Shown: one piece after another, positions 1 through 64,000 of the stretch
Layout: every line of letters starts with the position of its first letter
Position numbering within the stretch: the first letter of the stretch is position 1
Source of the DNA: an uncultured Candidatus Saccharibacteria bacterium
GTDB lineage: Bacteria; Patescibacteriota; Doudnabacteria; UBA920
NCBI GenBank assembly: GCA_964474825.1
Contig: CAYYWQ010000001.1
Coordinates: 65,420-129,419 of the forward strand
Length of the DNA: 64,000 nt
Direction: 5' to 3'
The notes under the pieces: model-generated
The model's input: the letters and a program-made list of their open reading frames with translations, nothing else
What the model was told of the DNA's origin: nothing
The model's database searches: none
Program-made: the position numbers and the translations under genes

Positions 1-1
1 A

Positions 2-24
2 AGATTAAAGATTTATGATTTAAG
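2..24. repeat. 23-mer AGATTAAAGATTTATGATTTAAG (copy 1), overlapping purM stop
   Basis: 22/23 identical to 1965-1987. Confidence 0.7.
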
Positions 25-1060
25 GTTTCCAATTTAAATTGCCATGGAATTTAACCTGCTTACTTCCTTTTGTTATTGTGCCAATTTCATAAGTATTAAT
101 ATTAAATTTTTGTAAATGGGCTATTGCTTTGGCAGCGAAAGATTTTTTAACAACCGCGGTAATACCGACTCCCATATTAAAAGTTCTAAGCATGTCCTGG
201 TCTTCTAGTTTACCGTAGTTTTTTAAGGTTTTAAATATGGGCAGAATTTTAATTTTTTCCAAATTAATTTCTGCGTTTAAATTTTGAGGCAATATTCTGT
301 TTAAGTTTTCTTTTATGCCGCCTCCGGTAATATGCGCTAAGCCGGTTAATTCAGAATTGCCGAATAGTCCTTTTAAGGAATTATAGTAGCAGCGATGCGG
401 CGTCAAAATGGTTTTTATAAAAGTTTGTCCGTCAACTTTTTCTTTTAAAATTTTTGGACTACCGGCCATAATTTTCCGGACTAAAGAATAACCGTTGGTA
501 TGAAGGCCGCTGGAAGCTAAAGCCAATACTACATCACCATCTTTAATTTTTGAACCGTCTATAATAGAATTCTTTTCTACTACTCCTACAATACTGGCAC
601 TTAAAATATAAGTCCCGGCTTCCACTACGCCAGGCTGTTCCGAAGTTTCTCCTCCGGTTAAAACGCAGCCGTTGTCTTTGCACGCTTTGGCAAGTGAGGA
701 AACAATTTTTACAACAACGTTTTTTTCTATTTTACCGCAAACTATGCAGTCTTGGACAGAAAGGGGAGTGGCGCCCATAACAATGGCGTCATTAATTAAA
801 TGGCCAACTAAGTCCTGGCAAATAGTTTCAACGCTATTGTTTTGCAGGGCAAGTTTTTGTTTGGTGCCGGGCTCCTCGGTTTTAAAAACCAAAACCGGGT
901 TTTTGTACCCGGGAAAAGAGCCGTCAAACAGCGTGGCAAAAGCGCCAACTTTGTTTAGCACTTTGGCGTTATTGGTCTTAAGCGCCTTAGCCATTTGCCG
1001 TTTGGAGTCATTGGCAACGTCTATATTTACTCCGGAAGTTTTGTAAGATAGTTTGGGCAT
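20..1060 (-). CDS. purM: Phosphoribosylformylglycinamidine cyclo-ligase (AIR synthetase)
   Basis: 346 aa; N-terminal SGVNIDVAN and TGGETSEQPG motifs typical of PurM; part of pur gene string. Confidence 0.88.
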   Translation of the reverse strand: MPKLSYKTSGVNIDVANDSKRQMAKALKTNNAKVLNKVGAFATLFDGSFPGYKNPVLVFKTEEPGTKQKLALQNNSVETICQDLVGHLINDAIVMGATPLSVQDCIVCGKIEKNVVVKIVSSLAKACKDNGCVLTGGETSEQPGVVEAGTYILSASIVGVVEKNSIIDGSKIKDGDVVLALASSGLHTNGYSLVRKIMAGSPKILKEKVDGQTFIKTILTPHRCYYNSLKGLFGNSELTGLAHITGGGIKENLNRILPQNLNAEINLEKIKILPIFKTLKNYGKLEDQDMLRTFNMGVGITAVVKKSFAAKAIAHLQKFNINTYEIGTITKGSKQVKFHGNLNWKP

Positions 1061-1119
1061 TTAGGCCTTGAATGAATAGTTATTTTATGTTATTATTTTG
1101 CAACCTGGAAGGAGGTAAG

Positions 1120-1395
1120 ATGGTTGGACGGAAGCTGCGAGAAATTGTCGGTTGCATGCGTACAGCGGTGGGGGCTCTCGAAAACGCTTTGAAGTCTCCC
1201 GACTTTTCATCCGAGGATAAAGCGGTAATGGGTGCCGCCTTGGAGGATCAGAGGAGTGCCCTCGCGATGATGAGTTGTCTCGAGGGAAATTGTCGTCATC
1301 GGGAAGGTGGCTCGGAACATAACGCGCCTTGGTGGCCTGTTGTGGAAGCCGAAGGCGACGATGCTCACCTTGCGGCCGATGAACCTGTTGGCTGA
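1120..1395 (+). CDS. Small hypothetical protein encoded in GC-rich island (start re-set to ATG with GGAGGT RBS)
   Basis: GGAGGT 9 nt upstream of ATG at 1120; ~60% GC versus ~40% background; followed by hairpin+T-run at 1408-1450; no recognisable family. Confidence 0.4.
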   Translation: MVGRKLREIVGCMRTAVGALENALKSPDFSSEDKAVMGAALEDQRSALAMMSCLEGNCRHREGGSEHNAPWWPVVEAEGDDAHLAADEPVG

Positions 1396-1407
1396 GACCG
1401 TTTCTAT

Positions 1408-1450
1408 GGGAGGCTTTGGGCACCGCGTTCCGAGCCTCCCTTTCTTATTT
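1408..1450 (+). terminator. Rho-independent terminator-like hairpin (GGGAGGCT-17nt-AGCCTCCC) followed by TTTCTTATTT
   Basis: 8-bp GC stem, T-rich tail on + strand; lies 5 nt beyond purE stop on the other strand. Confidence 0.5.
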
Positions 1451-1957
1451 ACTTTCTAAATATTTTTTATAACCCATTTCTTCCAACTTTTTGGCCTTCT
1501 CATTTACTTGGGAAGCCATCTTTTTTTTGTAATCAACTAATTTTGTAGCCACTGTGTCGTCTGCTGTTCCTAAAATCTGCAAAGCCAATAGGCCGGCGTT
1601 TTTGCCGTTGTCTATTCCTACAGTTGCCACAGGAACTCCAGGTGGCATTTGAGCTGTGGAAAGCAGGGAGTCTAAACCGTTTAGCATCCAGTTAATAGGT
1701 ACGCCAATTACCGGCAAGGTGGTGCTGCCGGCCATAACTCCTGCTAAGTGGGCTGCTCCGCCGGCGCTGGCAATTATAACTTTAAGGCCGCGGATAATGG
1801 CAGTGGTCGCGTATTCGTGCGCGCGTTCCGGCGTCCTGTGGGCAGAGCAAACAGTAATTTCAAAGTCTACACCAAACTCTTCCAAAACTTTAGCAGCTTC
1901 CTGCATGGCTTTTAAATCGCTGTCGCTGCCCATTATAATTCCAACTTTTGGGTTCAT
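1445..1957 (-). CDS. purE: N5-carboxyaminoimidazole ribonucleotide mutase
   Basis: 170 aa; GIIMGSDSD...VIIASAGGAAHLAGVMA motifs of PurE. Confidence 0.88.
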   Translation of the reverse strand: MNPKVGIIMGSDSDLKAMQEAAKVLEEFGVDFEITVCSAHRTPERAHEYATTAIIRGLKVIIASAGGAAHLAGVMAGSTTLPVIGVPINWMLNGLDSLLSTAQMPPGVPVATVGIDNGKNAGLLALQILGTADDTVATKLVDYKKKMASQVNEKAKKLEEMGYKKYLESK

Positions 1958-1964
1958 ATATAGT

Positions 1965-1987
1965 AGATTAAAAATTTATGATTTAAG
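1965..1987. repeat. 23-mer AGATTAAAAATTTATGATTTAAG (copy 2), 8 nt upstream of purE start codon
   Basis: 22/23 identical to 2-24. Confidence 0.7.
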
Positions 1988-2002
1988 ATTAATGTTATTC
2001 TA

Positions 2003-2677
2003 TCATTTATTAAGCTTTTTGATAATTGGGATAAGCTCTTTCATATTGTGAATTAAAAAGTCGGGACGGTGTTTTTTTAAGCGGGCAGCCGTGTTGTAAC
2101 CCCCAGTTATACCCACTGTATAAAATCCATTAGCTTTGCCGATTTCAATTTCTTCTTCTGTGTCGCCAATTGAGACAACCTCTTGGGGTTTAAGTTTATT
2201 TTTTTTAACATAATCACAAAGTTTTTGTTCCTTTCCCCGGCTATGTAGTAGCGAATTGTCTCTCTGTTCCCTGGCTAGTATTGTGGTTATAAAACTATTA
2301 AGTTTTAGTCTGACTAGTTGCCCCATTATTTTAGATTTTATATGGTTGCTGTAAATTATGGATTGGACACTGTTTTTACTAAGCCAACTTAGGGTAACTT
2401 TGCTGCCGGTCCTCGTGCGGCATTTGTCGGCAATCGGTTCATAAAAGTCATGAAAGATTATTTCAATTTGATTAGCGTGCTTTTCAAAAAAGCTTCTTTT
2501 CATTCCCAATGCGGTCCAGTACTGGCTTATGGGAATATGAAAACATTTTTGGAACTCATTTAAAGTAATGGTTCTTTTTATTCCTAATTTTTTTAAGGCA
2601 ATATTATCTGCTTTTACTGAAGCAAAGGTATCGGACAGAAGAGTTCCGTTCCAGTCAAATGCGACGAGTTTAATCAT
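2003..2677 (-). CDS. HAD-superfamily hydrolase (phosphatase-like)
   Basis: 224 aa; N-terminal VAFDWNGTL (HAD motif I variant) and C-terminal SIGDTEEEIE (motif IV). Confidence 0.65.
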   Translation of the reverse strand: MIKLVAFDWNGTLLSDTFASVKADNIALKKLGIKRTITLNEFQKCFHIPISQYWTALGMKRSFFEKHANQIEIIFHDFYEPIADKCRTRTGSKVTLSWLSKNSVQSIIYSNHIKSKIMGQLVRLKLNSFITTILAREQRDNSLLHSRGKEQKLCDYVKKNKLKPQEVVSIGDTEEEIEIGKANGFYTVGITGGYNTAARLKKHRPDFLIHNMKELIPIIKKLNK

Positions 2678-2694
2678 AAAATAGTGTACAGTGA

Positions 2695-3978
2695 TTAGTG
2701 GTTGGTCGGTAGTAAAGATTTGGCACCAATATCTGTGCGGTAATGCGTCCCTTCAAAGCTTATTAGCTTTATTGCTTCATATGCTTTGTTTAGCGCGGAC
2801 TTTAAATCGTCAGCAACAGCAGTAACTCCAAGCACTCTTCCGCCATTTGTTGTTAGTTGATTATTATTCATGGTGGTTCCAGCATGGAAAACTAAAATAT
2901 CATTTAACTTTTCCGCTTCTTCAATTCCTGAAATTGGAAAACCTTTTTCATATTTACCGGGATACCCCCCGCTGGCTAAAGCAATGCAGCAAGCAAATTT
3001 GTTTTCCCATTCTATATTAACTTCCGCCAAACGTCCTTCCACACTGGCTTCTAAAATGTCGAACAAATCTGTTTTTAAAAGGCGCATGTAGCTTTGGGTT
3101 TCCGGGTCACCAAAGCGGCAGTTGAATTCAATAACTTTCGGCCCCTCTTTTGTCATTATAAGTCCGGGGTAAAGCAAGCCAACAAAAGGGGAGCCGTTAT
3201 TTTTTAGTCCTTCCAACGCTGGCTTAACAATATCCGAAGAAACTTTTTCCATAACTTCCTTAGTAACCCAAGGCACAGGCGCAATAGTTCCCATGCCGCC
3301 TGTGTTAGGGCCAAGGCCGTTGTTATTTACAGGTTTATGGTCTTGCGATGGCGGCAAGAGTTTAAAGGTTTTACCGTCAGAAAAAGCGTGGATGGAAAAC
3401 TCCTGGCCTTCTAAAAATTCTTCTATGACCACTTGGTTGCCGCTGTCGCCAAAGATTTTTTTAACCATTACGTCTTCGAGGAATTTTTTTGCTTCATCAA
3501 GCGTTTTGCAAACTGCAACACCCTTGCCTAAAGCCAGGCCCGAAGCTTTTATAACAATTGGCGCCCCGGTTTTTTCTAAATATTTTAGAGCGGATTCATA
3601 ATCACCGAAGCTCTCAAATGTCGCAGTTGGAATTCCCTGTTTTTTCATTAGATCCTTGGCAAAAGTCTTGCTGGCTTCTATTTTCGCGGCGGCCTTGGTT
3701 GGGCCCCAAATTTTAAGGCCCCGTTTTTGGAATTCGTCCACCACGCCCAAAGCAAGGGGATCGTCCTGGCCGACAACTGTAAGGCCAATTTTATTTTTTT
3801 CGGCCCAGTCAGCTAAAGCTACAATGTCGGTTGCTTTAATGTCCACATTCTCGCCAACCTGCGCGGTCCCGGCGTTTCCCGGCGCAATAAAAATTTCCCC
3901 CACCTTAGGGGATTGTTTTAATTTCCAGGCTAACGCATGCTCACGTCCGCCACTGCCAATTATTAGAATCTTGTTCAT
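2695..3978 (-). CDS. purD: Phosphoribosylamine-glycine ligase (GAR synthetase)
   Basis: 427 aa; MNKILIIGSGGREHALAWKL start, ATP-grasp core, GPNTGGMG motif. Confidence 0.9.
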   Translation of the reverse strand: MNKILIIGSGGREHALAWKLKQSPKVGEIFIAPGNAGTAQVGENVDIKATDIVALADWAEKNKIGLTVVGQDDPLALGVVDEFQKRGLKIWGPTKAAAKIEASKTFAKDLMKKQGIPTATFESFGDYESALKYLEKTGAPIVIKASGLALGKGVAVCKTLDEAKKFLEDVMVKKIFGDSGNQVVIEEFLEGQEFSIHAFSDGKTFKLLPPSQDHKPVNNNGLGPNTGGMGTIAPVPWVTKEVMEKVSSDIVKPALEGLKNNGSPFVGLLYPGLIMTKEGPKVIEFNCRFGDPETQSYMRLLKTDLFDILEASVEGRLAEVNIEWENKFACCIALASGGYPGKYEKGFPISGIEEAEKLNDILVFHAGTTMNNNQLTTNGGRVLGVTAVADDLKSALNKAYEAIKLISFEGTHYRTDIGAKSLLPTNH

Positions 3979-4007
3979 GATTTTATAAAAAATGCAAATG
4001 CTTTTTA

Positions 4008-4274
4008 CTACCTACAGCAACTCATCATACAAAGAACATCGGAGATCTTGCCCATTAGTTTTTCGTTATTTGGACAATTGTAACCCATACTACAGCTAAC
4101 AAGATGTCCGCCTGAGGCTGAGCATTCTTGGGCGGTGAAAAAAGGTAAGGTATCGGCGAAAGATTTATTTTTATTGTTTTCATAACGAGTCCAAGTTATG
4201 AAGGCCAGTACCCCAATGACCAAAACAATTAGTGTCGCTAGTAAAATTCTAAAAAGACTTTTCCCCATGGTCAA
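4008..4274 (-). CDS. Small Cys-rich membrane-anchored hypothetical protein
   Basis: 88 aa; N-terminal TM helix, 7 Cys in C-terminal half; 4-nt overlap with purN start suggests co-translation within operon. Confidence 0.4.
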   Translation of the reverse strand: MTMGKSLFRILLATLIVLVIGVLAFITWTRYENNKNKSFADTLPFFTAQECSASGGHLVSCSMGYNCPNNEKLMGKISDVLCMMSCCR

Positions 4275-4876
4275 ATTTCCTCCTTCGTTAATTTTTCCAA
4301 AACCTCAACGTATAACTGGTTTTCTTTTTCCTTTAACCTTTTGTACAAGGTTTCCACAGTGTCGTCAGTTTCAATCTTTTCAAAAGTCTTTCCCAGTACA
4401 GGGCCAAAGTCAAATTCCAAAGTTAAAAAGTGAATGGAAGAGCCGGCGTAAGTTGCTTTTTGGTCTAGGAAGTTTTGGATTGCTTTTTCCGTTAGCATTC
4501 CTTTGTTCCAAAGTCCGAAGCTACCGTCAGCGCATTTTATTGAACTATCGATTGTGTCCGGAATGAGGCCTGGGTGCAGGTTTAATATTTTATTTGGAAA
4601 AGCTAAAATAACTTCGTCTAAAATAATTTGTTTCCAGCCGGCTAGGCAAATGTAGTTGGGGTTTAATTTTTTTAGGAGCGGCAGTAGATCTTCTTTTTTG
4701 GGACAAATTTCAATCGGTAAATTGTTCTCCCGCGCGTGCATGAGTCCGGGAGCATCTTCTTTGTCACAAATTACAGCAGAGATTTCGGCTTTAATTTTTC
4801 CACCTTTAACGCCGTCTAATATAGCTTTAAGGTTTGTACCGGTACCGGCGTTGGAAATAAGGACTGCTATGCGCAT
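4271..4876 (-). CDS. purN: Phosphoribosylglycinamide formyltransferase
   Basis: 201 aa; MRIAVLISNAGTGTNLKAILD N-terminus typical of PurN. Confidence 0.85.
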   Translation of the reverse strand: MRIAVLISNAGTGTNLKAILDGVKGGKIKAEISAVICDKEDAPGLMHARENNLPIEICPKKEDLLPLLKKLNPNYICLAGWKQIILDEVILAFPNKILNLHPGLIPDTIDSSIKCADGSFGLWNKGMLTEKAIQNFLDQKATYAGSSIHFLTLEFDFGPVLGKTFEKIETDDTVETLYKRLKEKENQLYVEVLEKLTKEEI

Positions 4877-4900
4877 GGTGAATATTTAAAGATTGAAAAA

Positions 4901-6319
4901 TTAAAATAGGACACCAGGGTCTTTTGCTTCGGCGTAAACTGGTTCTTTGACTGTGGCTTTCATTTCTTTTAAATCTATTGGGTACTCACCGGTAAAACAG
5001 GATGTGCAGAGTTGGTCTTCTGGAACGCCAATGGAGTTAATTAAACCAGGAAGAGAAAGATAGTAAAGCGAAGTTGCTCCTAAAAATTCCCTAATTTGTT
5101 CAACGGTTTTGTGGGAACCAATTAGTTTTTCTTGCTTTGGAGTATCGATTCCATAAAAGTCCGGGTACTTAACAGGAGGGGAGCTAACTAGAAAATGCAC
5201 TTCTTTGGCGCCGGCTTCAAAAATCATTTTAACTATTTGCCTACTGGTAGTGCCCCGTACAATAGAGTCGTCTATAATTACCACTCGTTTGTCTTTTAAT
5301 ACTTCGGTTAAAGGTGTGAGTTTTAATTTAACACCCAAGTCCCGGCTGTGCTGTTCGGGCTGAATAAAGGTGCGGTGAATGTAACGGTTTTTTACCAAAG
5401 CCATTTCCATTGGGATTTTTGAAGCTTTGCTGTAGCCGCTGGCAACAGGTACGGCTGTTTCCGGAACCGGCACTATAATGTCGGCTTCTATGGGGCATTC
5501 TTCAAAAAGTTTGGTTCCGCAATTGTGGCGGACCTGGTAAACAGATTGTCCGGAAATGTTGCTGTCGGGTCTGGCAAAATAAACAAATTCAAAAACATCC
5601 ACTTTAGTTTTTGGCTGTTCTATTTGCACGCTTTCAATGCCGGCTTCTGTAACAACAACCATTTCTCCTGGGTTTACTTCGCGTTCAAAGGTGGCGCCAA
5701 CTGTGTGGAAGGCACAAGTTTCAGAAGCAAAAACTACGGCGTCATCTACCTTTCCCATAGCCAGAGGACGAATGCCAAAGGTGTCGCGAACCGCAACTAA
5801 AGTGTCCTTAGTCATTACAGTTAAGCAAAACGCTCCGGTAAACAGCGGGTAGGATTTAAGCACTGCATTTTTTAAACTTTCTCCGTGCTCTATATAATAG
5901 GAAATAGCCTTGGCCATAAGTTCACTGTCGTTACTGTCTTCTGTTGGGATGTCTTTGGCCTCTAAAAATTCTTTAAGTGCTGTAACGGACGGCAAATTAC
6001 CGTTGTGCGCCAAAGCCACCAAGCTATCTTTAGTAATTACCGGTTGCGCGTGTTTTAAATGCGATCCTTCCGAAGTGGAGTAACGGTTGTGGCCAATAGC
6101 AATATGACCTTTTAAATTTTGGATAGTTTCTTCATTATAAACATGTGTAACCAGCCCCATGTTTTTGTAGCAGTCTATTCGGTTTCCATCTGCTGTAGCT
6201 ATTCCGGAAGATTCCTGGCCTCTGTGCTGTAATGCAAAAAGACCATAGAAAGTCAGTCTGCTGACATCTAGATTTTTTCCATAAATTCCAAACACCGCGC
6301 ATTTATGTTTTAGGTCCAT
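4901..6319 (-). CDS. purF: Amidophosphoribosyltransferase
   Basis: 472 aa; CAVFGIYG N-terminal nucleophile region, PRTase motif VVIIDDSIVRGTT, C-terminal Cys cluster. Confidence 0.9.
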   Translation of the reverse strand: MDLKHKCAVFGIYGKNLDVSRLTFYGLFALQHRGQESSGIATADGNRIDCYKNMGLVTHVYNEETIQNLKGHIAIGHNRYSTSEGSHLKHAQPVITKDSLVALAHNGNLPSVTALKEFLEAKDIPTEDSNDSELMAKAISYYIEHGESLKNAVLKSYPLFTGAFCLTVMTKDTLVAVRDTFGIRPLAMGKVDDAVVFASETCAFHTVGATFEREVNPGEMVVVTEAGIESVQIEQPKTKVDVFEFVYFARPDSNISGQSVYQVRHNCGTKLFEECPIEADIIVPVPETAVPVASGYSKASKIPMEMALVKNRYIHRTFIQPEQHSRDLGVKLKLTPLTEVLKDKRVVIIDDSIVRGTTSRQIVKMIFEAGAKEVHFLVSSPPVKYPDFYGIDTPKQEKLIGSHKTVEQIREFLGATSLYYLSLPGLINSIGVPEDQLCTSCFTGEYPIDLKEMKATVKEPVYAEAKDPGVLF

Positions 6320-6323
6320 AATT

Positions 6324-6527
6324 TTATTCTCCTCCCAGTTCAGGATCAGTTTTAGGGAGCTGGTTATCGCTGTAGTATCCTGCTTTCCAATTTACATCTT
6401 CCGGTGTGCCAGCAGGATGCCCACTAACCAGTAGTCTATTTTCTGTTTTAGCCCTGGCGCCTTTAAATTTTGCTTTAGCTGACTTAATTTCTTTTTCTGA
6501 CGGGCCGCCTTCAAATTCCAATGACAT
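6324..6527 (-). CDS. Small hypothetical protein (sits at the position usually occupied by purS)
   Basis: 67 aa, Lys/Gly-rich, no PurS similarity; tightly packed between purF and purQ. Confidence 0.3.
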   Translation of the reverse strand: MSLEFEGGPSEKEIKSAKAKFKGARAKTENRLLVSGHPAGTPEDVNWKAGYYSDNQLPKTDPELGGE

Positions 6528-6528
6528 A

Positions 6529-7299
6529 TTATTTAAAATAATTAATTGCGTTTTTAAATATTTGTAAACCCGGGCCGTTTTTTGGGAAAGGCAAACCCTT
6601 TCTAATCAACTTTTGCTTAATTAACGGCCAGTTTGGTAATTGGGTAAAGAACATGGCGCGTTCTGGGTGGGGCATTATTCCTAGTACTCTTCCATTATAA
6701 CCTGTTATGGCCGCAATATCTAACATTGAGCCGTTGGGGTTGGGGTTTAGGTTTTGGTAATCGCAAATTTCACCTTTTGTGTAGTTGGCAACTATTGCTC
6801 GGTCTTTTTTAAGTTGTTTGATAGTTTTATCATCAGCAAAATATTTTCCTTCGCCATGAGCAATAGGTAACATCAACTTTTTAATTCCGGAAAGCCAAGG
6901 GCTGTGGCCGGAAATTTTTAAATCTACCCAGCGGTCGGTGTAGCGCGCGTTTGTATTTACAGTTAATGCTCCTGGAAGCAGACCGGTGTTGGTAAGAATT
7001 TGGAAGCCGTTGCAAATTCCAATAACCAGTTTGTCTTTGGTTGCGAATTCGTACAAATAATTTTTTAAATGGTTTTTTAGTTTGTTGCCATAAGCTTTGC
7101 CGCTGCCTGTGTCATCACCATAGCTAAAGCCTCCGGGTATGGCCAGGATTTGATATTTCATTAGCTGTTTTTTGTTTGCCACTAAATCGTTAACATGAAC
7201 CATATCGGCCTTGCCTCCAACTAATTCAAAAGCCGCAGCAGTTTCCTGTTCGCAGTTTAGGCCGTAACCAGCTAATACTATTACTTTTGGTTGCTTCAT
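6529..7299 (-). CDS. purQ: Phosphoribosylformylglycinamidine synthase, glutaminase subunit
   Basis: 256 aa; class-I GATase motifs (IPGGFSYGD, catalytic Cys in GICNGFQ, HPE). Confidence 0.88.
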   Translation of the reverse strand: MKQPKVIVLAGYGLNCEQETAAAFELVGGKADMVHVNDLVANKKQLMKYQILAIPGGFSYGDDTGSGKAYGNKLKNHLKNYLYEFATKDKLVIGICNGFQILTNTGLLPGALTVNTNARYTDRWVDLKISGHSPWLSGIKKLMLPIAHGEGKYFADDKTIKQLKKDRAIVANYTKGEICDYQNLNPNPNGSMLDIAAITGYNGRVLGIMPHPERAMFFTQLPNWPLIKQKLIRKGLPFPKNGPGLQIFKNAINYFK

Positions 7300-7395
7300 A
7301 AAGTTTTCTGTCTTTACGAACTACGAATCGGTACTAATATACGAATTCTAGATGTTAGCATTAGTATATTCGTAACAAATTAGTAGTTAGTAAAG

Positions 7396-10368
7396 CTAGT
7401 AGTCCTTGAATTTTTCTTTGTATGCTTTTAATGCGTCTGGAATTTTCAAATCAACAATTTTTTTGTTGTTCCTGTCGGCAATTATCAATTTATCATTTTT
7501 ACTAACCGTTCCAATTTTGGCAAAAATATTTCCGGACATTGCGGATTCAAAAGCTTCGGCGTTTTTTGGGTCAACGGTTACTAAGATTCTTCCCTGGCTT
7601 TCGGAAAATAGTGCTTGGTAGTTTTCTTCCCACTTGCCTGGCAAGTCAGTAAAATTAATTTCGCCCCCAAGTCCGCCACCAGCCAAAGTTTTGATAAGCG
7701 CTGTAATTAAGCCACCACGGGTAATGGATATAGAAGAGGCGATTAAATCTTTTTGTATTGCGTTAAATACAGATTTATATAGTCGGTAGTTTTCTGCGGC
7801 GTCTACAGAAGGAACAGTTACTTCTAGTTGTGAGTCGTTAGTTTCTAGTTGCATGTTATTGTATTCGCTACCGCTAAGTTCATTGTTTGTTTTTCCTAAA
7901 ATATAAATAACATCGCCCGGCATTTTGGCGTCTAGGGATACTGTTTTGTTTACATCCGGCACAACTCCTATAGCTGAAATTAAAAGTGTCGGGGGAATGG
8001 AAATTTTTATGCTTTTGCCGTCTTTGTCAAACCCTTTAAAGTCGTTATACATACTGTCTTTGCCGGAAATAAAAGGGGTGCCAAAAGTGGTGGCGTAGTC
8101 AAAACAGGCACGCGCCGCTTCCTTAAGTTGCCAAAGCCTTTGCGGGTCTTCTGGGCTGCACCAGCAAAAGTTGTCTAATAGAGCCAGGTAGTCCACGTCT
8201 GCGCCCGCGACAACTGCGTTTCTAATTGCGGTGTCTATTGAGGCAGCTGCCATTTTGTAAGGGTCCAGTTCGCTGTAGGAAGGATACATTCCATAAGAAA
8301 GTATCACGCCTTTTTTGGAGGTAAGAATTGGACGGGTAACAGTAGCGTCTGCGTTTATTCTTCCGCGCCCTTGAAGTGGTTTTAAAACAGAGCCAGCCTG
8401 AACTTCATGGTCGTATTGGGTGTTAACAAAGTCAGTGGAGGTAATGTTCAGGCGGCTTAACAAATTCAAGATTCTAGATTCTAGATTCAAGATTTTTCTT
8501 TGGGGAACTGTTACATGTTTCGTGTTGCGTGTTACATGTTTCGTGTTTTGCTGCTTAATCGGCCTGCCGTTATGCAAAAATTCCATTTCTAAATCTAGGA
8601 CTGTTTGGTTTTTAAATTTAACCACGCATTTTCCGTCTTTGGTAAACTTGCCAATTGTTGTAGATTCCACCCCACGTTTCTTCATCAGCGCAAAAAATTC
8701 TTTCCATTTTTTTGGTGGTACTGCAAAAATCATTCTTTCCTGGGACTCTGAAATCCAAATTTGCCATGGGGCAAGGCCGGGGTATTTTAAAGGAACTTTA
8801 TCGAGCTCAACAACGCATCCGCCGGATTGCGTAGCCATTTCGCCAACAGCACTGGAAAGTCCGCCGGCGCCACAATCGGTTATAGAAGAATACAAGCCTT
8901 TGTCCCGTGCTTCTTTTACAATTGCGTCGCTAAGTTTTTTTTGAGTAATTGGGTCACCAATTTGTACGGCTGTGGCTGGGCTGTGGGAGTCTAAAGTCTC
9001 AGAAGAAAAAGTGGCGCCGTGAATTCCGTCTGCCCCAACTCGGCCTCCGGCTACAACTATTAAATCTCCAGCTTTGGTTTGTTTTACCCAGGAAGGCTTT
9101 CCTTTTATAGAGCGGGGGATTAGGCCAACAGTTCCGGCAAACACCAAAGGCTTTCCTTGGTAGCGGGAGTCAAAATACAAAAAGCCAGAGTTAGTAGGAA
9201 TGCCGCTTTGGTTGCCGCCAGCGTTAATGCCGGAAATTACGCCTTCAAATATTTTACGCGCGGAAAGCATTGGCCGCGTTAATTCTTTGTCCCTATACAA
9301 AACAGTCTTGTCCTGCGGATCTGCAAAGCAAAAACCAAATGTGTTAATAATCGGTTTTGCTCCTAAACCAAAACCCAAGCAGTCCCGGTTAACGCCAACT
9401 ATGCCGGTAATGGCTCCGCCAAAAGGGTCCAGTGCTGAAGGTGTGTTATGAGTTTCTACTTTGTGGGTAATAATATTGTCTTTGTCAAAAACTATACCAC
9501 CGGCATTGTCTGTAAACACGGAAACACAAAAATCTTTTCGTCCTTTTTGTTTGCGTATGGCCTGCGTTGCGCCTTTTATAAAAGTTTTGTAAAGACCTTG
9601 CTGTAAATTATCAATCGGATCTGCAAAAATTGTGTGCTTGCAGTGTTCGCTCCAGGTTTGGGCCAGGGTTTCTATTTCTACGTCGGTTGGCTTACGGCCG
9701 AGCTTGTTAAAGTAATTGCGAATAACTAATAAATAATCCAAACTTAAAGATAGGGGACCGCGGCGGGTACCGTCACTATCTGCAATTCCCAACTTCCCCA
9801 ATTTCGCCAGTTCATCATCTTTAACATTTAAATCCACCCTGCTTACTTTAGTGGAAGCTGTTAGTTTTACTTTTGGTGCGACTAAATCCATTCCGCTGTC
9901 CTGCTTAAAATTAGCAAAAGATTTTAAAGAAGCGCGCTGAATGAGTGGGTTGTATAAACTGTTTTTTATTTTTTCAATTTCGATACGTGTCACGCCGCCT
10001 GAAATAAAAAACACCTGGGACGTGTAAACGTGTTGTCCAGATGTGAATTTCACTCTTGCTCCATCTTCCAAAGTTTCTTTGGCCGTGCTGCCAACGTTGT
10101 CTGTAACTCCGGGTAGGTAGCCTATTTCAATTGCGTAATCAAATTTGCGTGGTGCGTCTAGAGTTACAGAAGCTTTCTCTATAATTGGGTTGGCGAGAAG
10201 CGCCTGAGCCTTTTCTATTTGCTGTTTGTTTAGCTTGGTGTCTATGGTATAACAGTCCGCTACCCACACTGCTCCCAATTTGCTTTTGAGTCCCAAGCTT
10301 TCGAAATATTTTTTCTTAGCCTGGCCTCTGGTGTCGGGGATTGTGGGCTGAATATATAGACGGAGCAT
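7396..10368 (-). CDS. purL: Phosphoribosylformylglycinamidine synthase with N-terminal PurS-like domain(s) fused (PurS-PurL)
   Basis: 990 aa; residues ~1-80 resemble PurS (…LLANPIIEKASV); a second possible PurS-like segment ~aa 95-165; PurL N-linker TDVEIETLAQTWSEHCKH; FGAM synthetase halves (ILNLLSRLNITS…QYDHEVQ); internal 7-aa tandem repeat insertion NTKHVTR-NTKHVT. Confidence 0.85.
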   Translation of the reverse strand: MLRLYIQPTIPDTRGQAKKKYFESLGLKSKLGAVWVADCYTIDTKLNKQQIEKAQALLANPIIEKASVTLDAPRKFDYAIEIGYLPGVTDNVGSTAKETLEDGARVKFTSGQHVYTSQVFFISGGVTRIEIEKIKNSLYNPLIQRASLKSFANFKQDSGMDLVAPKVKLTASTKVSRVDLNVKDDELAKLGKLGIADSDGTRRGPLSLSLDYLLVIRNYFNKLGRKPTDVEIETLAQTWSEHCKHTIFADPIDNLQQGLYKTFIKGATQAIRKQKGRKDFCVSVFTDNAGGIVFDKDNIITHKVETHNTPSALDPFGGAITGIVGVNRDCLGFGLGAKPIINTFGFCFADPQDKTVLYRDKELTRPMLSARKIFEGVISGINAGGNQSGIPTNSGFLYFDSRYQGKPLVFAGTVGLIPRSIKGKPSWVKQTKAGDLIVVAGGRVGADGIHGATFSSETLDSHSPATAVQIGDPITQKKLSDAIVKEARDKGLYSSITDCGAGGLSSAVGEMATQSGGCVVELDKVPLKYPGLAPWQIWISESQERMIFAVPPKKWKEFFALMKKRGVESTTIGKFTKDGKCVVKFKNQTVLDLEMEFLHNGRPIKQQNTKHVTRNTKHVTVPQRKILNLESRILNLLSRLNITSTDFVNTQYDHEVQAGSVLKPLQGRGRINADATVTRPILTSKKGVILSYGMYPSYSELDPYKMAAASIDTAIRNAVVAGADVDYLALLDNFCWCSPEDPQRLWQLKEAARACFDYATTFGTPFISGKDSMYNDFKGFDKDGKSIKISIPPTLLISAIGVVPDVNKTVSLDAKMPGDVIYILGKTNNELSGSEYNNMQLETNDSQLEVTVPSVDAAENYRLYKSVFNAIQKDLIASSISITRGGLITALIKTLAGGGLGGEINFTDLPGKWEENYQALFSESQGRILVTVDPKNAEAFESAMSGNIFAKIGTVSKNDKLIIADRNNKKIVDLKIPDALKAYKEKFKDY
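8464..8491. repeat. Heptanucleotide tandem array (ATTCAAG/ATTCTAG x4) inside purL
   Basis: Read directly; followed at 8510-8547 by a 21-nt-period direct repeat gttacatgtttcgtgtt(gcgt). Confidence 0.8.
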
Positions 10369-10499
10369 TATTAGGTGTTAGCTATTAGCTTTTAGGTGTT
10401 AGGAAGGGTAGAAAATAAAAATATCTTCCAAAAATGAGGGGTGGAAGATGAGGTTGATTTTGCTAGTTTCTGCCAATTTCTCAGCGCGTCTGTTACCCG

Positions 10500-10930
10500 C
10501 AGTCTAGCAGGAAAATTGGGTCTGGTCAAATTTGATAGGGATAGGGAGGTGAGACTTGCCTTGACCTCCCTGTGTTTGTTTATCGCGTTTCATCAGAGCT
10601 GATCCTTTTCCCTTCTGCAAGTCTGCTTTAAGACCGGTTCCCGTGGGGATCCGGACCGGTTTGGGAATAAGTCTCGAAGTGCCGCATAGGGCGGTCTGGG
10701 GCGTAGAAAGCGCGCGGCTAGAAGTATTGTAGACTTTGCGGCAAAGCCTAGAATTCTTTGTTGCCAGTCGGCTTCCAGAGGCCAAAACCCCTCCTTGGGG
10801 GTTGAGTTGGTGGCTGCTGGGACTAAGCGACGCCGAGCAGCCGAGGAATCTTGGGCAACCAGTTATAGCAAAGCCTGTTGGCCAAGAAAACTAGAAATCC
10901 GCATCCTGCAAGTTGAACAGAGGACGGTTC
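10500..10930 (-). other. GC-rich structured non-coding region upstream of purL (candidate leader/riboswitch-like or ncRNA)
   Basis: ~430 nt, ~57% GC in ~40% background, no convincing ORF (only low-complexity frames), multiple nested stems (e.g. ACCGGT…TCCC-GTG-GGGA…ACCGGT); same strand and upstream of purL start at 10368. Confidence 0.3.
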
Positions 10931-11059
10931 CATAAATAGAGTATATAACAAATTTAGAAAAAATAAAAAACTCCCAAAAAGAAAAAATGGGGAGGGTGTA
11001 ATACAATATCAGCCGGACCCGTTTTAATCTGCGTACCTTATTTTTTACCAAAAATGAGG

Positions 11060-11340
11060 AGCCCGGAGAAGAGCTCTTGTAACGGTTAGTTGCAAGGGCA
11101 TTGCCCTTCTCCGGGGGTTTAAAACGGGGGCAAACAAAATAGCAGTAAGTTCTTAGCAGTGAAAGCGCCGTCCCGTTACGGCGCTGCGGGGTCCTACAAC
11201 CTTCCGGTTTGCATTTTTAGATCATCCAGCGCGCAGTTGCAAACCGAAAGGCCTGGGTCATTGGCCTTCCTCCTTCTTTTGGATTGTTCGTGTTTCCTCC
11301 CTTTCGGAAGGCGAACGGTTGGCCTAACGTCAGCCATCTA
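11060..11340. other. Second GC-rich structured non-coding patch
   Basis: 10-bp inverted repeat CCCGGAGAAG…CTTCTCCGGG (11068-11122) with nested AAGGGC-ATT-GCCCTT hairpin; no supported ORF. Confidence 0.25.
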
Positions 11341-11469
11341 ACGATAGTATAAGTATTTTTAAAAAAGTGTCAATAAAAAATTTTACAAAAGAAAAACCGA
11401 ACAGTGGTTCTTTGTTGAACGGCGTCCTTGCGGATGCTGAAAAACAAAAAAGTTGTTCGGATTTTCTTC

Positions 11470-11512
11470 GGGAGGAAAATGTAAGAATTAGGAACCGGCC
11501 CGCGGGGGCCGG
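11470..11512 (-). terminator. Hairpin plus T-rich tail downstream of the 42-aa ORF
   Basis: 7-bp GC stem, 4-nt loop, then TTCCTAATTCTTACATTTTCC on minus strand. Confidence 0.4.
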
Positions 11513-11545
11513 GTGTTTCAGTGACTGCAACTGCGATCTGCGTTC

Positions 11546-11674
11546 CTAGCTGACGTCGCCGGTCGAATTGCTGGCTTCCACAGTGAAAACCGAGATGCTC
11601 GTGGCGCCGGCGGTGTCGGCCTTGTAGTTCCAGCGGTTGTGGCCCATGTTGTTGCGATTGTTGCGTTTCTTCAT
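11546..11674 (-). CDS. Candidate 42-aa small protein (MKKRNNRNNMGHNRWNYKADTAGATSISVFTVEASNSTGDVS) in GC-rich patch
   Basis: AGAGGAAA RBS 5 nt before ATG (11674); followed on its strand by GC hairpin CCGGCCC-GCGG-GGGCCGG (11495-11512) and T-rich tail; below the 60-aa ORF-track cutoff. Confidence 0.3.
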   Translation of the reverse strand: MKKRNNRNNMGHNRWNYKADTAGATSISVFTVEASNSTGDVS

Positions 11675-12018
11675 TTGGTTTCCTCTAATCGGACAAATTT
11701 CTCTCGAAGAACTAAATAGGTACTTGGGAGTACCAAAGTTTGCTCGGTGAAACCGAGCCTACTTTTTTTATTAGTCCTCCGATAGATGTTAGGATTGTAT
11801 AAGACCCTAATTTTTTTGTCAAATTTTTTCTCTAGAATATGGGGAGTTTTTATTTTTGCCTTAAATATGAGGGAATTTGTGTTTAATAAATTTTAGTAAA
11901 ATTTACATAACTAAAGTATTGCAAAATAATCCCCAAATTTGTCTTTAAAACTGGTCTGGGTCCCAGGTTAAGGCGTGTTATAATTATTGTGCTTATGTAA
12001 TCAAGCCGGAATAAATCT

Positions 12019-13134
12019 ATGCCACGACCTAAAATTTTTGAATCCTTTGACCTTTTAAACTCCGAAGAGGCCGGGCAAGAGGCGGAACAAAAGACTCCAC
12101 ATATAGAAAGAAACCCAAACGATTTAAGTTTAAGGAAATACATAGAGGCTTACGCTGTTTCTTTGCCGGCAATTGTCCGTAGTTTTCCCAGGGGTAATTT
12201 GGACATGCGCGCTTTGGAAGCCCACTATTGGGACAGGTTAAAAAAATACTATCCGTACGACGACTTTAAGGCGGTAAGAATTGAAAGCAAAGAAGAAATT
12301 GAGTTTATAAATACTGCTATTAAAATGATAGAGGGCTGGTTTTATAAAGGCCAATGGACTTCGTGTTTGGCACAGCCTAGTGAAGCAGAAATAAAAGAGG
12401 CTTTAGAAGGGCGGCAAAATAATTTTTTACAAAAAGTTAGGGCGAATAAGCAAATTCCAAATTTGGGAAGGGATCGCAAAGGAGTTAGGCTTCCTCCAAT
12501 GCCCGATATTTACGAAGATGCGCAATTCTCTAAGGATTTGCCGCAAGTTTACAGGGAACATGCTTTTAAATTTTTTCACAGTCCGGCCGCGGTAATGAAT
12601 ACTCTGACTAAAGTTGAAACAGTAAGGAAAGTTGAAGTTAATGACGCGGCTTTCTTAAATTTAATTACCTCTGCCCAAAACCACGCAGAGAGCAAGTTGG
12701 CCGAGTGGTCAAAGTCTCATAAGGGTAATGCTGTAACATCAAACGATGCTGAAATATTAAGGCAGTCCGGGAGAGTAATGAAGATGGAGCCGGGGTACAT
12801 TAGGCATAACCCTAGAAATAAATTTAAGCGCGAGTTGTTTTTTATGAAAACTTGTATGGCTGGCGCTGAACTTATGAGAAGGTCAAATACTGAAAATGGC
12901 GAATTAACATTGGATAATTTTGAAGGCATTATGGATTTGTTAAAGCAAGAAATGGCAAGAGCAAAAGAAGAAGGAAGGGATCCTAACTACCTTCCTATGG
13001 ATTTTGCCGGGGGAGATGGAAAAGAAAAACCTTATAGCCAATCAAGTTCATTGCATGTAAATACAAAAGAGCTACCAATTGCTTTAATGGCTGTAGACTA
13101 TTTACGGCAAAAAAATATGGCTGTCAAAAGATAA
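12019..13134 (+). CDS. Hypothetical soluble protein, no recognisable domain
   Basis: 371 aa ORF with AT-rich upstream region; charged/helical composition. Confidence 0.55.
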   Translation: MPRPKIFESFDLLNSEEAGQEAEQKTPHIERNPNDLSLRKYIEAYAVSLPAIVRSFPRGNLDMRALEAHYWDRLKKYYPYDDFKAVRIESKEEIEFINTAIKMIEGWFYKGQWTSCLAQPSEAEIKEALEGRQNNFLQKVRANKQIPNLGRDRKGVRLPPMPDIYEDAQFSKDLPQVYREHAFKFFHSPAAVMNTLTKVETVRKVEVNDAAFLNLITSAQNHAESKLAEWSKSHKGNAVTSNDAEILRQSGRVMKMEPGYIRHNPRNKFKRELFFMKTCMAGAELMRRSNTENGELTLDNFEGIMDLLKQEMARAKEEGRDPNYLPMDFAGGDGKEKPYSQSSSLHVNTKELPIALMAVDYLRQKNMAVKR

Positions 13135-13163
13135 TAAAAAAATCCCTAAAAAGGGATTATTCG
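13134..13163. terminator. Bidirectional terminator-like hairpin (ATCCCT-AAAA-AGGGAT) flanked by A7 / T-rich
   Basis: Immediately after 12019..13134 stop; the A7 run reads as T7 for the convergent minus-strand gene 13288..13674. Confidence 0.45.
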
Positions 13164-13287
13164 CCTTGGCTATGACTGAGACGGATTTTTTTATGAAATA
13201 AATAATAAAGGGAGTGGCGGCTCCCGGGGCGGGACAGTTGTCTTGCGACAAAAGTCCGCCGTTCGTTAGCCGCCACATATGCGGTCG

Positions 13288-13674
13288 TTAAATCCCGTCC
13301 CAAGACAGGGGTAACGACCGGAACGACTTTCCTCCGCAGAAGAGATCGCGGAGGAGGTCTTCCACTAGGAGTGGTGCCCGCCAGAAATCCTGGTCGGGAA
13401 ACCCAGGTGGATGTAGGTTCGGCCCCGCATCGTATGATGCAAGTATCACCCTAGTGTCGTGCCACGAGACGTGGTCGATGATCGGGGACAGCTCCTGCAT
13501 CGTCATCGCGCGAGGCGGGGTGAAGAATGCTGTTGTGGTTTGCCCGGGCGCAAGAGTCGGCCCGGACAGAGACATTTGTCCCGACAAGGGCGGGGCGATG
13601 TCATAGGTTGAAATGAATCCTACGGCTAGGCCGTAGAACATCATTCCGGCAATCAAAGTAACCACTCGGCCCAT
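13288..13674 (-). CDS. Hypothetical membrane-anchored protein in GC-rich island (start set to inner ATG with AAGGAG RBS)
   Basis: ~128 aa; AAGGAGAAGGAA upstream of ATG at 13674; one N-terminal TM helix; ~60% GC; 9-bp GC hairpin GTGGCGGCT…AGCCGCCAC plus T-rich tail downstream (13205-13270). Confidence 0.4.
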   Translation of the reverse strand: MGRVVTLIAGMMFYGLAVGFISTYDIAPPLSGQMSLSGPTLAPGQTTTAFFTPPRAMTMQELSPIIDHVSWHDTRVILASYDAGPNLHPPGFPDQDFWRAPLLVEDLLRDLFCGGKSFRSLPLSWDGI

Positions 13675-13825
13675 TTCCTTCTCCTTATGCAAAGCATCCG
13701 AACGATGCCTATAGTATCTGCCCCTCCTACGATTTGGGGGTCAAGATATTAAAAGTATAGAGGAAAAAGAAAAAAATATAAATATGTTGTAATTAAGGCA
13801 AATGATATTCAAAAGGCTTTGCAAA

Positions 13826-13853
13826 GGTTTGTTTTAAAATGCTACAATTGGGA
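13826..13853 (+). promoter_or_regulatory. Sigma70-like promoter TTGCAA-18 nt-TACAAT
   Basis: Good -35/-10 match with 18-nt spacer, ~20 nt upstream of ATG at 13874. Confidence 0.45.
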
Positions 13854-13873
13854 AAATTCACGAAGGTTTTCCA

Positions 13874-14053
13874 ATGAAAGTTCGTCTGAAAATCGGGCGG
13901 AAAAAGAAGCCGCTCAAGCCGTCCCCGCCTGAGCCACCAAAGCCCGAGCCCCATTGTCCTCCTGCGACGCAGGATTGGGCAAAGGCCAACGAAAGGGCAA
14001 GGCGAGGCAAGGAGCCCGATGTTTTTTCACTATTTACGAAACGGCTGAAATGA
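13874..14053 (+). CDS. Candidate 59-aa Lys/Pro-rich basic protein (MKVRLKIGRKKKPLKPSPPEPPKPEPHC…)
   Basis: Preceded by the TTGCAA/TACAAT promoter; GC-rich; overlaps antisense track ORFs 13858..14148 and 14030..14215, which I consider less likely. Confidence 0.3.
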   Translation: MKVRLKIGRKKKPLKPSPPEPPKPEPHCPPATQDWAKANERARRGKEPDVFSLFTKRLK

Positions 14054-14200
14054 GGTCCGTCCTCTATTTCTGTCCCGGCGGCCCATGATGGTCCGCCTTT
14101 TTCTTTTGTAATATTTTTTACTCTTGACCAAATATTTTTTTTGTTCAAAAATTAACCTACTGGCGCTACGGGCGCCAAATTCACTCCCAAGAGGAGGAGA

Positions 14201-14567
14201 CGTGAAGAAGTTCATTTTTCAAGTTTGGGAAAATTCCAAACTTCGCAATTGGGCGTACACCCTGGCATTTCTGCTAATCGTGCCAGTCGGTGGGCGATTC
14301 TCCTGGTTCGCGTGGCAGCACGGAAACGGGCTGGATCGCTTTCTGGTGATCGTCACCGGCCTGGTCATGGGCGCTCTGGCGTCGGTGACGCTTTATCGTT
14401 TCTGGCAGGTGTTGCCAGTTGCGACTTCGCCAGAAAAGCCGGTCGACTTCCCGCCGATGTCCGAGGAATTCGATGTGCTTTCGGACTTGGACAGGAGCAA
14501 CGTGCACAATCGTCTGATTGCACGTGATGCAGCCGCTCTGGGCTGGCCAGCACAACGGGTTCATTAG
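14201..14567 (+). CDS. Small two-TM membrane protein in GC-rich island (GTG start after GAGGAGGAG)
   Basis: RBS GAGGAGGAG 4 nt before GTG at 14201; two hydrophobic helices; ~60% GC. Confidence 0.4.
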
Positions 14568-14671
14568 TTGAACGCCGCCGGCGGGGGACACCAAACCTCG
14601 CCTTTTTCTTTTGGCTGTGAAAAGCTATAATGAAGTTAAGGGTTTACGGTATTAGTTAGCAAGGCGCATAT

Positions 14672-15379
14672 ATGAGGAATAAAATTAAATTAGCTATATT
14701 TGACATAGACGGCACAATATTCCGTTCGTCTTTGGTTATTGAGCTTAGTCATGCTTTAGTAGAGGCCGGGGTTTTTCCGGCATCGGCAAAAAAAGAAATT
14801 GCTAAGGAATATTTGGCATGGCTGGACAGGAAGGGGAGTTATGAGGCTTACATAAACAAAGTTGTAAAAATTTATGTTAAGCACATTGGCGGCCAGAATT
14901 TTACCCAGGTTAAAAAAATTGCCCAGGAAGTCATTCATTTTCAAAAAGACAGGGTTTATAGGTTTACGCGCGACTTAATAAAAAAATTAAAACATCAAAA
15001 TTATTTCTTAGTGGCTATTTCCGGCTCTCCTTCTTATATAGTAGGAAGCTATGCCAAAGCTATTGGCTTTAATTTATTTTTTGGCACAGAGTTGGAAGTC
15101 AAGAACGGGAAATTTACAGGCAAGGCCGTAAGTTTAGACAGCGCTTACAACAAGGCAAAAATAGTTAAGAGTTTGGTAAAAAAATATAACATTAGCTTAA
15201 AAGAATCCATTGCCGTGGGAGACACTGAGAGCGACGTTCCCATGCTAAAGTTAGTTGGCAAGCCTATGGCGTTTAACCCTAATTTGCAATTAGCAAAGGC
15301 AGCACAACGTAACAAATGGGCTATTGTTGTTGAACGAAAAGACGTGATGTATGAAGTTAAGAATTTTAAGCTACTTTAG
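14672..15379 (+). CDS. HAD-IB family hydrolase (phosphoserine-phosphatase-like)
   Basis: 235 aa; IFDIDGTIF motif I, AISGSP motif II, VAVGDTESDVPM motif IV. Confidence 0.7.
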   Translation: MRNKIKLAIFDIDGTIFRSSLVIELSHALVEAGVFPASAKKEIAKEYLAWLDRKGSYEAYINKVVKIYVKHIGGQNFTQVKKIAQEVIHFQKDRVYRFTRDLIKKLKHQNYFLVAISGSPSYIVGSYAKAIGFNLFFGTELEVKNGKFTGKAVSLDSAYNKAKIVKSLVKKYNISLKESIAVGDTESDVPMLKLVGKPMAFNPNLQLAKAAQRNKWAIVVERKDVMYEVKNFKLL

Positions 15380-15387
15380 ATTATCTT

Positions 15388-16125
15388 ATGACCATAACTT
15401 TAGCTATTCCTGCCTACAACGAAGAAAATTATATTGGTCCATGTCTGCAAAGCGTGCTTGCGGCCGCGCCGGACAATTTAATAGAGATTTTGGTTATTAA
15501 CAATGCCAGCACAGACAAAACTGCGGAAGTGGCAGCAAGCTTTGACCTCGTGCGGGTAATTAACGAACCGCTAAAAGGCTTGACCAGGGCCAGACAAAAG
15601 GCCCTTTTGGAAGCCAAAGGAGATTTGTTGGCTTTTGTGGACGCGGACAGTATAATGCCAAAAAAGTGGTTTGACGTTTTAAACCGAGAGTTCAAAAATA
15701 ATCCTGAGTTAATTTGTTTAAGCGGCCCTTATAGGTATTACGGCATAGAAAAAGTCAAAAATATTTTTGTGGCTTTTTGGTATAAAGTTTGGTTTATGAT
15801 CTGGTATGGTAGCGCGGATTTTTTTATTGCCTTCACCAGGGGTTATGTTGTTGTGGGCGGAAATTTTGTGGCCAAAAAGCAGGCATTGTGGGACATGGGA
15901 GGTTTTGACACAAAGATTGAATTTTACGGGGAAGATACAGACGTGGCCCGTCGGCTTAACAAGCTCGGGAAAATTAAATACGTTAAAGATTTTTGGATAA
16001 GAAGTTCCGCCAGGAGGTTTAACAATGAAGGCCTGGTCCTTACCGGTATTCGCTATTTGGCTAATTATATTTCCGTGATTTTTTTAAAAAAACCGGTGAC
16101 AAAAGGCTACAAGGACATTAGATAA
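15388..16125 (+). CDS. Family 2 glycosyltransferase
   Basis: 245 aa; LAIPAYNEENYI…ILVINNASTDKT…VDADS DXD-type GT2 signature. Confidence 0.75.
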   Translation: MTITLAIPAYNEENYIGPCLQSVLAAAPDNLIEILVINNASTDKTAEVAASFDLVRVINEPLKGLTRARQKALLEAKGDLLAFVDADSIMPKKWFDVLNREFKNNPELICLSGPYRYYGIEKVKNIFVAFWYKVWFMIWYGSADFFIAFTRGYVVVGGNFVAKKQALWDMGGFDTKIEFYGEDTDVARRLNKLGKIKYVKDFWIRSSARRFNNEGLVLTGIRYLANYISVIFLKKPVTKGYKDIR

Positions 16126-16172
16126 TATCTGACAACGAGTCAATAATCGAATATCGTGGTATAATTTAGGAG

Positions 16173-17879
16173 ATGATTGACTTAAAAGAAATAAAAACAA
16201 AGCTACAGGGTGAAATTAAAACTGACGAACAGACGCTGCAAACTTACAGCCGCGACGCCAGTATTTTTGAAATTAAACCCCAGGCTGTAATAGTGCCAAA
16301 AAACACAGCAGACGTGCAAAGTATTGTTAAGTGGGCGGCTGAGAAAAAAGTAAAAAACCCGGACCTTTCTATTACCGCCCGCTCTGCCGGTACAGACATG
16401 GGCGGTGGCGCGGTTAATGATTCTTTAATTTTAGATTTCACCGGGCATTTTAATAAAATTATTAAAATTGACCCTGCTCCTTCTAGGCCGGTAGTTATAA
16501 AAGAGGGGGATCGTGTTGCCCCGGCCCACATACCCACCGCCGGGACCGCAATTGTTGAGCCTGGGGTTTTTTACCGTGACTTTGAAAAGGCAACGCTGGA
16601 AAAAGGTTTAATTTTACCCTGCTACACGGCCTCTAAAAGTTTAAACACAGTGGGAGGGATGGCGGCCAACAACAGCGCTGGGGAAAAAACTTTGTCTTAC
16701 GGCCAAACTAAAGATTATGTGGAAGAATTGGAAGTGGTGCTTTCGGACGGCAGCGTTTGTACTTTTGGGCAACTGGACAATCACGGGCTTGAGCAAAAAC
16801 TTAAGCTCACGACTTTGGAGGGTAATATTTACCGGAAAATTTTTGCTTTGATAAAAGATAACTATGAATTAATCCAAAAGTCCAAACCCAACACTTCCAA
16901 AAATTCTGCCGGGTATTTGCTTTGGGAAGTTTGGGATAAAGTTAATTTTAATTTAGCTAAATTAATTGTGGGCAGCCAGGGAACATTGGCGTTAATAACT
17001 AAAATTAAATTTGCTTTGGTTAAGCCTAAGCCAAAGAGTGAATTATTGGTCATATTTTTAAAAGATTTAAAACAGCTGGGCGATATAGTTCATACTGTGG
17101 TGCAGTTTGGGCCGGAAAGTTTTGAAAGTTTTGACGACCATACTTTTAATTTGGCTATTCGGTTTTTGCCCGGGCTGCTTAAAAAAATGAAGGGCGGGAT
17201 TATTCATTTGGGGCTGCAGTTCTTGCCGGAACTTTGGATGACTCTAACAGGTGGAGTGCCTAAATTAATTTTAATTGCGGAATTTACAGGAGAGAGTGAA
17301 TACTCTGCCAGAAAGCCAATGCTGGAAGCGCAAAAAATAGTGGAAGAAAAATTTGGCCTTAAAACACATATTACAAAAAATGAAGACGAAGCCCAAAAAT
17401 ACTGGGTAATTCGCCGGGAAAGTTTTAGCTTATTGCGCCAGCACGTAAGCGGGCTCCACACAGCCCCTTTTATAGACGACATTGTGGTGCATCCTAAAGA
17501 TTTGCCTCAGTTTCTTCCAAGGCTCAATACAATTTTAGCTAAGTACCCCAAATTAATTTACACCATTGCCGGACATATGGGTGACGCTAATTTCCATATT
17601 ATCCCTTTAATGGATTTAAAAGATGCCAGCCAGAGAATGATAATTCCCAAGCTTTCTGAAGAGGTTTATAATTTGGTTTTGGAATACCACGGCAGCATAA
17701 CAGCGGAACATAATGACGGGCTTATTCGCACGCCATTTTTGGAAAAAATGTACGGCGTTAAAATGTATGACTTGTTTAAGCAGACCAAGCAGATTTTTGA
17801 CCCCCAGAATATTTTTAACCCGCGCAAAAAAGTTGGAGCTACTTGGGAGTATGTAATGGAGCATGTGAGCAAAAAATAG
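16173..17879 (+). CDS. FAD-linked oxidase (GlcD / D-lactate dehydrogenase-like)
   Basis: 568 aa; FAD-binding PCMH region PQAVIVPKNTADVQSIVKWA…ARSAGTDMGGGAV; C-terminal oxidase domain. Confidence 0.75.
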   Translation: MIDLKEIKTKLQGEIKTDEQTLQTYSRDASIFEIKPQAVIVPKNTADVQSIVKWAAEKKVKNPDLSITARSAGTDMGGGAVNDSLILDFTGHFNKIIKIDPAPSRPVVIKEGDRVAPAHIPTAGTAIVEPGVFYRDFEKATLEKGLILPCYTASKSLNTVGGMAANNSAGEKTLSYGQTKDYVEELEVVLSDGSVCTFGQLDNHGLEQKLKLTTLEGNIYRKIFALIKDNYELIQKSKPNTSKNSAGYLLWEVWDKVNFNLAKLIVGSQGTLALITKIKFALVKPKPKSELLVIFLKDLKQLGDIVHTVVQFGPESFESFDDHTFNLAIRFLPGLLKKMKGGIIHLGLQFLPELWMTLTGGVPKLILIAEFTGESEYSARKPMLEAQKIVEEKFGLKTHITKNEDEAQKYWVIRRESFSLLRQHVSGLHTAPFIDDIVVHPKDLPQFLPRLNTILAKYPKLIYTIAGHMGDANFHIIPLMDLKDASQRMIIPKLSEEVYNLVLEYHGSITAEHNDGLIRTPFLEKMYGVKMYDLFKQTKQIFDPQNIFNPRKKVGATWEYVMEHVSKK

Positions 17880-17904
17880 TTGAAAGTTTATAAAGTTCAT
17901 AAAG

Positions 17905-18585
17905 TTGAAAGTTGGGACAAAAAATCCTAAAGTTATGGAATATCAATTAATTCGCAGCCGCAGGAGGACTGTGGCTTTGGTAATTAACAGGCAGGGGCAG
18001 TTAGTGGTAAGGGCTCCCGGCAGAGTTGGCGTTTCGGAAATTGAAAGGTTTATTTTACAAAAACAGGCTTGGATTGTTAAACATCAGCAAAAGTTGTTGT
18101 CTAATCCGTCTCCCATAAAACAATATATAGAGGGGGAGAAGTTTTTGTTTTTGGGACAGGAATACCCTTTACGTTTGGTAAACGGCCGGGGTAAGGCTGT
18201 GGTTTTATATGACAAAGAATTTTTACTGCCCGCCGTATTGGCGGGAAAAGCCAAGCGTTTGTTTGAACAATGGTATAAAAAACAGGCGCAAGATTTATTG
18301 CCAAAGCGCGCGGCCGTGTTTGGACCGCGTATGCAGGTTAATTATAGAGCAATTAAAATAAGCAGCGCCAAAACCCGTTGGGGAAGCTGTAGTGCTTCGG
18401 GCAACATTACTTTTTCCTGGCGGCTTATTACCGCGCCTTTGGAAGCAGTTGACTATGTTGTGGTCCATGAGCTGGCGCATTTGGTCCACCGTAACCATTC
18501 CCGGCAGTTTTGGGCCTTGGTTGAAAAGTTTTGTCCGCATTATAAAGCCATAAGAAAAAATTTGAACAGCAGGGCTAAATTTTAG
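17905..18585 (+). CDS. YgjP-like metal-dependent hydrolase (DUF45, HExxH)
   Basis: 226 aa; C-terminal VVVHELAHLVHRNHSRQFW motif. Confidence 0.7.
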   Translation: MKVGTKNPKVMEYQLIRSRRRTVALVINRQGQLVVRAPGRVGVSEIERFILQKQAWIVKHQQKLLSNPSPIKQYIEGEKFLFLGQEYPLRLVNGRGKAVVLYDKEFLLPAVLAGKAKRLFEQWYKKQAQDLLPKRAAVFGPRMQVNYRAIKISSAKTRWGSCSASGNITFSWRLITAPLEAVDYVVVHELAHLVHRNHSRQFWALVEKFCPHYKAIRKNLNSRAKF

Positions 18586-18586
18586 G

Positions 18587-18616
18587 TTGCAAACCATTTG
18601 ACAGTAGTGTTATAAT
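18587..18616 (+). promoter_or_regulatory. Promoter TTGCAA-18 nt-TGtTATAAT (extended -10)
   Basis: Consensus-like boxes ~115 nt upstream of GGCT gene; leader contains weak hairpin + T6 (18684-18717). Confidence 0.45.
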
Positions 18617-18732
18617 TAGAACATAAAAGCCTGCACTGCCCGAAAGTAGGGTACCATCAGACTGAATAAAATAAAAAAAGCTTTAAACTAAAACAAGCTT
18701 TGTTTTTTGCGGACGCAAATTAAATTTACCCC

Positions 18733-19155
18733 ATGCTTTATTTCGCTTACGGTTCAAATATGAATATTGCGCATATGCGCCGAATGTGCGGCTGGAATTG
18801 CCGGCCTCTTGGCGCGGCTTTGCTAAGGGGTTTTGAATTTGGTTTTGACTTAAGGGGCTATAATAATGTCCGTCCCAATAATAGCGAGCAGACTTGGGGA
18901 GTTTTATTTGAGATTAACGAAGCAGCGCTGGCAACCATGGACCAGTTTGAAGGGTATCCGAATGTCTTTAACCGCCAAGAAGTTGAGGTTACCGACAACA
19001 GTGGTAAAAGTATGACAGCGTGGATGTATTTTCAGCCTGAGGACCAGTTTGGTGGTAAGCATGCCAAACCCGAACATTTAAAGGGGATTTTAATTGGTGC
19101 CCGCGAAAACGGATTGCCCGAGGAGTGGATAGGCAAGCTAGAAACTTTTTTTTAA
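18733..19155 (+). CDS. Gamma-glutamyl cyclotransferase-like (AIG2/GGCT family)
   Basis: 140 aa; YFAYGSNMN N-terminal signature. Confidence 0.75.
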   Translation: MLYFAYGSNMNIAHMRRMCGWNCRPLGAALLRGFEFGFDLRGYNNVRPNNSEQTWGVLFEINEAALATMDQFEGYPNVFNRQEVEVTDNSGKSMTAWMYFQPEDQFGGKHAKPEHLKGILIGARENGLPEEWIGKLETFF

Positions 19156-19219
19156 AACCGCATAATTTGAGTTACCGCCTTCGAGCGGATTTTTTTTCGC
19201 TAATGATTTTTCTCAGGAA

Positions 19220-19441
19220 TTGGATTATAATCATATTATGATACGAAAAATATTTAAAACCGGACATTCAGCCGCGGTTACCATTTCGGGCAAGCTTTTG
19301 TCGCAAATGGGTTTAAAAATGGGGGACGATGTTAAAATAGAAAGTACCGGGGAAGGTGTTCTAACCATAAAACCGGCCAAGCGCCAAAACCAACTGACTT
19401 TAGATTTAAAAGTCCGCCCTAAATTGGGGGCAAAAAATTGA
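19220..19441 (+). CDS. AbrB/MazE/SpoVT-like small DNA-binding protein
   Basis: 73 aa; swapped-hairpin-like IRKIFKTGHSAAVTI…GDDVKIE…GVLTIKP; 1-nt gap to next gene. Confidence 0.5.
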   Translation: MDYNHIMIRKIFKTGHSAAVTISGKLLSQMGLKMGDDVKIESTGEGVLTIKPAKRQNQLTLDLKVRPKLGAKN

Positions 19442-19442
19442 A

Positions 19443-20954
19443 ATGAATAGACTTTGGAAAATTTTGTGGGCAGCGGCATTTGTGGCGGCCGGAATGGCCG
19501 TGTTTTTTTATTTTCCTAAGCCGCAAAAAATATTGCCAATCCCAGTAGATACCAATTCACATTACTCATATTTTTCCCAAAAAGAGTTTTATGAGGAGGC
19601 TTACAAGGCGGCTAAGCCAAACCGGAATAATATTAGCAGCGGGGAAATTAAAGGCATAATAGTTAACCATCATTTGCTTGCCTCATCATTCATTGCTGAA
19701 GCCTTTAATACAGTGGCTACTACCGCGCCTATTACTGTTTTGTTAATTAGTCCAAATCACTTTGACGCCGGCAGAGCAGATGTTATAACTTCAGCGAAAA
19801 ATTGGCAAACTCCTTACGGGGTTTTGGAGGCAGACACAGAGCAGGTGAACTTGCTGACTGCGTCCGGTTTAGCAAGTGTTGAGGAATCCCCATTTGAACA
19901 GGAGCATGGAGTTAGCGGGATTGTGGGGTTTATAAAAAAGTCTTTGCCAAACAGCAAAGTTGTGCCGTTGATTTTTAAGAACAGAATTAAGCTTCCACAG
20001 ATCCAAAGTTTGGTAAATAGTTACGTTCAGCCAGCTGAAAAAAATGTTTTGGTAGTTGGTTCCTTTGACTTCTCGCACTACTTAACATCGCGCGGAGCGG
20101 ATTTCCATGATATTGAAAATTTGTCTACCGTGGAAAGTTTTAATTTTGGCAGCATTTATAATTTGGACATAGATTCCCGGCCGGGCTTGGCTTTCTTTTT
20201 ACAGCTCCTACAGAATAGCGGCAACCAAAATTTTCATCTTTTGGAAAATTCCAATTCTTCCAAGCTGGCAAAACAGGATGTTTTAGAAACCACTAGCTAT
20301 ATAACTGGCTATTTTACCAAAGGCAAGCCTGTAACAAACCCGGCTGATACAGCGTTAATATTACCGCCTATTGTATCATCACGAAATGCCGGAGAGTCAC
20401 TTAATCGTAACAATAAAGCTTGGTCCGTGGAATACTTGGAACGGTTGTTTTATGGCCAGGACAAAACTATTACTTATGTGGAGGGTAATAAAAGTTTAGT
20501 AGAGCCTCTGCTGAAGAAATATAGTTTTACTGATTTAGTAAGTAAAGATCAAAAGGTTGCTGTTGGTAACTATGAGATCCAAATTTTACTAAAACCTAAT
20601 CAGGCAACATTACAAAAGGCAATTGATCAAGGCGCAGACGCCGTTGTGCAGTATAAAGCTTCCGCGGATAGTGTTAGTTTTTATAAAGGCAAGCCAGTGG
20701 TAAGTATTAGTCGTGATTTCTTGTCAGATGACACCCTAAAAAGTGGGGGAACTGGCCTGGCTTATGGCTTGGCCTGGCAAAATAACCGGGTCAGCATAAC
20801 TATATTGCCAATTGGCATCAATGGCGGCCGCGCAAAGTTGCTTATTGGAAATGACGGTGTTAAGATATTAGAAGAACTAGCGCTAAAATCTTCGGTATAT
20901 GAAGAAATAAAAAAACAGATCGGCCAGGGCATTATTAAAATCAATAATAACTAA
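19443..20954 (+). CDS. Membrane-anchored Memo-like (AmmeMemoRadiSam protein B family) protein with C-terminal extension
   Basis: 503 aa; N-terminal TM; IIVNHHLLAS / LISPNHF / GSFDFSHY match MEMO1 APHAGY / LGPSHH / SSDFCHWG pattern. Confidence 0.5.
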   Translation: MNRLWKILWAAAFVAAGMAVFFYFPKPQKILPIPVDTNSHYSYFSQKEFYEEAYKAAKPNRNNISSGEIKGIIVNHHLLASSFIAEAFNTVATTAPITVLLISPNHFDAGRADVITSAKNWQTPYGVLEADTEQVNLLTASGLASVEESPFEQEHGVSGIVGFIKKSLPNSKVVPLIFKNRIKLPQIQSLVNSYVQPAEKNVLVVGSFDFSHYLTSRGADFHDIENLSTVESFNFGSIYNLDIDSRPGLAFFLQLLQNSGNQNFHLLENSNSSKLAKQDVLETTSYITGYFTKGKPVTNPADTALILPPIVSSRNAGESLNRNNKAWSVEYLERLFYGQDKTITYVEGNKSLVEPLLKKYSFTDLVSKDQKVAVGNYEIQILLKPNQATLQKAIDQGADAVVQYKASADSVSFYKGKPVVSISRDFLSDDTLKSGGTGLAYGLAWQNNRVSITILPIGINGGRAKLLIGNDGVKILEELALKSSVYEEIKKQIGQGIIKINNN

Positions 20955-20965
20955 ACAATTTATTT

Positions 20966-22771
20966 ATGGACCAACCACAAGACCCAAACCAAATTTCGCC
21001 AACCCAGCAGCAGCCACAGTCACCGCAGCAAATGCATGTCTTTACTCCGGCCAAGCGTAATAACATGGTTTTAGGAATTATTATTGCCGCGGTTTTGGTT
21101 ATTGCGGGCGGGGCTTTTGCTTTTTGGCAATACCAGGCAAAGAATAATGACGGCAATCTTGCAAATGAGAACAATGGTAACCAGGTAGTGCCAACACCCA
21201 CAGAATCACCGGATGACTCAACCCCGGGAGGAGACTATATGGGCACGCCCCCTGTATGTAAAAATTCGGGACCAATTTTAGCCAGTAAATCCGGAACGGT
21301 GGAGTGGGGAAAGCCGGAAATAGTGGAAGGCTTGGTTTTATTCGGCTCAACAACACCGGAGAGTATTTATGGGGGGGAGAGCAGCAGGCTAGTTGGCCAT
21401 TTTGTTTCCGGAAAGTATGGAGGAGGCGACTTGTTAATGACAAGCGTGAATTGGAACGAGCCTGGTGGTCCGTCTTGGTTTTTTGTTGTGAAGCAGGGTA
21501 ATGTATTTACTTTTTTAAATAAATATTCGGACCCATTGCCAAACTCTTCAGATACAAAGCCCAAGGTTAATTTAGTTGAAGACAAGGAATTTAGTTTGGT
21601 TGATTTGGATTTTCCCCAAACTTTGCATTCTACAAATCCGGTGGCAGATTTTACCTTGGCTACAAATTTAGGGTTCTATAAGAATGGCACTGAAATTTTT
21701 TGCGCTGACCATTATGTTAAAGTATTTACCGACCCCACCGTGGGAGATGTGTATACCGATGCCGGTACGGAAACAATCGGAACTGGCCCTTATGCTTATG
21801 CCCCAAAATTTGGCTTTTATGTAAAGGCCCCAACCGGTATGCAGCTGTCGTATAAGTTAGACGTAAGTTTTGCCGCCGCAAACAAGGTTCCCTTGCTTAC
21901 TTGGGACAAGGGGCAAAAAAATTCTTTGGAATATTCCTTCCAGCATATTGGCGGTTGCGGGGTTTCCCAATTTTTGGATATTGTTAATATCGACCAATCT
22001 GCTTTAACCCAAATTGGCAGCACTTTTGACGGCCAAGCGGTTTACGGTTACAAAGACGGCAATTCCCAGGAACTGAAAGATATGTACGACAGCATTTATG
22101 TGGAAGAGGGGAAAACCAAACCCTCTTACAATACTTTTTTGGCAGACCACCCAATATTTTTCTGGAAAGACCAATTTGGCCAGTTTGTCAGGTTTAAAAT
22201 AATGAAATACCAGCCTTTGGCTGAATGCGGCAAGCCTGTAATTTATTTGTACCCCGAAACAACACAAAAAATTTCCGTAAAATTAAATCCTGTTGGCGGG
22301 TTTACAAAGTCTGAGCCGGCTTACAATAGCGGCTGGAATGTAATTTCCGACCCCCTGAGCAACATTACTAACCTGGCCGACGGAATAGTTTACCCATATT
22401 TATTCTGGGAAGGCCGAGGGGGGATGTACCAAACTCCGGAAAAAGGTTTTGTTATAGCCAAGGCAGAAGTCCATTCGTTTTTGGTGGAAAAACTTAATAA
22501 GATGGGATTAAACGACAAAGAGACTGCGGACTTTATGGAATTTTGGGAACCAAAAATGCAAAGCTCCCCGTATTATTTTGTGACCTTTATGGGAAATAAT
22601 ATTATGGACCAGTTGGCTCCACTATCAATAACCCCCAAACCGGACACAGTTATTCGTATACTTATGGATTTTACTCCGCTGGAACATCCAATTACAGTTG
22701 AAGGTTTTAAAATCCGCACTCCTGTGAGAAAAGGCTTTACTGTTGTGGAGTGGGGTGGGGTATTAAGATAG
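20966..22771 (+). CDS. Hypothetical membrane-anchored extracellular protein
   Basis: 601 aa; Gln/Pro-rich N-terminus then single TM; no recognised domain. Confidence 0.5.
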   Translation: MDQPQDPNQISPTQQQPQSPQQMHVFTPAKRNNMVLGIIIAAVLVIAGGAFAFWQYQAKNNDGNLANENNGNQVVPTPTESPDDSTPGGDYMGTPPVCKNSGPILASKSGTVEWGKPEIVEGLVLFGSTTPESIYGGESSRLVGHFVSGKYGGGDLLMTSVNWNEPGGPSWFFVVKQGNVFTFLNKYSDPLPNSSDTKPKVNLVEDKEFSLVDLDFPQTLHSTNPVADFTLATNLGFYKNGTEIFCADHYVKVFTDPTVGDVYTDAGTETIGTGPYAYAPKFGFYVKAPTGMQLSYKLDVSFAAANKVPLLTWDKGQKNSLEYSFQHIGGCGVSQFLDIVNIDQSALTQIGSTFDGQAVYGYKDGNSQELKDMYDSIYVEEGKTKPSYNTFLADHPIFFWKDQFGQFVRFKIMKYQPLAECGKPVIYLYPETTQKISVKLNPVGGFTKSEPAYNSGWNVISDPLSNITNLADGIVYPYLFWEGRGGMYQTPEKGFVIAKAEVHSFLVEKLNKMGLNDKETADFMEFWEPKMQSSPYYFVTFMGNNIMDQLAPLSITPKPDTVIRILMDFTPLEHPITVEGFKIRTPVRKGFTVVEWGGVLR

Positions 22772-22777
22772 ATTAAA

Positions 22778-23347
22778 ATGAAAAAAATAGTAATTGTTAT
22801 TGTCATAGTTGTTATTGTGGTTTTGATTGGCATAATTTATTTTCGTTCCGGAAATAAAACTGTTACATACACCAATCAACCCAACCAAACTAATACAAAC
22901 ACGCCTATGAAAATTTCCAGCCCGGCTTTTGTTTCAGGGGAAGCCATTCCAAAAAAATATACCTGTGACGATATTGGCGTTAATCCGCCTTTGGAAATTT
23001 CCGATGTGCCAGCGCAGGCCCAGAGTTTGGCTTTAATTATAGACGACCCCGACGCGCCGGCCGGTACTTGGACGCATTGGGTAGTATGGAATATACCGCC
23101 GGACACCAAGACAATAGCGGAAAACAGCGTGCCTCCCACGGCAACCGTGGGTCAAGCCAGCAGCGGACAAAATGTTTACGGGAGCCTCTGCCCTCCTTCC
23201 GGCATACACCACTATTATTTTAAACTTTACGCCTTACCTAACAAGTTAACCTTGTCTTCTTTTTCGGACGTAGCGGTTTTGCAAAAAGCCATGGACGGAA
23301 ATGTAATTGCGACAGCTGAGTTAATGGGAACTTACAGCAGGCCATAA
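22778..23347 (+). CDS. PEBP / YbhB-YbcL family protein (Raf kinase inhibitor-like), membrane-anchored
   Basis: 189 aa; N-terminal TM; IIDDPDAP…WTHWVVWNIP…YYFKLYAL PEBP signature. Confidence 0.75.
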   Translation: MKKIVIVIVIVVIVVLIGIIYFRSGNKTVTYTNQPNQTNTNTPMKISSPAFVSGEAIPKKYTCDDIGVNPPLEISDVPAQAQSLALIIDDPDAPAGTWTHWVVWNIPPDTKTIAENSVPPTATVGQASSGQNVYGSLCPPSGIHHYYFKLYALPNKLTLSSFSDVAVLQKAMDGNVIATAELMGTYSRP

Positions 23348-23356
23348 TTAAGAGTT

Positions 23357-23384
23357 TTCAAATTAAAGGAACTATTTCGATAGT
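23357..23384 (+). terminator. Rho-independent terminator AGGAACTAT-TTCG-ATAGTTCCT + T6
   Basis: Perfect 9-bp stem, tetraloop, T-run; directly followed by extended -10 TGgTATAAT (23386-23394). Confidence 0.75.
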
Positions 23385-23385
23385 T

Positions 23386-23394
23386 CCTTTTTTT
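23386..23394 (+). promoter_or_regulatory. Extended -10 promoter element TGgTATAAT for the pilin gene string
   Basis: Consensus extended -10, 42 nt upstream of ATG 23436. Confidence 0.5.
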
Positions 23395-23435
23395 GTGGTA
23401 TAATATAGGTCAAATAGGAAACTTTTGAAAGAAAA

Positions 23436-25253
23436 ATGCCAGTAAAAATCATGTCTAAAAATACGGGATTTACTCTAATTGAAGTCATTGTGACTTTGGC
23501 AATTTTTGCGCTGCTTTTGACTACGGCTTTAAGCGTATCTTCCGCATTAACTCAGTCAGTAAAAGCTTCCCGCCAAAAAACTATTATTGCTTCTTTGGCC
23601 GACAATTATATGGAAATAATGCGCAATATGCCTTACAGCCAAATTGGCACTGTGCATGGTAACCCGGTTGGGACTTTGGCGGATTGCAACGGCACGCCGC
23701 CCGCTTGTCCGGGTGCTACGCAAACTACCGTAGAAGGCCAGCTCTATAAAATTTTCTATGAAGTTACGTACATAGACGACCCGGCAGACGCGCTTGCCAC
23801 TACAGACGTTGCGCCGGCAGATTATAAGCAGGTTAAACTAACAATTCTAAACACCCAAACGGGCGGTTTTACTAATTTTGTAACAACTGTGGTGCCAAAG
23901 GGTTTGGAAAACACCAATAACGCCGGAGCGCTTTCCATTAACGTAATTGATTATTTGGGACAGGCTGTGCCTGGAGCTATTGTTACAATACAATCACCAC
24001 CTACGAGTCCTACTATGAACCTGTCCCGCACCAGCGACTCCAGCGGAAATTGGATTGAAGTTGGTTTACCTGCCGGGGTGAACAGTTACCGCGTAACCGT
24101 AACCAAGGGCGGGTATTCCACAGACCTAACTTACCCCAGCACTGTTTCAAACCCCAACCCTGTAAACCCTGACGCGACTGTTATTAATGGCCAGGCCACG
24201 CCCATAACTTTTGCTATAGACTCGTTGGCAAATTTAACGGTTAACACCGTGGACCAGTTTTGCGCCCCTATTAACGGAGTTAACGTGAACATTACAGGAG
24301 CTAAGCCAGTCGGCACTAACCCAAGTGTTTATAAATTCAACCAAAATTTTACTTCGTCGGGTGGAGCCGTGGCTTTAAACAGTGCTGAGTGGGATACCTA
24401 TACGCCCACACTGCTTACCGGGCAAACTTATGTAATTGCCGGTACGTCGCCAATACAAAAAATTGATGTCCTTCCCACTACCTCCCAAACTTTTACCATG
24501 GTGCTAAACGCTTCTACAACCGGCAACACTTTGCTGGCCATAGTAAAAGATGCGGCAACGGGAGCGGCTTTGGAAGGGGCTACTGTAACGCTTAGCGGCC
24601 CGAGTTATCCGGCCAATGCGCTTATCACCGGAGGCAGTGTGTGGGTGGAGACAGATTGGAGCCATGGCGCGGGGCAGGCCATGTTTAACGACGGGGACAC
24701 TTTAAAATATTGGACCGATGACGGGAATATAAACAACACCAGTCCCAGCGGACAAATCCAGCTCAGGAAAACTGGCAGCAATTATTCTCCCGCCGGCTGG
24801 CTGGAATCTTCCACTTACGACACGGGGACCAGCGCTACCCAATTTACAAATATTACCTGGCAGCCGCTTTCTCAGAATGCCAATACAGTTTTAAAATTTC
24901 AGCTAGCTTCCAATAATGACAACACCACCTGGGACTACGTCGGTCCCGACGGTACAGCCGCAACTTACTATACGGTTTCCGGGACTTCCATGAGTGCTAA
25001 TTTGAACAGTAAACGTTATATTCGCTACAAAGCTTTTTTGTCTACAACCAACAGTTCTTTTACGCCGGTACTTACTTCGCTTAACATTAATTACGTTTCG
25101 GGCTGCAGGACTCCTGGCCAAGTGTTGTTTAATAACAGTTTGCCCCAGGGCAGTTACACTTTAACCGTTTCCATGACCGGCTATTCCACACAAACGTTTA
25201 ATAACCTAAATATTAGCGGGAACCAAACGCTTACAGTGCAAATGGCACCATGA
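23436..25253 (+). CDS. Large type IV pilin-like / pseudopilin protein
   Basis: 605 aa; prepilin N-terminus MSKNTGFTLIEVIVTLAIFALLL (G^FTLIE cleavage/methylation motif) then beta-rich Thr/Asn-rich domain. Confidence 0.7.
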   Translation: MPVKIMSKNTGFTLIEVIVTLAIFALLLTTALSVSSALTQSVKASRQKTIIASLADNYMEIMRNMPYSQIGTVHGNPVGTLADCNGTPPACPGATQTTVEGQLYKIFYEVTYIDDPADALATTDVAPADYKQVKLTILNTQTGGFTNFVTTVVPKGLENTNNAGALSINVIDYLGQAVPGAIVTIQSPPTSPTMNLSRTSDSSGNWIEVGLPAGVNSYRVTVTKGGYSTDLTYPSTVSNPNPVNPDATVINGQATPITFAIDSLANLTVNTVDQFCAPINGVNVNITGAKPVGTNPSVYKFNQNFTSSGGAVALNSAEWDTYTPTLLTGQTYVIAGTSPIQKIDVLPTTSQTFTMVLNASTTGNTLLAIVKDAATGAALEGATVTLSGPSYPANALITGGSVWVETDWSHGAGQAMFNDGDTLKYWTDDGNINNTSPSGQIQLRKTGSNYSPAGWLESSTYDTGTSATQFTNITWQPLSQNANTVLKFQLASNNDNTTWDYVGPDGTAATYYTVSGTSMSANLNSKRYIRYKAFLSTTNSSFTPVLTSLNINYVSGCRTPGQVLFNNSLPQGSYTLTVSMTGYSTQTFNNLNISGNQTLTVQMAP

Positions 25254-25882
25254 AAAAAAATCTAAATTCTAAATTCGAAATTCGAAATTCCGGTTTTACC
25301 TTGGTGGAAATGCTGGTGGCAATTTTTTCTTTTACTTTAATTTCCGCCGGTATGATTGGTTTAATTTCAGTAATGTTTACCACTTACAAGCAGCAGGGTG
25401 GACTTCTTTCCGACCAGGACCAGGCGCGCAAGGTGGCTTTTAATATTATGGCGGAATTGCGTAACTGCCAAACATCTTCTTTAGGTTCTTACGCCATAGA
25501 AACGGCGCAAGACCAGCAGTTAACTTTTTATACCAATGTAGACAGCGACAATGCCATTGAAAAAATTCGTTACTTTGTACAAACTTCCCAGTTGTGGAAG
25601 GGTGTTACCAAGCTTAGCGGCGGCAGCTATAATCCGGCAAACGAAGTAAAAACCATGGTCCAGAATAATTTAGCCAACGGGGCCGCCCCATTGTTTTATT
25701 ATTATGACGGCAGTTACACCGGCACCCAAGCAGCGCTGACCCAGCCTGTGTCAGTGGCTAACATAAAGTTTGTGGTACTCAAGCTCATGGTTTACAATAA
25801 AGCGGGAGTGAAAAACACCAACACTTATACTGTAACGGCCAGCGGCGCTGTGCGTAATTTAAAAACAAACCTTGGACAATGA
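25250..25882 (+). CDS. Type IV pilin-like protein
   Basis: 210 aa; leader MKKNLNSKFEIRNS then GFTLVEMLVAIFSF prepilin motif; 4-nt start/stop overlap with upstream gene. Confidence 0.7.
   Translation: MKKNLNSKFEIRNSGFTLVEMLVAIFSFTLISAGMIGLISVMFTTYKQQGGLLSDQDQARKVAFNIMAELRNCQTSSLGSYAIETAQDQQLTFYTNVDSDNAIEKIRYFVQTSQLWKGVTKLSGGSYNPANEVKTMVQNNLANGAAPLFYYYDGSYTGTQAALTQPVSVANIKFVVLKLMVYNKAGVKNTNTYTVTASGAVRNLKTNLGQ
25261..25288. repeat. Heptanucleotide tandem array TCTAAAT x2 TCGAAAT x2 at codons 5-13 of pilin gene 25250
   Basis: Read directly; preceded by A8 homopolymer at 25253-25260. Confidence 0.8.
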
Positions 25883-27417
25883 GAAAAATTCTGAATTCTA
25901 AATTCAAAATTCTAAATTCTAAACTGGGCCAGCGCGGGTCCATAATGATTTATAACATCCTGATTATTTTTATTTTCAGCACGGTTATGGTGGGTATTTT
26001 AAGCGTGGCCACAAGCCAGCTAAGGCTTCTTCGCAGCAGTATTAGCCGCGAGTCGTCTTTTAATATTGCCGAGGCGGGGATTAATTATTACATTTGGCAT
26101 TTAGCCCATTTTCAAAGTGATTACGCGGACGGCACTGGCCAGACCGGCTGTAACCCCTGCGGCCCTTATGTCCATAATTACACTGACACGGACAACGCCA
26201 CAGTTATTGGAAAATTTAGTTTAACCATAACGCCGCCTTTGCTCGGTTCCACGGTGGTAACAATTAAATCCACCGGTTATACCTTGGCTGACCCAGGCAA
26301 CAAGCGCACAATTACCGCGCAATATGGGATTCCTAGTTTGGCCCAGTATTCTTTTTTAAGCAATGCCGATGCTTGGATTGGTTCAACAGAAGCAGTGCAC
26401 GGGCAGTTCCGTAATAACGGAGGAGTGCGTTTTGACGGCAGCGGCGACTCCTGGATTTCTTCGGCCAAAAATAATTTGCCCCCCGGGCCGGGCTACCAAT
26501 GCAGCCCGCTTTTTGGCTGTTGTCCCGCGCTGACCAAGCCGGGAATATGGGGAGCGGCCGGAGCTTCTACCCAGGCATTTTGGAAAATGGCCCAGCCTAA
26601 TGTAAACTTTGCGGGAATAACGGGGGATTTAAATACTATTAAAGCTAACGCCCAAGCCAGCGGTATTGATTTGGCACCTTCTAACAGCCAGGGCTACTCT
26701 TTGGTGTTTAAGTCCGACGGCACTTTCGACACTTATAAAGTGACGTCTTTAAAATCCAACCCCACCGGTTACAGTACTAATTGCACGTATAACAGCGCGG
26801 CCTGCGCCGCGGCCTGTAACTCAACATGCACGAATTCCATTCAGTGCGAAGCGCGTAACGACAAGCTGGACTATAACGCGCGGACTTTTCTTAATAACCG
26901 CGCTATTCCTGCCAACGGCATTATTTTTGTGGAAGACAATGCCTGGGTGGAAGGTACGGTTAAAGGACGGGCTTTGGTTGTGGCCGCGCGGTTGGGTTCT
27001 TCGCTTGCCGGTATGCCAAATATTTTTATTCCTAACAATATTCTATATAATGACCTTACCGCTAACAGTAACGACATTTTAGGATTGCTTTCACAGAAAG
27101 ATATTATTATTACTTACCTGGCACCAAGCACTTTAACTATAGACGCGGCTATGATAGCCCAAAACGGTGTGGTTAATTTTTTTGACTATAGCGCGGGTTG
27201 CACTACAACCGCTGCGCAAAAAACCACTTTAAATTTGTTTGGCTCGTTGGCCAGTTATGGCGTTTGGACCTGGACCTGGACCTGTGGTAATGGCGTTTAC
27301 TCCGGATATTTAAACACCAACACAACTTACGACGGCCGGCTGCTTTACTATCCTCCGCCAAGTTTTCCGGTAGACAGCGCAGCGGGATACCAGCAACTTA
27401 ACTGGAAGAGTAACTGA
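25879..27417 (+). CDS. PilX-like (TfpX N-terminal domain) minor pilin / pilus-tip protein
   Basis: 512 aa; MIYNILIIFIFSTVMVGILSVATSQLRLLRSSISRE…AEAGINYY resembles PilX N-terminal; 4-nt overlap with upstream gene. Confidence 0.5.
   Translation: MRKILNSKFKILNSKLGQRGSIMIYNILIIFIFSTVMVGILSVATSQLRLLRSSISRESSFNIAEAGINYYIWHLAHFQSDYADGTGQTGCNPCGPYVHNYTDTDNATVIGKFSLTITPPLLGSTVVTIKSTGYTLADPGNKRTITAQYGIPSLAQYSFLSNADAWIGSTEAVHGQFRNNGGVRFDGSGDSWISSAKNNLPPGPGYQCSPLFGCCPALTKPGIWGAAGASTQAFWKMAQPNVNFAGITGDLNTIKANAQASGIDLAPSNSQGYSLVFKSDGTFDTYKVTSLKSNPTGYSTNCTYNSAACAAACNSTCTNSIQCEARNDKLDYNARTFLNNRAIPANGIIFVEDNAWVEGTVKGRALVVAARLGSSLAGMPNIFIPNNILYNDLTANSNDILGLLSQKDIIITYLAPSTLTIDAAMIAQNGVVNFFDYSAGCTTTAAQKTTLNLFGSLASYGVWTWTWTCGNGVYSGYLNTNTTYDGRLLYYPPPSFPVDSAAGYQQLNWKSN
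25890..25924. repeat. Heptanucleotide tandem array TCTGAAT-TCTAAAT-TCAAAAT-TCTAAAT-TCTAAAC at codons 4-15 of PilX-like gene
   Basis: Read directly. Confidence 0.8.
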
Positions 27418-27456
27418 CAAACTTCTATTTATAACATAGCTGTCATCCCGAGCGAG

Positions 27457-27476
27457 CCTGCCTGCCGGCAGGCAGG
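27457..27476. repeat. Perfect 20-bp palindrome CCTGCCTGCCGGCAGGCAGG flanked by direct repeats CATCCcGAGcGAG / CATCCGAGAGAG
   Basis: Read directly; in 105-nt spacer after PilX-like gene. Confidence 0.8.
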
Positions 27477-27522
27477 TGCATCCGAGAGAGGGATCCCTTA
27501 AATCTTTTTAGTAAAGTTAATT

Positions 27523-27909
27523 ATGAAAAATATTTTTATCAAAATAAGTTTGATTGTGGCTATGGCACTATTTCCTTTGTCTGCTTTGGCAATGATATAC
27601 GTGCCGGCAGGTATGGTGCCCAACACGCCGCCGCTGCAGCCACACTCGCCTTTGGTGACGCCCAATATCTCCCAAAATGTCACTACAGCCACTTCATCTG
27701 AGTCCACAGGGGAGTCTTTGCAGCCAACGCCAATCATTATAGAAGATGTTATGGCGGGTAGTGAGGAACAGGCCAGGAGCCCTCAAGAGGATGATGACGA
27801 AGAAAATTCCAAAAGTTTTTGGAGCGGCGTTTGGCTGTGGACCCTGCTTCTTTTGGCCGGAGCCAGCTTTGGTTACTGGATGATAGTAAAACGAAATGGA
27901 CGCGACTAG
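27523..27909 (+). CDS. Small secreted protein with C-terminal TM anchor
   Basis: 128 aa; signal peptide MKNIFIKISLIVAMALFPLSALA; Pro/Thr/Ser-rich middle; acidic stretch then TM. Confidence 0.4.
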   Translation: MKNIFIKISLIVAMALFPLSALAMIYVPAGMVPNTPPLQPHSPLVTPNISQNVTTATSSESTGESLQPTPIIIEDVMAGSEEQARSPQEDDDEENSKSFWSGVWLWTLLLLAGASFGYWMIVKRNGRD

Positions 27910-29092
27910 CCTTACCAAACAAAATACTTGTCTTTATTGCGGCAACAACCCAACGCCGCATTTTTTTACTTGGTATTTTGAGAGCTTGGACATTTTGTTT
28001 AGGCCGCTGAGGCGGCTAATTTCATTTAACCCGGTTTCTTTGCTTATTAAAACCTGGCTAAAGAATAATAATTTTGGTTGGTACGTGGCTAAATTTTTAT
28101 TAGGTGCTGGCTTCATTCAAAAACAGCCCGACATTTTAAAATGCAAAGTCAGACGCGCGCAGGTTTTATGGGAAGAAGCGCAAAAGCGCGGCATTGAATT
28201 TTACGGACTGAAACTTTTGGGGAAAAATTTAGATATGTATATGGCCCGGGGAAGGGCAAATAAATTATTTATAGACGGACTGCCCAGGCCAAAAAGCTAC
28301 AACGGCAGCATGCTGGAAGACTTGGACGACAAAATGGTGCTTAAACAAAAACTTGGGGACGCGGGACTGCCTGTGCCAAAAGGCGGGAGTGTGTTTAGTT
28401 ATTCATCTGCCGCAAAGATTTTTAAGAGAATCAATAAGCCTGTTATAGTTAAACCGCGCAGCGGCAGCAGGGGAAGACACACCACAACCTATATATATAG
28501 TGAAGCCGAGTTAAAACAGGCTTTTAAAGTGGCAAAACAACTTTGCAGCTGGGTGGTTGTGGAAGAGCAATTATTTGGTCCCGTCTACCGCGCCACTATA
28601 ATAAACGAACATTTGGCAGGGGTTTTGCGGGGAGATTCGCCTGCTGTTACTGGTGATGGTGTTGCTAGAATTATGGATTTGATAAATAAAAAAAATCATT
28701 TAACTCACGCAGGTGTTAAAGATATAGTGCCGGACAGCGGAATGGAATTATTTTTACAAAGACAAAACCTAACATTAGCATCAGTCCTCCCAAAAGGACA
28801 AACCATTAGTCTAACGGAAAAAATTGGCGTAAATTATGGAGGCAGTTCTTCAGAAGATTTTGAAATTTGCCACCAAGACAATAAAGAATTGTTTTTGCAG
28901 GCCGCCAAAGTTTTAGGAGACCCAATAGTTGGTTTTGATTTTATTATTGCCGACATTACCAAGTCCTGGAAAGAACAACGCTGCGGGTTTATAGAAGCCA
29001 ATTCTTTACCGTTCATTAACCTACATCACGACCCACTCCTTGGCACCCCGCGTAACGTCGCGGCATTGGTTTGGGATATGATGCAGATGTAG
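27896..29092 (+). CDS. ATP-grasp family ligase (RimK/cyanophycin-synthetase-like)
   Basis: 398 aa; DKMVLKQKLGDAGLPVP…PVIVKPRSGSRGRHTT…FIEANSLP ATP-grasp signature; N-terminal hydrophobic extension; 14-nt overlap with upstream ORF (start may be downstream). Confidence 0.6.
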   Translation: MDATSLTKQNTCLYCGNNPTPHFFTWYFESLDILFRPLRRLISFNPVSLLIKTWLKNNNFGWYVAKFLLGAGFIQKQPDILKCKVRRAQVLWEEAQKRGIEFYGLKLLGKNLDMYMARGRANKLFIDGLPRPKSYNGSMLEDLDDKMVLKQKLGDAGLPVPKGGSVFSYSSAAKIFKRINKPVIVKPRSGSRGRHTTTYIYSEAELKQAFKVAKQLCSWVVVEEQLFGPVYRATIINEHLAGVLRGDSPAVTGDGVARIMDLINKKNHLTHAGVKDIVPDSGMELFLQRQNLTLASVLPKGQTISLTEKIGVNYGGSSSEDFEICHQDNKELFLQAAKVLGDPIVGFDFIIADITKSWKEQRCGFIEANSLPFINLHHDPLLGTPRNVAALVWDMMQM

Positions 29093-29110
29093 GGGATAGA
29101 TTTAAGATGT

Positions 29111-29326
29111 ATGAATAACGCTCCAGATAACAAAGCTTGGTTTAAAAAAATTACAGAAACAAATTCCCCCTACAAGAAAGCGGCCGGGATTGTTTTAATC
29201 ATAATTGGCTTTTTGGCGTTAATTACTCCTTTTACACCAGGTTCATGGCTTATGTTTGTTGGCCTGGAATTACTCGGTGTGCGTCTGGCACTCTGGGACA
29301 AAATAAAGTCTAAGTTTATAAAATAA
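29111..29326 (+). CDS. Small two-TM membrane protein
   Basis: 71 aa hydrophobic ORF. Confidence 0.3.
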   Translation: MNNAPDNKAWFKKITETNSPYKKAAGIVLIIIGFLALITPFTPGSWLMFVGLELLGVRLALWDKIKSKFIK

Positions 29327-29391
29327 GCATAGCAGTCCCATTGGTCTAATAACCATAGGACCTATTTTTTGAGTTATCCACTTTACATTTA

Positions 29392-31449
29392 GTGAACGAT
29401 TGTTTACTATATATATTATATTACTTTATGCAGGGCACCCAGAAACCAAAATTTAACATGGAAGAACTTAGGAAAAAGTATCCTAAAGCGGGTAAGAAGT
29501 GGGAAAAAGAAGAAGACGAAAAACTTAAAAGTCTTTATGAGCAGCGGCGCACTGCCGGTTTTGGAAATCTTGAAGAGTTTGTTTTTGAAATTACCAAAGA
29601 ATTTCAGCGCGCCTCCGGAGGCCTAAAAGCAAGAATGGCTATGCATTTTGGGGACGTACCAGGCTGGGATTACGAAGGCGCCAAACAGCGGGACGAATGG
29701 AGAAAGCAGCAGCAAACAGTGGATATAGAAAAACAGGCCAGTCCGGAAATAGATTTAATTTTGCTGGAAGAGTATAAGAAGTATAGTGTTTCTAAAAAGG
29801 AAACTTTTAGGAAGTTTACTTTAAGACTGGCTCAGGTAGTTGATCGTCCTCGGGGTTTTATAAGATCAAGAATATATCATTTGGTGAAAGACGTAGTGGA
29901 GTATCAAAAGGAAGATGTAAATCCGTATGGCGACGCCCGTAAGCAAAAAGTGGATCCGGAAATGCCAAAATTTACTTTTACGGAAAATTCCGAAGCCCGG
30001 GAAGCTTTGCGAATAATGAACGAATCTTCTGAAAATTTATTTTTAACAGGGGAGGCTGGAACTGGGAAATCCACGCTGCTGAAATATTTTAGGCACAATA
30101 CAACAAAGAACATTGTGGTGCTTGCGCCAACTGGTGTGGCGGCCATAAACGTTTCTGGCCAGACTATTCATTCTTTTTGCGGTTTTGGGCCGGACATAAC
30201 TTTAAATAAAGTTAAAAAATTAGGGCCGGGTACAGGAAAACTTCAGCTTCTGCAAAAGTTAAACACCGTAATTATAGACGAAATTTCCATGGTTCGGGCG
30301 GATTTGCTTGACTGCGTGGACAAATTTTTGCGAATAAATGGGCCAGCTCCTAGTGAGCCTTTTGGCGGCCTGCAGATGGTTTTTATTGGTGATCTTTACC
30401 AGCTTCCTCCAGTGGACAAAGACTTTATAGCAGGGGACGGTTTAATTAAGGAATATGAATCCCCGTATTTTTTTGACTCCCATGCTTTTAAGCGTTCAAA
30501 GTTTAATCATGTCCAATTAAAACAAATGTATAGGCAGCAGGACAGGGTATTTATAGACGTCTTAAATGCAGTTAGAAATAATGTTGCTTCGCATGATCAT
30601 CTGACAACAATAAATACCAGAGTAATGAAACCGGGAGAAAAGCATGCCCTGCACCGGAGCGAAGAGGCTGGTACAGGGTTCGCCATTTATTTAACCCCTC
30701 ATAACTCTCAGGCCCAAAAAGTAAATAATTATTTTTTGGAAAAGTTAGCCACACCTCTTAAGACCTATGAAGGCGTTTTGCGGGGCAGTTTTGAAAATCG
30801 CCAGCCTCCTACGGACCAAAGTTTACAAATAAAAGTTGGCGCCCAAGTTATGATGCTTAACAACGATCAGCGCAAACGCTGGGTCAACGGCACTATGGGG
30901 AAAGTGGTTAGAATAGAAAAATGTGATAGTTGGCACAGCGAGGATGACAAAGTGCAGTTCTCTCCTCCTTTTAAGGAAGAGTACCCCGCGCAGCGGGGGG
31001 TGGTGGTTGGAGTAGAGGAGGATTCTTTTGGCGACGATGAAAATAATTCTACATCTTCCGATGTGATTGTAGTGGAGCTCGAAACCGGCGAAACGGTTTA
31101 TGTGGAACCTCACACCTGGGAAATGTTCCAGTTTATTTTGGACAAAGGCAGTCAAAAAGTAGACAGTCGAACAACCGGAACTTTTACCCAGTATCCATTT
31201 AAATTAGCCTGGGCCGTAACCATTCACAAAGCTCAAGGAAAAACTTTTGACAAAGTTTACATAGACCTAAGCACCGGCACCTTTGCTCACGGCCAACTCT
31301 ACGTAGCCCTCTCCCGCTGCCGTACCCTTGAAGGCCTTTTCCTAAAACGTCCCATTACCCAACAAGACATTATTTTAGACAACCGCATTGTAGAATTCCT
31401 ACACAGCTTTAATCCAACTGAGGAATATTATTCTACTGTGGAAGAATAA
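29392..31449 (+). CDS. PIF1/RecD-like 5'-3' DNA helicase with ~200-aa N-terminal extension
   Basis: 685 aa; Walker A LTGEAGTGKSTLLKYF, TIHS, Walker B IIDEISMV, GDLYQLPPV, C-terminal TIHKAQGKTF…ALSRCRTLEGL. Confidence 0.75.
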   Translation: MNDCLLYILYYFMQGTQKPKFNMEELRKKYPKAGKKWEKEEDEKLKSLYEQRRTAGFGNLEEFVFEITKEFQRASGGLKARMAMHFGDVPGWDYEGAKQRDEWRKQQQTVDIEKQASPEIDLILLEEYKKYSVSKKETFRKFTLRLAQVVDRPRGFIRSRIYHLVKDVVEYQKEDVNPYGDARKQKVDPEMPKFTFTENSEAREALRIMNESSENLFLTGEAGTGKSTLLKYFRHNTTKNIVVLAPTGVAAINVSGQTIHSFCGFGPDITLNKVKKLGPGTGKLQLLQKLNTVIIDEISMVRADLLDCVDKFLRINGPAPSEPFGGLQMVFIGDLYQLPPVDKDFIAGDGLIKEYESPYFFDSHAFKRSKFNHVQLKQMYRQQDRVFIDVLNAVRNNVASHDHLTTINTRVMKPGEKHALHRSEEAGTGFAIYLTPHNSQAQKVNNYFLEKLATPLKTYEGVLRGSFENRQPPTDQSLQIKVGAQVMMLNNDQRKRWVNGTMGKVVRIEKCDSWHSEDDKVQFSPPFKEEYPAQRGVVVGVEEDSFGDDENNSTSSDVIVVELETGETVYVEPHTWEMFQFILDKGSQKVDSRTTGTFTQYPFKLAWAVTIHKAQGKTFDKVYIDLSTGTFAHGQLYVALSRCRTLEGLFLKRPITQQDIILDNRIVEFLHSFNPTEEYYSTVEE

Positions 31450-31486
31450 TAAAATTGATTTAATATTCCCTAATTTAAAAAAAGTT

Positions 31487-31494
31487 TGTATAAT
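31487..31494 (+). promoter_or_regulatory. Extended -10 element TGTATAAT upstream of major pilin gene
   Basis: tTGTATAAT 58 nt before ATG 31553. Confidence 0.4.
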
Positions 31495-31510
31495 GAAATT
31501 GTTAAGAAAC

Positions 31511-31538
31511 CCGAGAGGTTCACCCCTTTCGGTTTTTT
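31511..31538 (+). terminator. Hairpin CCGAGAGG-6nt-CCTTTCGG + T6 (terminator of helicase gene and/or 5'-leader structure of pilin mRNA)
   Basis: 8-bp stem with one G·U pair, T6 tail; located between the -10 box and pilin ATG. Confidence 0.45.
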
Positions 31539-31552
31539 AATTTGGCATTTTA

Positions 31553-32023
31553 ATGAAACAAAAAGGATTTACTTTAATTGAACTGCTTGTAGTAATTTCC
31601 ATAATAGGGTTACTTTCTTCAGTTTTATTTGTTTCCTTGAATAATGCCAGAGTAAAGGCCAGGGATGCAAAAAGGAAGTCCGAAATCAAGCAGATTGTTA
31701 CCGGATTGGTAATGTATTACAATGCCCATAATTCCTACCCGGCTAATACCTATAATGGTGCCTGTGGTACGGCCTTAAACGGCACTGACCTTATTTCTCA
31801 GGGGTTAATTAATGACGGAATAATAAAAAAAATACCATTGCCGCCTTCCAATTCAGGTCAATGCGGGGATTATTATTATTCCGGCACTTGGAATAATGCC
31901 CAAAGTTTGGCCATTATGACTAAACTGGAAAATGCTGATGTCGGGTGCAAGCCTTTTACCGGAGACCCAGACTGGTATATTTCCGGCTCCTACTGTAATG
32001 GTATTTATATTGTCACACAATAA
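31553..32023 (+). CDS. Type IV major pilin (PilA-like)
   Basis: 156 aa; MKQKGFTLIELLVVISIIGLLSSV prepilin motif; C-terminal Cys pair. Confidence 0.8.
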   Translation: MKQKGFTLIELLVVISIIGLLSSVLFVSLNNARVKARDAKRKSEIKQIVTGLVMYYNAHNSYPANTYNGACGTALNGTDLISQGLINDGIIKKIPLPPSNSGQCGDYYYSGTWNNAQSLAIMTKLENADVGCKPFTGDPDWYISGSYCNGIYIVTQ

Positions 32024-32123
32024 ATTTAAAAAATAATTAAAAAAGCCGTTCTACAAGTTCTATTCTTTGTTGTTTTTTAGGTTAAGTTAGAGTAAAATAA
32101 GCCTAAAGGGCTTATTTTAATTT

Positions 32124-32408
32124 ATGTCTAAAGACCACGAACAATATACAAAGGAGTTTTTAAAAGGCCAGGAAATTCCTACAACCTCAGCAAGCGGATA
32201 TTTGCGGGGTAATTCTGCTTTGGCAAAATATAACCCCAAAGGCCTCGCCAGATTTGCCAAAGCATTTTACCTAGCCCCACTTTTATTTATTGCCCTAGGC
32301 ATGATTTTTAAATCCAGAAATTTTGGCGAAGCGTTAATATTTTTAGGTGTCTTTTTACTTTTAGCTTTTGTGATATATAAATTACTTAAAAAGGTAACGC
32401 AAAAGTAA
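32124..32408 (+). CDS. Small membrane protein, hypothetical
   Basis: 94 aa; C-terminal two TM helices. Confidence 0.4.
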   Translation: MSKDHEQYTKEFLKGQEIPTTSASGYLRGNSALAKYNPKGLARFAKAFYLAPLLFIALGMIFKSRNFGEALIFLGVFLLLAFVIYKLLKKVTQK

Positions 32409-32422
32409 ATTCAATCTATAAT

Positions 32423-32716
32423 ATGAACAAATACGAGCGGGTACCGGAACATATTATAGATTTGCATGGGTTTACCACGAAAGAGGCTGGGGAAATTTTG
32501 GACGAGCTTATAGAAAAAGGGGGGTATAGTCATGTTAGGGTTATTACGGGTAAAGGAACTTTTCGGGAGACTGGTCCGGTTATGAGGAGGTATGTGGAAA
32601 ATTATTTGGAGAATAGGGATATAACTTTCCAAGTAGCTAAACTTCAAAATGGTGGAGAGGGTGCGTTTGAGGTTTACCCCGCACCACTTCCCGGCAATAA
32701 ACGGAAGATAAAATAA
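32423..32716 (+). CDS. Smr-domain protein
   Basis: 97 aa; IDLHGFTTKEA…VRVITGKG Smr signature. Confidence 0.65.
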   Translation: MNKYERVPEHIIDLHGFTTKEAGEILDELIEKGGYSHVRVITGKGTFRETGPVMRRYVENYLENRDITFQVAKLQNGGEGAFEVYPAPLPGNKRKIK

Positions 32717-32762
32717 CTAAAGGCTATTTAAAATATTTTGTATTGTGTAAAATATAAAAAAA

Positions 32763-33116
32763 GTGGTTCTGGGGTTTTTAAAAATAATAGTTATGTCTAC
32801 AAAGCAGTCTACAATAGATTATTTGCTAGATCAGCTATCTGAAGTGGGAGATGTGCGTGCGCGAAAGATGTTTGGTGAGTACGCGCTTTATTGCGAAAAT
32901 AAAGTTGTAGCACTGGTTTGTGACGACGAGCTGTTTGTAAAAATTACCGAGCCAGGCAAGAAGTTTGCAGGCAAACATTATGAAGAAGGCTTTGCGTACA
33001 AGGGCGCTAAAGCTTCCATGCATATTTCCGGTGACTTGCTGGAAGACCGGAAATTTATTTGCAGTTTAATTACAATAACGGCGAAGGCTTTACCTGTTCC
33101 TAAGCCAAAAAAATAA
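32763..33116 (+). CDS. TfoX/Sxy N-terminal domain protein (competence-associated family)
   Basis: 117 aa (true start may be ATG at 32793); VRARKMFGEYALYCENKVVALVCDDELFVK matches TfoX_N. Confidence 0.6.
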   Translation: MVLGFLKIIVMSTKQSTIDYLLDQLSEVGDVRARKMFGEYALYCENKVVALVCDDELFVKITEPGKKFAGKHYEEGFAYKGAKASMHISGDLLEDRKFICSLITITAKALPVPKPKK

Positions 33117-33119
33117 TTT

Positions 33120-34379
33120 ATGCAATCACCGGTTAGTAAATCTAAAATTTGGGATGTCGTAGTCATTGGCGGGGGAGCGGCGGGGATGATGGCGGCGGGA
33201 AGAGCGGCGGAACGGGGCCGCTCTGTTTTGTTGCTGGAAAAAAATCTTACACTTGGAAAAAAACTGCTTATTACCGGCGGCGGACGCTGTAATGTTACTA
33301 ACAATAAACCCAATGTTAGAACAATGCTTTCTAAATATAGAGGCAATAATAAATTTCTTTTTTCTTGCTTTTCACAGTTTGCGGTAGAAGAAGCCATGGA
33401 ATTTTTTCATAGCAGGGGTATGGAAACTAAAGAAGAAGCTGAGGAAAGAGTTTTTCCGATTTCTAACAAAGCACGCTCGGTTTGGGAGGTACTTGTGAGT
33501 TACTTAAAACAAACTGGTGTTGAAGTGCGGACTGGTGCTGGCGTGGCTGGAATATCAACCGATAACGAAACTAATCATTTGCGCATAAAGTTAAAAGACA
33601 AGTCGGAAATTATTTGCAGTTCTTGTATTGTTGCAACGGGCGGGCTTTCACATCCGGAAACCGGCTCAACCGGCGAAGGGTTTACTTGGCTAAAAAAGTT
33701 GGGACATACAATTGTGGAAAATAACTTTGCATTGGTCCCGCTTTCTTTAAAAAATGACTGGACAAAAAAATTGGGAGGCGTGGCACTTAAAGATATTAAA
33801 CTTACCACATATCAAGGTGGCAAAAAACAGGATAGCCAAAAAGGGAAATTTTTATTTACGCATTTTGGCATAAGCGGGCCCACGGTTTTAAACATGAGCA
33901 AGGGAGTGGGAGATCTTTTGCAATACGGCGAAGTTACAATTATGTTAGACCTGTTTCCGCATTTAGACGTAGTTGCCTTAAAACAAAAGCTCCAGAAACT
34001 TTTGGTTATGGAAAGCAATAAAAAATTAAAAAATGTACTTAATCGCCTCATGCCGGCAGCATTGGTTTTGCCTTTGCTGGAACTTTCCGGGATAGACGGA
34101 GAAACCACAAACCATAGTGTTATTCGTGAAGACCGTGTAAAGTTAGTAGAACTTTTAAAAGCTGTACCACTAGAAGTAAAAGGTTTATTGGGTTCAGACA
34201 AAGCAGTAATATCTTCGGGTGGGGCAGAGCCAGAGCAAATAAATTTTAAAACCATGCAGTCGCGCCTGGTGCCGGGGTTATATATAGTTGGTGATGCCTT
34301 AAACATAGACCGCCCGTCCGGCGGCTACAGCCTACAGCTTTGCTGGACAACAGGTTATGTTGCCGGGAGTAACGCATAA
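33120..34379 (+). CDS. HI0933-family NAD(FAD)-dependent flavoprotein
   Basis: 419 aa; WDVVVIGGGAAGMMAAGRAAERG…ITGGGRCNVTN. Confidence 0.8.
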   Translation: MQSPVSKSKIWDVVVIGGGAAGMMAAGRAAERGRSVLLLEKNLTLGKKLLITGGGRCNVTNNKPNVRTMLSKYRGNNKFLFSCFSQFAVEEAMEFFHSRGMETKEEAEERVFPISNKARSVWEVLVSYLKQTGVEVRTGAGVAGISTDNETNHLRIKLKDKSEIICSSCIVATGGLSHPETGSTGEGFTWLKKLGHTIVENNFALVPLSLKNDWTKKLGGVALKDIKLTTYQGGKKQDSQKGKFLFTHFGISGPTVLNMSKGVGDLLQYGEVTIMLDLFPHLDVVALKQKLQKLLVMESNKKLKNVLNRLMPAALVLPLLELSGIDGETTNHSVIREDRVKLVELLKAVPLEVKGLLGSDKAVISSGGAEPEQINFKTMQSRLVPGLYIVGDALNIDRPSGGYSLQLCWTTGYVAGSNA

Positions 34380-34451
34380 AATCGCTAAAACAGCGGTTTT
34401 TTGCTAGAATGATAATGCAGCGGGTCCAACAAACTAAATCTTTTTAAAGTT

Positions 34452-34832
34452 ATGGAAGGAATGTTTAATTTTGTAATTATTGTTTTTGTAATAGTCTCGG
34501 TTATTTTTCGTATAAAAAAAGCTCAGGAGAAATTGCAAAAGACAGGCGTACGTAGTGATGATCCTGTTGGTAAAAATTTTCAAAATGCATTACTGCAGGG
34601 TTTTTTAGGTCAGCCCCCAGAGCAAGTAGCCAAGTTTGCCGGCGGCAGTAAAGACATAGACAAGCTAGTAACGGTTTATGGGCCCGGCGCAATTTTAGGA
34701 ATAAACGAAGTTTCAGTGTTTCTGAAAATTAGTGAACAAGACGCACAGGAAATTTTAGACCAACTGCTAAGTTCAGGCAAAGCCATAACCACCACCAGCG
34801 CCAGCGGCAAAATCCGCTACAAGCTCATTTAA
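34452..34832 (+). CDS. Hypothetical membrane-anchored protein
   Basis: 126 aa; N-terminal TM. Confidence 0.4.
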   Translation: MEGMFNFVIIVFVIVSVIFRIKKAQEKLQKTGVRSDDPVGKNFQNALLQGFLGQPPEQVAKFAGGSKDIDKLVTVYGPGAILGINEVSVFLKISEQDAQEILDQLLSSGKAITTTSASGKIRYKLI

Positions 34833-34845
34833 AATTATCTCCCGA

Positions 34846-34920
34846 GTCCTTTTGCGTTAGCGCACTAGCTGAAAGTCCGCCGAAGCCTTGGCGAAGGTGG
34901 ATGCAGTAAAGCAAAAGGAC
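34846..34920 (+). other. Candidate small structured RNA / leader (10-bp closing stem GTCCTTTTGC…GCAAAAGGAC around a 55-nt GC-rich insert)
   Basis: Seen in 110-nt GC-enriched spacer before YwbE-like gene; no ORF. Confidence 0.25.
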
Positions 34921-34942
34921 CCGCAACAGGAAAGTTGAATTT

Positions 34943-35137
34943 ATGGCAGGACAAAATAGGGAAGATGTGAATATTGGGGCTACTGTGGGTATAGTTTTAA
35001 AGCAAGATCAGCCCACAGGCAAGCTTACGCGCGGCGTGGTTGCGGAACTTTTAACTAATTCACAGTTTCATCCGCATGGAATAAAAGTTAGGCTAGAAAG
35101 CGGCGAGGTCGGAAGAGTCCAAGCAATAATCAACTAA
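34943..35137 (+). CDS. YwbE-like small conserved protein (DUF2196)
   Basis: 64 aa; HPHGIKVRLESGEVGRV motif. Confidence 0.55.
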   Translation: MAGQNREDVNIGATVGIVLKQDQPTGKLTRGVVAELLTNSQFHPHGIKVRLESGEVGRVQAIIN

Positions 35138-35149
35138 AAAAATATAGTC

Positions 35150-35734
35150 ATGAATATCACCTCAGCAAAGTTTGTAAAGGGAGTTGTGGAAGAAGACGAG
35201 GTTTTGGACGACGGGGTGCCGCAGGTGGCTTTTGTCGGCAGGTCCAATGTGGGTAAGTCCAGCGTTATAAATTCTTTGGCAAACCAAAAAGGCCTGGCCA
35301 GGACCAGTTCTTTTCCGGGGCATACCCAGGAAATAAATATTTTTTTAATATCCGCTACCGGCGGGAATAAATTTTATTTGGTGGATTTGCCGGGCTACGG
35401 CTTTGCCAAAGCCTCAAAGGAAACCCAAGCCAGGCTGCAGCAGTTAATTTATTGGTACTTGCTGGATTCACATTATCTACAGGAAAAAATAGTTTTAATT
35501 ATAGACGCCGTGGTTGGCCCCACCGAAACAGACATGCAAATGCTCCATAGTTTAAAAGAGCAGCATAAGAATGTTGTTGTTGTGGCCAACAAAGTGGACA
35601 AGTTAAAAAAATCTGAATACAAAAAGCAGCTGCAAGAAATAAAAGATTCTTTGGGTGATAAATACAAAGTCATTCCTTATTCCGCGGAAAAGAAAATTGG
35701 CATAAACGAACTTTTAAACGAAATATTAAAATAG
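35150..35734 (+). CDS. engB: Ribosome-biogenesis GTPase YihA/EngB
   Basis: 194 aa; G1 GRSNVGKSS, G3 DLPGYG, G4 NKVDK. Confidence 0.85.
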   Translation: MNITSAKFVKGVVEEDEVLDDGVPQVAFVGRSNVGKSSVINSLANQKGLARTSSFPGHTQEINIFLISATGGNKFYLVDLPGYGFAKASKETQARLQQLIYWYLLDSHYLQEKIVLIIDAVVGPTETDMQMLHSLKEQHKNVVVVANKVDKLKKSEYKKQLQEIKDSLGDKYKVIPYSAEKKIGINELLNEILK

Positions 35735-35739
35735 ATTTT

Positions 35740-36216
35740 ATGAAAATTTCTTGGGGTAAACTTTTAGGGTTTATTGTTCTCTGCGAAGCAGTGGGAATTT
35801 TAGGGTCATTGTTTACAGTAGCGGCCATACCCAGTTGGTATGCTGCTTTAAATAAACCCTGGTTTAGTCCGCCCAATTGGCTGTTTGGCCCGGTGTGGAC
35901 CCTTCTTTATTTACTTATGGGAATTGCCGGCTACATGCTGTGGCAAAACAAGGGAACAGGTAAGGCCGCCAAGTTAGCATTAGTATTTTTCTTTATTCAA
36001 TTGGTTTTAAACGGAGTGTGGACGCCTCTGTTTTTTGGCGCGCATTTAATTGCTTGGGCTTTTGTGGAAATAGTCTTGATGTTGTTGTTTATTTTATTAA
36101 CCATCATCTTTTCTTTTAAAACCAAGCCCAAAGCCGCGATTTTACTGTTGCCTTATTTGTTTTGGGTCAGCTTTGCCAGTCTATTGAATTTTAGCCTGTG
36201 GCAATTGAATAAATAA
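35740..36216 (+). CDS. tspO: TspO/MBR tryptophan-rich sensory protein
   Basis: 158 aa; five TM helices, WYAALNKPWFSPPNWLFGPVWTLLY signature. Confidence 0.8.
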   Translation: MKISWGKLLGFIVLCEAVGILGSLFTVAAIPSWYAALNKPWFSPPNWLFGPVWTLLYLLMGIAGYMLWQNKGTGKAAKLALVFFFIQLVLNGVWTPLFFGAHLIAWAFVEIVLMLLFILLTIIFSFKTKPKAAILLLPYLFWVSFASLLNFSLWQLNK

Positions 36217-36224
36217 TCGCGATA

Positions 36225-36860
36225 ATGGATTTAACCGGAAATAAAAAGTTAATTTACACAGGAGCAGTTGTTTTAGTTGCTGTAATAATTTTTATTTTTT
36301 TTCGTAGCGGCGGTAGTCCCGTTGTAAAAAATTATCCATCATCGGGAATAGACATTATTGCCTTTGGTGACAGCTTGGTGTTTGGAACAGGGGCAACAAA
36401 GCCAGAAAATAATTTTGTTTCTGTTTTGTCTAAAAAACTTAATTTGCCTATTGTAAACCTTGGGGTGCCGGGCAATACTACGACAGACGGTTTAGCAAGA
36501 ATTAGCGACTTGGACAAGTATAATCCAAAAATAGTGCTGCTTCTTTTAGGCGGCAATGACCGTTTAAGGAGATTTCCGGAAGAGCAGTCAATTGCAAACC
36601 TAACAAGCATAATTGAAAATATTCAAAATAGGGGAGCCATTGTGGTTTTGCTTGGCGTTCGCGGAAACCTTTTGGGGAATAGTTTTGAAAAACAGCTTGA
36701 AAAGTTGGCAGAAAAATACCAAACTGCGTATGTGTCCGATGTTTTAGGCGGATTGTTCGGCAATTCCAAATATATGTTTGACACTATTCACCCAAACGAC
36801 GCGGGTAATGCCGTAATCGCTGACCGTATTTATCCTGTAATTTTGAAATTATTAAATTAA
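36225..36860 (+). CDS. SGNH/GDSL hydrolase
   Basis: 211 aa; N-terminal TM, GDSL block IIAFGDSLVFGTG, GGND block, DxxH at C-terminus. Confidence 0.75.
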   Translation: MDLTGNKKLIYTGAVVLVAVIIFIFFRSGGSPVVKNYPSSGIDIIAFGDSLVFGTGATKPENNFVSVLSKKLNLPIVNLGVPGNTTTDGLARISDLDKYNPKIVLLLLGGNDRLRRFPEEQSIANLTSIIENIQNRGAIVVLLGVRGNLLGNSFEKQLEKLAEKYQTAYVSDVLGGLFGNSKYMFDTIHPNDAGNAVIADRIYPVILKLLN

Positions 36861-36899
36861 CCGTGACGCCCAAGAGCCGCAGAACAGAGGAAAATAATG
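36853..36899 (+). promoter_or_regulatory. Conserved ~45-nt leader motif copy 1 (AAATTAAC…TGAcGCC…GAGCCGCA…AGAGGAAAAT-ATG)
   Basis: Near-identical blocks shared with 37758-37805; ends at start codon. Confidence 0.4.
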
Positions 36900-37268
36900 G
36901 ACAAGCAAATTGTTCGGGACAGTTTGGGTTGGGGTTTTGTGTTGTGGTTAATAGGTTATATTTTGGGAATAGTGTTTTTTAAGGCAGTGCCTCCAAGTTT
37001 GATTGGCTGGGTAATTACGCCAATAGGCATAATTTTTACTTTGCTCGTATTGTTTAAAAAGGTTAAAGGGATGGTGTTTAGTTATTACTTTTGTGTGGCA
37101 ATTGTTTGGACTTTAATTGCCGTAGTTTTGGATTATGTGTTTATTGTAAAAGCTTTTAAGCCGGCAGACGGTTATTATAAGCCGGATGTTTATTTGTATT
37201 ATGTTTTAACTTTTATTTTGCCATTACTTGTCGGTTGGCGTAAAAGTAAAACGTGCCGGTTAATTTAG
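36897..37268 (+). CDS. Small polytopic membrane protein
   Basis: 123 aa; 3-4 TM helices. Confidence 0.45.
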   Translation: MDKQIVRDSLGWGFVLWLIGYILGIVFFKAVPPSLIGWVITPIGIIFTLLVLFKKVKGMVFSYYFCVAIVWTLIAVVLDYVFIVKAFKPADGYYKPDVYLYYVLTFILPLLVGWRKSKTCRLI

Positions 37269-37289
37269 ATCAGGTAAAATAAAAAATCA

Positions 37290-37334
37290 GGAAGGGGAAG
37301 CAGAGGTCTGCGTCCCCTTCCCGTGACTACGTCC
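37290..37334 (-). terminator. Hairpin GGAAGGGGA-14nt-TCCCCTTCC with T-rich tail on minus strand, plus conserved CGTGACTACGTCC box (shared 3' element, copy 1)
   Basis: 9-bp stem; on minus strand followed by CTGATTTTTTATTTT; box overlaps stop codon of GC-rich gene. Confidence 0.55.
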
Positions 37335-37665
37335 GTTCTAGGAGTTTGTCCACCTCCATTTCGAGAATGAGGAAGTCACCCTCAACCTCGCCGCTTGAGC
37401 CGACCCAGCTGTCGTCGTAGAAAACTACGTGGGTTCCGCGGCAGTGGGCTACGAGCGTATCCCACTCAAGGCCGAGCTTAGCCCCGAGGTGGATGGAGGC
37501 TCGAATCATTGAAGGTTCGTTAGGCAGGGTTTCTAGGCGCCCGTCCCATCGCACCTCCTCATGCTCGACCCCTCTGGCAGCCAGATACGCGACCAACTGC
37601 GGCGAGTGGTCAAGAGGTGAAATACAACTGTGCCGCTCCGGCGGTTCGTAAACAAATATCTTCAT
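37327..37665 (-). CDS. Hypothetical protein in GC-rich island (start re-set to ATG with AAGGGAGG RBS)
   Basis: 112 aa (MKIFVYEPPERH…); RBS AAGGGAGGAAAAAACG-ATG; ~60% GC. Confidence 0.4.
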   Translation of the reverse strand: MKIFVYEPPERHSCISPLDHSPQLVAYLAARGVEHEEVRWDGRLETLPNEPSMIRASIHLGAKLGLEWDTLVAHCRGTHVVFYDDSWVGSSGEVEGDFLILEMEVDKLLERT

Positions 37666-37757
37666 ATCGTTTTTTCCTCCCTTTGAAAAACATTTTAGTA
37701 TACAAGAAATAGTAAAAAAAATCAAGAGCGCAATTAAAAATTGCTTAATAAGTGTAA

Positions 37758-37805
37758 AAAAATTAACATGATGGCCCAGAGCCGCAAAAAGGAGACAAAA
37801 CTATG
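37758..37805 (+). promoter_or_regulatory. Conserved ~45-nt leader motif copy 2
   Basis: AAATTAAC…TGAtGGCC…GAGCCGCA…AGGAGACAAAACT-ATG. Confidence 0.4.
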
Positions 37806-38207
37806 AACAAAGCCCTGGCCAATGTATTTTATATTTTTTCGGCCTTAGGTTTGGTGGACACCATTTATTTGTCTTACCACGCCATAAAAAAGACCGACGT
37901 TTCCTGTTGGTGGTTCCCAAAAGAGTGGTGCCAAAAAGTCCAATACAGCAAATTCAGCAAAACCTTGGGCATTCCTAATCCTTTTTTAGGGCTTTTGATT
38001 TACATAGTAATCATTGCCTTAACTTATTTAACTCTTGCCGGTTCAGCCTCGCCTTGGCTGGTTAAAGCCGTAATAGTTTTTGGTTTTGTTTTTTCAATGT
38101 ATTTTACCGCTATTCAGGCTTTTGTCTTGCGCGCCTTTTGCACGTGGTGCGTAATTTCCGCTGTAAATTTTACGGTTATGTTCCTGGCTTTGTTTCTGGT
38201 AAGGTAG
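37803..38207 (+). CDS. Vitamin K epoxide reductase (VKOR)-like membrane thiol oxidoreductase
   Basis: 134 aa; 4 TM helices; CxxC-type pair CWWFPKEWC and C-terminal CTWC. Confidence 0.55.
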   Translation: MNKALANVFYIFSALGLVDTIYLSYHAIKKTDVSCWWFPKEWCQKVQYSKFSKTLGIPNPFLGLLIYIVIIALTYLTLAGSASPWLVKAVIVFGFVFSMYFTAIQAFVLRAFCTWCVISAVNFTVMFLALFLVR

Positions 38208-38246
38208 CTTGAAAGTTGCTAAAATGACATAAAGCAACAACAAGCA

Positions 38247-39545
38247 ATGGAAATAAAAATAAATCACATAATCAAAAATTTCGATCACTTGGCCACTAAC
38301 CCTTTAAGGCGGCAGGCTTTGCTTATTGCCGAGGCAGGGCTTAAAGCCATAGACACTAAGGCGGCGGTGAGGAGGCTGGTTAAATATAATAACCAAAAAG
38401 AAATTTTAGAAGTTGCCGGAAAAAAATACGCGTTAATGGATTACGAGAGGGTAATGTGCGTAGGCTTTGGCAAAGCTGCGTTTGATGCTGTTTCGGAAAT
38501 TCAAGTTTCACTGGCAGACAAAATTAAATGCGGGTTTGTTATAGATTTAAAAGAGGGAAGTTTGGGAAATATTGTCTGCAAAGTAGGGACGCATCCGTAT
38601 CCTACCAAGGTAAATATAGAAGCCACAAAAGAATTAATGGCCATGCTTTCGAATTGCAGCGAAAAAGATTTAGTGCTTTGCGTGGTTTCAGGCGGCGGTA
38701 GCGCTCTACTTTGCAGTCCGCACGACATGAGCTGCGAGCAGGAAGTGGCAATAATTGCGGCCCTCACTGTTAAGGGCGCGACCATTCAGGAAATAAACAC
38801 CGTGCGCAAACACATTAGCACAATTAAAGGGGGGCAGTTAGCCAAGTTAATGTATCCGGCAACTGTCATTAGCCTTATTTTTTCAGATGTTCCGGGGGAT
38901 GACTTAAGTTTAATTGCCAGCGGCCCCACAGTTTTAGACAAAAGTAAAGTTCAGGACGCCGGAGATATTTTAAAAAAGTACGATGCCTTGGAAGCAGTAG
39001 GTATGCATTCGTGCAGGTTAATAGAAACACCAAAAGAACAAAAGTATTTTGAAAAAGTGCACAACATTTTGGCAGTTTCACCCAGGCAGGCACTGAGCGC
39101 TATGAAGGACGAGGCCGAGCAGATTGGTTTTGATGTGGAAATTTTTTCCCAAAATTTCCAAGGTCTTGCAAAAGAACTGGGGCCGCAAATTGTTTCCGCA
39201 AGCAAGTCGCGTATGGCACTCATTGGCGCGGGGGAAAGTACTGTCCAAATTACTGGTCACGGCGTTGGCGGCAGGAACCAGGAAATGGCTTTGGCCGCAA
39301 TACCTAATCTTTCCGAAAATCAAGTTCTGGTTTGTGTGGCAAGCGACGGCCACGACAACACCGACGCGGCCGGGGCTATTGCGGACAGCTCGTCATCTCT
39401 CAGGGCAAAGGCTTTGGGGTTGGATGTTAGTCACTATTTGGAGAATAACGACAGTTTCCATTTTTTTGAGCAACTGGGGGACCAATTAATAACCGGACAG
39501 ACCGGCGCCAATGTTTCGGATTTTTTTATTTGTTTAAAACAATAA
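38247..39545 (+). CDS. Glycerate 2-kinase (MOFRL family)
   Basis: 432 aa; DUF4147+MOFRL architecture, VVSGGGSALL motif. Confidence 0.8.
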   Translation: MEIKINHIIKNFDHLATNPLRRQALLIAEAGLKAIDTKAAVRRLVKYNNQKEILEVAGKKYALMDYERVMCVGFGKAAFDAVSEIQVSLADKIKCGFVIDLKEGSLGNIVCKVGTHPYPTKVNIEATKELMAMLSNCSEKDLVLCVVSGGGSALLCSPHDMSCEQEVAIIAALTVKGATIQEINTVRKHISTIKGGQLAKLMYPATVISLIFSDVPGDDLSLIASGPTVLDKSKVQDAGDILKKYDALEAVGMHSCRLIETPKEQKYFEKVHNILAVSPRQALSAMKDEAEQIGFDVEIFSQNFQGLAKELGPQIVSASKSRMALIGAGESTVQITGHGVGGRNQEMALAAIPNLSENQVLVCVASDGHDNTDAAGAIADSSSSLRAKALGLDVSHYLENNDSFHFFEQLGDQLITGQTGANVSDFFICLKQ

Positions 39546-39602
39546 ATTGTGCTATACCTAAGAGAGAAATAGCAAAAGTAGAGAAACAAAAGTTTACTTT
39601 TT

Positions 39603-42470
39603 ATGAAAAAGGTTTCAATAAAAAGGGTAAAGAAAAATAAAAAAGTCATAGGCCCAAAGGAAAAACTGCTTACGGGTTTAGGTGTAGGCGCAAGTTTAAT
39701 GGGAGGAATGGGCGCGGGTGTATCTAAGTCTCCCGCCCAAAAGCCTATTGTGGCAACAAATAAACAAGCCAAAGATTCGGTGGGCGGAAAAATTAAATCC
39801 GCTCTTACCAGTATTTTTGGCGTGCAGGAAGCCAAGGCTAATTTAGCGCAAACTATTTTTGGTAGCGGTGGAAGCTGGGACGGTGGTGGATTTATTGGGG
39901 GTTCAGATGGAGGTGGCGGAGGAGGTGGCGGAGGCTGGGGAGGAAATGATATACCCGGTTTTATGGGAGCAGACCAAAGCGGCTCTTCTATGGGAGGAAG
40001 GTTTTCCTCGATTGAAAATTCTCAGCGGTCACTGGACTATTGGAATAACGTTGCCGACCAAGCTCAAGCCCGTTCTGACGCAACAATACAAGCACAGGAT
40101 GCCGCAAATGCAACCACGCCCCAGCTTGCGGGTGATTCAGAGGAAGATAGAGAAGCTAATAATCAGAACACAACCGAAGTTGCTTCGGATGTTGTAAATA
40201 ATCTTTTGGACACCAGTCCTTACACATCTCCGTCCTTGCCTGAAAATCCGGATCCGGGAGCTGCTTCTGTTAATTCAAATATAGATTTTAATTTTAATAA
40301 TAATCCATATACCCCTTTTACGCCCGCACAAAACGACTACAATTCTAACACTGAGTATTTTAATAACGAAGGTATTGCCCAAAATTTTCCCACTCCTGAT
40401 CCTATTCCAGCTAATTCCAACAGTTACGATGTTTGGGATAATGTAACAGGAGGACAAAATGGCCCGTATGCCTCAACTTTAAATAATAATCCAAGCCCAA
40501 CAAGTAATGTGCCCGAAACAAGTAACTATATTGTCCCCGGTACGGAAGACATGTATGGTCCCGGCACAGGTATTGGACAAAATGGGGATGTGGTTAATCA
40601 AACAAATAATTCATACGATCCTTTTAGTGCAGTGGATGGCAGCGGGCAAATTAATCCAGCTGTCGTATTTACCCCAAGTGATGGTTTTTCCAAAGACGAT
40701 AGTACGGATTCGGACCAAACACGAACTTTTAACCTTGGGGAGCCTGGCAGCAGGTTAGGCTCCGGAGAAGAATTTGTTCCCACAGAGCTTCCCGGCAGAA
40801 CTTCCGGTATGTCCCAAAATACTGACGGCACTTTTAGTCCGGAAGGCAGCACTAACCGCTATTGGGTTAACGAGGAAACCGGTAATTATGAATTACTCGG
40901 GGCCGGTAATAATGTTTCCGCCCAAGTTACTGACCAAGTGGCTTACCATCCTTTTACCGCTAATGAGTTTTACGACGCCAGTCATGGGCAGCAATATGTA
41001 ACAACTCAGCCGGGTTTTACCCCAAATGTAGGGGTTGAAACGGGAACGCCGGAAGAAATTTTAGCACGGTCCGGTCAAAATTTAAATTTTCAAACTTCCG
41101 GAGAGCAGGATTTAATATCCGCAGCCGGAAATAACCAGGAAGGCACAAATGGAGCCCAAAGCCAGCAGTCTTCTGGGGAAGTTACAGGCAACGCTCAAAA
41201 TCCATATGCAAATACTTTTGCCAACCAGCAAGGGAGTTTAGAGTACCAAAACGCCACCCCCAAAAGTTCTGATCTCCAAACCGATACAGGATTAGCCAAT
41301 CAGTCCGTTTCAACGGAAAACAGCTTTAAACCATCTGAAAGAAGCGCGGAACAAATTGGCACCCCATTAATTACCGAAGAATTCCAACAAAAGCCGCTGT
41401 CACCAGAAGAAGTGTTGGCTAATGGCCCAAACTTCCGCGAATCCGATTTAAGCAACCCCATTTTCCTGCCCGTTAGCAGAATAGACGGAACCAGTGTTCC
41501 TAATGTCCTGCTTGGCAGCGACAGCAGTATTTATAGCCAAGACCCCACGACCGGTGAACTAAGCCGGGTCGGAAATATTACCGACTTAGAAAAAGCCGGC
41601 TGGAAACCCGGAGATGCTTTTCCAGACCTCCCAAGCTCCCAAAGTTTGGCTTCTACTGCCAAAGAAACAGGTAAAAAAGTTACCGATGCTGTAAACAAAG
41701 CCAGTGAAAAACTTCAAGCGAAGGAAACAGCGTTAACTAAAAAAGTTATAGGGTTTTTCCATAAGGACGACAGCGGTAATACTTCTACTCAGTCAACAGG
41801 GAAAGCTACCGATGAAATGTCTGCCACCGCGGATGCTAAAACGGCCGATGGTACTCCTTTGTGGAAGCTAGACAACGGCGTCTATACGGATTTTGACGGT
41901 AACCTTTACACCCAAACCCCTAAAGGTAGGTTCGAGGAAGCCGGTATTACCGTTGACCAATTAGATCCGAACACTTTGCCTTCTAACCAAGACCGGACAA
42001 TTACAGGCCCTAAAGGACAAACCCTGCAAAGTTATGGTAATGGTACTTACACTGATGCCAACGGAAATATTTATTCTTTAAATGAAAATGGCAAGCCAGT
42101 TAGCACCGGAATTTCAACAGACGTACAAGGGCAAAATTTTTATTCCGCAGCCGCGGGTTTGACTCTTGACGAAACTACCGTCAAAGGCCGTATTGACAAT
42201 GCCCTGTCAAAACCCGGTAGGCTAGGTATGGCGGCTATTACCATAGCAAACCCCTTGGCGGGAATTGCCCTACAGGGGTATTCCACTTTAAATGCCGGGC
42301 AGCAAAAGAGTTTTAACCAGTGGCTGGCCCGCCCTGAAGACGGCACTTTAAATTATACTTACAGGGATCCGGCTACCGGCCAGGATGTTACGGTCAGGAC
42401 GACAAAATCGGACCTTAGGGCTGCCATTGATTTTGTTAACAGCTTTGGAATGAATGTGGTAAAGCCGTAA
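39603..42470 (+). CDS. Giant low-complexity surface protein (paralogous N-terminal module shared with 43543 gene)
   Basis: 955 aa; basic N-terminus MKKVSIKRVKKNKK…GLGVGASLMGG (YSIRK-like), Gly-rich tract, Asn/Ser/Thr/Gln-rich body. Confidence 0.6.
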   Translation: MKKVSIKRVKKNKKVIGPKEKLLTGLGVGASLMGGMGAGVSKSPAQKPIVATNKQAKDSVGGKIKSALTSIFGVQEAKANLAQTIFGSGGSWDGGGFIGGSDGGGGGGGGGWGGNDIPGFMGADQSGSSMGGRFSSIENSQRSLDYWNNVADQAQARSDATIQAQDAANATTPQLAGDSEEDREANNQNTTEVASDVVNNLLDTSPYTSPSLPENPDPGAASVNSNIDFNFNNNPYTPFTPAQNDYNSNTEYFNNEGIAQNFPTPDPIPANSNSYDVWDNVTGGQNGPYASTLNNNPSPTSNVPETSNYIVPGTEDMYGPGTGIGQNGDVVNQTNNSYDPFSAVDGSGQINPAVVFTPSDGFSKDDSTDSDQTRTFNLGEPGSRLGSGEEFVPTELPGRTSGMSQNTDGTFSPEGSTNRYWVNEETGNYELLGAGNNVSAQVTDQVAYHPFTANEFYDASHGQQYVTTQPGFTPNVGVETGTPEEILARSGQNLNFQTSGEQDLISAAGNNQEGTNGAQSQQSSGEVTGNAQNPYANTFANQQGSLEYQNATPKSSDLQTDTGLANQSVSTENSFKPSERSAEQIGTPLITEEFQQKPLSPEEVLANGPNFRESDLSNPIFLPVSRIDGTSVPNVLLGSDSSIYSQDPTTGELSRVGNITDLEKAGWKPGDAFPDLPSSQSLASTAKETGKKVTDAVNKASEKLQAKETALTKKVIGFFHKDDSGNTSTQSTGKATDEMSATADAKTADGTPLWKLDNGVYTDFDGNLYTQTPKGRFEEAGITVDQLDPNTLPSNQDRTITGPKGQTLQSYGNGTYTDANGNIYSLNENGKPVSTGISTDVQGQNFYSAAAGLTLDETTVKGRIDNALSKPGRLGMAAITIANPLAGIALQGYSTLNAGQQKSFNQWLARPEDGTLNYTYRDPATGQDVTVRTTKSDLRAAIDFVNSFGMNVVKP

Positions 42471-42544
42471 ATTAAATTTAGTTTTTTTGTGTTTTTGTGG
42501 TATGATAAATAGACAAAAGTGACTATTAAAATCAAAAATAAAGG

Positions 42545-43537
42545 ATGAATATTGTTTTTTGCGAGACCGAAGACTGGCAGCAGGAATATTTGAAACAAAA
42601 ACTTACTGAACATAAGTTAATTTTTGAAAAAAGCACAAAAATAAGCCCCAATCCGGAAGCGGAAATTATTTCTAATTTTGTCGCGTCTCCAGTTACGGCG
42701 GAAACATTAAATGATTTCCCAAAATTAAAGTATGTTACAACCCGAAGCACGGGTTTTGACCATATAGACCTTAAAGCCTGCCAAGAGCGGGGTATTTTAG
42801 TTAGCAATGTGCCGACTTATGGGGAAAACACTGTAGCGGAATTTGCTTTTGCATTGCTGTTGGCGCTTTCCCGCAAAATTTACCAGGGTGTTAAGCAAGT
42901 TAGGGAAAAGGGCTTGTTCGCAACTGAAAACTTGCGGGGGTTTGATTTGCAGGGTAGGACAATTGGCGTAGTTGGAGCCGGGCATATTGGCATGCATGTT
43001 ATTAACATGGCCAAAGGTTTTGACATGAAAGTGCTGGCTTACGACCCGCACCCAAACGAAGAATTGGCAAAAAAAATTGGCTACGAATATGCCAGCTTGG
43101 AAGATTTGCTAAAAACTTCGGACGTAATAACCCTGCATGTACCGTATTTGCCCGCCACGCATCACTTAATAAATTCGCAAAATATTAATTTGTGTAAACA
43201 GGGCTGCGTAATTATTAATACCGCGCGCGGCGGGTTAATAGAAACCGCGGCATTAATTAGCGGCTTAAAATCAGGGAGAGTGGCGGCCGCGGGCTTAGAC
43301 GTTTTGGAAGAAGAAGGTTTTATAAAAGACGAACTTGATTTACTATACAGCGGACATCCTAACGAAGACCAGTTAAAAACTGCTTTGGCCGACCATGAAT
43401 TAATGCAAATGGAAAATGTGTTAATTACACCGCATAACGCTTTTAACAGCCATGAGGCAATGCTGAGGATTTTAGACACCACAGTGGAAAATATTATTTC
43501 TTTCGCGTCCGGAAAGCCGGTTAATTTAGTAAAGTAA
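42545..43537 (+). CDS. D-isomer-specific 2-hydroxyacid dehydrogenase
   Basis: 330 aa; NAD-binding GRTIGVVGAGHIG, catalytic R/E/H pattern. Confidence 0.85.
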   Translation: MNIVFCETEDWQQEYLKQKLTEHKLIFEKSTKISPNPEAEIISNFVASPVTAETLNDFPKLKYVTTRSTGFDHIDLKACQERGILVSNVPTYGENTVAEFAFALLLALSRKIYQGVKQVREKGLFATENLRGFDLQGRTIGVVGAGHIGMHVINMAKGFDMKVLAYDPHPNEELAKKIGYEYASLEDLLKTSDVITLHVPYLPATHHLINSQNINLCKQGCVIINTARGGLIETAALISGLKSGRVAAAGLDVLEEEGFIKDELDLLYSGHPNEDQLKTALADHELMQMENVLITPHNAFNSHEAMLRILDTTVENIISFASGKPVNLVK

Positions 43538-43542
43538 ATTTT

Positions 43543-46500
43543 ATGGATAAAAAATCCCCACCAAACCATACCGGACACCATCCGCCCCACCAAAAAAGCA
43601 GTCATAGCGGACATCACGGGCACCATCATTCACATAATAACAACGAAGCCATGGAACAGGTTAAAATTAGCAGGGTAAAAAGGAATAAAAAGAAAATTAC
43701 TTCCAAAGAAAAGGTTTTGGCCGGTTTGGGCTTGGGCGCGAGTTTAATTGGCGGAGCAGGGGCGGTCGCGCCAAAACCCAGCCAGACCCAAATTGTGCGC
43801 AGCGACGACAGCCAGAAAACCGGAGCAAGCGGAAAAATTAAAGAAACTATTAAAAATATTTTTGGTGTAGGAAAAGCTAAAGCCGCGGAGTTGACCCCGG
43901 AGCAGCAAGCGGCTTTGTCAATATTGTCTTCAGGTTTAAATCCTGACGGAACGCCGGCTAGTCAAGAGGACTTGGCAGCGGCAAATCAAATTTATTACGG
44001 TCAGGTTTACAATAATCAATCCAATGTGGCCGGCGCTAATGCCGGAGTCCAAAACCCCGCAGATCCTGACGCGGGGAATAACGACGAGCCGCCTCCTGCA
44101 AATGTAGGAAACGACACGCAAACCCCTCCCGCAACCGGCGTTGATTTGACCGGCCTTACAACGGTTAAGGACATTAACGAATCCCGTACAGGAACGGTAA
44201 ACGTAAACGGGGTACCAACGCAGCTTTCGGTTATTGGCAGTGACGGGAGAATTTTTGACAATGAAGGACATGAGGTGACCGGTAATTTTTCCGCCACAGA
44301 ATTAGACGCCATACGCGCGGCTTTTAATAATGACAGTAATTTAGCTAACACCGGGGGCGGCGGAACAGACGGTGGCGGCTCAGGAGCCGGCACAGGAAAT
44401 GACGACCAAGGCGCTGCGACAACTCGGATAGACACCACGGGCGGACGCAGCGTACACCAGGTTTATCAAAACAACCAATGGGTAGATGCGCCGGAAGTTG
44501 GCGACACTTTTATAGACAGTGAAGGTAAAACACACAGAAACGTTGGTTCCGCAAATGGTTCCCCATATTGGATAGTGGAAGGCCAGGAAACCGGCGACGG
44601 CACACAAGAAGGCGAAGTTCGTTCCACACAAGAAGGCGGATTTTTGGCCTATCATAATGGAGACTGGACACAACCCCGCCCCGGCGACAAGTTTACGGAC
44701 GGCAGCGGACTTATTTATACATTTAGCCAAACCTTAACAGCACCGGGAAGTTGGGTGCTTGATGACGGTCAGCATACTACTGATGGTCAAGGTATTCCTT
44801 TGGTTTCCGTTGGCGGAGTTTGGCAGCCGGTTGGCCAAGAAAATAATAATCAAACACCGCCTGGCGCGGCTGTAATACCGGCGGGCCTTACCGTGGAAGA
44901 TGACATTAATAATTCTAAAAAGGGCACAGTTAGTATTAATGGCGAGTCAACGGTAATAAATGTTACGTTGGATCCTTATGGTAGCTATCATGTTTATAAT
45001 GACAAAGGAGAAGAAATAACCAGCACCATTGCGAATGTGAATGATTTAGGCCGGGCGTTTTTTGCGACCGACGACAACGGGGGCGACGAAACAGCCCATG
45101 AAGGGGATGTCAAATCCGAGGGAGGACTTGACTATATTTACCATAATAACCAGTGGGTCTTAAAAGACGGGAATGTAAAAATTGAGAACGGCAGGCACTA
45201 CCATACCGAAGGAGGCGTGTGGGTGGAAGACCAGGCAGAAGGCGAACAGCCCCACGAAGGTGAAAGCCGCAGCGCCGATGGCGGCATTGTGGTCTATCAT
45301 ATTGATTCAAACGGTAACGGCCAATGGACAGCTCCCCGCTCCGGCGACAAGTTCACGGACGGCAGTGGTTTTACTTATACCTTTGAAAAAGTTTTAACTG
45401 AGCCGGGCAGTTGGGTAATGGATAATGGCCAGCACACAACCAATGCAGCCGGGGAACAATTGGAATCACAAGGTGGCAAGTGGGTGGTAACTGGAACAGT
45501 TGTTTTGCCCTCAGCGGTTACAATCCCAACGGGCTTAACTTTAAAGGACGACGTTAATAATTCCAAGCAAGGCACAGTCAGTATAAGAGGTGTTAATACA
45601 GTAGTAAATGTTACAAGAGATTCGGACGGGAATTACCATGTTTACAATGAAAAAGGTGAAGAAATTACGTCCACAATTACTAACTTGGAGGAATTGGGGA
45701 ATGCCTTCTTCCGTTCTGGTGACGGCGGCGGAGCGTCTGGGATAAATTTAACCGGCCTTAGGACCACTCCTGACATAAATAGGTCCCGCACCGGCGTAAT
45801 TAAAATAAACGGAGTCAATACCACGCTGTCTATGTTGAGCGATGGCAGGATTTTTGACGACAGGGGTCAGGAAATAACAGACACTTTTTCTGAGAGTGAC
45901 CTCGCGGCAATCCGAGCTGCTTTTGCCGACGACGCTAACTTAGCTTCTGTGGCCAGGGAAGGGGACGTGAGGGACGACGCGGACGGTTTCCATTATACTT
46001 ACCACGGCACGCAATGGGTCTTAAACGACGGCCAGGAGCGGACCCGGAATACTTTTAAAGAAAGAAGTTTAGGCGGCGCTTGGGTGTTAGTAGACGGCCA
46101 GTCCGCAACCCGTGACGGGTTTAGGTATATTTCCCGCGGCGGAAGTTTTGTATTAGTAGACGGCCAGACAAAAACTGAAAACGGGAAGGGTTACCATACC
46201 GCAGGCGGGGTTTGGGTGGAAGACGGAGCGGCCGGTGTTTCCCCTGAACAGGCAAAAATAAATGCCGCTGGCGCGTCACTTTCTCGCGGGTCTTTAACTC
46301 CTGAGGCAATACAGCTTGGAATAAAAGACATGGCCGAGGCAAATAGTATTTATTATACGTTTTACGCGCAGCAGCAAAAAAGTGAAATGGTAACCAGCGG
46401 GGAGTCGCCGGTAGACGCCAATGGCAATGTAAGAACTGCTGCGGGTTGGAAGCAAATGGGTGACGGTATTTATTACAATACCAAAACAGGAATAACATCC

Positions 46501-49218
46501 AACCGCGACGGCAGTATACAGTCCCGAACTTCCGACGGTTTTGGCAACACCAGGAACCAAGCCTTTTTAAATGGGTTTACAGCTACCCCGCTTGCGAATT
46601 TAAGCCAGTACGGAGTTCCTTATACAGACAAGCATGGCAACCCTATTGGCGGAAAATCCAGTTACAACCCTGACTATTATGTGGACCAGGATACTGCCAC
46701 GGCTTTGGCTAAGGCATTGGGCCTTGAGGCAGTGTTAGTTAGCCCGGGCGGTGGCATGTTTAACATGCCTCCTGAATGGGGCATAAGGCTGCCTAACGGG
46801 GATATAATGTCAGCGGGCTTAACAGCCCACATGTATTTGAATAATCCCGTATCGGCAGACGAGATAGTCCGGCAAATGGTTAAGGCAGCGGGTGGAACTT
46901 TTACGGGAGCTGATTTTGGATCGGGCCGGTTAAATAACGTCAGCTCTACAGGCGCAGGGTCCACAGGATCGGGAACTACAGCTGTGTTACCAACGGGGCA
47001 AACTTTTAGTTTTATAAATGTCACCACAGGCAACAGTTCCATATTTAAAGTCGGCGACACTTGGAGAATGACTGTAAAGGGAGCACCGGATACAGATGTT
47101 TTTGTTGTTACTAGTAAAAATGGAGGCGCATCGGAAACAGTTAAAATAGGAAGGACAGATAAAGTAACGGGCGAATTTACCGTTAGTAAAACAATTGGCG
47201 TGGGCGACGTGGGTAATTGGTCGGAAACTTGGAAAGTCGGGGACGTAACAGTGGCGCAATTTAGCTTTACAGTAACCGCGGCAGCGACCGCTTTGCCTAA
47301 CCCGGCGGAAGTTTCTTTTACTTTTGTAAATAAAACCCATCCCGGCGCTTCGGTGTTTACGGTAGGGGACGAATTTGAAATTACCTTTACCTCTACGCCC
47401 AATACCAAAGTTTACGTAACTACTAACCATAATGGTTTTATTTCCAGCGAAGAAAGAGGAATCACGGGAGTAACTGACGGTAAGTTTGTGACAAGGGGAG
47501 TTATGAAAACCGAGCACATTGGCGATTGGTCGGAAACCTGGAAAGTGGGGGATAAAATAATTTCCTCCTTTACCTTTAAAGTCCAGGCCTCTCCCAGCGC
47601 GGCTGCCGCAGCTTTTACCCTGTCTTCTTCAACAGTGGCTTTGGTGCCCGGGATGAGCTTTAATGTTTCTATCCAAAATGCCGGGACAGAACAATTTACA
47701 GTTACTTCTTCTAACCCAAACGCGGTTAAGGCAACACTTAACGGCGGATCCATTGTTTTAACAGCCGGATCTTTTCCGGGCAATGCCGTAATTACCGTGC
47801 ATCCTAATTCTGCCGGCACCGCTACGGACAAAGACAAAACAATTACGGTTACTGTGGCGACCCCCGGAACAGTGGTTGTTTCCGGGACAGTCAGTTCTTT
47901 GACCCTGTCAAAAACTACTTCCTCTGTTGCTGTTGGATCAACCGACACGGTTATTGCTTTGGTAGCCATGACAACCGGCGCCAACAATGGTAATGTTTCC
48001 GTTACTTCTTCTGACCCGGCAAAAGTTACGGCAAGTGTTAATACCGCAACCGGTGTTATTACCTTGCGAGGAGTAACCGCCGGGACCGCAACAATTACTG
48101 TGCATCCGTTGAACGCCACCGATGCTTCCAAAGACAAAGTTATTGTTGTAACCGTAGCGGGGACAGTTTCTACTGCTCCGGTGGTTTCCCAAATTACCCC
48201 AAATTCCGCAGCGCGGGGAGAACACGGGACATTTGTTATTACCGGACAGAATTTGCAAAATGCCACCCTTTCGTTTGTTAATTCCACAGGCTTAACTCTT
48301 TCCAATGTCCAGGTAAATGCCTCCGGTACACAAATTTCCGCTTCGTTAAGCATCGCAAATACCGCGACTTTGGGACTGAATATTTTAAGGGTTACTACAG
48401 CAACAGGAAGTGCGGATACTACTTTTACGGTGAACGCTGCCGCTGCTTCGACTGCCGATAAAACATCCACCGGAACCGGAGCTAAGGATGACTTGGTTGT
48501 AACCACCACAGGGGGCAGTACCGGAACTCAAGGTACCGGAAGCGGCGGCACAGTAACCTATACTTCTTCCGGGGGAGGAGGAATTGTTGCCGGGGTTACG
48601 CCTTTCTTTACCACCATAAACCCGCCGAATGCAGCGGTGGGACAAAGCTACGGCGCTTACATTCAGGCCGTGAGCAACTACCCAATGACTTTTTCTATTA
48701 TTAATGGCACATTGCCTCCGGGTTTGAGCATGAATGACGCGGGTTATATTAGCGGTACTCCAATGGCTACGGGCAGTTTTACTTTTACCGTTAAAGCGGC
48801 AACTAACCAGGGAGTTATTTCGACTAAACAATTTATTCTTGTTGTGGGCAATGCGGGCAGTGTGTCTTTCTCTTCACAATACGGCGGTGCAGTAGCCGGG
48901 GTCCAAACTTTCCAGGGCCTGCAAATGCCTTCAGGGTATTCGGCTTCCACGGGCGGGTTAAAAATGCCCGCGGGTTATCCGGCTTCCGAGGGAGGATCCG
49001 GCCTTCAAATGCCCGAAGATGTTGGCAGGGACACAGAAAAAAGCGGTAAAAGTTACACAGTTAAAAAAGGCGACACACTTTGGAAGATTGCCAAAGCAAC
49101 TACGGGGGATGGGCGCAATTGGCGTAAAATTTTAGCTGAAAACCCAAAGAGTTTAAGCAGTCCCGGTAATACCAAGACTTTAAAAGTTGGGGCAGTACTA
49201 AGTATCCCGCAAATTTAA
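43543..49218 (+). CDS. Giant surface protein with His-rich N-terminus, internal tandem repeats, Big_2/Ig-like domains and C-terminal LysM
   Basis: 1891 aa; alt start ATG 43651 gives MEQVKISRVKRNKKK…GLGLGASLIGG matching paralog; four ~180-aa repeats (TGLTxxDDINNSKxGTVSINGxxTVxNVT…); BIG2-like FTVTSSNPNAVKATLNGG; C-terminal LysM YTVKKGDTLWKIAK…VGAVLSIP. Confidence 0.7.
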   Translation: MDKKSPPNHTGHHPPHQKSSHSGHHGHHHSHNNNEAMEQVKISRVKRNKKKITSKEKVLAGLGLGASLIGGAGAVAPKPSQTQIVRSDDSQKTGASGKIKETIKNIFGVGKAKAAELTPEQQAALSILSSGLNPDGTPASQEDLAAANQIYYGQVYNNQSNVAGANAGVQNPADPDAGNNDEPPPANVGNDTQTPPATGVDLTGLTTVKDINESRTGTVNVNGVPTQLSVIGSDGRIFDNEGHEVTGNFSATELDAIRAAFNNDSNLANTGGGGTDGGGSGAGTGNDDQGAATTRIDTTGGRSVHQVYQNNQWVDAPEVGDTFIDSEGKTHRNVGSANGSPYWIVEGQETGDGTQEGEVRSTQEGGFLAYHNGDWTQPRPGDKFTDGSGLIYTFSQTLTAPGSWVLDDGQHTTDGQGIPLVSVGGVWQPVGQENNNQTPPGAAVIPAGLTVEDDINNSKKGTVSINGESTVINVTLDPYGSYHVYNDKGEEITSTIANVNDLGRAFFATDDNGGDETAHEGDVKSEGGLDYIYHNNQWVLKDGNVKIENGRHYHTEGGVWVEDQAEGEQPHEGESRSADGGIVVYHIDSNGNGQWTAPRSGDKFTDGSGFTYTFEKVLTEPGSWVMDNGQHTTNAAGEQLESQGGKWVVTGTVVLPSAVTIPTGLTLKDDVNNSKQGTVSIRGVNTVVNVTRDSDGNYHVYNEKGEEITSTITNLEELGNAFFRSGDGGGASGINLTGLRTTPDINRSRTGVIKINGVNTTLSMLSDGRIFDDRGQEITDTFSESDLAAIRAAFADDANLASVAREGDVRDDADGFHYTYHGTQWVLNDGQERTRNTFKERSLGGAWVLVDGQSATRDGFRYISRGGSFVLVDGQTKTENGKGYHTAGGVWVEDGAAGVSPEQAKINAAGASLSRGSLTPEAIQLGIKDMAEANSIYYTFYAQQQKSEMVTSGESPVDANGNVRTAAGWKQMGDGIYYNTKTGITSNRDGSIQSRTSDGFGNTRNQAFLNGFTATPLANLSQYGVPYTDKHGNPIGGKSSYNPDYYVDQDTATALAKALGLEAVLVSPGGGMFNMPPEWGIRLPNGDIMSAGLTAHMYLNNPVSADEIVRQMVKAAGGTFTGADFGSGRLNNVSSTGAGSTGSGTTAVLPTGQTFSFINVTTGNSSIFKVGDTWRMTVKGAPDTDVFVVTSKNGGASETVKIGRTDKVTGEFTVSKTIGVGDVGNWSETWKVGDVTVAQFSFTVTAAATALPNPAEVSFTFVNKTHPGASVFTVGDEFEITFTSTPNTKVYVTTNHNGFISSEERGITGVTDGKFVTRGVMKTEHIGDWSETWKVGDKIISSFTFKVQASPSAAAAAFTLSSSTVALVPGMSFNVSIQNAGTEQFTVTSSNPNAVKATLNGGSIVLTAGSFPGNAVITVHPNSAGTATDKDKTITVTVATPGTVVVSGTVSSLTLSKTTSSVAVGSTDTVIALVAMTTGANNGNVSVTSSDPAKVTASVNTATGVITLRGVTAGTATITVHPLNATDASKDKVIVVTVAGTVSTAPVVSQITPNSAARGEHGTFVITGQNLQNATLSFVNSTGLTLSNVQVNASGTQISASLSIANTATLGLNILRVTTATGSADTTFTVNAAAASTADKTSTGTGAKDDLVVTTTGGSTGTQGTGSGGTVTYTSSGGGGIVAGVTPFFTTINPPNAAVGQSYGAYIQAVSNYPMTFSIINGTLPPGLSMNDAGYISGTPMATGSFTFTVKAATNQGVISTKQFILVVGNAGSVSFSSQYGGAVAGVQTFQGLQMPSGYSASTGGLKMPAGYPASEGGSGLQMPEDVGRDTEKSGKSYTVKKGDTLWKIAKATTGDGRNWRKILAENPKSLSSPGNTKTLKVGAVLSIPQI

Positions 49219-49317
49219 GAGCATAAACTAACTAGCGGACCTAAAATTAGGTTTGAAAGTTTTAGCTTTGGCGACCGTGTGCTATAATAAAAACCAACGT
49301 AATTAATTTATAGACAA

Positions 49318-50136
49318 ATGAATCACACACATCATCATGCAGTAAAAGATCCGGAGGCCGGCACAACCGCGGAATATTGCGCGGAATGCGAAAGAGATTC
49401 AGGCTCCTCTTACTTTGTTCCCGGGGCGGTTTTGGTTGGCGCAATATTAATTTCCCTGAGCATTTTCTTTAGCGGAAAAATGGTGGTTGGCAAGCTGGAA
49501 AACAGCGTGGCCGCAGCGCCGAGCCAACCCGTTGCTCTAGGACAACCCCAGCAAGCCGCGCCTCAACAGCCCACAGGCCCGGTAAATGTCGCGGCGCGCA
49601 GCGACCAGCCAACTTTGGGAAACAAAAGCGCTAAAGTTACTATTGTAGAATTTGCTGATTTCCAATGCCCGTTCTGCAAAAAATATTTCGATGAAACCTT
49701 TGCCCAAATTAAGTCTAAGTATATAGAAACCGGCAAGGTTAAGTATGTTTACCGACACTATCCATTGCCTTTCCATGTTAATGCCCAAGTTGCCGCTGTG
49801 GCCGCCGAGTGCGCGAACCAGCAGGGGAAATTTTGGGAATATCACGACGTGTTATTTAAAAACGGCCAGGCCGACGGCACCGGTTTAGACAAGGCGAGTT
49901 TGGAAAAATACGCCTCTGACATGGGTTTAAATAACGGCACTTTGGGTTTTGGTAAAAATAAATTTAACCAGTGTGTGGACGGTAACGCGACTTTGTCTAT
50001 AGTGCAGGCTGACAATACCGAAGGCAGCAAAGACGGCGTAAGCGGTACCCCGAGCTTCTTTATTAACGGTCAACTTTTAGTAGGCGCCCAGCCTTACAGT
50101 GCGTTTGAACAAGCTATAGAAGCGGCGCTTAAGTAA
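49318..50136 (+). CDS. DsbA-family thiol:disulfide oxidoreductase, membrane-anchored, His-rich N-terminus
   Basis: 272 aa; MNHTHHHAV…, one TM, thioredoxin CPFC motif (FADFQCPFCKKYF). Confidence 0.8.
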   Translation: MNHTHHHAVKDPEAGTTAEYCAECERDSGSSYFVPGAVLVGAILISLSIFFSGKMVVGKLENSVAAAPSQPVALGQPQQAAPQQPTGPVNVAARSDQPTLGNKSAKVTIVEFADFQCPFCKKYFDETFAQIKSKYIETGKVKYVYRHYPLPFHVNAQVAAVAAECANQQGKFWEYHDVLFKNGQADGTGLDKASLEKYASDMGLNNGTLGFGKNKFNQCVDGNATLSIVQADNTEGSKDGVSGTPSFFINGQLLVGAQPYSAFEQAIEAALK

Positions 50137-50176
50137 TAAGAAGATTAAGACCTGCCCGCAGGCAGGAATAAAAAAT

Positions 50177-50205
50177 GGATGACCCAAGCGGTCATCCATT
50201 TTTTT
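50177..50205. terminator. Bidirectional rho-independent terminator GGATGACC-CAAGC-GGTCATCC + T7
   Basis: 8-bp stem between convergent genes DsbA (+) and YYY membrane protein (-); A-run upstream, T-run downstream. Confidence 0.7.
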
Positions 50206-52273
50206 AATATATTTTGTAGAGTATTTTATTTCCTTGTTGGAATACCGCAAGTCCTAATTGACTGAACTTTTCTTCCTGTAAAAGCGGGTATGCTTCGTGT
50301 TCCAGGGAGCCAATGTAAACATATTTTGCGTTAAATTCTTTTAACAGGTTTTTTGCCACCGCCAGATCCTTTGTTTCGTAAAGCAATTTAACTTTGTCGG
50401 CAGTTCCGGCTACCGCGCCGTAGCCGGTTTCCAGCTGCATACCCGGTTTAATTTTTACGCCTTTAGGCAGGGTAAAGCGCCATGTCCATTCATGACTTTT
50501 CCAGTTAATGGGACTTATGGTGCCGGCAAAAACCGCAAAGCGTCCGTAATCTGAGTAACTGTCGCCAACTGCTTCCACCAAAACCACCGGTTGTTTTTGG
50601 TTTTGTTGCAGCCATTTTATGGCCGCAAAATCCTCGGGCGCAATCTTCTCCATGTAATCCAAGCCGTCTAAGGTCCCTTTGGGAGAAGGATCGTCAACGT
50701 AAAATTGCTCAACAGCCTGATAAGGGTAGTACAGGCCGGACAAAAAAGCTAAAAACAAAATAACAATAATAAAATTTCTTAAAGCGCGGGAACCGGAGCT
50801 TAAAATGTCCGGCCGCATAAACAGACTTTTGGCAAATATCATGGAAGCTAAAACCAAAAGTGTCCAGGTATGGAAGCCAAATTTAAACACTGTGTTGGCG
50901 CGGAAGAATGGGGGATTGGCCAAAAAATAAATATCTTTAACAAAAAATAATTCCACGGCCACCAATAAAATTAAAGCGGTAATAGTTAAAATTTTGGCAA
51001 AACTTTGTTTTTCCGCCACGCGTTTTTTCCCGGCAATCCAGGCTAAAATAATAATCCCTAAAAACGCCCCCCACATCCCCAGCCAGCCCAAGATTGGGGA
51101 AGGGAATTGGTAGCCGTGGAGTAATTTATTTTGAGCGGCAAAAGCCGGCGCAAAACCAAAACCCGGGGAGCCGCTTTGGAAACTTTGGAGGAAAGGAGAT
51201 ATTAATATTACTGCCGCCGTGCCCGAAGCCGCAGCGCCAACAATTACCCACTTCGCGGATTTAACAGATTCAATTAAAGAAGGTTTGGAACCGTAAACTT
51301 TGGCAAAAACCAAAACGCCGGTTAAAATCGCAAGGGTTACAAAATCCCAGGGATTTATTAGGGCTTCGGTGGCATAAGTTAAAGTTAAGGCTGCAAGTAA
51401 AGTTTTGGAAGGTTTTTCAGATTCGTAAAAAGCATAAAGCAGGCACACGGCGGTTAAAAAGAAGATCAACGCTAAAAGGTGGGCGTGCAAATCGCCAACT
51501 GTAAAACTGTAGGACGGGATTTCGTTAATAATGTAAGATGGTGTGTAGAGCCTGGTAGAACTGGCATAACTGCAAATGGAGTCGGAGGTCATTACGCAAA
51601 CGCTGTAAGCCATTGTTCCGGAAATTGTAACAAAAAATCCGGCAAGGACGGAAAAGAATTTTGATTTGGAAACTTCATAAGTTAAAAGGCCACTAAGCAT
51701 TGCGGCAGTGGAAAAAATAATACCTAAAGTAAAATTGTAAGCTAGGCTATAGGTGTTGCGGGAAAGGTTTGCCAGCAAAGAAAAAAGATAGTGTCCGTAA
51801 TAATAGTAGTTTACGGTTTTGCCTGCCCACCAGCCGTCTTGCGGAGGGAAGTAATTGGCATGGCCGGAAGCGTTAAAAAGCATCATGTCCATAAACCGTT
51901 CCGTGCCGGAAATGGCCGGGTGGTAGCTGCGAACCCATAAGTACAGGAAATATAAAATAAGCCACAAGGCTTCAATTTTTAAAATAGATTTAATTGGGAA
52001 TGTGTAACCGCCATTTTTAAAAATTAAGTAAGCAGATCCGGCAAGGGTAAGTAAAAATAAAACAGAAATTATCCCAATTTTTTGGAAATCTAGGATTTTT
52101 AAGGAACCAAGAAGCCAGATAAAATAGCCAAAAATTAAAAAGCCCAGCGGCTTGGCTACGGCATAGGCTAAGGAAAAATTTTTAAATAATTTACGCGTTA
52201 AAAGCAGCCCCGGCAGGGTAAAGAGGGAAAAACAGGCGTAAAATAGAAAAGCCAGTAAAAGTTGGTAAAGCAT
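50204..52273 (-). CDS. Large polytopic membrane protein of the YYY (DUF2298) family, glycosyltransferase-like
   Basis: 689 aa; >12 TM helices; NYYYYGHYLFS motif characteristic of chlor_Arch_YYY domain. Confidence 0.55.
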   Translation of the reverse strand: MLYQLLLAFLFYACFSLFTLPGLLLTRKLFKNFSLAYAVAKPLGFLIFGYFIWLLGSLKILDFQKIGIISVLFLLTLAGSAYLIFKNGGYTFPIKSILKIEALWLILYFLYLWVRSYHPAISGTERFMDMMLFNASGHANYFPPQDGWWAGKTVNYYYYGHYLFSLLANLSRNTYSLAYNFTLGIIFSTAAMLSGLLTYEVSKSKFFSVLAGFFVTISGTMAYSVCVMTSDSICSYASSTRLYTPSYIINEIPSYSFTVGDLHAHLLALIFFLTAVCLLYAFYESEKPSKTLLAALTLTYATEALINPWDFVTLAILTGVLVFAKVYGSKPSLIESVKSAKWVIVGAAASGTAAVILISPFLQSFQSGSPGFGFAPAFAAQNKLLHGYQFPSPILGWLGMWGAFLGIIILAWIAGKKRVAEKQSFAKILTITALILLVAVELFFVKDIYFLANPPFFRANTVFKFGFHTWTLLVLASMIFAKSLFMRPDILSSGSRALRNFIIVILFLAFLSGLYYPYQAVEQFYVDDPSPKGTLDGLDYMEKIAPEDFAAIKWLQQNQKQPVVLVEAVGDSYSDYGRFAVFAGTISPINWKSHEWTWRFTLPKGVKIKPGMQLETGYGAVAGTADKVKLLYETKDLAVAKNLLKEFNAKYVYIGSLEHEAYPLLQEEKFSQLGLAVFQQGNKILYKIY

Positions 52274-52338
52274 AGGAGGTTTTGGTTGCTCCAGTTATTT
52301 TATCATATTTTAAAAGAAAATTGGCAAGATTTTAAGTT

Positions 52339-52367
52339 TTGACTTTGGGTTTAGGGGTGGTATAATT
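52339..52367 (+). promoter_or_regulatory. Sigma70-like promoter TTGACT-16 nt-TGgTATAAT
   Basis: Near-consensus -35 and extended -10, 35 nt upstream of ATG 52402. Confidence 0.55.
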
Positions 52368-52401
52368 AAAGTAATATAAATATTTTACAGAAACAAACAA
52401 T

Positions 52402-52914
52402 ATGGATAACAACATTCCAGTAACAAGCGCCCCAGTGCCGAGTGGAAATAAAAATTATATAATAGTAGGCATTGTTGTTTTGGTTTTGCTGGCAGCGGGC
52501 GTTGTGGTAGCTTTAAAGTTAAAAAATAAAAACAAGCCTGCTGAGCAGCAGACCCAAAACGAGCCTCAGGCAATCATAAATAGGCAAGAGGTTCCCAAAA
52601 CCGAGAGGCCGGCAAATGTACCCAAGGATATTCCGGTGGAAAAATCCGCGGAAATTACCGCCAACAACAACATTGAGTTTAACGGGATTAAGGAAGGTCA
52701 GACCCAGTACACCAGTAACAAAACTTTGGCGGAAAATTATAAAACCTATATGGATTATTTGGCCAAAAATAATTGGGAAATTGTTTCCAATATGGATACT
52801 GAAAATTTTAAGGCAATAACCGCCAGAAAAAATGGAGAAACTTTTAGCGGAATATTTGACTTAAATAGTACCACCGGAAAAGTAAACGTAAATATTATGG
52901 TAGAGAGTAAATAA
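52402..52914 (+). CDS. Hypothetical membrane-anchored secreted protein (paralog of 55941 gene)
   Basis: 170 aa; N-terminal TM; C-terminal ENYKTYMDYLAKNNWEI… region alignable with 55941 product. Confidence 0.45.
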   Translation: MDNNIPVTSAPVPSGNKNYIIVGIVVLVLLAAGVVVALKLKNKNKPAEQQTQNEPQAIINRQEVPKTERPANVPKDIPVEKSAEITANNNIEFNGIKEGQTQYTSNKTLAENYKTYMDYLAKNNWEIVSNMDTENFKAITARKNGETFSGIFDLNSTTGKVNVNIMVESK

Positions 52915-52925
52915 TTTTTTCCAAT

Positions 52926-52961
52926 AAAAAATCCCCTTCAAATTTTGAAGGGGATTTTTAT
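52926..52961. terminator. Bidirectional terminator ATCCCCTTCA-loop-TGAAGGGGAT flanked by A5/T5
   Basis: Perfect 10-bp stem directly after 52914 stop. Confidence 0.7.
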
Positions 52962-53008
52962 ATTTTAGGTTGTGGCATTTTGGTTGGTTAATTATTTAGA
53001 GAGAGGGT

Positions 53009-53063
53009 GGGGGAAGGTAGAGGCTAATACTCTAAACTCCTTCCCCCCGTGACAACTACGTCC
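53009..53063 (-). other. Shared 3' element copy 2: hairpin GGGGGAAGG-21nt-CCTTCCCCC followed by CGTGACAACTACGTCC
   Basis: Aligns with 37290-37334 (CCTTCCC-CGTGAC-ACTACGTCC, 21/24 with gaps, plus similar GGAAGG/CCTTCC stems); lies ~85 nt 3' of the 754-aa GC-rich gene. Confidence 0.45.
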
Positions 53064-53146
53064 AATCCCCGTACTTACGGGAAGCGGACGAAAAACATAC
53101 AAATGAGAAAGGTCGTGTGGGACGCTGTGGTCCCCAGTGGAAAAGG

Positions 53147-55411
53147 TCATGCTTGACCCTCCTCCACCGGTGGCGGATCGGCCGGCGGCGGTTCCGCGGG
53201 CGGATCGCTGGGTTGCGGTGTCGGTTCCGGTTCCGGGTTAGGCTCCGGTGTTGGAGCTGGTGACGGATTCGGATTTGGATCTGGTCCTGGTTGGGGTGGC
53301 TCTTGTCCTGCTGTATCACCCGGTGGCGGAGCCACCAAGGTCAGCTTAATCCATCCGCTGGACTTGCCGTCCGCACGAACCACACGCAGCCAGAGATCTC
53401 CTGGTGCCGGGTAATCCGCAGGGAGAGGTAAAAACATGGACTTGGTGTCGTTGAATGTTGCTGTCCACTTGGTGTGGTCCGCTAATTCAACAACGGCGCA
53501 TTCTGCCGAACAGCCAGGAGTTGTCAGGAAGTTTCCAAGGATCTGGAAAGTAACTCCGGGCCATAGCTCCGAGCGTTCGGGCTTTTCGGCATTTACCACC
53601 GATCCGATCTCGGGCGGAGGTTGGACAACCTCAACCTGAATCGGTCCTGCCGAGGCGGTGTTACCGCGAGCGGAAGCACGGACAGTGAAGCTGCCGTTTT
53701 CCATGGGCGTAAAACTAACACATTTGTCGCTGACGCTGTCAGCGGCACCGAAATCCCGGATGTCTCCGGAAATCCCGGCCCACGTAATGACCCACGTGGA
53801 GGGTTGTTCGCTGGTAGTGAAGCAAGCCGCAGTAGGCTTACCTAAGTCCAGCGAAGTCGGCGTCACCGTGAACTTGGTCACGGCAATAGGTCCTGGGGCA
53901 TTGGTCACGGTGATGTTGAGCGGCAGACTCCACGCAACACCTGTGTTGCGGTTGGTGGAATACGTCTGAAGCTCATAGTTACCAGCCTTGGGAACGTTGA
54001 CAACAGCGTCGTCGCTCCGAAGGATCTGGTTGGATTCGTACCCGGTTGCCTTAGTGTAGAGGACAGTGGTCCAGTCTACACCGAAACATCCGGCGCACCT
54101 TAGCGAGATAGGAGATCCCGCAAAGAAAGGTGCCTTCGTGGTCAGTTCAAGCAGGGGCTTGGGAAATACCAGCGGAACAGTCCCGCCGCCTTCCTTTGCT
54201 CCAGTTGCGTAAACCGTTCCGGCGTCGTCCATGTAAATGGAGCCGGCAACGATACCGTTGAGTTTGAACTTCGCCGTAACATCACCGGGTAAAACCAAAT
54301 TATACGTCTGGCCTCCGGTTTCCTTCAGGATCAGCTTGCCCGGTCCTGGAGGATCAAAGGATGTTGGGAACGTGAGGAAGGCGATTCCGGCGGCGCTAGT
54401 CGCTGCCGAAGATGCTTTGAGGTTTTGTGCTCCCGAGGTACCTCGAGCTACGAGGGTAAGCTTGAGGGTGACGGGATCCAGAACTGCGAGTGCGTTGGCA
54501 TCAAACCTTGAAGAGCTGATTGCTATAGCTCCGTTCGGTCCTGCTGACAAATAGCAGCACTCTACCGAGTCCTGGAACAGAAAGTCGGTCGCCGAGGTTA
54601 CAGCTAAGCGCGCACCGCCTGCGAGTCCGACAACGTAGACGTTGTCGTGATTCAGAGCAGCACTAGTTGTAACTGCAAAGTAGTCGCCGGTGGCAACTAC
54701 GTCTTTTATAACCAGACCTAGAGACCAAGGCGTTACATCAGCGATCTCACCACCTTCTGGGGGGATTTGAAAAATCCGCCAGTTGCCTTGGAGGTAACAG
54801 CTCGTATAGAGCTTGCCGTCCTTGGCAAGATTGACTGTGGTGAATTGCGCCGGGATGCCCAGGGTTTTAACTATGGTTTCTTCGCGCAGCTTGAAAGGAA
54901 AGAGCTGGCGATTGTTGAGGGGGGAAAACACCCTTAGATCAGCTGTAGACACTGTGAAGATCGTGTCATCAAGCCACCCGAATTGTGGAGATCCTGTGAC
55001 GTCGCTGATTGTGGAGACTGCCACATAGCGGTCGTCAACAGAGAGGTTGCCCATGAACGGATCGACATAACTTGCCGGCCCTACATGGTAAAACAACAGT
55101 TTGCCGCGCCGTTGACCTGGATTTGGTAGGCCAGCTTTTGCGGCCAACTCTTCCATGGTTCCGACATATTGCATCGAGGAATCAATCCCTTTGCGGAGCA
55201 CGTAGAGGGAGTGCTCTCCCGTAGCGGTACCCAGCACACAAGCCCTGGTAAGGCGTGTTGATGAGCTCCTGCATTGAAAGGCTGCAGGAAGGCCGTCTAA
55301 AGCAGTATCGACCGAGACGAATCGCCCCGGAACGATACCGACTTGTTGTGACCAAGCGTTACCACTAAAAAGCAGTAGTAACACTAAAAGAGATGCAAGT
55401 TTGAGCTGCAT
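53147..55411 (-). CDS. Large secreted protein encoded by GC-rich island, Pro-rich C-terminal tail
   Basis: 754 aa; signal peptide MQLKLASLLVLLLLFSGNAWS; ~58% GC; GGAGGTGA RBS 5 nt before ATG; C-terminal PEPNPEPEPTPQP tract; no recognised domain. Confidence 0.55.
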   Translation of the reverse strand: MQLKLASLLVLLLLFSGNAWSQQVGIVPGRFVSVDTALDGLPAAFQCRSSSTRLTRACVLGTATGEHSLYVLRKGIDSSMQYVGTMEELAAKAGLPNPGQRRGKLLFYHVGPASYVDPFMGNLSVDDRYVAVSTISDVTGSPQFGWLDDTIFTVSTADLRVFSPLNNRQLFPFKLREETIVKTLGIPAQFTTVNLAKDGKLYTSCYLQGNWRIFQIPPEGGEIADVTPWSLGLVIKDVVATGDYFAVTTSAALNHDNVYVVGLAGGARLAVTSATDFLFQDSVECCYLSAGPNGAIAISSSRFDANALAVLDPVTLKLTLVARGTSGAQNLKASSAATSAAGIAFLTFPTSFDPPGPGKLILKETGGQTYNLVLPGDVTAKFKLNGIVAGSIYMDDAGTVYATGAKEGGGTVPLVFPKPLLELTTKAPFFAGSPISLRCAGCFGVDWTTVLYTKATGYESNQILRSDDAVVNVPKAGNYELQTYSTNRNTGVAWSLPLNITVTNAPGPIAVTKFTVTPTSLDLGKPTAACFTTSEQPSTWVITWAGISGDIRDFGAADSVSDKCVSFTPMENGSFTVRASARGNTASAGPIQVEVVQPPPEIGSVVNAEKPERSELWPGVTFQILGNFLTTPGCSAECAVVELADHTKWTATFNDTKSMFLPLPADYPAPGDLWLRVVRADGKSSGWIKLTLVAPPPGDTAGQEPPQPGPDPNPNPSPAPTPEPNPEPEPTPQPSDPPAEPPPADPPPVEEGQA

Positions 55412-55413
55412 CT

Positions 55414-55466
55414 TTCACCTCCGGGGAAGAGGGATCAAGGTTGATCCAACCTTTCCCGGAGGTGAA
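55414..55466. repeat. 12-bp perfect inverted repeat TTCACCTCCGGG…CCCGGAGGTGAA around the start of the 754-aa gene (carries RBS in both orientations)
   Basis: Read directly; inner GGATCAA-GG-TTGATCC palindrome. Confidence 0.75.
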
Positions 55467-55565
55467 ATGAAAACACTAAAACACATTACTAAACACGACA
55501 AAAATCGAGATTTGTTATCTCGTTTCTCATTTGTATTTCCTCCATTATTCTCACAAGGTTTTCAT

Positions 55566-55599
55566 TTCTCGAGCCTTTCCGGCCGGAAAGGCTCGAGAA
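55566..55599. repeat. Perfect 34-bp palindrome TTCTCGAGCCTTTCCGG|CCGGAAAGGCTCGAGAA
   Basis: Read directly; followed by hairpin AAATCAGC-CCCC-GCTGATTT (55611-55630). Confidence 0.85.
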
Positions 55600-55940
55600 T
55601 ACACACGCTAAAATCAGCCCCCGCTGATTTGTATTCACGTGATTGTATACAAACCAGCCATTGGGACTAAAGTACTATAAAATAGTAGCGAGGCAGGTCA
55701 AGAAAACCTATGCGATATTTTAACGTGCTGAAAATACTATAAAGTATTTCTTAATTTTTGTCAAGTTTTAGATTGTGGATAACTTTACCATTTTTGGAAC
55801 GAATAAAAACGGTTTTTATAGTTGTCTTTATAATTTTTGTGGTATAATAAAATCACTACAGAACTACGAATTTATTGCGCTACCGATGCCTACAGAAAAA
55901 TGCACTTAATTTGTAATTGTCTAAAATTTAGAAACAAAAA

Positions 55941-56489
55941 ATGGATAATCAAATAAGAATAAATACACCAATGTCTCCGGCACCTTTACCGCCAAAGTCC
56001 CACAAAGGCAATGCCATTGCAGCAGTTGTTTTAGCTATGGTTGTTATTGCCGGTGGCTTAGTGTGGTGGAATAACAAAAAACCCAATACTACTAATAATC
56101 CTCCTGTGGGTTCCCAGCCAACCCCTACTCCCACTCCTTCAACAGACCCTGTGCATTTAAACGCGGCAAATCCCGCTCCTGCTCTGTTTCCTTTAAAAGT
56201 TCCTTTGGAAGCGGAAGGAAAAGTTATAAATACCATAGACGAGCCTACCAAGGCCCAACGTTCTTTTATTAGCAGTAAAACTGTAGAAGAGAACTATAAT
56301 CTTTATAAAGATTATTTTGAAAAAAACGGTTGGACAATTACGGATCGCCCTGAACCTACCGGCGTCACCGGTCAGGCTTTTGACGCTACTAAAAATAATT
56401 TAAAAGCTTCCTTTGAAACTAAAGCTAATAAGAGCGGCGTGGTTACCGTAAACATATATTTTACAGTAGTACCTCCCAAAAATAACTAA
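55941..56489 (+). CDS. Hypothetical membrane-anchored secreted protein (paralog of 52402 gene)
   Basis: 182 aa; N-terminal TM, Pro/Thr-rich linker, conserved C-terminal domain. Confidence 0.45.
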   Translation: MDNQIRINTPMSPAPLPPKSHKGNAIAAVVLAMVVIAGGLVWWNNKKPNTTNNPPVGSQPTPTPTPSTDPVHLNAANPAPALFPLKVPLEAEGKVINTIDEPTKAQRSFISSKTVEENYNLYKDYFEKNGWTITDRPEPTGVTGQAFDATKNNLKASFETKANKSGVVTVNIYFTVVPPKNN

Positions 56490-56497
56490 AAAGCACA

Positions 56498-59400
56498 ATG
56501 TCAATAAGTAAGACCAAGCTTGTCACTACAATAATTTTTACTTTTTTTGCGTTAGGCGTTGTTTTTGCAACGGGTTATTATAACAACAGTGGATTTAAAG
56601 CTACCTCCTTTAGTTCAAAAATTTTATCAACTGCCTACGCCCAAAATTGTGACGGCTTTTGTGATTACAGGTGTGGTACTCCATGTGAGAGCAGTCCAAA
56701 CTTATGTGGGCGGACGAATACCGGGACTTACGATTGTTCCGGGTACTGCCCGGGCGTGTATCAGCCAAATGATCCTGAGACGGGTTACGGAGATACGTGT
56801 ACTTCAGCTTCAGCGAATAATTGCGGCACTTATGGTATAGGCTATATGACCTGTAGCGGCGGCAGCGACAATTTGTATTGTAATGCCGTAAAACCTGCGG
56901 ACGGCACCATTGCTTGTACTTCGGACTCCAATTGCAGCGACCCCGATGCCTGTACAACAGACAGGTGTAATAATGCAGGTTCATGTTCTTCTTATTGCAG
57001 TAATATAAGTAATCCTATTAATGGCGACTGGTCAGGATGGGGAACCTGTAGTAATACTTGCGGCAGCGGCACCCAAACTCGTTCTTGTAATAACCCTTCC
57101 CAGGCTTGCGGGGGTAGTAATTGTGTGGGGTCGAATACCCAGTCATGCGAAGATTACAGTACCTGTTCATATAATTGGCAAACAACCGCTTTTGACAGTT
57201 GTTCAGTGTCTTGCGGCCCGGGAACGCAAAACCGAAGTGTGGCCTGTGTGCGCAGCGACGGCACTCAGGTTGACGACAGTTTTTGTCCGGGCGCGAAACC
57301 TGCTATTTCACAACCTTGCAACAACGGAGCGTGCGCGTCGTGTACACCGGACGGGAGCTGTAGCGCTGCAGCACCCTCATGTGAACAAACAACCTATGGT
57401 TTAGACAACTGCGACAATCAATGTCAAAAAGTGGGAAGCTCTTGTTCCACATGTGTTTCCGATGCTAATAGTTGTGATGCTGCTACGCCACCTTGCGGCC
57501 AAACTACAACTGGGCTTGATAACTGCAATAGGTCTTGTCAAAAAACAGGCCCTTCTTGTAGTGTTACAGTAACCCCCTCCAATGGAGTCACTCCAACTCC
57601 TGATTACTCTCAAGGGTCAACGTCGGTTTCTTGTACTAGCGATGACCAATGCGCGTTTTTAAACGCTACGGCTTGTAATAAAAATGCCAGATGCAACGCA
57701 GGGTTTTGTCAGGCTGAGCCAAGCTGTTTTGCTTGTAGGTATGACTCAAGCAAACAATTAAGCGAAAGATATTCTTGTTCCGATACTTTAACATTCTGGG
57801 GAGCTACTACATTAGATACATGCTGGAGTTCTTGTAATCCTAACCATCTTTCTCCACCATCTTCTTGTGATACAGCCTGTTATCCTCAAGGGCCCGCGGC
57901 GTATGGCTCCGGTGTGCAGGATGGGTGTGGCTTTTTGGCCACTGACGGAGGGACAAGTTGTGTGGAAGTTGACGGCGGTACTTGGCACTATACCTTAACC
58001 ACTTGGACAAAATTAACCTGCAACGGTCAACAGCATACCCTAAACAATGGGGTTTGTAGTAATAATACATCAAGCTGCACTTTTACTATGAATCAACCAG
58101 GTTCTTCCTCCACTGGAGGAGCAGATGGTCCTTGTCCCGGAGGAGCCGGTCCCTCTAGCGGGGCTGTTTGCGGAAACCACAATGTAGAAAGTCCTGAAAC
58201 TTGTGACGACGGAAACCTGGTAAACGGTGATGGTTGCGACAAAGATTGCAAATTAGAAAAAGTAATTACCGTAAGCGCCCAGCCTACGTTTTTGTCTATT
58301 AATCCGGGTAACAGCGCGTTGTATGTTTTAACTTCGTCTTCTTTGGGCGCGCCTATTGCCAATGCAAAATTTACTTTTACAGGCGGTTGCCCTTCCGGCG
58401 CCACCTGCAGTTTTAATGCCAGCGGCAATTCTACGGACACCAAAGCTTTTAGCAGCAACTCGGCATCTACAAATTTAACTATTACTAATACGACAACTGT
58501 TGTGGCTCCCCAAACTAGGAGCTTAACATTTAAAGTGGAAGATTCTTCGTGCTCCGGCCAAGTTGGGTGTCCGACGGCGACTGGGATTGTAACTTTAGAC
58601 ATTGCTTCTAGTGCTTCCCGAACAATTAAGGGTAGTAAAGTTATAATGCCCGGAAACCAAGCTATTGCCCCGGCCGCGGCACAGGCAGTGAGTTTAGACG
58701 GCGGCTCCCCAACTACGGCTAATCCTTACATTTTTTCAAATGTTTCTTCGGGTAATCACACGGTTTCTGTTCCCAACATAAGCGGTTACAATACGGGTTA
58801 CACTTTGTGTTACAACGGCACTACCTGCCATAGCACTACAACCCCAACTGCGGGCAATAGTGTTGTGGTAAGTGTCCCGGCGGGAGGGTATGCGGATTTA
58901 TGGTGGCACTATACCCCGAGCGGCGGCGTTACTGCGGACTTAAAAGGCACTGTTTGGACAAATAGCACCCGTAATACGGCTTGGGGCGGATACAGTAATA
59001 TAGATGGGCCGGTTATTGTTTACGAAACCGCACCTTATGGTTTAACTTGGACAAGCAATGCGACAACATGTCTTTTGGATGGAGTTTCTGTAACTCCAAA
59101 TAGCAGTAACAATACTTACACCGCAGGCACAAATACCTGGACCCGTGTGCATACCTTGGCTTGCACCAGTGCTGCCGGCTCTGCAAGCGACACCTTTACT
59201 ATTTCCATACCACCGCCTCCAACCAACCCGGGCGGAAGTTGCGGGGGAGCGGGTACTTCGCTTTCGCTTTCTTGGTCTGCCCCGGCCGGGTACAATAGTT
59301 TTTATGTCCGTGTTGTGGATTTAGCCAACAACTCCGTGTTCTTTTATACAAACGACAACTATTCCGGTACAACCATAACCGTGCCGAATACAATAAGCGG

Positions 59401-61135
59401 ACATACTTATTCCTGGTGGGTTCATACCAGGAACGCGGTGCAGGGCGCTTACAGTACTGCCGTAGGTACAAATGTTGTTTGCGGAACAATTGTCGCGCCT
59501 CACATTTCCTTGGCTGGCGGTCCATTTAACTTTAGCGGCTACTCCGGCGGGCCAACCCCGGCCTCGCAGAATTCCTTAACCTTAACAAACACTGTTAGCG
59601 GAACCACTTTAAAATGGAAAGCATCAACCGACCAGTCCTGGTGCCACGTTAGTCCGACCACAGGTACACTTTCGAACACTTCGCCGGTTAATTTAACCTT
59701 AAGCGTAGACGCGCCTTCAAGGGTTACCACTGCCCAGTGTAACGTAAAAGTTGAGGACAATAGTTCTTCCCCGGCGGCAGACAACAGCCCTCAGACCGTG
59801 GCGGTTACTTACACTGTTGCCAGCTGCGCGGATTATTTGGTCCCTGCGTCTAATAACAGTACCGCAACTTTTACCAACATTACTTCAAACGGTTATACAA
59901 TTAACTGGAACCCCAACAGCGGTCCTGTGGACAATTGGTATGGTTATAAAGCGCGCTTACGCTTTGCGGCAAGCTCGGCCGATGCTATTAGCTGTAACCC
60001 GGGAGTTAATAGTTGCATAGTAAAATTTGATACTAACTCAGCCATTTCCAGCTATACAGTTACCGGCGCCTCTCCAAACACAACCTATTACAACCGCATT
60101 CCTGCTGTATGCTGGGACTTTAACGACCTCTATAATCCTGCCGGTAATCCGGCCGCCGCGGAAAACCAAAATAACGGTTATAACCAGCTGAGGTTTAAGG
60201 ATAATACGCCGTATCCGACAGTTACAACTTTGGCTTCAACCCCTGTTAACCCTATAAATCCGGGAAGCTGTAATTCCCAAACTAGCTGCGCCAGCGGTGG
60301 CGGTACCCCAGCTTGTGCCAACGTCCGTTTCCAGTTCACCGACAATTCCACAAACGAAGACGGCTTTAAAATCTACAAAAATTCCGTTAATTCTACTTCC
60401 AGCGCGGCGTTAATAAAGACTATTACCAGCACCACAGTGGCCTCCACCGGACAGAAATATACATACGATTATGATTTGGCCGGCGATACAGCAGTTTATT
60501 ATTACTGGGTAACTGCCTTCAGTTCTACCTTGGGGCAGTCCGCGTACTCGTCCATGAATTCCATTGCCGCTTTTATTTGCGGGCCGACTATTATCAATTC
60601 AGACAAGGAAATAGTAAAAATCAACGGAGCTACTATTAATCCCGCGCCCACTGCCTGCAACCAGGACAGTACCCCGCTGCCGTCTTATATTGTTCCAAAA
60701 CTCGACGACGTCCTAACCTTTTCCGTTAATATTTGCAATACTAACGGTTCAACTGTCCTTACCGGAATTACAGTCAGCGACACGCTAGTTAATTTGATTA
60801 TGCCTACCAGCGGTTGGAATATGTGTTTTACCAGGACTTATGGAGATTGCTCCGTGGGTACTCCAATTACTACTGTAGGCAGCGGCAGCGGCAAGTATAC
60901 AGTGAGCGGTAATACCTTAAATATTAATTTAACCGGCAGCTCCTTCAATATTCCGGCCGGACAGTCCGCCTATATAATGCTGGACGCGCAATTGCCTAAT
61001 AATACCAGTAGTCGTTTGTTCCAAAACACAGCCAGTATTAATTACACCGGGTCAGCCGGAGCCTTAGACGTGTTTACACCCTTCCAGCAGTTCCTAAACG
61101 GCGCCAACGCCCCAATTATTAGGGAAAGACCATAG
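56498..61135 (+). CDS. Giant Cys-rich extracellular protein with thrombospondin type-1-like repeats, Myxococcus-type Cys-rich repeat and DUF11-like C-terminal repeats
   Basis: 1545 aa; signal/TM N-terminus; WSGWGTCSNTCGSGTQTRSC (TSP1 consensus WSxWxxCSxTCGxGxxxRxC) at aa 178-197 and second TSP1-like WQTTAFDSCSVSCGPGTQNRSVAC; CGNHNVESPETCDDGNLVNGDGCDKDC; C-terminal TVLTGITVSDTL DUF11-like. Confidence 0.7.
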   Translation: MSISKTKLVTTIIFTFFALGVVFATGYYNNSGFKATSFSSKILSTAYAQNCDGFCDYRCGTPCESSPNLCGRTNTGTYDCSGYCPGVYQPNDPETGYGDTCTSASANNCGTYGIGYMTCSGGSDNLYCNAVKPADGTIACTSDSNCSDPDACTTDRCNNAGSCSSYCSNISNPINGDWSGWGTCSNTCGSGTQTRSCNNPSQACGGSNCVGSNTQSCEDYSTCSYNWQTTAFDSCSVSCGPGTQNRSVACVRSDGTQVDDSFCPGAKPAISQPCNNGACASCTPDGSCSAAAPSCEQTTYGLDNCDNQCQKVGSSCSTCVSDANSCDAATPPCGQTTTGLDNCNRSCQKTGPSCSVTVTPSNGVTPTPDYSQGSTSVSCTSDDQCAFLNATACNKNARCNAGFCQAEPSCFACRYDSSKQLSERYSCSDTLTFWGATTLDTCWSSCNPNHLSPPSSCDTACYPQGPAAYGSGVQDGCGFLATDGGTSCVEVDGGTWHYTLTTWTKLTCNGQQHTLNNGVCSNNTSSCTFTMNQPGSSSTGGADGPCPGGAGPSSGAVCGNHNVESPETCDDGNLVNGDGCDKDCKLEKVITVSAQPTFLSINPGNSALYVLTSSSLGAPIANAKFTFTGGCPSGATCSFNASGNSTDTKAFSSNSASTNLTITNTTTVVAPQTRSLTFKVEDSSCSGQVGCPTATGIVTLDIASSASRTIKGSKVIMPGNQAIAPAAAQAVSLDGGSPTTANPYIFSNVSSGNHTVSVPNISGYNTGYTLCYNGTTCHSTTTPTAGNSVVVSVPAGGYADLWWHYTPSGGVTADLKGTVWTNSTRNTAWGGYSNIDGPVIVYETAPYGLTWTSNATTCLLDGVSVTPNSSNNTYTAGTNTWTRVHTLACTSAAGSASDTFTISIPPPPTNPGGSCGGAGTSLSLSWSAPAGYNSFYVRVVDLANNSVFFYTNDNYSGTTITVPNTISGHTYSWWVHTRNAVQGAYSTAVGTNVVCGTIVAPHISLAGGPFNFSGYSGGPTPASQNSLTLTNTVSGTTLKWKASTDQSWCHVSPTTGTLSNTSPVNLTLSVDAPSRVTTAQCNVKVEDNSSSPAADNSPQTVAVTYTVASCADYLVPASNNSTATFTNITSNGYTINWNPNSGPVDNWYGYKARLRFAASSADAISCNPGVNSCIVKFDTNSAISSYTVTGASPNTTYYNRIPAVCWDFNDLYNPAGNPAAAENQNNGYNQLRFKDNTPYPTVTTLASTPVNPINPGSCNSQTSCASGGGTPACANVRFQFTDNSTNEDGFKIYKNSVNSTSSAALIKTITSTTVASTGQKYTYDYDLAGDTAVYYYWVTAFSSTLGQSAYSSMNSIAAFICGPTIINSDKEIVKINGATINPAPTACNQDSTPLPSYIVPKLDDVLTFSVNICNTNGSTVLTGITVSDTLVNLIMPTSGWNMCFTRTYGDCSVGTPITTVGSGSGKYTVSGNTLNINLTGSSFNIPAGQSAYIMLDAQLPNNTSSRLFQNTASINYTGSAGALDVFTPFQQFLNGANAPIIRERP

Positions 61136-61145
61136 TAAAGTAAAT

Positions 61146-61182
61146 AAAAAGACGGCCGCCTACAAAAGGTTGGCCGTTTTTT
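61146..61182 (+). terminator. Terminator ACGGCC-14nt-GGCCGT + T6
   Basis: A-run, 6-bp GC stem, T-run right after the giant gene stop. Confidence 0.55.
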
Positions 61183-61205
61183 AATGATACAAAAAGAACT
61201 CGCTG

Positions 61206-61234
61206 TTGATTTGATTATATTTTTATTTTATAAT
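61206..61234 (+). promoter_or_regulatory. Sigma70-like promoter TTGATT-17 nt-TATAAT for pilin gene 61288
   Basis: Consensus spacing, 54 nt upstream of ATG. Confidence 0.5.
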
Positions 61235-61287
61235 GCTTAAAGGGCTTACTTAGGAACAAAATTGGAAACAAATTTATTAGGCTAATA

Positions 61288-61830
61288 ATGAAAAATAAAA
61301 AAACCACGGGATTTACATTGCTTGAGGTCCTTATAGTTTTGGCAATTATAGGGGTTTTAGCGTCTGTGGTTATGCTTGCGTTAAAAAGGAGCCGGCTTAA
61401 AGCTGCTAATGCTAAAATTCAAACCACAGTGCACCAGTTTCAAATAGCTTCGGAGTTGTATTTGGCCGACCATGGTGGTCAATATGTAAGAGTGTCTTCT
61501 TCTAATATTCTTCCAGGATGGGATATGAGTTCCCAGGGAAATTTTTTGCCAGAACTTAAGCCTTATATGGCCCAGGAGATTGAGCATCCAAACAACATAG
61601 ACAGTTATTTATATATTAATTTTCAAGACGTAGACGCTAATCCTTACAACGCCATTTCGGAAGCCTTTAGAAATGGGTGTTCATCAAAAGTGAAAGCAGT
61701 GCTCGTTTATGATTTTATTGGGGATGATCCCAATAACCCACAAACTACAGTAATAGATAGCTCCTGGCCGGTGTGTCATTCCTCTTACGGTGGGTCACCC
61801 TTAGATTTTAATTGCCTATGCCTTAATTAG
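61288..61830 (+). CDS. Type IV pilin
   Basis: 180 aa; MKNKKTTGFTLLEVLIVLAIIGVLASVV prepilin motif; C-terminal Cys pairs. Confidence 0.75.
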   Translation: MKNKKTTGFTLLEVLIVLAIIGVLASVVMLALKRSRLKAANAKIQTTVHQFQIASELYLADHGGQYVRVSSSNILPGWDMSSQGNFLPELKPYMAQEIEHPNNIDSYLYINFQDVDANPYNAISEAFRNGCSSKVKAVLVYDFIGDDPNNPQTTVIDSSWPVCHSSYGGSPLDFNCLCLN

Positions 61831-61852
61831 GTTGGCTTTGCATAGTTCCAAA

Positions 61853-61912
61853 TAAAAAAACCCGGATCCGTTGTCAGTTGTAATGCTGGCAAAATAAATC
61901 CGGGTTTTTATT
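61853..61912. terminator. Bidirectional terminator-like structure ACCCGGAT-30nt-ATCCGGGT flanked by A7/T5
   Basis: Between convergent genes 61288 (+) and 61916 (-); long loop lowers confidence. Confidence 0.4.
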
Positions 61913-61915
61913 TTA

Positions 61916-62410
61916 CTATACTTTTTTTCTAAGGCGTACCAGGTATGTTGTGGCTGTTATTACCAGGAGAATAATTAGCAGTTGACCCAGGGGAGTGTTG
62001 GTAAATGGTTTTGCCGTTTCTGAAACGGTAATGGTTATGGGAATTTTAGCCCCTGCCGCTACCGATAAACTGGTTTGGTCCAAAGGACGGCCAAGTATTG
62101 CCAGTTGTGTTTTATCTGCCCCGAGGAGGCCCTTAGGGTTAACTTTTACTGTTACGGTTCTGCGCCCACCCGGTTCTAAGGAGAAGCTGGTTGGCTCGGC
62201 CGTAATATAGTTGGGATAATCTTCCGAGTAAACCGCAAACACTACTACGTCTGGGCTTGGGTTGGCAACGGTTATTTCCTGGATTTTTTGCGCATTGTCA
62301 TCAAAAACAAAATCCAGCCTGGCAGGGGAAACCTGGATGCCGGAGGCAAGGGCGGTTGGCATGGATATCACAGCCCAAGTGATGATGAATATCAGAATTT
62401 TTTTTATCAT
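61916..62410 (-). CDS. Secreted protein with C-terminal TM anchor, hypothetical
   Basis: 164 aa; signal peptide MIKKILIFIITWAVISMPTALA; beta-rich body; C-terminal hydrophobic helix + RLRKKV. Confidence 0.45.
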   Translation of the reverse strand: MIKKILIFIITWAVISMPTALASGIQVSPARLDFVFDDNAQKIQEITVANPSPDVVVFAVYSEDYPNYITAEPTSFSLEPGGRRTVTVKVNPKGLLGADKTQLAILGRPLDQTSLSVAAGAKIPITITVSETAKPFTNTPLGQLLIILLVITATTYLVRLRKKV

Positions 62411-62485
62411 AATCTTGTTAGAGCAGGTAGCTTGTAGGAAGTAGTTGGTAGCCAGTATTGCTACAAGCTACCCGCTACTGACTAC

Positions 62486-64000
62486 TTACTGCCCCGTTGC
62501 CCAAATTATTAACTGTCCGGTTTTGCTGCCGCTACTTCCGGAGAAACCGGCAGGGATTTTTAATAGGGCATCTACAGCCAGGCTTTGCCCGCTATTTACA
62601 GTGGTGTTGAATTTTTGCCAGAATTTATTGTTTAGCCAAAGGTTGTTACCAAATAGCGTATCGCCGGAAACCGAAGCTGCAAGGCTAATGTTGCCGCTGC
62701 TGTTGTTTTGTATATGCAGGGTTTTGGCCACCTGGCTGCCGGGGGCAACGCTTCCAAAATTCAGGCTAGAACTGTCTACCGTAAAAGAAATAGAGGAGGG
62801 GAGCGTGGGCTGTGTTGAAGTGCCGTTGACTTGGCCGCCGCTAAAATTGGCGGCAAGGCTTACGGAAGAAGCAGAGGGTTCGCCAATTTTAAGCAAAACC
62901 TGGTTACTGCGAATGTAGCCGGTCTTTTGGGCGTAGACCTGATAGTAGCCGTCTGGGGCGGTTATAGAAGCGTGGCCGCTGCTGTCGCTGGAATTGTTAC
63001 CGGTGCCAAAATAAACGGTGGCGGCGGAAAGAGCGGAGAAGGAGCTGTTTTCAAAACCTTGTACGGTTGCGGTTACAGTTTGGCCGGAATTTGCGGTTAC
63101 AGCGGAGAGGTCCAACTTTGTCGGCTTCCAGCCGGAAAGGCCGTAGTACCATAGGACGCTGTCACCGTCTTTAAGCTGGTAGTCAGCCGCGCCTGTGGAA
63201 GGAGGCAGCGTGTTGTTAACTAAATAAAGCCAGCCTGTGGCGCCTGCTGCCGCATCGGTATTAATTTGGGTTAGGTAAGGACCTAAATTGTCGTTGTCTA
63301 TATTAAAGGTAAAGCCGCAAGTAGTAGCTGAATTTTTTATTACGTCCATGACTGTTTGAGCAGCGATTTGGCCGTTGCACACGGAGGCGCTTGAGCCTTC
63401 AATTCTAAAACCAACGGTGGGGAGCGAAGCGGTAATGGAATTAACCGGCAAACTTTTGCCTGTTAGCGCTATAACTGAGTAAGCGGTTTGTACGGGGGTA
63501 AAAGCATTGTCTTCGGTCGCAAAATAACCGTTAGCGTTTTGTTGTGACACTAAATAATCTACAGGACTGTGGCCGGACTTTGTCCAGCTCGAAGGTGAAA
63601 TAGCTAAACCGTTTAGCGCCCAAATTACAGAAGCGGTAGAAGACGGGTCGCTGTCCGTGCCCCAAGAGCTGGCAGGGTCAGAGGTGAAGCCGCCGTCATT
63701 ATTTTGAGCCGTCTTTAAAAAGTTTAACGCAGACTGAATGTGATTGTCGGATTCGTTTACACCCGCAGCTTTTAAAGCTAAAATTGCTGCTGCGGTAATG
63801 CCACTGTCAGCGTCACCAAAAGTAGTCCATCCAAAGCTGCCGTTTTCATTTTGATGGGACAGAATAAAGTTTTTAGCTCCGACAATAACAGGGTCAGTCG
63901 CGGGAACGCCCGAAGAAGTTAAAGCTAATATCCCAAAAACGTCATCGTTAATGGTAGAGTCTTCGCCAAGCTGACCGCCAGAAAAAAATGATTTTAATTT
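62486..64000 (-). CDS. Large secreted protein with prenyltransferase/squalene-oxidase-like repeats (N-terminal part lies beyond window; partial)
   Basis: Frame stays open from 63550 to 64000 (no stop in 150 codons), so the GTG at 63550 in the ORF track is internal; repeats QNENGSFGW…, QNNDGGFTS…SVIWAL, QNANGYFA…TAYSVIAL; C-terminal Ser/Thr-rich beta region. Confidence 0.6.
   Translation of the reverse strand, partial: KLKSFFSGGQLGEDSTINDDVFGILALTSSGVPATDPVIVGAKNFILSHQNENGSFGWTTFGDADSGITAAAILALKAAGVNESDNHIQSALNFLKTAQNNDGGFTSDPASSWGTDSDPSSTASVIWALNGLAISPSSWTKSGHSPVDYLVSQQNANGYFATEDNAFTPVQTAYSVIALTGKSLPVNSITASLPTVGFRIEGSSASVCNGQIAAQTVMDVIKNSATTCGFTFNIDNDNLGPYLTQINTDAAAGATGWLYLVNNTLPPSTGAADYQLKDGDSVLWYYGLSGWKPTKLDLSAVTANSGQTVTATVQGFENSSFSALSAATVYFGTGNNSSDSSGHASITAPDGYYQVYAQKTGYIRSNQVLLKIGEPSASSVSLAANFSGGQVNGTSTQPTLPSSISFTVDSSSLNFGSVAPGSQVAKTLHIQNNSSGNISLAASVSGDTLFGNNLWLNNKFWQKFNTTVNSGQSLAVDALLKIPAGFSGSSGSKTGQLIIWATGQ

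Follow-up and report, generated by a model that had tools for sequence, protein, structure and literature searches.

A predicted orphan small gene and lineage-specific GC-rich DNA in the long gap upstream of purL in a Patescibacteria genome

Introduction

Several riboswitches of the purine pathway (purine, ZTP, PRPP, 2'-dG, xanthine, and 8-oxoguanine; Rfam) are located, like the DNA described here, upstream of a purine biosynthesis operon. Small ORFs on structured transcripts are known from small-ORF mRNAs and dual-function sRNAs, including SR1/SR1P of Bacillus subtilis (39 aa), RNAIII/hld of Staphylococcus aureus, and SgrS/SgrT of Escherichia coli, and short ORFs rich in the codons of one amino acid are typical of leader-peptide attenuators (trpL, hisL, thrL, and pheL). 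Known stabilizers of mRNA 5' ends include STAB-SD of Bacillus thuringiensis cry3A and the 5'-terminal stem-loops of the ompA and aprE leaders. In this phylum, tRNA group I introns likewise form structured insertions of several hundred nucleotides that standard annotation can miss. The genomes of CPR bacteria (Patescibacteria) are small and tightly packed, and small proteins and regulatory RNAs are almost uncharted there.

Here, we analyzed the 1650-bp interval between purL and the next gene (10369–12018, hereafter the gap), the longest ORF-free stretch within the window, by which we mean the whole 64,000-nt stretch of DNA under study. An initial annotation had read the gap as structured non-coding DNA, possibly a riboswitch, a long attenuating leader, or an unannotated ncRNA; its observation was confirmed in part, and its interpretation is partly supported. 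We conclude that the three GC-rich patches of the gap are not a single structured leader but separate units on the purL (minus) strand, which we call unit 1 (the transcript of patch 3), unit 2 (patch 2), and unit 3 (patch 1). The account that we favor on balance is modular: unit 1 is a small gene, units 2 and 3 are lineage-specific non-coding DNA, and purL is transcribed from its own promoter, so that the gap would consist of four independent modules in series, each on the minus strand. Transcription starts, transcription ends, and translation across the gap are all inferred.

Compared with the purine-pathway riboswitches, the gap has no covariance-model match at E <= 10, and its structured blocks lie outside the proximal purL leader and are not conserved in relatives. 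Compared with intron-bearing tRNAs, it has no tRNA halves, no T-loop motif in context, and no match to RF00028; neither ARAGORN, also with introns allowed up to 1200 nt (a search prompted by PMC13011429), nor Rfam found a tRNA or tmRNA.

Unit 1 resembles the dual-function sRNAs in its predicted monocistronic, promoter-to-terminator transcript of ~400 nt, with an ORF of 30–45 codons between folded UTRs and RNA parts conserved at least as well as the peptide. It differs from them in having no sequence or Rfam relationship to them, in its extreme GC3 and Asn-richness, and in being so far limited to four lineages of one CPR clade. With leader-peptide attenuators it has in common a short ORF rich in one amino acid's codons, a hairpin by the stop codon, and a downstream terminator with a possible alternative pairing, but its terminator has no regulated gene directly behind it, purL has a separate promoter, and the ORF has a strong Shine–Dalgarno sequence, strong codon bias, and its own structured leader of 110–210 nt. 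In likeness to the 5' mRNA stabilizers, unit 1 has a GGAGGA box 13–21 nt past the −10 box and 90–190 nt ahead of the real start codon, embedded in a stable fold near the 5' end; here, however, the box is predicted to be paired inside helix P1 and not free for 30S subunits.

Results and discussion

Layout of the gap

Two genes flank the gap, the second of them divergent.

7396–10368, minus strand: purSL (FGAM synthase, PurS fused to PurL), 990 aa, with Pfam matches to AIRS, AIRS_C, FGAR-AT_linker, and PurS
11902–11930, plus strand: promoter-like site of the divergent 371-aa gene (12019–13134), from the promoter scan

The purL start at 10368 can be accepted as first annotated, because relatives align from residue 1–3. 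No relative closer than 69% PurSL identity was found in any collection searched. The three GC-rich patches were also borne out: they span 10500–10930 (0.527 GC), 11010–11330 (0.514), and 11490–11680 (0.592), with AT-rich spacers (0.24–0.33 GC) between them that carry promoter-like sites. The genome had been called AT-rich, which does not hold for the window, at 44% GC and with 13.6% of all 200-nt windows reaching 0.515 GC. Perfect GC-rich hairpins were about five times denser in the gap than across the whole window (hairpin scan). The stems reported for the patches are present, with minus-strand fold z-scores of −3.3 (11005–11340) and −4.0 (11480–11790); the largest patch folds no better than shuffled sequence. 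Pfam and NCBIfam searches over all gap ORFs gave no match. No second copy of the gap sequence, as expected of a repeat or mobile element, was found within the window, and a diversity-generating (DGR) template repeat was rejected for this lack of a second copy.

Units 2 and 3

Patches 2 and 1 yielded the following features.

11346–11373, minus strand: promoter-like site of unit 2, TTGACA-16-TATACT (promoter scan, 11/12 of consensus)
11010–11338, minus strand: unit 2, a candidate ncRNA of ~285–330 nt (fold z = −3.3)
10540–10940, minus strand: unit 3, local hairpins one after another, GC-rich (0.53) and lacking codon periodicity

Unit 2 contains a 14-bp hairpin (11251–11238 / 11213–11200), an 8-bp hairpin (11185–11164), and a nested structure (11132–11013) with a 13-bp inner stem (11115–11103 / 11074–11062) followed by CUCCUCAUUUUUGG. 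Two of its inverted repeats, I11 and I17, have one DNA mismatch each, read as G-U in minus-strand RNA and as A-C in plus-strand RNA. A terminator-like site lies on the minus strand at 11076–11059, with a 7-nt gap before the U-run. An integron attC site at the nested stem (11013–11132) was considered and dropped by eye, as R''/R' core motifs were not present. Unit 2 probably gives rise to a minus-strand small RNA of ~300 nt. The earlier suggestion of an unannotated ncRNA keeps some force for patch 2, with its 11/12 promoter, fold, and G-U helices, and is weak for patch 1.

Over 10490–10940, the sequence of patch 1 folds no better than shuffled sequence on either strand (z = −1.6 minus, −1.9 plus). 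Unit 3 ends in a hairpin at 10545–10570 (GGGAGGU..ACCUCCC) that has no U-tract, and no promoter passed the scan; an extended −10 element, TGtTATATA, is possible near 10945 but uncertain. Its 93-aa ORF is flat in GC1/2/3, and the unit-3 ORFs had no Pfam match. Unit 3 may be a second small RNA, read-through sequence, or inert filler; alternatively, it could be part of a purL leader that extends further upstream.

When the gap and each unit were searched with blastn and nhmmer against 175 related purL loci, cross-lineage matches appeared only among the unit-1 copies of three relatives (L175, L082, and L162; these codes, like L001, L163, and L173 below, label related purL loci). No homologues of units 2 and 3 were found among the 175 loci, and no similarity of the GC patches to ~170 related purL upstream regions. 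Neither unit matched phage or plasmid collections. A six-frame comparison with 14,024 ORFs of the related loci and with the rest of the window returned only noise and no pseudogene remnants, and global alignment of units 2 and 3 with the GC-rich block of L162 did not rise above shuffles. We suggest that units 2 and 3 (11338–11010 and ~10940–10540) represent GC-rich non-coding sequence specific to this lineage, at a variable site that separates unit 1 from the purL promoter.

It is unlikely, but a real minority possibility, that both units have no function and are what is left of accessory DNA, inserted or decaying, at a variable hot spot, maybe former GC-rich small genes like those at 13.3–14.6 kb; their stems would then be by-products of GC-rich composition and of left-over terminators. 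The interval from purL to the HAD gene does differ among relatives in length (0.27 to 4.3 kb), and its content is unrelated, and the nearby GC-rich small genes each have their own promoter and terminator. An AAGGAGG box precedes a start codon in both units, with ORFs that are short or featureless; conservation was found nowhere, and the unit 3 fold equals that of shuffled sequence. However, units 2 and 3 have kept neither codon periodicity nor protein similarity, and unit 2 still has its 11/12 promoter, its fold (z = −3.3), and two helices in which G-U pairing on the transcribed strand makes good a mismatch. For the compact genomes of CPR bacteria, ~800 bp of junk would also be unusual. In the modular account, the ~800 bp of lineage-specific structured DNA here, like the comparable but unrelated blocks found in relatives, marks a hot spot of variation that may yield new small RNAs.

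A predicted small gene in patch 3

Patch 3 is the core of unit 1, for which we detected five features in order of predicted transcription.

11794–11822, minus strand: unit 1 promoter, TTGACA-17-TACAAT (promoter scan, 11/12)
11700–11786, minus strand: unit 1 5' leader, a predicted three-way junction (MFE z = −7.3)
11546–11674, minus strand: small ORF of 42 aa, MKKRNNRNNMGHNRWNYKADTAGATSISVFTVEASNSTGDVS, the core of patch 3
11495–11512, minus strand: GC hairpin after the stop codon, CCGGCCC-CCGC-GGGCCGG (hairpin scan and fold)
11380–11493, minus strand: unit 1 3' UTR, a long rod-like terminator hairpin (fold z = −5.3)

The initial annotation had found no supported ORFs in the patches, which stands for patches 1 and 2 as non-coding and fails for patch 3. 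The 42-aa ORF begins with an ATG at 11674, 6 nt from a Shine–Dalgarno AGAGGA at 11686–11681, and is the only sequence in the gap with strong three-base periodicity. Its GC content at codon positions 1/2/3 is 0.40/0.48/0.86, compared with an average GC3 of 0.43 in the long genes; none of 20,000 base shuffles matched this codon-position bias, and the ORF is the top outlier among all window ORFs of 30 aa or more. A public gene caller/collection also calls it as a gene (11674–11546). Judged by its sequence, patch 3 is a protein-coding small gene. Protein similarity in one of the low-complexity frames had been named beforehand as an argument against structured RNA; patch 3 appears to be coding by codon periodicity and positional conservation, not by similarity to a known protein family. 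A GC-rich "structured RNA" patch can hide a tiny gene, and third-codon-position composition separates the two cleanly.

Asn accounts for 8 of the 42 codons, and for 17–26% of residues across the window peptide and its three counterparts, compared with 6.6% in the long genes. No homologue of the 42-aa peptide was found in libraries of 5.8 billion and 1.8 billion proteins, and searches with the peptide, a three-peptide profile, and exhaustive phmmer matched only the peptide itself, the L162 peptide, and one low-complexity sequence. Beyond Asn-richness and a K/R-N-N-K/R/N motif, the four peptides have nothing in common, which makes it doubtful that the protein has a defined function. We class unit 1 as a new orphan small gene, and its peptide, if translated as we predict, would be hydrophilic and fast-evolving.

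As a transcript, unit 1 (~11787 to 11385) would be a monocistronic small-gene mRNA under a near-consensus sigma-70-type promoter, probably strongly transcribed. The helices of the 5' junction are P1 (UCGGAGGACUAA / UUAGUUCUUCGA), P2 (GCUCGGU / ACCGAGC), and P3 (GGUACU / AGUACC), and the junction would tie the Shine–Dalgarno-like GGAGGA into its closing helix. At the other end, the rod (11469–11388, roughly 85 nt) has an apical GCAA loop and is followed by a U-tract. The folded 5' and 3' ends may protect the transcript from exonucleases.

Counterparts of unit 1 in relatives

Counterpart ORFs were detected ahead of purL, on its strand, in L175 (39 aa, GC3 0.82), L082 (31 aa, GC3 0.81), and L162/L163/L001 (36 or 31 aa, GC3 0.83), making four lineages with that of the window. 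Each has an intact ORF of 31–42 codons, and the PurSL proteins are 57–68% identical to that of the window. The counterpart ORFs (L175, L162, and L082) are 19–26% Asn, and shuffle P values for all four range from below 5e-5 to 3e-3. A Shine–Dalgarno sequence lies 5–10 nt from the start in all four (AAGGAG-type in L082 and L175; GGAG before the second ATG in L162), and the ORFs of L082 and L162, the latter from its second ATG, have equal length and the same end point with different stop codons. A composition filter over 1.93 Mb returned only unit-1 ORFs, a result that is partly circular because the filter was derived from known members; L175 fell below its GC3-excess cut-off by 0.005. Orthology of the locus is supported by the neighboring gene in L175, which shares 56% identity with the 371-aa gene of the window.

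The RNA parts recur as well. A TTGACA box with a 17-nt spacer occupies the equivalent place in L175, L162, and L082, followed by a 5' junction of the same architecture, with GGAGGA-N-UAAUAAAA and unrelated P2 and P3 (z = −7.3, −2.6, and −3.1, respectively). The relatives carry CCGGGCGCC(GCC)GGG one nucleotide after the stop codon; the four lineages differ in how far the hairpin lies from the stop codon (1, 1, 16, and 32 nt), with 1 nt in L082 and L162. The 3' rod is also found in L175, L082, and L162 (z = −6.2, −3.7, and −2.9), and the alignment of these three contains a compensatory pair. The 5' junction and 3' rod recur in four lineages with different helix sequences. A covariance model built from the three relatives' 3' UTRs had its best match in 9000–15000 at the window's rod on the minus strand (10.9 bits, E about 0.035 as a rough value), and found no further members in 1 Mb of loci. 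The units of L175, L082, and L162 align end to end (nhmmer E = 1e-7 to 1e-14), compared with E = 0.3–0.6 for the window unit against the relatives. Homology of the window's unit 1 to those of the relatives is not established: it rests on position, architecture, and composition, and sequence similarity does not reach statistical support. A small-gene transcript with folded ends, found beside purL in four deeply diverged lineages, is a concrete candidate, open to testing, for a small protein made in abundance or a dual-function RNA.

Regulatory readings of unit 1

Rather improbably, unit 1 could represent a new regulatory-RNA class conserved by the purine operon in one CPR clade, either a dual-function sRNA that works in trans through its conserved 3' rod or 5' junction, or an Asn-codon-sensing leader. 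In that event, partner RNAs or insulators that evolve fast would make up the variable GC-rich blocks downstream of it, and, if it were an Asn-sensing leader, its translation would make read-through towards purL depend on amide-nitrogen status by way of Gln-dependent Asn-tRNA synthesis.

We give little credence to the second form in its explicit version, a leader-peptide attenuator in which ribosome speed over the Asn codons chooses between the long rod and a short GGAACC/GGUUCC terminator hairpin, so that the supply of Asn-tRNA (made by glutamine-dependent transamidation in many such bacteria) sets read-through to the glutamine-consuming purL. The high Asn content of the four peptides, which are otherwise barely conserved, agrees with it, as do the GC hairpin placed 1 nt past the stop codon in L082 and L162 and the position of unit 1 upstream of purL on the same strand in four of four lineages. 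Two alternative folds are possible in the relatives, where the rod and the shorter terminator hairpin overlap in their 3' arms; both folds end beside the U-tract, however, and both would terminate. No structural gene lies directly behind the terminator: what comes next is a further unit bounded by a promoter in the window and L162, an independently promoted small gene in L175, and two further terminator-like hairpins and then the purL promoter in L082, where three such hairpins separate unit 1 from that promoter. The spacing from stop codon to hairpin is inconsistent, and more purL under amide-nitrogen scarcity would be the wrong regulatory logic.

Scarcely more credible is that the unit 1 RNA is entirely non-coding, or regulatory for the most part, with an untranslated ORF whose periodicity arises from repeats at the RNA level, such as AAC / ARN triplets. 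The peptides are indeed very poorly conserved and without homologues, among L175, L082, and L162 the UTRs are no less conserved than the ORF, and AAC-rich runs resemble single-stranded protein-binding motifs. However, the periodicity spans the whole ORF, including the Ala/Gly/Thr/Ser-rich half without AAC repeats, and keeps the frame set by the ATG and stop codon in each of the four lineages, all with a properly spaced Shine–Dalgarno; the L082 and L162 ORFs, moreover, keep length and end under different stop codons. We prefer to read unit 1 as a small gene with folded ends.

The predicted purL promoter and leader

Two features lie between unit 3 and purL.

10501–10529, minus strand: purL promoter, TTGACC-17-TAGACT, with TG before the −10 box (promoter scan)
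10369–10494, minus strand: proximal purL 5' UTR, ~125 nt, weakly structured (fold z = −0.86)

In L001/L162 and L173, the sequence that aligns with this promoter is TTGACT-17-TAAACTGCAGGTG, placed immediately before purL. We suggest that purL is transcribed from this conserved promoter (10529–10501) with a short, weakly folded leader of 125 nt. Patch 1 (10500–10930), earlier placed on the purL leader strand, sits upstream of the promoter and outside the proximal leader. The long attenuating leader that the GC patches had evoked finds no support, as the patches lie upstream of the purL promoter and are interrupted by promoter-like and terminator-like sites.

That patches 1 and 2 nevertheless form a long structured purL 5' leader, starting at 11373–11346 or near 10945 and attenuating by internal hairpins or a ligand-binding fold, is hard to credit: the patches are on the purL strand, the unit 3 hairpin at the purL −35 box has no U-tract, so read-through is physically possible, and several relatives have 0.4–1.2 kb of structured GC-rich DNA upstream of purL, but the conserved promoter lies downstream of the patches, the window's units have no sequence or detectable structural conservation with those of the relatives, Rfam gives no match and the unit 3 fold is not significant, the equivalent L162 block closes with two strong terminators before the purL promoter, and other close relatives have only 120–270 bp at this position.

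A riboswitch is likewise unsupported, given no Rfam match, patches that are not conserved at related loci, and a weakly structured proximal leader. The Rfam scan proposed earlier for the gap gave no relevant match: no family reached its gathering score in the entire window, matches at E <= 10 over 10300–12100 were noise (13–22 bits compared with cut-offs of 39–100), and five related loci returned nothing. Even if no gap element is functional, no riboswitch is detected in the purL leader here. The short leader does contain a small terminator-like hairpin at 10449–10423 (AUCUUCCA / UGGAAGAU, then AUAUUUUUAUUUUCU), common to one relative only: hairpin and U-run align with CCCUC..GAGGG AUAUUUUGUUUUU in L173, with different stem bases.

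GC-rich patches upstream of purL

The genome is that of a member of the candidate phyla radiation (Patescibacteria; source record 1.21 Mb), and an identical 9.4-kb contig is present in a Logan assembly. Searches of three very large collections placed the closest relatives of its PurS-PurL fusion in uncultured Patescibacteria, at no more than 69% identity. No other ORF-free stretch in the 64 kb comes near the length of the gap between purL and the next gene.

Features of the purL locus (window coordinates)
7396-10368, minus strand: purL, PurS-PurL fusion of 990 aa (Pfam AIRS, AIRS_C, FGAR-AT linker, PurS)
10369-12018: gap between purL and the divergent gene, 1650 bp
10449-10405: terminator-like hairpin with U-run in the purL leader
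10529-10501, minus strand: predicted purL promoter, TTGACC-17-TAGACT (promoter scan and alignment with relatives)
11373-11346, minus strand: predicted promoter of unit 2 (patch 2), TTGACA-16-TATACT (11/12 consensus positions)
11674-11546, minus strand: small ORF of 42 aa, MKKRNNRNNMGHNRWNYKADTAGATSISVFTVEASNSTGDVS, with ATG 6 nt after AGAGGA
12019-13134, plus strand: divergent neighbour gene, 371 aa

The initial annotation described three GC-rich, structured patches in an AT-rich genome. The patches exist, with GC contents of 0.527 (patch 1, 10500-10930), 0.514 (patch 2, 11010-11330) and 0.592 (patch 3, 11490-11680) against 0.24-0.33 in the spacers, but the window is 44% GC and 13.6% of all its 200-nt windows reach 0.515, so the contrast is real but modest. 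Structure was borne out in part: 11480-11790 (z = -4.0) folded better than shuffled sequence, and so did 11005-11340 in either orientation (z = -3.3, minus; z = -3.6, plus), but the largest patch, 10490-10940, did not (z = -1.6 and -1.9). A riboswitch had been proposed, but no known class was detected; no Rfam family matched at gathering score anywhere in the 64-kb window, and a search at E <= 10 over 10300-12100 gave chance-level matches only. The window held no tRNA genes and no tmRNA; tRNAs split by a group I intron are known in this phylum (PMC13011429), and such a tRNA in the purL gap was tested and excluded. The three patches are three different things, and transcription and translation in the gap are read here from sequence throughout.

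A predicted small gene in patch 3

Patch 3, previously thought to lack supported ORFs, holds a 42-aa ORF that is also predicted by a public gene caller and is the top outlier among all window ORFs of at least 30 aa. GC at its codon positions 1, 2 and 3 is 0.40, 0.48 and 0.86, which none of 20,000 base shuffles matched; 27 of the 42 codons end in C, and strong three-base periodicity within the gap is confined to this ORF. GC3 of the window's long genes averages 0.43 and peaks at 0.56. The GC-richness of patch 3 is therefore attributable to codon usage, not RNA structure. The peptide had no homologue in libraries of 5.8 billion and 1.8 billion proteins, Pfam or NCBIfam. Three relatives among 175 related purL loci (L numbers), with PurSL 57-68% identical to that of the window, each carry a counterpart ORF that precedes purL and shares its strand.

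Counterpart ORFs
L175: 39 aa, MANFRKANPGAATGAQTNKNNRMKASDVGANAGATFNNR, GC3 0.82
L162/L163/L001: 36 aa (31 aa if started at the second ATG), GC3 0.83
L082: 31 aa, GC3 0.81

The four peptides, that of the window included, share an Asn content of 17-26% (6.6% in long genes), a K/R-N-N-K/R/N motif and little else. A composition filter (ATG start, 25-71 codons, GC3 >= 0.75, GC3 excess >= 0.3, Asn >= 14%), partly circular because it was derived from known members, yielded only these ORFs on both strands of 1.93 Mb of loci, with L175 falling 0.005 short of the excess cut-off. The 371-aa neighbour belongs to an orphan family (no sequence match in Pfam, NCBIfam or PDB) and adjoins the small-gene unit in 3/4 lineages; it is 56% identical to its L175 counterpart, so the locus is orthologous there, and 23% identical to a distant homologue in L082.

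The predicted transcript (unit 1, ~11787-11385, minus strand) aligns from promoter to terminator among L175, L082 and L162 (nhmmer E = 1e-7 to 1e-14), and the window's unit is collinear with these only at E = 0.3-0.6. All four lineages have TTGACA and a 17-nt spacer before a -10 box at its start, a predicted 5' three-way or multi-way junction (z = -7.3 in the window, -7.3 in L175, -2.6 in L162, -3.1 in L082) with a conserved GGAGGA-N-UAAUAAAA motif in the closing helix and two hairpins of unrelated sequence, a GC hairpin that follows the stop codon and, at the end, a rod-shaped terminator hairpin ~85 nt long (z = -5.3, -6.2, -2.9 and -3.7, respectively) with an apical GNRA loop in three of the four. 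The relatives' rods contain a compensatory pair, and a covariance model built from these three only, with the window left out, scored best within 9000-15000 exactly at 11493-11380, which is the window's rod in the correct orientation (10.9 bits, rough E 0.035); it retrieved no further member from 1 Mb of loci. The structures flanking the ORF appear conserved, and lie mostly outside the patches as first drawn (11700-11790 and 11380-11495).

Enrichment in Asn codons and the hairpin beside the stop codon would fit a leader-peptide attenuator, but this reading fails because no regulated gene lies behind the unit 1 terminator; three terminator-like hairpins between unit 1 and the purL promoter in L082 also argue against action in cis on purL. 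We suggest that patch 3 represents a small orphan gene that is conserved and unusually biased in its codon usage.

The purL promoter and leader

purL has its own predicted promoter, downstream of the patches, which can be aligned to TTGACT-17-TAAACTGCAGGTG immediately before purL in L162 and L173; that of L082, L170 and L171 differs (TTGTTATAATCAAATT). The 125-nt leader behind it is not significantly structured (z = -0.9), and the long structured leader envisaged initially is not supported. The one terminator-like hairpin of the 125-nt leader has an L173 counterpart with different stem bases. A conserved stretch over the -10 box and transcript start, TAAACTGCAGGTG(A/G)AAGGCACCGC in L162 (4876-4905) and L173 (3066-3095) and TAGACTGCGGGTAACAGACGCGC in the window (10494-10510), may be an operator for a regulator.

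Patches 1 and 2 and a variable hot spot

In patches 1 and 2 the DNA is non-coding and specific to this lineage: codon periodicity was absent, and there was no Pfam match, no ORF in related loci or elsewhere in the window that resembled them at the protein level, no second copy within the window, no phage or plasmid match and no homologue among the 175 loci. Patch 2 (unit 2, 11338-11010) comprises a 14-bp hairpin, an 8-bp hairpin and a nested structure whose 13-bp inner stem precedes a U-run on the minus strand; each of its two long helices has one DNA mismatch, G-U on the minus and A-C on the plus strand, which favours a minus-strand RNA. Patch 1 (unit 3, ~10940-10540) is a string of local hairpins without a convincing promoter or terminator. 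One of the two is a fair small-RNA candidate.

What relatives carry at the same spot is unrelated to patches 1 and 2. L170 (3506-3841) and L171 (3071-3419) share a highly structured unit of ~335 nt (nhmmer E = 1e-58; z = -5.1), bounded by promoter and terminator and without Rfam match, which is a candidate new non-coding RNA; L171 carries one further unit. L162 has a comparable but unrelated structured block of 480 nt (4365-4845; z = -4.8), L175 an ordinary small gene, and other relatives almost nothing. The interval from purL to the HAD-glycosyltransferase-oxidase genes, which are conserved at its far side, can thus be called a variable hot spot. The window's version of it also includes three GC-rich (53-60%) small genes at 13.3-14.6 kb (region 13135-14671), each with its own predicted promoter, Shine-Dalgarno site and terminator, which together with the purL gap form a 4.3-kb GC-enriched variable island. 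A family scan of the first and third products gave no match.

Small genes of the hot spot
13288-13674, minus strand: 128 aa, N-terminal membrane helix
13874-14053, plus strand: 59 aa, Pro/Lys-rich
14202-14567, plus strand: 121 aa, membrane-like

Elsewhere, a 67-aa ORF without Pfam match lies between purQ and purF (6324-6527, minus strand), with ORFs of 63-73 aa at the same position in relatives. The window's PurSL is free of the in-frame GC-rich palindromic inserts (such as ccccggccctcccctcaaaaggggagggagcaaccc, encoding PRPSPQKGREQP) that make PurSL of relatives 40-90 aa longer (L162 purSL, 5001-8168); the purL 5' UTR of L082 (1640-1690) has the same hairpin type. A 754-aa ORF (53147-55411, minus strand) with a signal-peptide-like N-terminus is 55% GC against a 44% background and may be acquired DNA.

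Follow-up and report, generated by a model that had tools for sequence, protein, structure and literature searches.

In Neisseria, the CTCTT repeats of opa and the poly-G tract of pilC lie in the region coding for the signal peptide, and slippage within them switches translation of the mature protein. Tracts with a 7-nt unit are known from H. influenzae, with (TGAAAGA)n in the hmw1A/hmw2A promoter, (AACAACC)n at a TonB-dependent receptor and (AATTTTG)14 inside hmw1A itself (PMC2651432). Heptanucleotide repeats that adjoin start codons have been described in marine Beggiatoaceae as TAACTGA (PMC4679880), alongside the heptamers, or STRR, of Nostoc and Calothrix and the GGGAATC repeats of Xanthomonas (PMC4692102; bioRxiv 10.1101/2022.06.06.494920). 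A start-proximal role at the RNA or DNA level, in translation initiation or regulator binding, has been proposed for the Beggiatoaceae repeats and the Nostoc heptamers. Many bacteria have an excess of heptameric SSRs, for which polymerase slippage has been put forward as the cause (PMC4692102).

The arrays studied here share much with the Beggiatoaceae, cyanobacterial and Xanthomonas repeats. Both consist of 2-6 tandem 7-nt units dispersed genome-wide, lie mostly a few nucleotides from start codons where the genome or region has few Shine-Dalgarno sites, and in some cases overlap ORF ends or sit in frame in tolerant regions of proteins. Both are variable in length and sequence among close relatives, and a slippage origin has been proposed.

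Our window, the whole 64,000-nt stretch of DNA that was analysed, carries such tracts in the first codons of two adjacent pilus genes, both from a Doudnabacteria-type (CPR) bacterium. A preliminary description had read them as candidate contingency loci. CPR bacteria are considered to rely on type IV pili to attach and to take up DNA, so genuine phase variation of their minor pilins would be remarkable. What the data indicate is more commonplace, yet useful. Both tracts are probably decayed members of a lineage-wide heptanucleotide class, in-frame slippage relics in leaders under little constraint rather than working switches. The genes and tracts are as follows.

23436-25253, plus strand: first of the three genes of a minor-pilin operon, 605 aa (Pfam N_methyl and CarboxypepD_reg; NCBIfam GspI/PilV-like N-terminus)
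25250-25882, plus strand: gene A, a prepilin-type minor pilin (PilV/PulJ-like), 210 aa (ORF list; N_methyl and TIGR02532 matches)
25253-25260, plus strand: run of eight A (A8), codons 2-4 of gene A (sequence)
25261-25288, plus strand: array A, (TCTAAAT)2(TCGAAAT)2, encoding LNSKFEIRN of the 15-aa leader (TRF, pattern matches)
25292-25309, plus strand: prepilin cleavage motif G^FTLVE of gene A (translation; conserved among orthologs)
25879-27417, plus strand: gene B, a PilX_N-type pilus protein without G^FTL, 512 aa (ORF list; homologs)
25890-25924, plus strand: array B, TCTGAAT TCTAAAT TCAAAAT TCTAAAT TCTAAAC, encoded within MRKILNSKFKILNSKL and followed by QRGS^IMIYNIL (TRF)

The first gene of the operon has a short, repeat-free leader (MPVKIMSKNTG^FTLIEV), with a promoter-like site (23377-23404) and a terminator-like site (23365-23390) on its 5' side. 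The start codons of genes A and B both overlap the preceding stop codon as ATGA. Gene A has 158 homologs at E <= 0.001, conserved in the mature part, and has a class III signal peptide, NSG^FTLVEMLVAIF, with a Gly-ended leader, F-T-L-x-E and a hydrophobic helix. Its score was slightly below the cut-off for PF07963 (E=3.8e-4; 20.4 bits, cut-off 21.2) and over that for TIGR02532 (17.7 bits, cut-off 16.3). The homologs of gene B carry PF14341 PilX_N or are annotated as PilX N-terminal domain protein, and the window copy itself gave no Pfam match. The preliminary description had placed G^FTL behind both leaders. This holds for gene A; the PilX_N-like gene B instead reads LGQRGS^IMIYNILIIFIF (..IMIYNIL), with no G^F, no Glu at +5 and no N_methyl match. 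Nor are the leaders unusually long, as had been thought: that of gene A has 15 aa, against an ortholog median of 16 aa (IQR 13-20, n=113).

Both tracts were found where they had been reported, in the sequence and by TRF, and the translated peptides of both genes do contain LNSKF. In gene A the ATG (25250-52) and the A8 run are followed by TCTAAAT at 25261-67 and 25268-74, TCGAAAT at 25275-81 and 25282-88, and then TCC GGT TTT ACC, leading into ..NSG^FTLVE (TRF: 25264-25290, period 7, 3.9 copies, score 47). In gene B, ATG AGA AAA AT precedes units at 25890-96, 25897-903, 25904-10, 25911-17 and 25918-24 (TRF: 25886-25923, period 7, 5.4 copies, score 62). The units span codons 4-13 of gene A and 4-15 of gene B. 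Period 7 is kept perfectly over at most 20 nt of gene A (2.9 units) and 17 nt of gene B (2.4 units); in the latter, adjacent units are never identical. The reported near-identity of the two tracts over about 30 nt was borne out, with 27 of 30 bases identical in the same register, at offset 0 from the ATGs. The longest exact run is 13 nt, which is short for the suggested recombination between the tracts. The A8 run, proposed as an additional slippage site, is ordinary here: the window contains 13 A/T runs of exactly eight, this one included, and none of nine or more. As 7 is not a multiple of 3, a change of one unit does shift the frame, and simulated changes of +/-1 unit led to a stop at codon 10-28 in both genes. 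The unit that would place TAA in frame is mutated in gene A and in gene B, which indicates long-term translation.

These two tracts belong to a larger set. A period-7 scan of the window returned 13 rows, compared with a mean of 1.1 (maximum 5) in Markov-1 shuffles, so the arrays are not there by chance. TRF found five arrays of the A[AG]ATT[CT] type and two with other types of unit, among them the following.

1-28, no strand assigned: heptamer array at the window edge, overlapping the stop codon of gene 20-1060 (minus strand) (TRF; sequence)
1965-1990, no strand assigned: intergenic heptamer array just upstream of a purE-like start codon (1957, minus strand) (TRF; sequence)
8464-8548, minus strand: two heptamer arrays (8464-8494 and 8516-8548) in frame inside a purL-like gene, 7396-10368 (TRF)
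10371-10403, minus strand: heptamer array, TTAGGTG-type on the plus strand, ending 3 nt 5' of the purL ATG (TRF; position)

The arrays at 1-28 and 1965-1990 are almost identical, and those inside purL encode ..NTKHVTRNTKHVT..RKILNLESRILNLLSRL.. in an inter-domain linker (Pfam AIRS/AIRS_C/PurS; alignment to Thermus PurL 3viu). An ATP-grasp enzyme carries in-frame arrays at two loop sites, with a unit that differs by species. In related loci, 37 arrays of at least 3.5 copies have period 7; period 8 accounts for 11, period 9 for 17 and period 10 for 5. The close clade has 67 arrays in 390 kb (about 1 per 6 kb) and distant Patescibacteria 5 in 291 kb; period-7 density in other Patescibacteria is about ten times lower than in Doudnabacteria-type loci. 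The arrays therefore resemble dispersed heptamers in being many and in the over-representation of period 7 relative to other unit lengths, but no one or few units dominate. The 64 non-redundant arrays hold 42 distinct units, and thus no single binding motif.

Comparison with relatives shows how rapidly the tracts change. The preliminary description had held that a single repeat number fixed across orthologs would speak against it; unit sequence and number both vary, so that is not what we see. Gene A ortholog leaders range from 4 to 62 aa, and proteins at least 90% identical have leaders that are unrelated or contain in-frame insertions. The closest relative (L095) has a like architecture built from different units, ATG-A8-(GTTAAAA)2(GTGGAAA)2. 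In two loci that are about 88.5% identical (L097 and L098), the gene B leader arrays are equal in length while every unit is different, and a clean +/-7-nt indel lies right behind the gene B stop. The differing units of orthologs, and this concerted change at constant length, suggest that 7-nt slippage shapes the leaders. Perfect tracts occur in L008, (AAATTCC)x5.3, L010, (AAATTTC)x5.1, and L029, (AATTTTC)x4.6. In L034 a former leader array is now non-coding and, at 16 units, is the longest seen.

In a census, ON and OFF alleles were counted for about 80 gene A orthologs, from 28 loci in genomes and 51 in metagenomes. Neither these nor the gene B cases that were looked at yielded an out-of-frame allele caused by the heptamers; all were read from consensus assemblies, which hide minority alleles, and every ortholog consensus retained the in-frame start. 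The sole candidate OFF allele (L092) was due to an inserted element and a T7 run, not to the heptamer tract. Gene calls that seemed truncated reflected the gene caller's choice of start codon or insertions of small mobile elements.

In the picture that best fits these observations, 7-nt replication slippage, the likely mechanism, would create and renew heptamer arrays in Doudnabacteria-type genomes. The arrays would persist at the least constrained sites, chief among them the N-terminal leaders of pilus proteins, with spacers adjoining start codons and the surface loops and linkers of enzymes as others. The gene A leader is removed by prepilin peptidase, and that of gene B is a short basic stretch ahead of the membrane anchor. 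Within ORFs, only in-frame, stop-free outcomes would survive. The window tracts, presumably neutral or tolerated, are both translated as leader peptides and have gathered point substitutions, among them those that took away the in-frame TAA. As 2-3 perfect units are left, slippage is now expected to be rare, and present-day instability is probably low. Adding or removing 7 nt would end the protein early, at codon 10-28, and the ATGA overlap means that the downstream gene would probably be uncoupled too.

Several observations sit less easily with decayed relics. About 49% of orthologs have an array at the gene A 5' end, compared with about 3% expected at background density, and this hot spot, well above ordinary non-coding DNA, could reflect selection keeping the arrays. 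The concerted unit turnover of L097 and L098 implies ongoing slippage in the lineage, and frameshifted subpopulations may well exist in relatives whose tracts have five perfect units. It also counts against relics that an essential ORF would have to gain three units at once, with no frameshifted intermediate.

Were slippage of +/-7 nt in the tracts, or of +/-1 in A8, to occur at a useful rate, it would reversibly switch both minor pilins and hence the pilus. Neisseria opa and pilC offer a precedent for repeats in the signal-peptide region, the frame-shifting unit does lie in the first codons, inside the 5' end of the ORF, with a stop soon after a one-unit change, and ortholog tracts differ in sequence and number, turn over in concert and in some relatives are perfect over five units. 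The phase-variable tracts of H. influenzae are a precedent for heptanucleotides (PMC2651432). We nevertheless consider such switching distinctly unlikely in the window. Interruptions leave its tracts no more than 2.9 and 2.4 perfect units, where about 7-38 are documented (PMC2651432), so that a long perfect tract is lacking; the substitutions fall exactly at the would-be in-frame TAA, and A8 is one of 13 equal runs. The same class of array occurs in purL, in the ATP-grasp enzyme and between genes, so it is not concentrated in surface genes; the census of consensus assemblies contained no heptamer-caused OFF allele, and the apparent truncations had other causes. What survives of the contingency-locus proposal is that these are real heptanucleotide SSRs that have slipped by 7 nt over evolutionary time, and what finds no support is a surface-gene-specific architecture. 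A broader version, which is unlikely, has Doudnabacteria maintaining an active heptanucleotide-array system, selected at the 5' ends of pilus genes to tune initiation or to yield frameshifted, pilus-less subpopulations, with the window tracts a somewhat decayed instance. That version draws on the array density of about 1 per 6 kb, the typical 4-5 units, whole-array turnover of units, concentration at start codons and the few Shine-Dalgarno sites. If true, the pilus-less subpopulations would amount to bet-hedging in a pilus-dependent episymbiont.

There is a small chance that the arrays act at the level of RNA or DNA, tuning translation initiation or binding a regulator near starts in a Shine-Dalgarno-poor genome, for instance by serving as unstructured, A/U-rich landing sites or by binding proteins of the S1/Csp type. 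Only 7 of the 45 window genes have a motif resembling Shine-Dalgarno, and neither the purL nor the purE start, each adjoined by an array, has one. In L095, arrays lie in the spacer directly 5' of the gene B ATG, and an array stands at the start of 21 of the 43 gene A orthologs from the close clade. Similar positions and rare Shine-Dalgarno sites are reported for the described systems (PMC4679880; bioRxiv 10.1101/2022.06.06.494920). The interval from -40 to +60 around start codons makes up 9.6% of the sequence and holds 32 of 68 arrays (47%), a share inflated by the ascertainment of loci around the pilin operon. The 42 units in 64 arrays argue against one sequence-specific factor, the folding energies of array-bearing starts match dinucleotide shuffles (z from -0.44 to +0.54), and many arrays lie deep within ORFs. 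It is very improbable that selection acts on the peptide, a basic, periodic leader rich in K/N/S/F/I (LNSKF..) needed for prepilin processing or membrane insertion, with the DNA repeat a by-product. The two leaders do share LNSKF and are both basic, and K/N/S-rich leaders with a period of 7 aa occur in many orthologs. However, leaders are unrelated even at 90% protein identity or more and run from 4 to 62 aa, the other pilins of the window manage with plain leaders of 5-8 aa, and the periodicity is exact in the DNA (the perfect units of L008, L010 and L029) and also found in non-coding DNA and enzymes. A conserved peptide would predict flank-like divergence at synonymous sites in the arrays, and the opposite was observed.

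The evidence points to 7-nt slippage as one of the main causes of sequence change in this lineage, altering N-terminal leaders, enzyme loops and the surroundings of start codons. A repeat at a gene start that is capable of putting the gene out of frame is not automatically a contingency locus. The relatives with perfect 5-unit tracts (L008, L010 and L029) are well suited to a direct, read-level test of switching.

Set against the known systems, the window tracts share with Neisseria opa and pilC a repeat that is not a multiple of three in the cleaved-leader part of a surface or pilus ORF. The Neisseria tracts are long, perfect, polymorphic within strains and specific to surface genes, whereas those here are degenerate and of a class also found in housekeeping genes. 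With the H. influenzae SSRs they share 7-nt units in or beside surface-protein genes, where unit number alters frame or expression; there, about 7-38 perfect units vary among isolates and give frameshifted alleles, while the window has 2-3 perfect units and no out-of-frame orthologs. The tandem repeats of Borg elements (PMC9879509) are likewise fast-evolving, of independent origins and fixed in frame, adding low-complexity or disordered segments. The Doudnabacteria-type arrays are short, with 4-5 units of 7 nt, and with such a unit only some net changes keep the frame. The Beggiatoaceae, cyanobacterial and Xanthomonas repeats differ in having one or few dominant units per genome, compared with 42 units in 64 arrays. 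Unlike the Beggiatoaceae and cyanobacterial class, many of the arrays here are translated, as pilin leaders and enzyme loops. The compared hosts are a large-genome cyanobacterium or gammaproteobacterium, and this poorly understood class of start-codon-proximal heptamers, known from Beggiatoaceae and cyanobacteria, is now extended to a small-genome CPR lineage.

The tandem 7-nt tracts in the first codons of genes A (prepilin-type minor pilin) and B (PilX_N-type pilus protein) are real members of a lineage-wide heptanucleotide SSR class. In the window they are probably relics, decayed but in frame and translated, and not working switches. By the names of its homologs the window belongs to Candidatus Doudnabacteria (Patescibacteria/CPR). 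Genes A and B follow a first gene, 23436..25253 (+), in a minor-pilin operon with a promoter-like site upstream, and at both their start codons an ATGA overlaps the preceding stop. Re-reading the sequence confirmed the anatomy and coordinates of the tracts as first described:

25250..25882 (+): gene A, 210 aa; ATG, A8 (25253-60), TCTAAAT x2 (25261-74), TCGAAAT x2 (25275-88), then TCC GGT TTT ACC; translated N-terminus MKKNLNSKFEIRNSG^FTLVEM (^, cleavage site)
25879..27417 (+): gene B, 512 aa; ATG AGA AAA AT, then TCTGAAT, TCTAAAT, TCAAAAT, TCTAAAT and TCTAAAC (25890-25924); translated N-terminus MRKILNSKFKILNSKLGQRGSIMIYNIL

The reported likeness of the two starts over ~30 nt also held, with 27/30 identities at offset 0 (first ~41 nt aligned) and a longest exact match of 13 nt. 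TRF scored the tracts at 47 (gene A) and 62 (gene B), and their longest perfect stretches are 2.9 and 2.4 units, respectively. Other points of the preliminary description did not survive. The G^FTL site claimed for gene B is absent, and gene B homologs carry PF14341 (PilX_N); the gene A leader, described as unusually long, is at 15 aa ordinary for the family (median 16, IQR 13-20, n=113); and the A8 run is not special as a slippage site, as the window holds 13 A/T runs of exactly 8 and none longer. Exact-protein look-ups with the window copies of both products gave no match. In two more prepilin-type genes of the window, 31553-32023 and 61288-61830, the leaders are short and without repeats (MKQKG^FTLIEL and MKNKKTTG^FTLL), so heptamer leaders are no general property of this genome's pilins.

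In a run of consensus TCTAAAT units, TAA falls in frame at every third unit. The unit that could supply it is altered in both genes, to TCGAAAT in gene A and TCAAAAT in gene B, which is the outcome that would be expected from selection by long-term translation.

A period-7 scan found 13 rows in the window compared with 1.1 in Markov shuffles. TRF located five period-7 arrays besides those of genes A and B, and the class is thus not pilin-specific:

1-28: intergenic array, near-identical to that at 1965-1990
1965-1990: intergenic array directly upstream of a purE-like start
7396-10368 (-): purL-like gene with an N-terminal PurS-like segment, two translated arrays and a third before its ATG
8464-8494 and 8516-8548: arrays in frame inside purL, encoding part of an inter-domain linker
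10371-10403: array ending 3 nt before the purL ATG, with no Shine-Dalgarno motif

The arrays at 1-28 and 1965-1990, 2 kb apart, share a near-identical ..AAGATTTATGATTTAAG.. (+ strand) and are similar to arrays that run across the start codon of gene A in other species (loci L015 5984-6012 and L001 ~5950-5990), a likeness that may reflect a dispersed element or convergence. A clean insertion had been expected for the purL arrays; when aligned with Thermus PurL they instead fell in a linker that varies in sequence but is about as long. Scans of the window for Rfam families and tRNAs gave no matches.

The comparison drew on related loci, 28 from genomes and 62 from metagenomes. Arrays of at least 3.5 copies in the related genome loci numbered 37 at period 7, and 11, 17 and 5 at periods 8, 9 and 10. 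Density was 67 arrays in 390 kb of the Doudnabacteria-like clade versus 5 in 291 kb of more distant Patescibacteria, with a median copy number of 4.35. [quoted passage not shown] The 64 non-redundant arrays comprise 42 different units, which rules out one shared protein-binding motif; a model with one regulator, as for the omega-repressor heptads, was rejected on the same grounds. The 14-mer TCTAAATTCTAAAT is not dispersed in the window outside arrays (18 matches, 13.4 expected), which speaks against a family of uptake sequences or binding sites.

The starts of the pilus genes attract arrays, and their leaders have been shaped by slippage. In loci ascertained around the pilin operon, a sampling that inflates the start-proximal share, the start-codon zone (-40..+60; 9.6% of the sequence) holds 32/68 arrays; 22/68 are intergenic, although non-coding DNA makes up only 9% of the sequence. 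The gene at 27896-29092, downstream of the pilin operon, encodes an ATP-grasp enzyme of the stand-alone type, a relative of cyanophycin synthetase. In its orthologs in L003, L005, L007, L008, L010, L013, L097 and L098, arrays are inserted in frame at two loop positions that stay the same while the unit differs from species to species; the window copy (27896..29092) has no heptamer insertion.

Comparison of orthologs, which the preliminary description had proposed, showed that units and leaders do differ. The mature parts of genes A and B are conserved and the leaders hypervariable (4-62 aa for gene A, about 6-46 aa for gene B), and 21/43 close-clade gene A orthologs have a 5'-end period-7 array where ~3% would be expected from background density. 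Perfect gene A tracts occur in L008, (AAATTCC)x5.3, giving MEIPNSKFQIPNSNRG^FTL; in L010, (AAATTTC)x5.1; and in L029, (AATTTTC)x4.6, which at 75% identity is nearest to the window among the metagenome loci. L039 shares the AAATTCC tract type of L008. The closest long contig, L095 (identity to the window 74% for gene A, 79% for gene B), keeps the gene A architecture with other units, ATG-A8-(GTTAAAA)2(GTGGAAA)2; its gene B has a plain leader, with arrays instead in the 115-nt spacer directly upstream of the ATG. L095 also has 9-nt intergenic tandem repeats flanking a small minus-strand gene: two contain TTGACA (7286-7328, TAATTGACA x4.6; 7899-7935, ATTGACATA x4.1) and one has it in reverse complement (7952-7980, TTATGTCAA x3.1).

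Over 3.5 kb, L097 and L098 share about 88.5% identity. Their gene B leader arrays are of equal length with all four units changed alike (ATCTTAA vs ATTTCCA), a case of concerted turnover. Between the two loci the array in the ATP-grasp loop was also replaced, and a clean 7-nt indel, (AGTAATT)2 vs 1, lies directly after the stop codon. Inside clusters sharing at least 90% identity, some leaders show no relationship and others differ by insertions that keep the frame. Slippage and replacement at these 5' ends thus outpace change elsewhere in the gene. Peptide-level selection on the leaders is contradicted by their lack of relationship in near-identical proteins. Locus pairs at 99.7-100% identity were uninformative as to heptamer differences; where identity is 100%, both members probably go back to one assembly. 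Some relatives have inverted repeats in the gene A-B spacer that could form a hairpin (L015 6625-6720; L008 6634-6745), those of L015 being two heptamer arrays in inverted orientation.

Pilin leaders of relatives also contain inserted elements. A ~100-nt MITE-like element, absent from the window, lies exactly at the cleavage-site codons, with 13-nt perfect terminal inverted repeats, the Gly-Phe-Thr codons as duplicated target, and the layout GGNTTTACC / CAGCACCACTTTTT ... AAAAGTGGTGCTG / GGTTTAC. Its right end reads in frame as ...K(S/T)GAG^FT, and probably explains the many ortholog leaders ending KSGAG; its left end in another frame reads GVYPAPLF..., found in several long leaders. Heptamer arrays are also the insertion site of a GC-rich, palindromic mini-element of ~30 nt (about CTTCGCCAAGGCNTCGGAGGGCAAG), read in different frames by lineage (PSFAKASEGKQ, HLRQGFGGQA, ILRQAQDRFS); it resembles small dispersed repeats known from cyanobacterial genomes. 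Further GC-rich palindromes occur in L033 and L043/L014.

MITE-like element: L091 725-828; L092 149-256; L012 5900-6007; L034 2290-2397; L037 3948-4055; L007 4003-4110
GC-rich mini-element: L030 2557-2640; L099 1400-1480; proteins P0121, P0029 and P0229

It is plausible, if unlikely, that arrays act at the start codons on RNA or translation initiation. Arrays cluster there, and Shine-Dalgarno-like motifs (GGAG, GAGG or AGGA at -22..-4) precede only 7/45 window genes, which suggests that most initiation in this organism does not depend on such sites. Beggiatoaceae and cyanobacteria have comparable start-proximal heptamer repeats, and similar roles have been proposed for the Beggiatoaceae TAACTGA repeats (PMC4679880) and Nostoc heptamers. 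However, folding of array-bearing starts gave no more structure than composition predicts, with energies matching shuffles, the units are very diverse, and many arrays lie within ORFs. A promoter/terminator scan found no convincing site inside arrays, the sole match being 9/12 and on the opposite strand.

The preliminary description read the gene A and B tracts as candidate contingency loci, in which gain or loss of a unit would shift the frame. The tracts are real and slippage did shape the leaders, but as working switches in this genome they are improbable. An in-frame start was kept in 28/28 genome loci (3 need GTG or TTG) and an in-frame ATG in 51/51 metagenome loci with a recognisable motif, with no heptamer-caused out-of-frame (OFF) allele among them at the level of consensus assemblies, which hide minority alleles. 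Apparent OFF alleles, all of them homologs truncated at the N-terminus, had other causes: P0087 (L004) has a GTG start, P0284 (L099) and P0275 (L100) have in-frame ATGs and reflect gene-caller start choices, P0105 (L093) begins at the end of its contig, and P0091 and P0094 (L091, L092) are interrupted by the ~100-nt mobile element, not by slippage. The only candidate OFF allele seen is L092, with its inserted element and T7 run: the ATG frame stops within the element, and T7 to T8 would restore the mature frame. In L034 an inserted element provides a new start, and the old leader array, now non-coding, has 16 units, the longest seen, which suggests that ORF constraint limits coding arrays. Decayed, translated relics also fit the altered TAA-making unit in both genes. 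Documented phase-variable heptanucleotide tracts of H. influenzae run to about 7-38 units, with frameshifted alleles among the isolates (PMC2651432), whereas the window tracts have at most 2.9 (gene A) and 2.4 (gene B) perfect units.

Follow-up and report, generated by a model that had tools for sequence, protein, structure and literature searches.

Two large proteins share an N-terminal module

The window, the whole 64,000-nucleotide stretch of DNA analyzed here, comes from an uncultured, ultra-small bacterium (Candidatus Doudnabacteria) and contains open reading frames for a 955-aa protein (39603..42470) and a 1891-aa protein (43543..49218). Both genes and all the features described below lie on the forward strand. 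BLASTP aligned residues 1-79 of the 955-aa protein with residues 37-114 of the 1891-aa protein, with 42/79 residues identical (53%) and 55/79 positive (E 1e-18). The similarity is limited to the N-termini, since the next best segment outside them reached only E 0.048. These values bear out the preliminary description, which had proposed a conserved N-terminal module common to two giant surface proteins. When a profile of the module was run against the six-frame translation of the window, it recovered these two copies (E 1e-46 and 1e-45) and no third, the next match lying at E 0.7. The two genes use different codons at 19 of the 42 identical residues, indicating that the leader is conserved at the protein level. 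The same count rules out conservation of DNA or RNA and recent gene conversion.

The leader of the 955-aa protein lacks an upstream extension. As judged from alignments, it starts with a basic n-region, MKKVSIKRVKKNKKVIGPKEK (residues 1-21, 39603..39665), that has a net charge of +9 and in which I6, R8, K13, K14, and K21 are invariant among 19 aligned sequences. A hydrophobicity scan placed a Gly-rich, weakly hydrophobic core, LLTGLGVGASLMGGMGAGV, at residues 22-40 (39666..39722). This core is the best hydrophobic 19-mer in the protein (Kyte-Doolittle (KD) value of 1.41), and its additive insertion energy is approximately +3.7, whereas the window's true anchors score -6.4 to +0.3. Alignments and position-specific composition delimit a further segment at residues 62-79 (39786..39839) that consists of the amphipathic stretch GKIKSALTSIFG, VQE, and A-K-A (39831-39839). 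This A-K-A marks the end of the conserved leader, and we propose it as the processing site. The body of the protein is rich in Gly, Asn, Ser, and Thr and contains no Cys, and no Pfam or NCBIfam family matched the protein. Its C-terminal 130 residues recur in P0120 and P0107 and represent a conserved C-terminal domain of its own.

In the 1891-aa protein, the module is preceded by a His/Lys/Pro-rich extension, MDKKSPPNHTGHHPPHQKSSHSGHHGHHHSHNNNEA (residues 1-36, 43543..43650). The module had been described as starting from the internal ATG at 43651. It does begin there, but translation probably starts further upstream, at ATG 43543, and takes in another 36 codons, because the frame is open, relatives keep similar Lys/His/Pro-rich extensions, and one of these relatives (P0001) has no internal Met at all. 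Comparable extensions, in which M-x-K-x-K-x-PPGGG leads into a His-rich stretch, are present in 75 relatives, and residues 1-36 are probably cytoplasmic. Shine-Dalgarno (SD) motifs are rare in the lineage, with an SD-like motif in only 9 of the 57 ORFs in the window, and the choice between ATG 43543 and ATG 43651 is for this reason not decidable from the DNA.

BLASTP and alignments place the conserved Met and basic motif, MEQVKISRVKRNKKKITSKEK, at residues 37-57 (43651..43713). The Gly-rich core, VLAGLGLGASLIGGAGAVA, follows at residues 58-76 (43714..43770; KD 1.78, additive insertion energy approximately +2.4), and the leader ends with GKIKETIKNIFG, VGK, and A-K-A (43876-43884) at residues 97-114 (43831..43884), where A112 and A114 are invariant in the alignment. 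The residues directly after A-x-A, from +1, are AELTPEQQAALSILSSGLNPDGTPASQEDLAAANQIYYGQ... AlphaFold2 predicted, with low confidence (pLDDT of ~50-65), only two short helices in the leader, including one at residues 95-107. The protein terminates in a LysM peptidoglycan-binding domain (residues 1838-1889, 49054..49209) that matched Pfam PF01476 with E 8.3e-9 and 35.7 bits against a cut-off of 20.9. A LysM match was also obtained in the PDB, and a PDB sequence search with both proteins yielded nothing beyond it. The 955-aa protein has no LysM domain above the gathering threshold. Orthologues of the 1891-aa protein range from 1203 to 2291 aa and likewise carry this LysM domain at their C-terminal end.

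The leader has five parts and ends in A-x-A

Across the family, the leader is 80-115 residues long. An optional Lys/His-rich extension (MxKxKxPPGGG-His) comes first. It is followed by a basic motif that is almost invariant, M[DE]KVKIKRVKRNKK, by a core of weak hydrophobicity that contains approximately 6 Gly per 19 residues, LAGLGVGSTLLGGAGAV, and by a polar spacer of ~20 residues. The fifth part is an amphipathic segment, K[IV]KxxLxxIFG[VI]xx, that terminates in A-x-A and beyond which conservation ceases. The resemblance to the S-I-K/R of YSIRK signals that had been pointed out earlier is seen in both window copies but is peculiar to them: the basic motif of the family reads V-K-I-K-R-V-K-R-N-K-K within the longer consensus VKIKRVKRNKKKxTTKEKxLAGLGVGS, and the Ser of the SIK in the window is not conserved.

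The n-region is very conserved and up to 57 residues long, with a net charge of +7 to +17 ahead of the core. The h-region is a 17-19-residue core that is marginally hydrophobic (KD 1.3-1.8), and in most members it is the sole anchor-like segment. Because the core is Gly-rich (median of 6 Gly per 19 residues) and has an additive insertion energy of approximately +3.3 compared to -6.4 to +0.3 for the true anchors in the window, it is nearer to a signal peptide than to an anchor. The amphipathic moment was 1.55, compared to a shuffled median of 0.8.

A-x-A was present in 122 of the 130 complete leaders. Of the remaining eight, two have A-x-G and one, P0119, has neither; the rest are cut short or frameshifted, or do not include the beginning of the module. 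Within the A-x-A leaders the -2 position is variable (K in 79, Q in 13, H in 10, and others), whereas G occupies -7 in 106 of 122, and G or P is found within -8 to -4 in 118 of 122. The +1 residue is D, A, S, or E and never P. Ahead of A-x-A the information content is 1.2-4.3 bits, and it drops to ~0.5 bits beyond the motif. The motif has all the local features of a signal peptidase I site, and a weaker candidate, xGA|V, lies at the end of the core. The distance from the core to A-x-A is ~40 residues (about 38-45). The preliminary description had overlooked this essentially invariant A-x-A lying ~40 residues past the hydrophobic core at the point where conservation ends, which in our view is the most telling feature of the leader.

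The leader is found in Doudnabacteria on large extracellular proteins

A word-indexed protein search gave only fragments of up to 184 aa, while an exhaustive profile search over 1.84 billion protein cluster representatives recovered full-length relatives. The module was found in 136 of these representatives, 118 of them at E<=1e-10. The weakest of the 136, P0139, failed a re-test with a profile of 19 sequences and is probably spurious. In all 136 the module starts between residues 1 and 43, and there are no internal copies. The module was also present in 13 loci from 12 other genomes, and the loci with organism names are nearly all from Doudnabacteria or Patescibacteria MAGs. No relative was found in the viral contigs, and a phage origin was rejected on this basis.

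Most of the relatives are large, with lengths up to 2480 aa, almost Cys-free, and rich in Gly, Thr, Ser, and Asn; their bodies contain 0.04% Cys, 11% Gly, 11% Thr, and ~10% (9.7%) Ser. A local HMM detected LysM in 52 of 138 members, and Pfam detected it in 19 of 25 large ones. He_PIG, Big_3, Big_13, BACON, PKD, and further Ig-like domains are also present. The cargo of the leader is extracellular. A regular expression for the LPXTG sortase signal matched once among 102 proteins, none of which has a hydrophobic C-terminal tail, and LPXTG/sortase anchoring was rejected. Serine-rich repeats are absent from the cargo, with a maximum of 31 Ser in any 100-residue window.

The strictly N-terminal position of the module, its restriction to genomes of the Doudnabacteria type, and the Cys-free LysM and Ig-like bodies to which it is attached uphold the earlier suggestion of a lineage-specific sorting or export module on very large extracellular proteins. 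Attachment to other cells is the presumed way of life of Candidate Phyla Radiation (CPR) bacteria, and giant surface proteins are their likely contact organs. In metagenomes, the leader can serve as a sequence tag by which the Doudnabacteria surface proteome is recognized, and it is a candidate for a new Pfam or NCBIfam family.

A proposed cleavable sorting leader and its alternatives

On balance, we favor a model in which the shared N-terminus is an extended, cleavable Sec-type sorting leader, specific to Candidatus Doudnabacteria (CPR/Patescibacteria), that serves large wall-associated proteins and is cut at A-x-A. The optional Lys/His-rich extension and M[DE]KVKIKRVKRNKK would stay in the cytoplasm, in keeping with the positive-inside rule. 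This basic N-terminal part would probably be read by a specific targeting or translocation factor, since its sequence, and not charge alone, is conserved. The marginal, Gly-rich core, LAGLGVGSTLLGGAGAV, would then engage the Sec translocon as an h-region rather than as a stable anchor. The following ~40 residues would be translocated, placing the amphipathic helix K[IV]KxxLxxIF at the outer face of the membrane. There the helix could present G-[VI]-x-x-A-x-A, which carries the (-3,-1) signature of type I signal peptidase with a helix breaker at -7/-5 and no Pro at +1. Cleavage after A-x-A would release the mature protein. A C-terminal LysM domain in the 1891-aa type, and other domains in the 955-aa type, would then retain it on the wall.

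Signal peptidase I canonically cuts 3-7 residues beyond the hydrophobic core. A-x-A lies ~38-45 residues past it, and cleavage there would therefore need an unproven positioning by the amphipathic helix. To our knowledge, no signal peptidase I substrate with its cleavage site ~40 residues beyond the core has been reported. Should processing at the distal A-x-A prove true, the range of accepted signal peptidase substrates would widen. A stronger version of the model, which we regard as doubtful, would have a hitherto unknown, dedicated export or sorting route for giant CPR surface proteins in which a factor reads KIKRVKRNKK together with the Gly-rich core and A-x-A is processed while an interfacial helix holds the site ~40 residues out.

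The main rival, which we think unlikely, is that the N-terminus is an uncleaved signal anchor (type II, N in/C out) and that A-x-A is structural rather than a cleavage site. The leader would then consist of a conserved basic tail on the cytoplasmic side, bound to a cytoplasmic partner or to acidic lipids, a transmembrane helix of the Gly-zipper kind that may self-associate, and a conserved juxtamembrane amphipathic helix. The length (up to 57 residues) and strong conservation of the n-region are more typical of a cytoplasmic domain than of a signal-peptide n-region, the small-xxx-small patterns of the core fit helix-helix packing, and A-x-A is too distant from the core for canonical signal peptidase I. 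However, a segment with 6 Gly in 19 residues and an insertion energy of approximately +3.3, where real anchors in the same genome have negative values, would be a poor stable anchor, and wall retention is already supplied by LysM. Strict Ala at -3 and -1, a free -2, G or P at -7/-5, the lack of Pro at +1, and the abrupt loss of conservation are also hard to explain structurally.

We consider it improbable that the leader is a conventional signal peptide cut right after the core (for example GGAGA|V). The conserved 40 residues would in that case be a mature N-terminus that assists transport, like the SecA2-contacted segment beside the GspB signal peptide, or a propeptide later removed at A-x-A by another protease. 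Many leaders do have small residues at the core end (AGA, IGA, VGA, GAA) followed by V or A, with Pro at +3, which would make a plausible canonical site, and in accessory Sec substrates the region adjoining the signal peptide is, according to the title of Bensing 2012 (listed in PMC5578698), specifically recognized. But the conservation of this site falls far short of that of the distal A-x-A, several members having Q, M, or P at the would-be -1 (GGVSQV, GGASMV, and AAAPF), and such a cut leaves the invariant A-x-A at the boundary of leader and body unexplained.

Release of the ectodomain by a rhomboid-type or other intramembrane protease that cuts a Gly-rich, helix-destabilized core is very improbable. 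The core is rich in the helix-breaking small residues G, A, and S, as known rhomboid substrates are, but no rhomboid gene was detected among the Pfam-scanned ORFs of the window and the scanned part of the conserved locus neighbors, and the conserved spacer, amphipathic helix, and A-x-A would have no explanation.

The leader matches no known signal-peptide family

The leaders were compared with known signal peptides in Pfam, expected to include PF04650 and PF13018, and in NCBIfam, expected to include TIGR01168, TIGR03715, and TIGR04088. Neither database gave any match to the two window leaders at E<=1 or to 19 leaders at E<=10, except for TIGR04224 in one of the 19 (E 0.16), which is at chance level. 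The YSIRK, KxYKxGKxW, ESPR, and SipW-cognate models did not match the full proteins at E<=1 either. Since these models matched none of the 19 leaders even at E<=10, the leader is not a member of the YSIRK or KxYKxGKxW families, and the resemblance noted earlier does not extend to membership. The proposed likeness in layout to YSIRK/GXXS and accessory-Sec leaders survives: in each, a conserved basic motif lies upstream of a hydrophobic core rich in small residues. The leader belongs to no described signal-peptide family and probably works in a manner similar to YSIRK and KxYKxGKxW signals. In the literature, we found no paper with the motif KIKRVKR, and papers that name Doudnabacteria and signal peptides appear, by title and abstract, to describe no such leader.

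That the leader is instead a true divergent YSIRK/GXXS or KxYKxGKxW homologue with a 12-residue insertion, as first suggested, is the least probable reading. An invariant Ile and Arg in a basic motif do precede an LGVG(S/A)-type core that recalls KLGVGIAS of SpA, and YSIRK proteins, Ebh and SpA among them, likewise include giant cargo and LysM (PMC5962339). But model matches, LPXTG signals, and serine-rich repeats are all absent in the sets described above, the spacing and phylum differ, and the family as a whole does not retain the S of SIK.

The YSIRK/GXXS signals of staphylococcal and streptococcal surface proteins (PF04650/TIGR01168) resemble the leader in that a Gly/Ser/Ala-rich core is preceded by a conserved basic motif in which Ile and Arg are invariant, and their cargo likewise consists of abundant or very large wall-associated proteins, among them Ebh and the LysM-containing SpA (PMC5962339). 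YSIRK/GXXS precedes the core, and septal secretion depends on it (PMC5962339). In both cases the sequence is conserved beyond charge, which argues for a specific sorting step on top of Sec. By contrast, the motif here is VKIKRVKRNKK and not [YF]SIRK, with no HMM match; the first Gly of the core follows the invariant I at 19 residues and the invariant R at 17, where SpA has a spacing of 6; the leader spans 80-115 aa compared to ~36-50; and between the core and the invariant A-x-A there are ~40 residues. A C-terminal LPXTG sortase signal is typical, though not universal, of YSIRK cargo, whereas the cargo here is LysM-bound and not LPXTG/sortase-anchored. The host is a CPR lineage.

The leaders of accessory-Sec (SecA2/SecY2) serine-rich repeat adhesins (KxYKxGKxW, TIGR03715), such as the ~90-aa leader of GspB, are also very long, with an extended basic n-region that bears a conserved motif, a Gly-containing, weakly hydrophobic core, and very large cargo. 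In GspB, the Gly residues of the core direct the protein to the accessory Sec system, as stated in PMC5578698 with reference to Bensing 2007. A further likeness would be a conserved segment adjoining the signal peptide that takes part in transport. The Doudnabacteria leaders differ from this group in the lack of an HMM match, in cargo without serine-rich repeats, and in the order of elements, with the conserved 40 residues placed after the core and terminating in A-x-A.

ESPR (PF13018), found on type V secreted proteins of diderms, is likewise a conserved N-terminal signal-peptide extension specific to very large surface proteins. ESPR stands ahead of a signal peptide that is normal in other respects and has a proximal cleavage site, and it is part of the autotransporter and two-partner systems of the outer membrane. 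The Doudnabacteria proteins do not match it in Pfam and have LysM, and no beta-barrel or TPS domains. Gram-positive pre-pro leaders and SipW-cognate signals (TasA type, TIGR04088) would resemble the leader in having a two-part N-terminal region that is removed from the mature protein, a removal that we only propose here. TasA-type signal peptides (KK...LG..A..LGLALVGGG-like) have a Gly-rich core, and propeptides are usually family-specific folding aids. The leader differs from both in having no NCBIfam match and in a ~40-residue segment that precedes many unrelated bodies. Set beside YSIRK, KxYKxGKxW, and ESPR, it offers a testable case of convergent extended, motif-bearing signal peptides on very large wall proteins.

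Genes surrounding the leader-bearing loci

The position of the 1891-aa gene is kept in other genomes, in the order 2-hydroxyacid dehydrogenase, giant gene, DsbA-like gene. Conserved neighbors within +-10 kb encode pseudopilins, an ATP-grasp protein, glycerate kinase, 2-hydroxyacid dehydrogenase, and a DsbA-like protein. Among these conserved neighbors no dedicated partner gene was found, the genes being metabolic or encoding the DsbA-like protein and pseudopilins instead, and secA2 and secY2 were not detected among the Pfam-scanned ORFs of the window and the part of the conserved neighbors that was scanned. Other exported proteins of the same loci have ordinary, much more hydrophobic signal peptides or anchors, and the leader is for this reason a distinct class.

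A Doudnabacteria-specific leader on two giant proteins

The preliminary description proposed that a 955-aa protein (39603-42470, + strand) and a 1891-aa protein (43543-49218, + strand), whose genes are separated by a 330-aa gene, share a conserved N-terminal module. BLASTP confirmed this proposal, aligning residues 1-79 of the former with residues 37-114 of the latter (42/79 identities, 53%, E 1e-18). The second-best aligned segment had an E value of 0.048, indicating that the kinship of the two proteins is confined to their N-termini. Different codons are used at 19 of the 42 identical residues, so the protein, not DNA or RNA, is what selection acts on. When the 64-kb window was translated in all six frames and searched with a two-module profile, just these two copies were recovered.

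The module represents a genuine, Doudnabacteria-specific family of extended leader peptides. Scanning a single genome from each prokaryotic species with a sequence pattern identified 13 loci in 12 metagenome-derived genomes. Eight are labeled Candidatus Doudnabacteria and the remainder Patescibacteria, unclassified "bacterium" or auto-labeled Saccharibacteria. Inspection of these loci revealed extra copies, in tandem or flanking the same neighbors, and two loci (L004 and L010) lie in the same genome; two to three copies per genome are therefore typical, the window included. HMMER, run exhaustively over 1.84 billion cluster representatives, returned 136 proteins at E<=1e-3 (118 of them at E<=1e-10), and in every one the match begins between residues 1 and 43. 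When the 139 collected sequences were scored again with a 19-sequence profile, 138 were confirmed; the weakest, P0139, looks spurious. One divergent member with a named source also comes from Doudnabacteria. Both window proteins are encoded on a 1.21-Mb contig, and a viral contig collection contained no relative. Scans of the Pfam and NCBIfam libraries turned up no model that matches the leader, the motif was found in no paper, and no such leader was evident from the titles or abstracts of the three papers that mention both Doudnabacteria and signal peptides.

Anatomy of the leader

Of the representatives, 75 have an optional N-terminal extension of 8-42 residues and 48 lack it. Lys, His and Pro abound in this extension, which frequently opens with M-[PST]-K-[TSI]-K-x-P-P-G-G-G-H. 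It spans residues 1-36 of the 1891-aa protein (MDKKSPPNHTGHHPPHQ...) and is probably translated there, because frame and motif are conserved and the related protein P0001 lacks an internal Met. Shine-Dalgarno-like motifs (GGAG/GAGG/AGGA at -20 to -4) precede only 9 of 57 window ORFs, so start-codon calls, including 43543 versus 43651, are uncertain; such sites seem to be little used in this lineage. The near-invariant basic block that follows has the consensus M-[DE]-K-V-K-I-K-R-V-K-R-N-K-K-K-x-T-T-K-E-K, and the net charge ahead of the core is +7 to +17. The core itself comprises 17-19 residues ([IVL]LAGLGVG[SA]TL[LM]GG[AG]GAV; median 6 Gly) with a mean Kyte-Doolittle hydropathy of ~1.55, and is followed by a polar spacer of ~20 residues in which TQFVRTQ is frequent.

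The closing stretch of the leader, K-[IVL]-K-x-x-[LF]-x-x-[IT]-F-G-[VI]-x-x-A-x-A, is amphipathic, with a hydrophobic moment of 1.55 compared to 0.8 in shuffled controls; AlphaFold2 placed a helix at residues 95-107 of the 1891-aa protein with low confidence. The A-x-A motif, a median of 79 residues from the conserved Met, is found in 122 of the 130 leaders that cover the region. Two exceptions have A-x-G, one (P0119) lacks any motif of this kind, and the other five are truncated, frameshifted or missing the module start. Numbered from a cut after A-x-A, position -2 is free (K79, Q13, H10, E6 and others), Gly occupies -7 in 106/122, and Gly or Pro occurs somewhere in -8 to -4 in 118/122. Residues at +1 include D (42), A (27), S (16) and E (9), and never Pro. 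Information content falls from 1.2-4.3 bits ahead of the site to ~0.5 bits past it.

Cargo proteins

Representatives range from fragments to 2480 aa, with 71 of at least 900 aa and 24 of at least 1500 aa, compared to a median of ~210 aa for the 57 ORFs in a crude call from the window. Together with the Doudnabacteria-type distribution, these lengths uphold the earlier suggestion of a lineage-specific module on very large proteins. Past the A-x-A, Cys accounts for 0.04% of body residues, and G, T, S, A and N are abundant. A local HMM detected LysM in 52/138, and Pfam did so in 19/25 of the large members; Pfam also identified He_PIG in 7/25 and, in large members, Ig_SIBA, PKD, Big_3, Big_13, Bact_surface_Ig-like and BACON. 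The 1891-aa protein carries a C-terminal LysM; Pfam recognizes nothing in the 955-aa protein, but a few relatives share its C-terminal domain. The 955-type paralogues have this domain in common (~42100-42470, residues ~826-955 of the 955-aa protein; the paralogue in a related genome is at L002:9974-13711), and within it lies another Gly-rich segment of mild hydrophobicity, LGMAAITIANPLAGIALQG, which reads GGFLITGLSVVNPAAGAVI in the L002 version.

The leader-bearing proteins are extracytoplasmic and wall-associated. They lack LPXTG signals, hydrophobic C-terminal tails and serine-rich repeats, and the core is their sole plausible export signal. Other exported proteins at the same loci, including the window's 1545-aa TSP1/fn3/BACON protein, have ordinary, far more hydrophobic signal peptides or anchors, indicating that the leader marks one protein class and not all large secreted proteins. 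The 1545-aa protein (56498-61135, + strand) has an ordinary hydrophobic N-terminal segment, a Cys-rich N-terminus, and TSP1_ADAMTS (E 5e-12), fn3 and BACON-like domains; part of it has a relative at locus L011. An adhesion domain of eukaryotic type such as TSP1 is unexpected for a bacterium of the Candidate Phyla Radiation (CPR).

A model for export

These data establish a strongly conserved, lineage-restricted N-terminal leader on extracellular cargo, and in general terms it is very probably an export leader. In the model that we favor, the basic part would be kept in the cytoplasm and the Gly-rich core, whose hydrophobicity is marginal, would engage Sec; translocation would include both the spacer and the amphipathic helix, and a cut would be made at A-x-A, where local features fit the (-3,-1) rule for type I signal peptidase. 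With this distal cleavage included, we consider the model somewhat better than an even prospect, its main difficulty being the ~40 residues between core and A-x-A. An uncleaved type II tether is unlikely; the additive insertion energy of the core is ~+3.3, and genuine anchors encoded in the window range from -6.4 to +0.3 (Hessa scale). Less probable still is a cut where the core ends, which would leave the conserved 40-mer on the protein to assist transport or serve as a pro-region, and intramembrane proteolysis is highly improbable.

In function, the leader comes closest to three types of extended signal peptide, all carried by very large surface proteins. The YSIRK/GXXS motif lies N-terminal of the core and is required for septal secretion of cargo that includes the giant Ebh and LysM-bearing SpA (PMC5962339). 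For the KxYKxGKxW leaders of accessory Sec, PMC5578698 describes core Gly residues that route GspB to SecA2/SecY2, and SecA2 contacts with the segment adjoining the signal peptide. The third is the ESPR of type V secreted proteins. HMMs for YSIRK, KxYKxGKxW and ESPR had zero matches in the window proteins and their leaders at E<=1, and known signal-peptide family HMMs gave zero membership matches in 19 leaders at E<=10. The Doudnabacteria leader also differs from YSIRK and KxYKxGKxW in motif, motif spacing, anchoring mode and taxon, and true homology to either is barely credible. Accordingly, the resemblance noted in the preliminary description stands as a functional analogy and not as family membership. 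The leader is useful for annotating CPR surface proteomes, and proof of distal A-x-A processing or of a dedicated sorting factor would add to its interest.

Gene neighborhood

The conserved gene order is glycerate kinase (DUF4147 + MOFRL), a 955-type gene in some genomes, D-2-hydroxyacid dehydrogenase, the giant LysM-type gene and a DsbA-like thioredoxin, with a pseudopilin cluster upstream. This synteny may simply reflect relatedness. None of the window ORFs and conserved neighbors that were covered by Pfam scans resembled a dedicated translocase or peptidase. In the window, the D-isomer 2-hydroxyacid dehydrogenase gene (42545-43537, + strand) ends 5 bp before the 1891-aa gene, an adjacency kept in 8 loci; a glycerate kinase gene (38247-39545, + strand, in the window) sits just upstream in 7 loci. 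The DsbA-like gene directly downstream of the giant gene (49318-50136, + strand) holds this position in 7 loci (for example L003:15711-16532, L012:16837-17685 and L008:8032-8829). Its product opens with a cytoplasmic tail rich in His (MNHTHHHAV..., MTEHEHHPGEHRHVH...) that echoes the leader's His-rich extension; the leader-bearing proteins, in contrast, are almost Cys-free. A small membrane protein (37803-38207, + strand) is a VKOR/DsbB candidate by eye.

Three pseudopilin-like genes (23436-27417, + strand) form a cluster 12-16 kb ahead of the leader genes, and 9 loci conserve this cluster upstream of the giant gene. Of the three genes, one encodes 605 aa with an N-terminal methylation motif and CarboxypepD_reg domains; additional pilin genes lie at 31553-32023 and 61288-61830 (both + strand). 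The ~29100-38250 region, which holds PIF1-like helicase (29392-31449), pilin, EngB, TspO-like and SGNH genes, parts the glycerate kinase gene from an ATP-grasp gene that is adjacent or close to it in related loci, suggesting an insertion or rearrangement peculiar to the window genome. The de novo purine pathway is often missing in CPR genomes; positions 20-10368 (- strand) hold an apparent cluster for it, with AIR synthase, AIR carboxylase, GAR synthetase, formyl transferase and amidophosphoribosyltransferase-like domains and a 990-aa FGAM-synthase-like protein.
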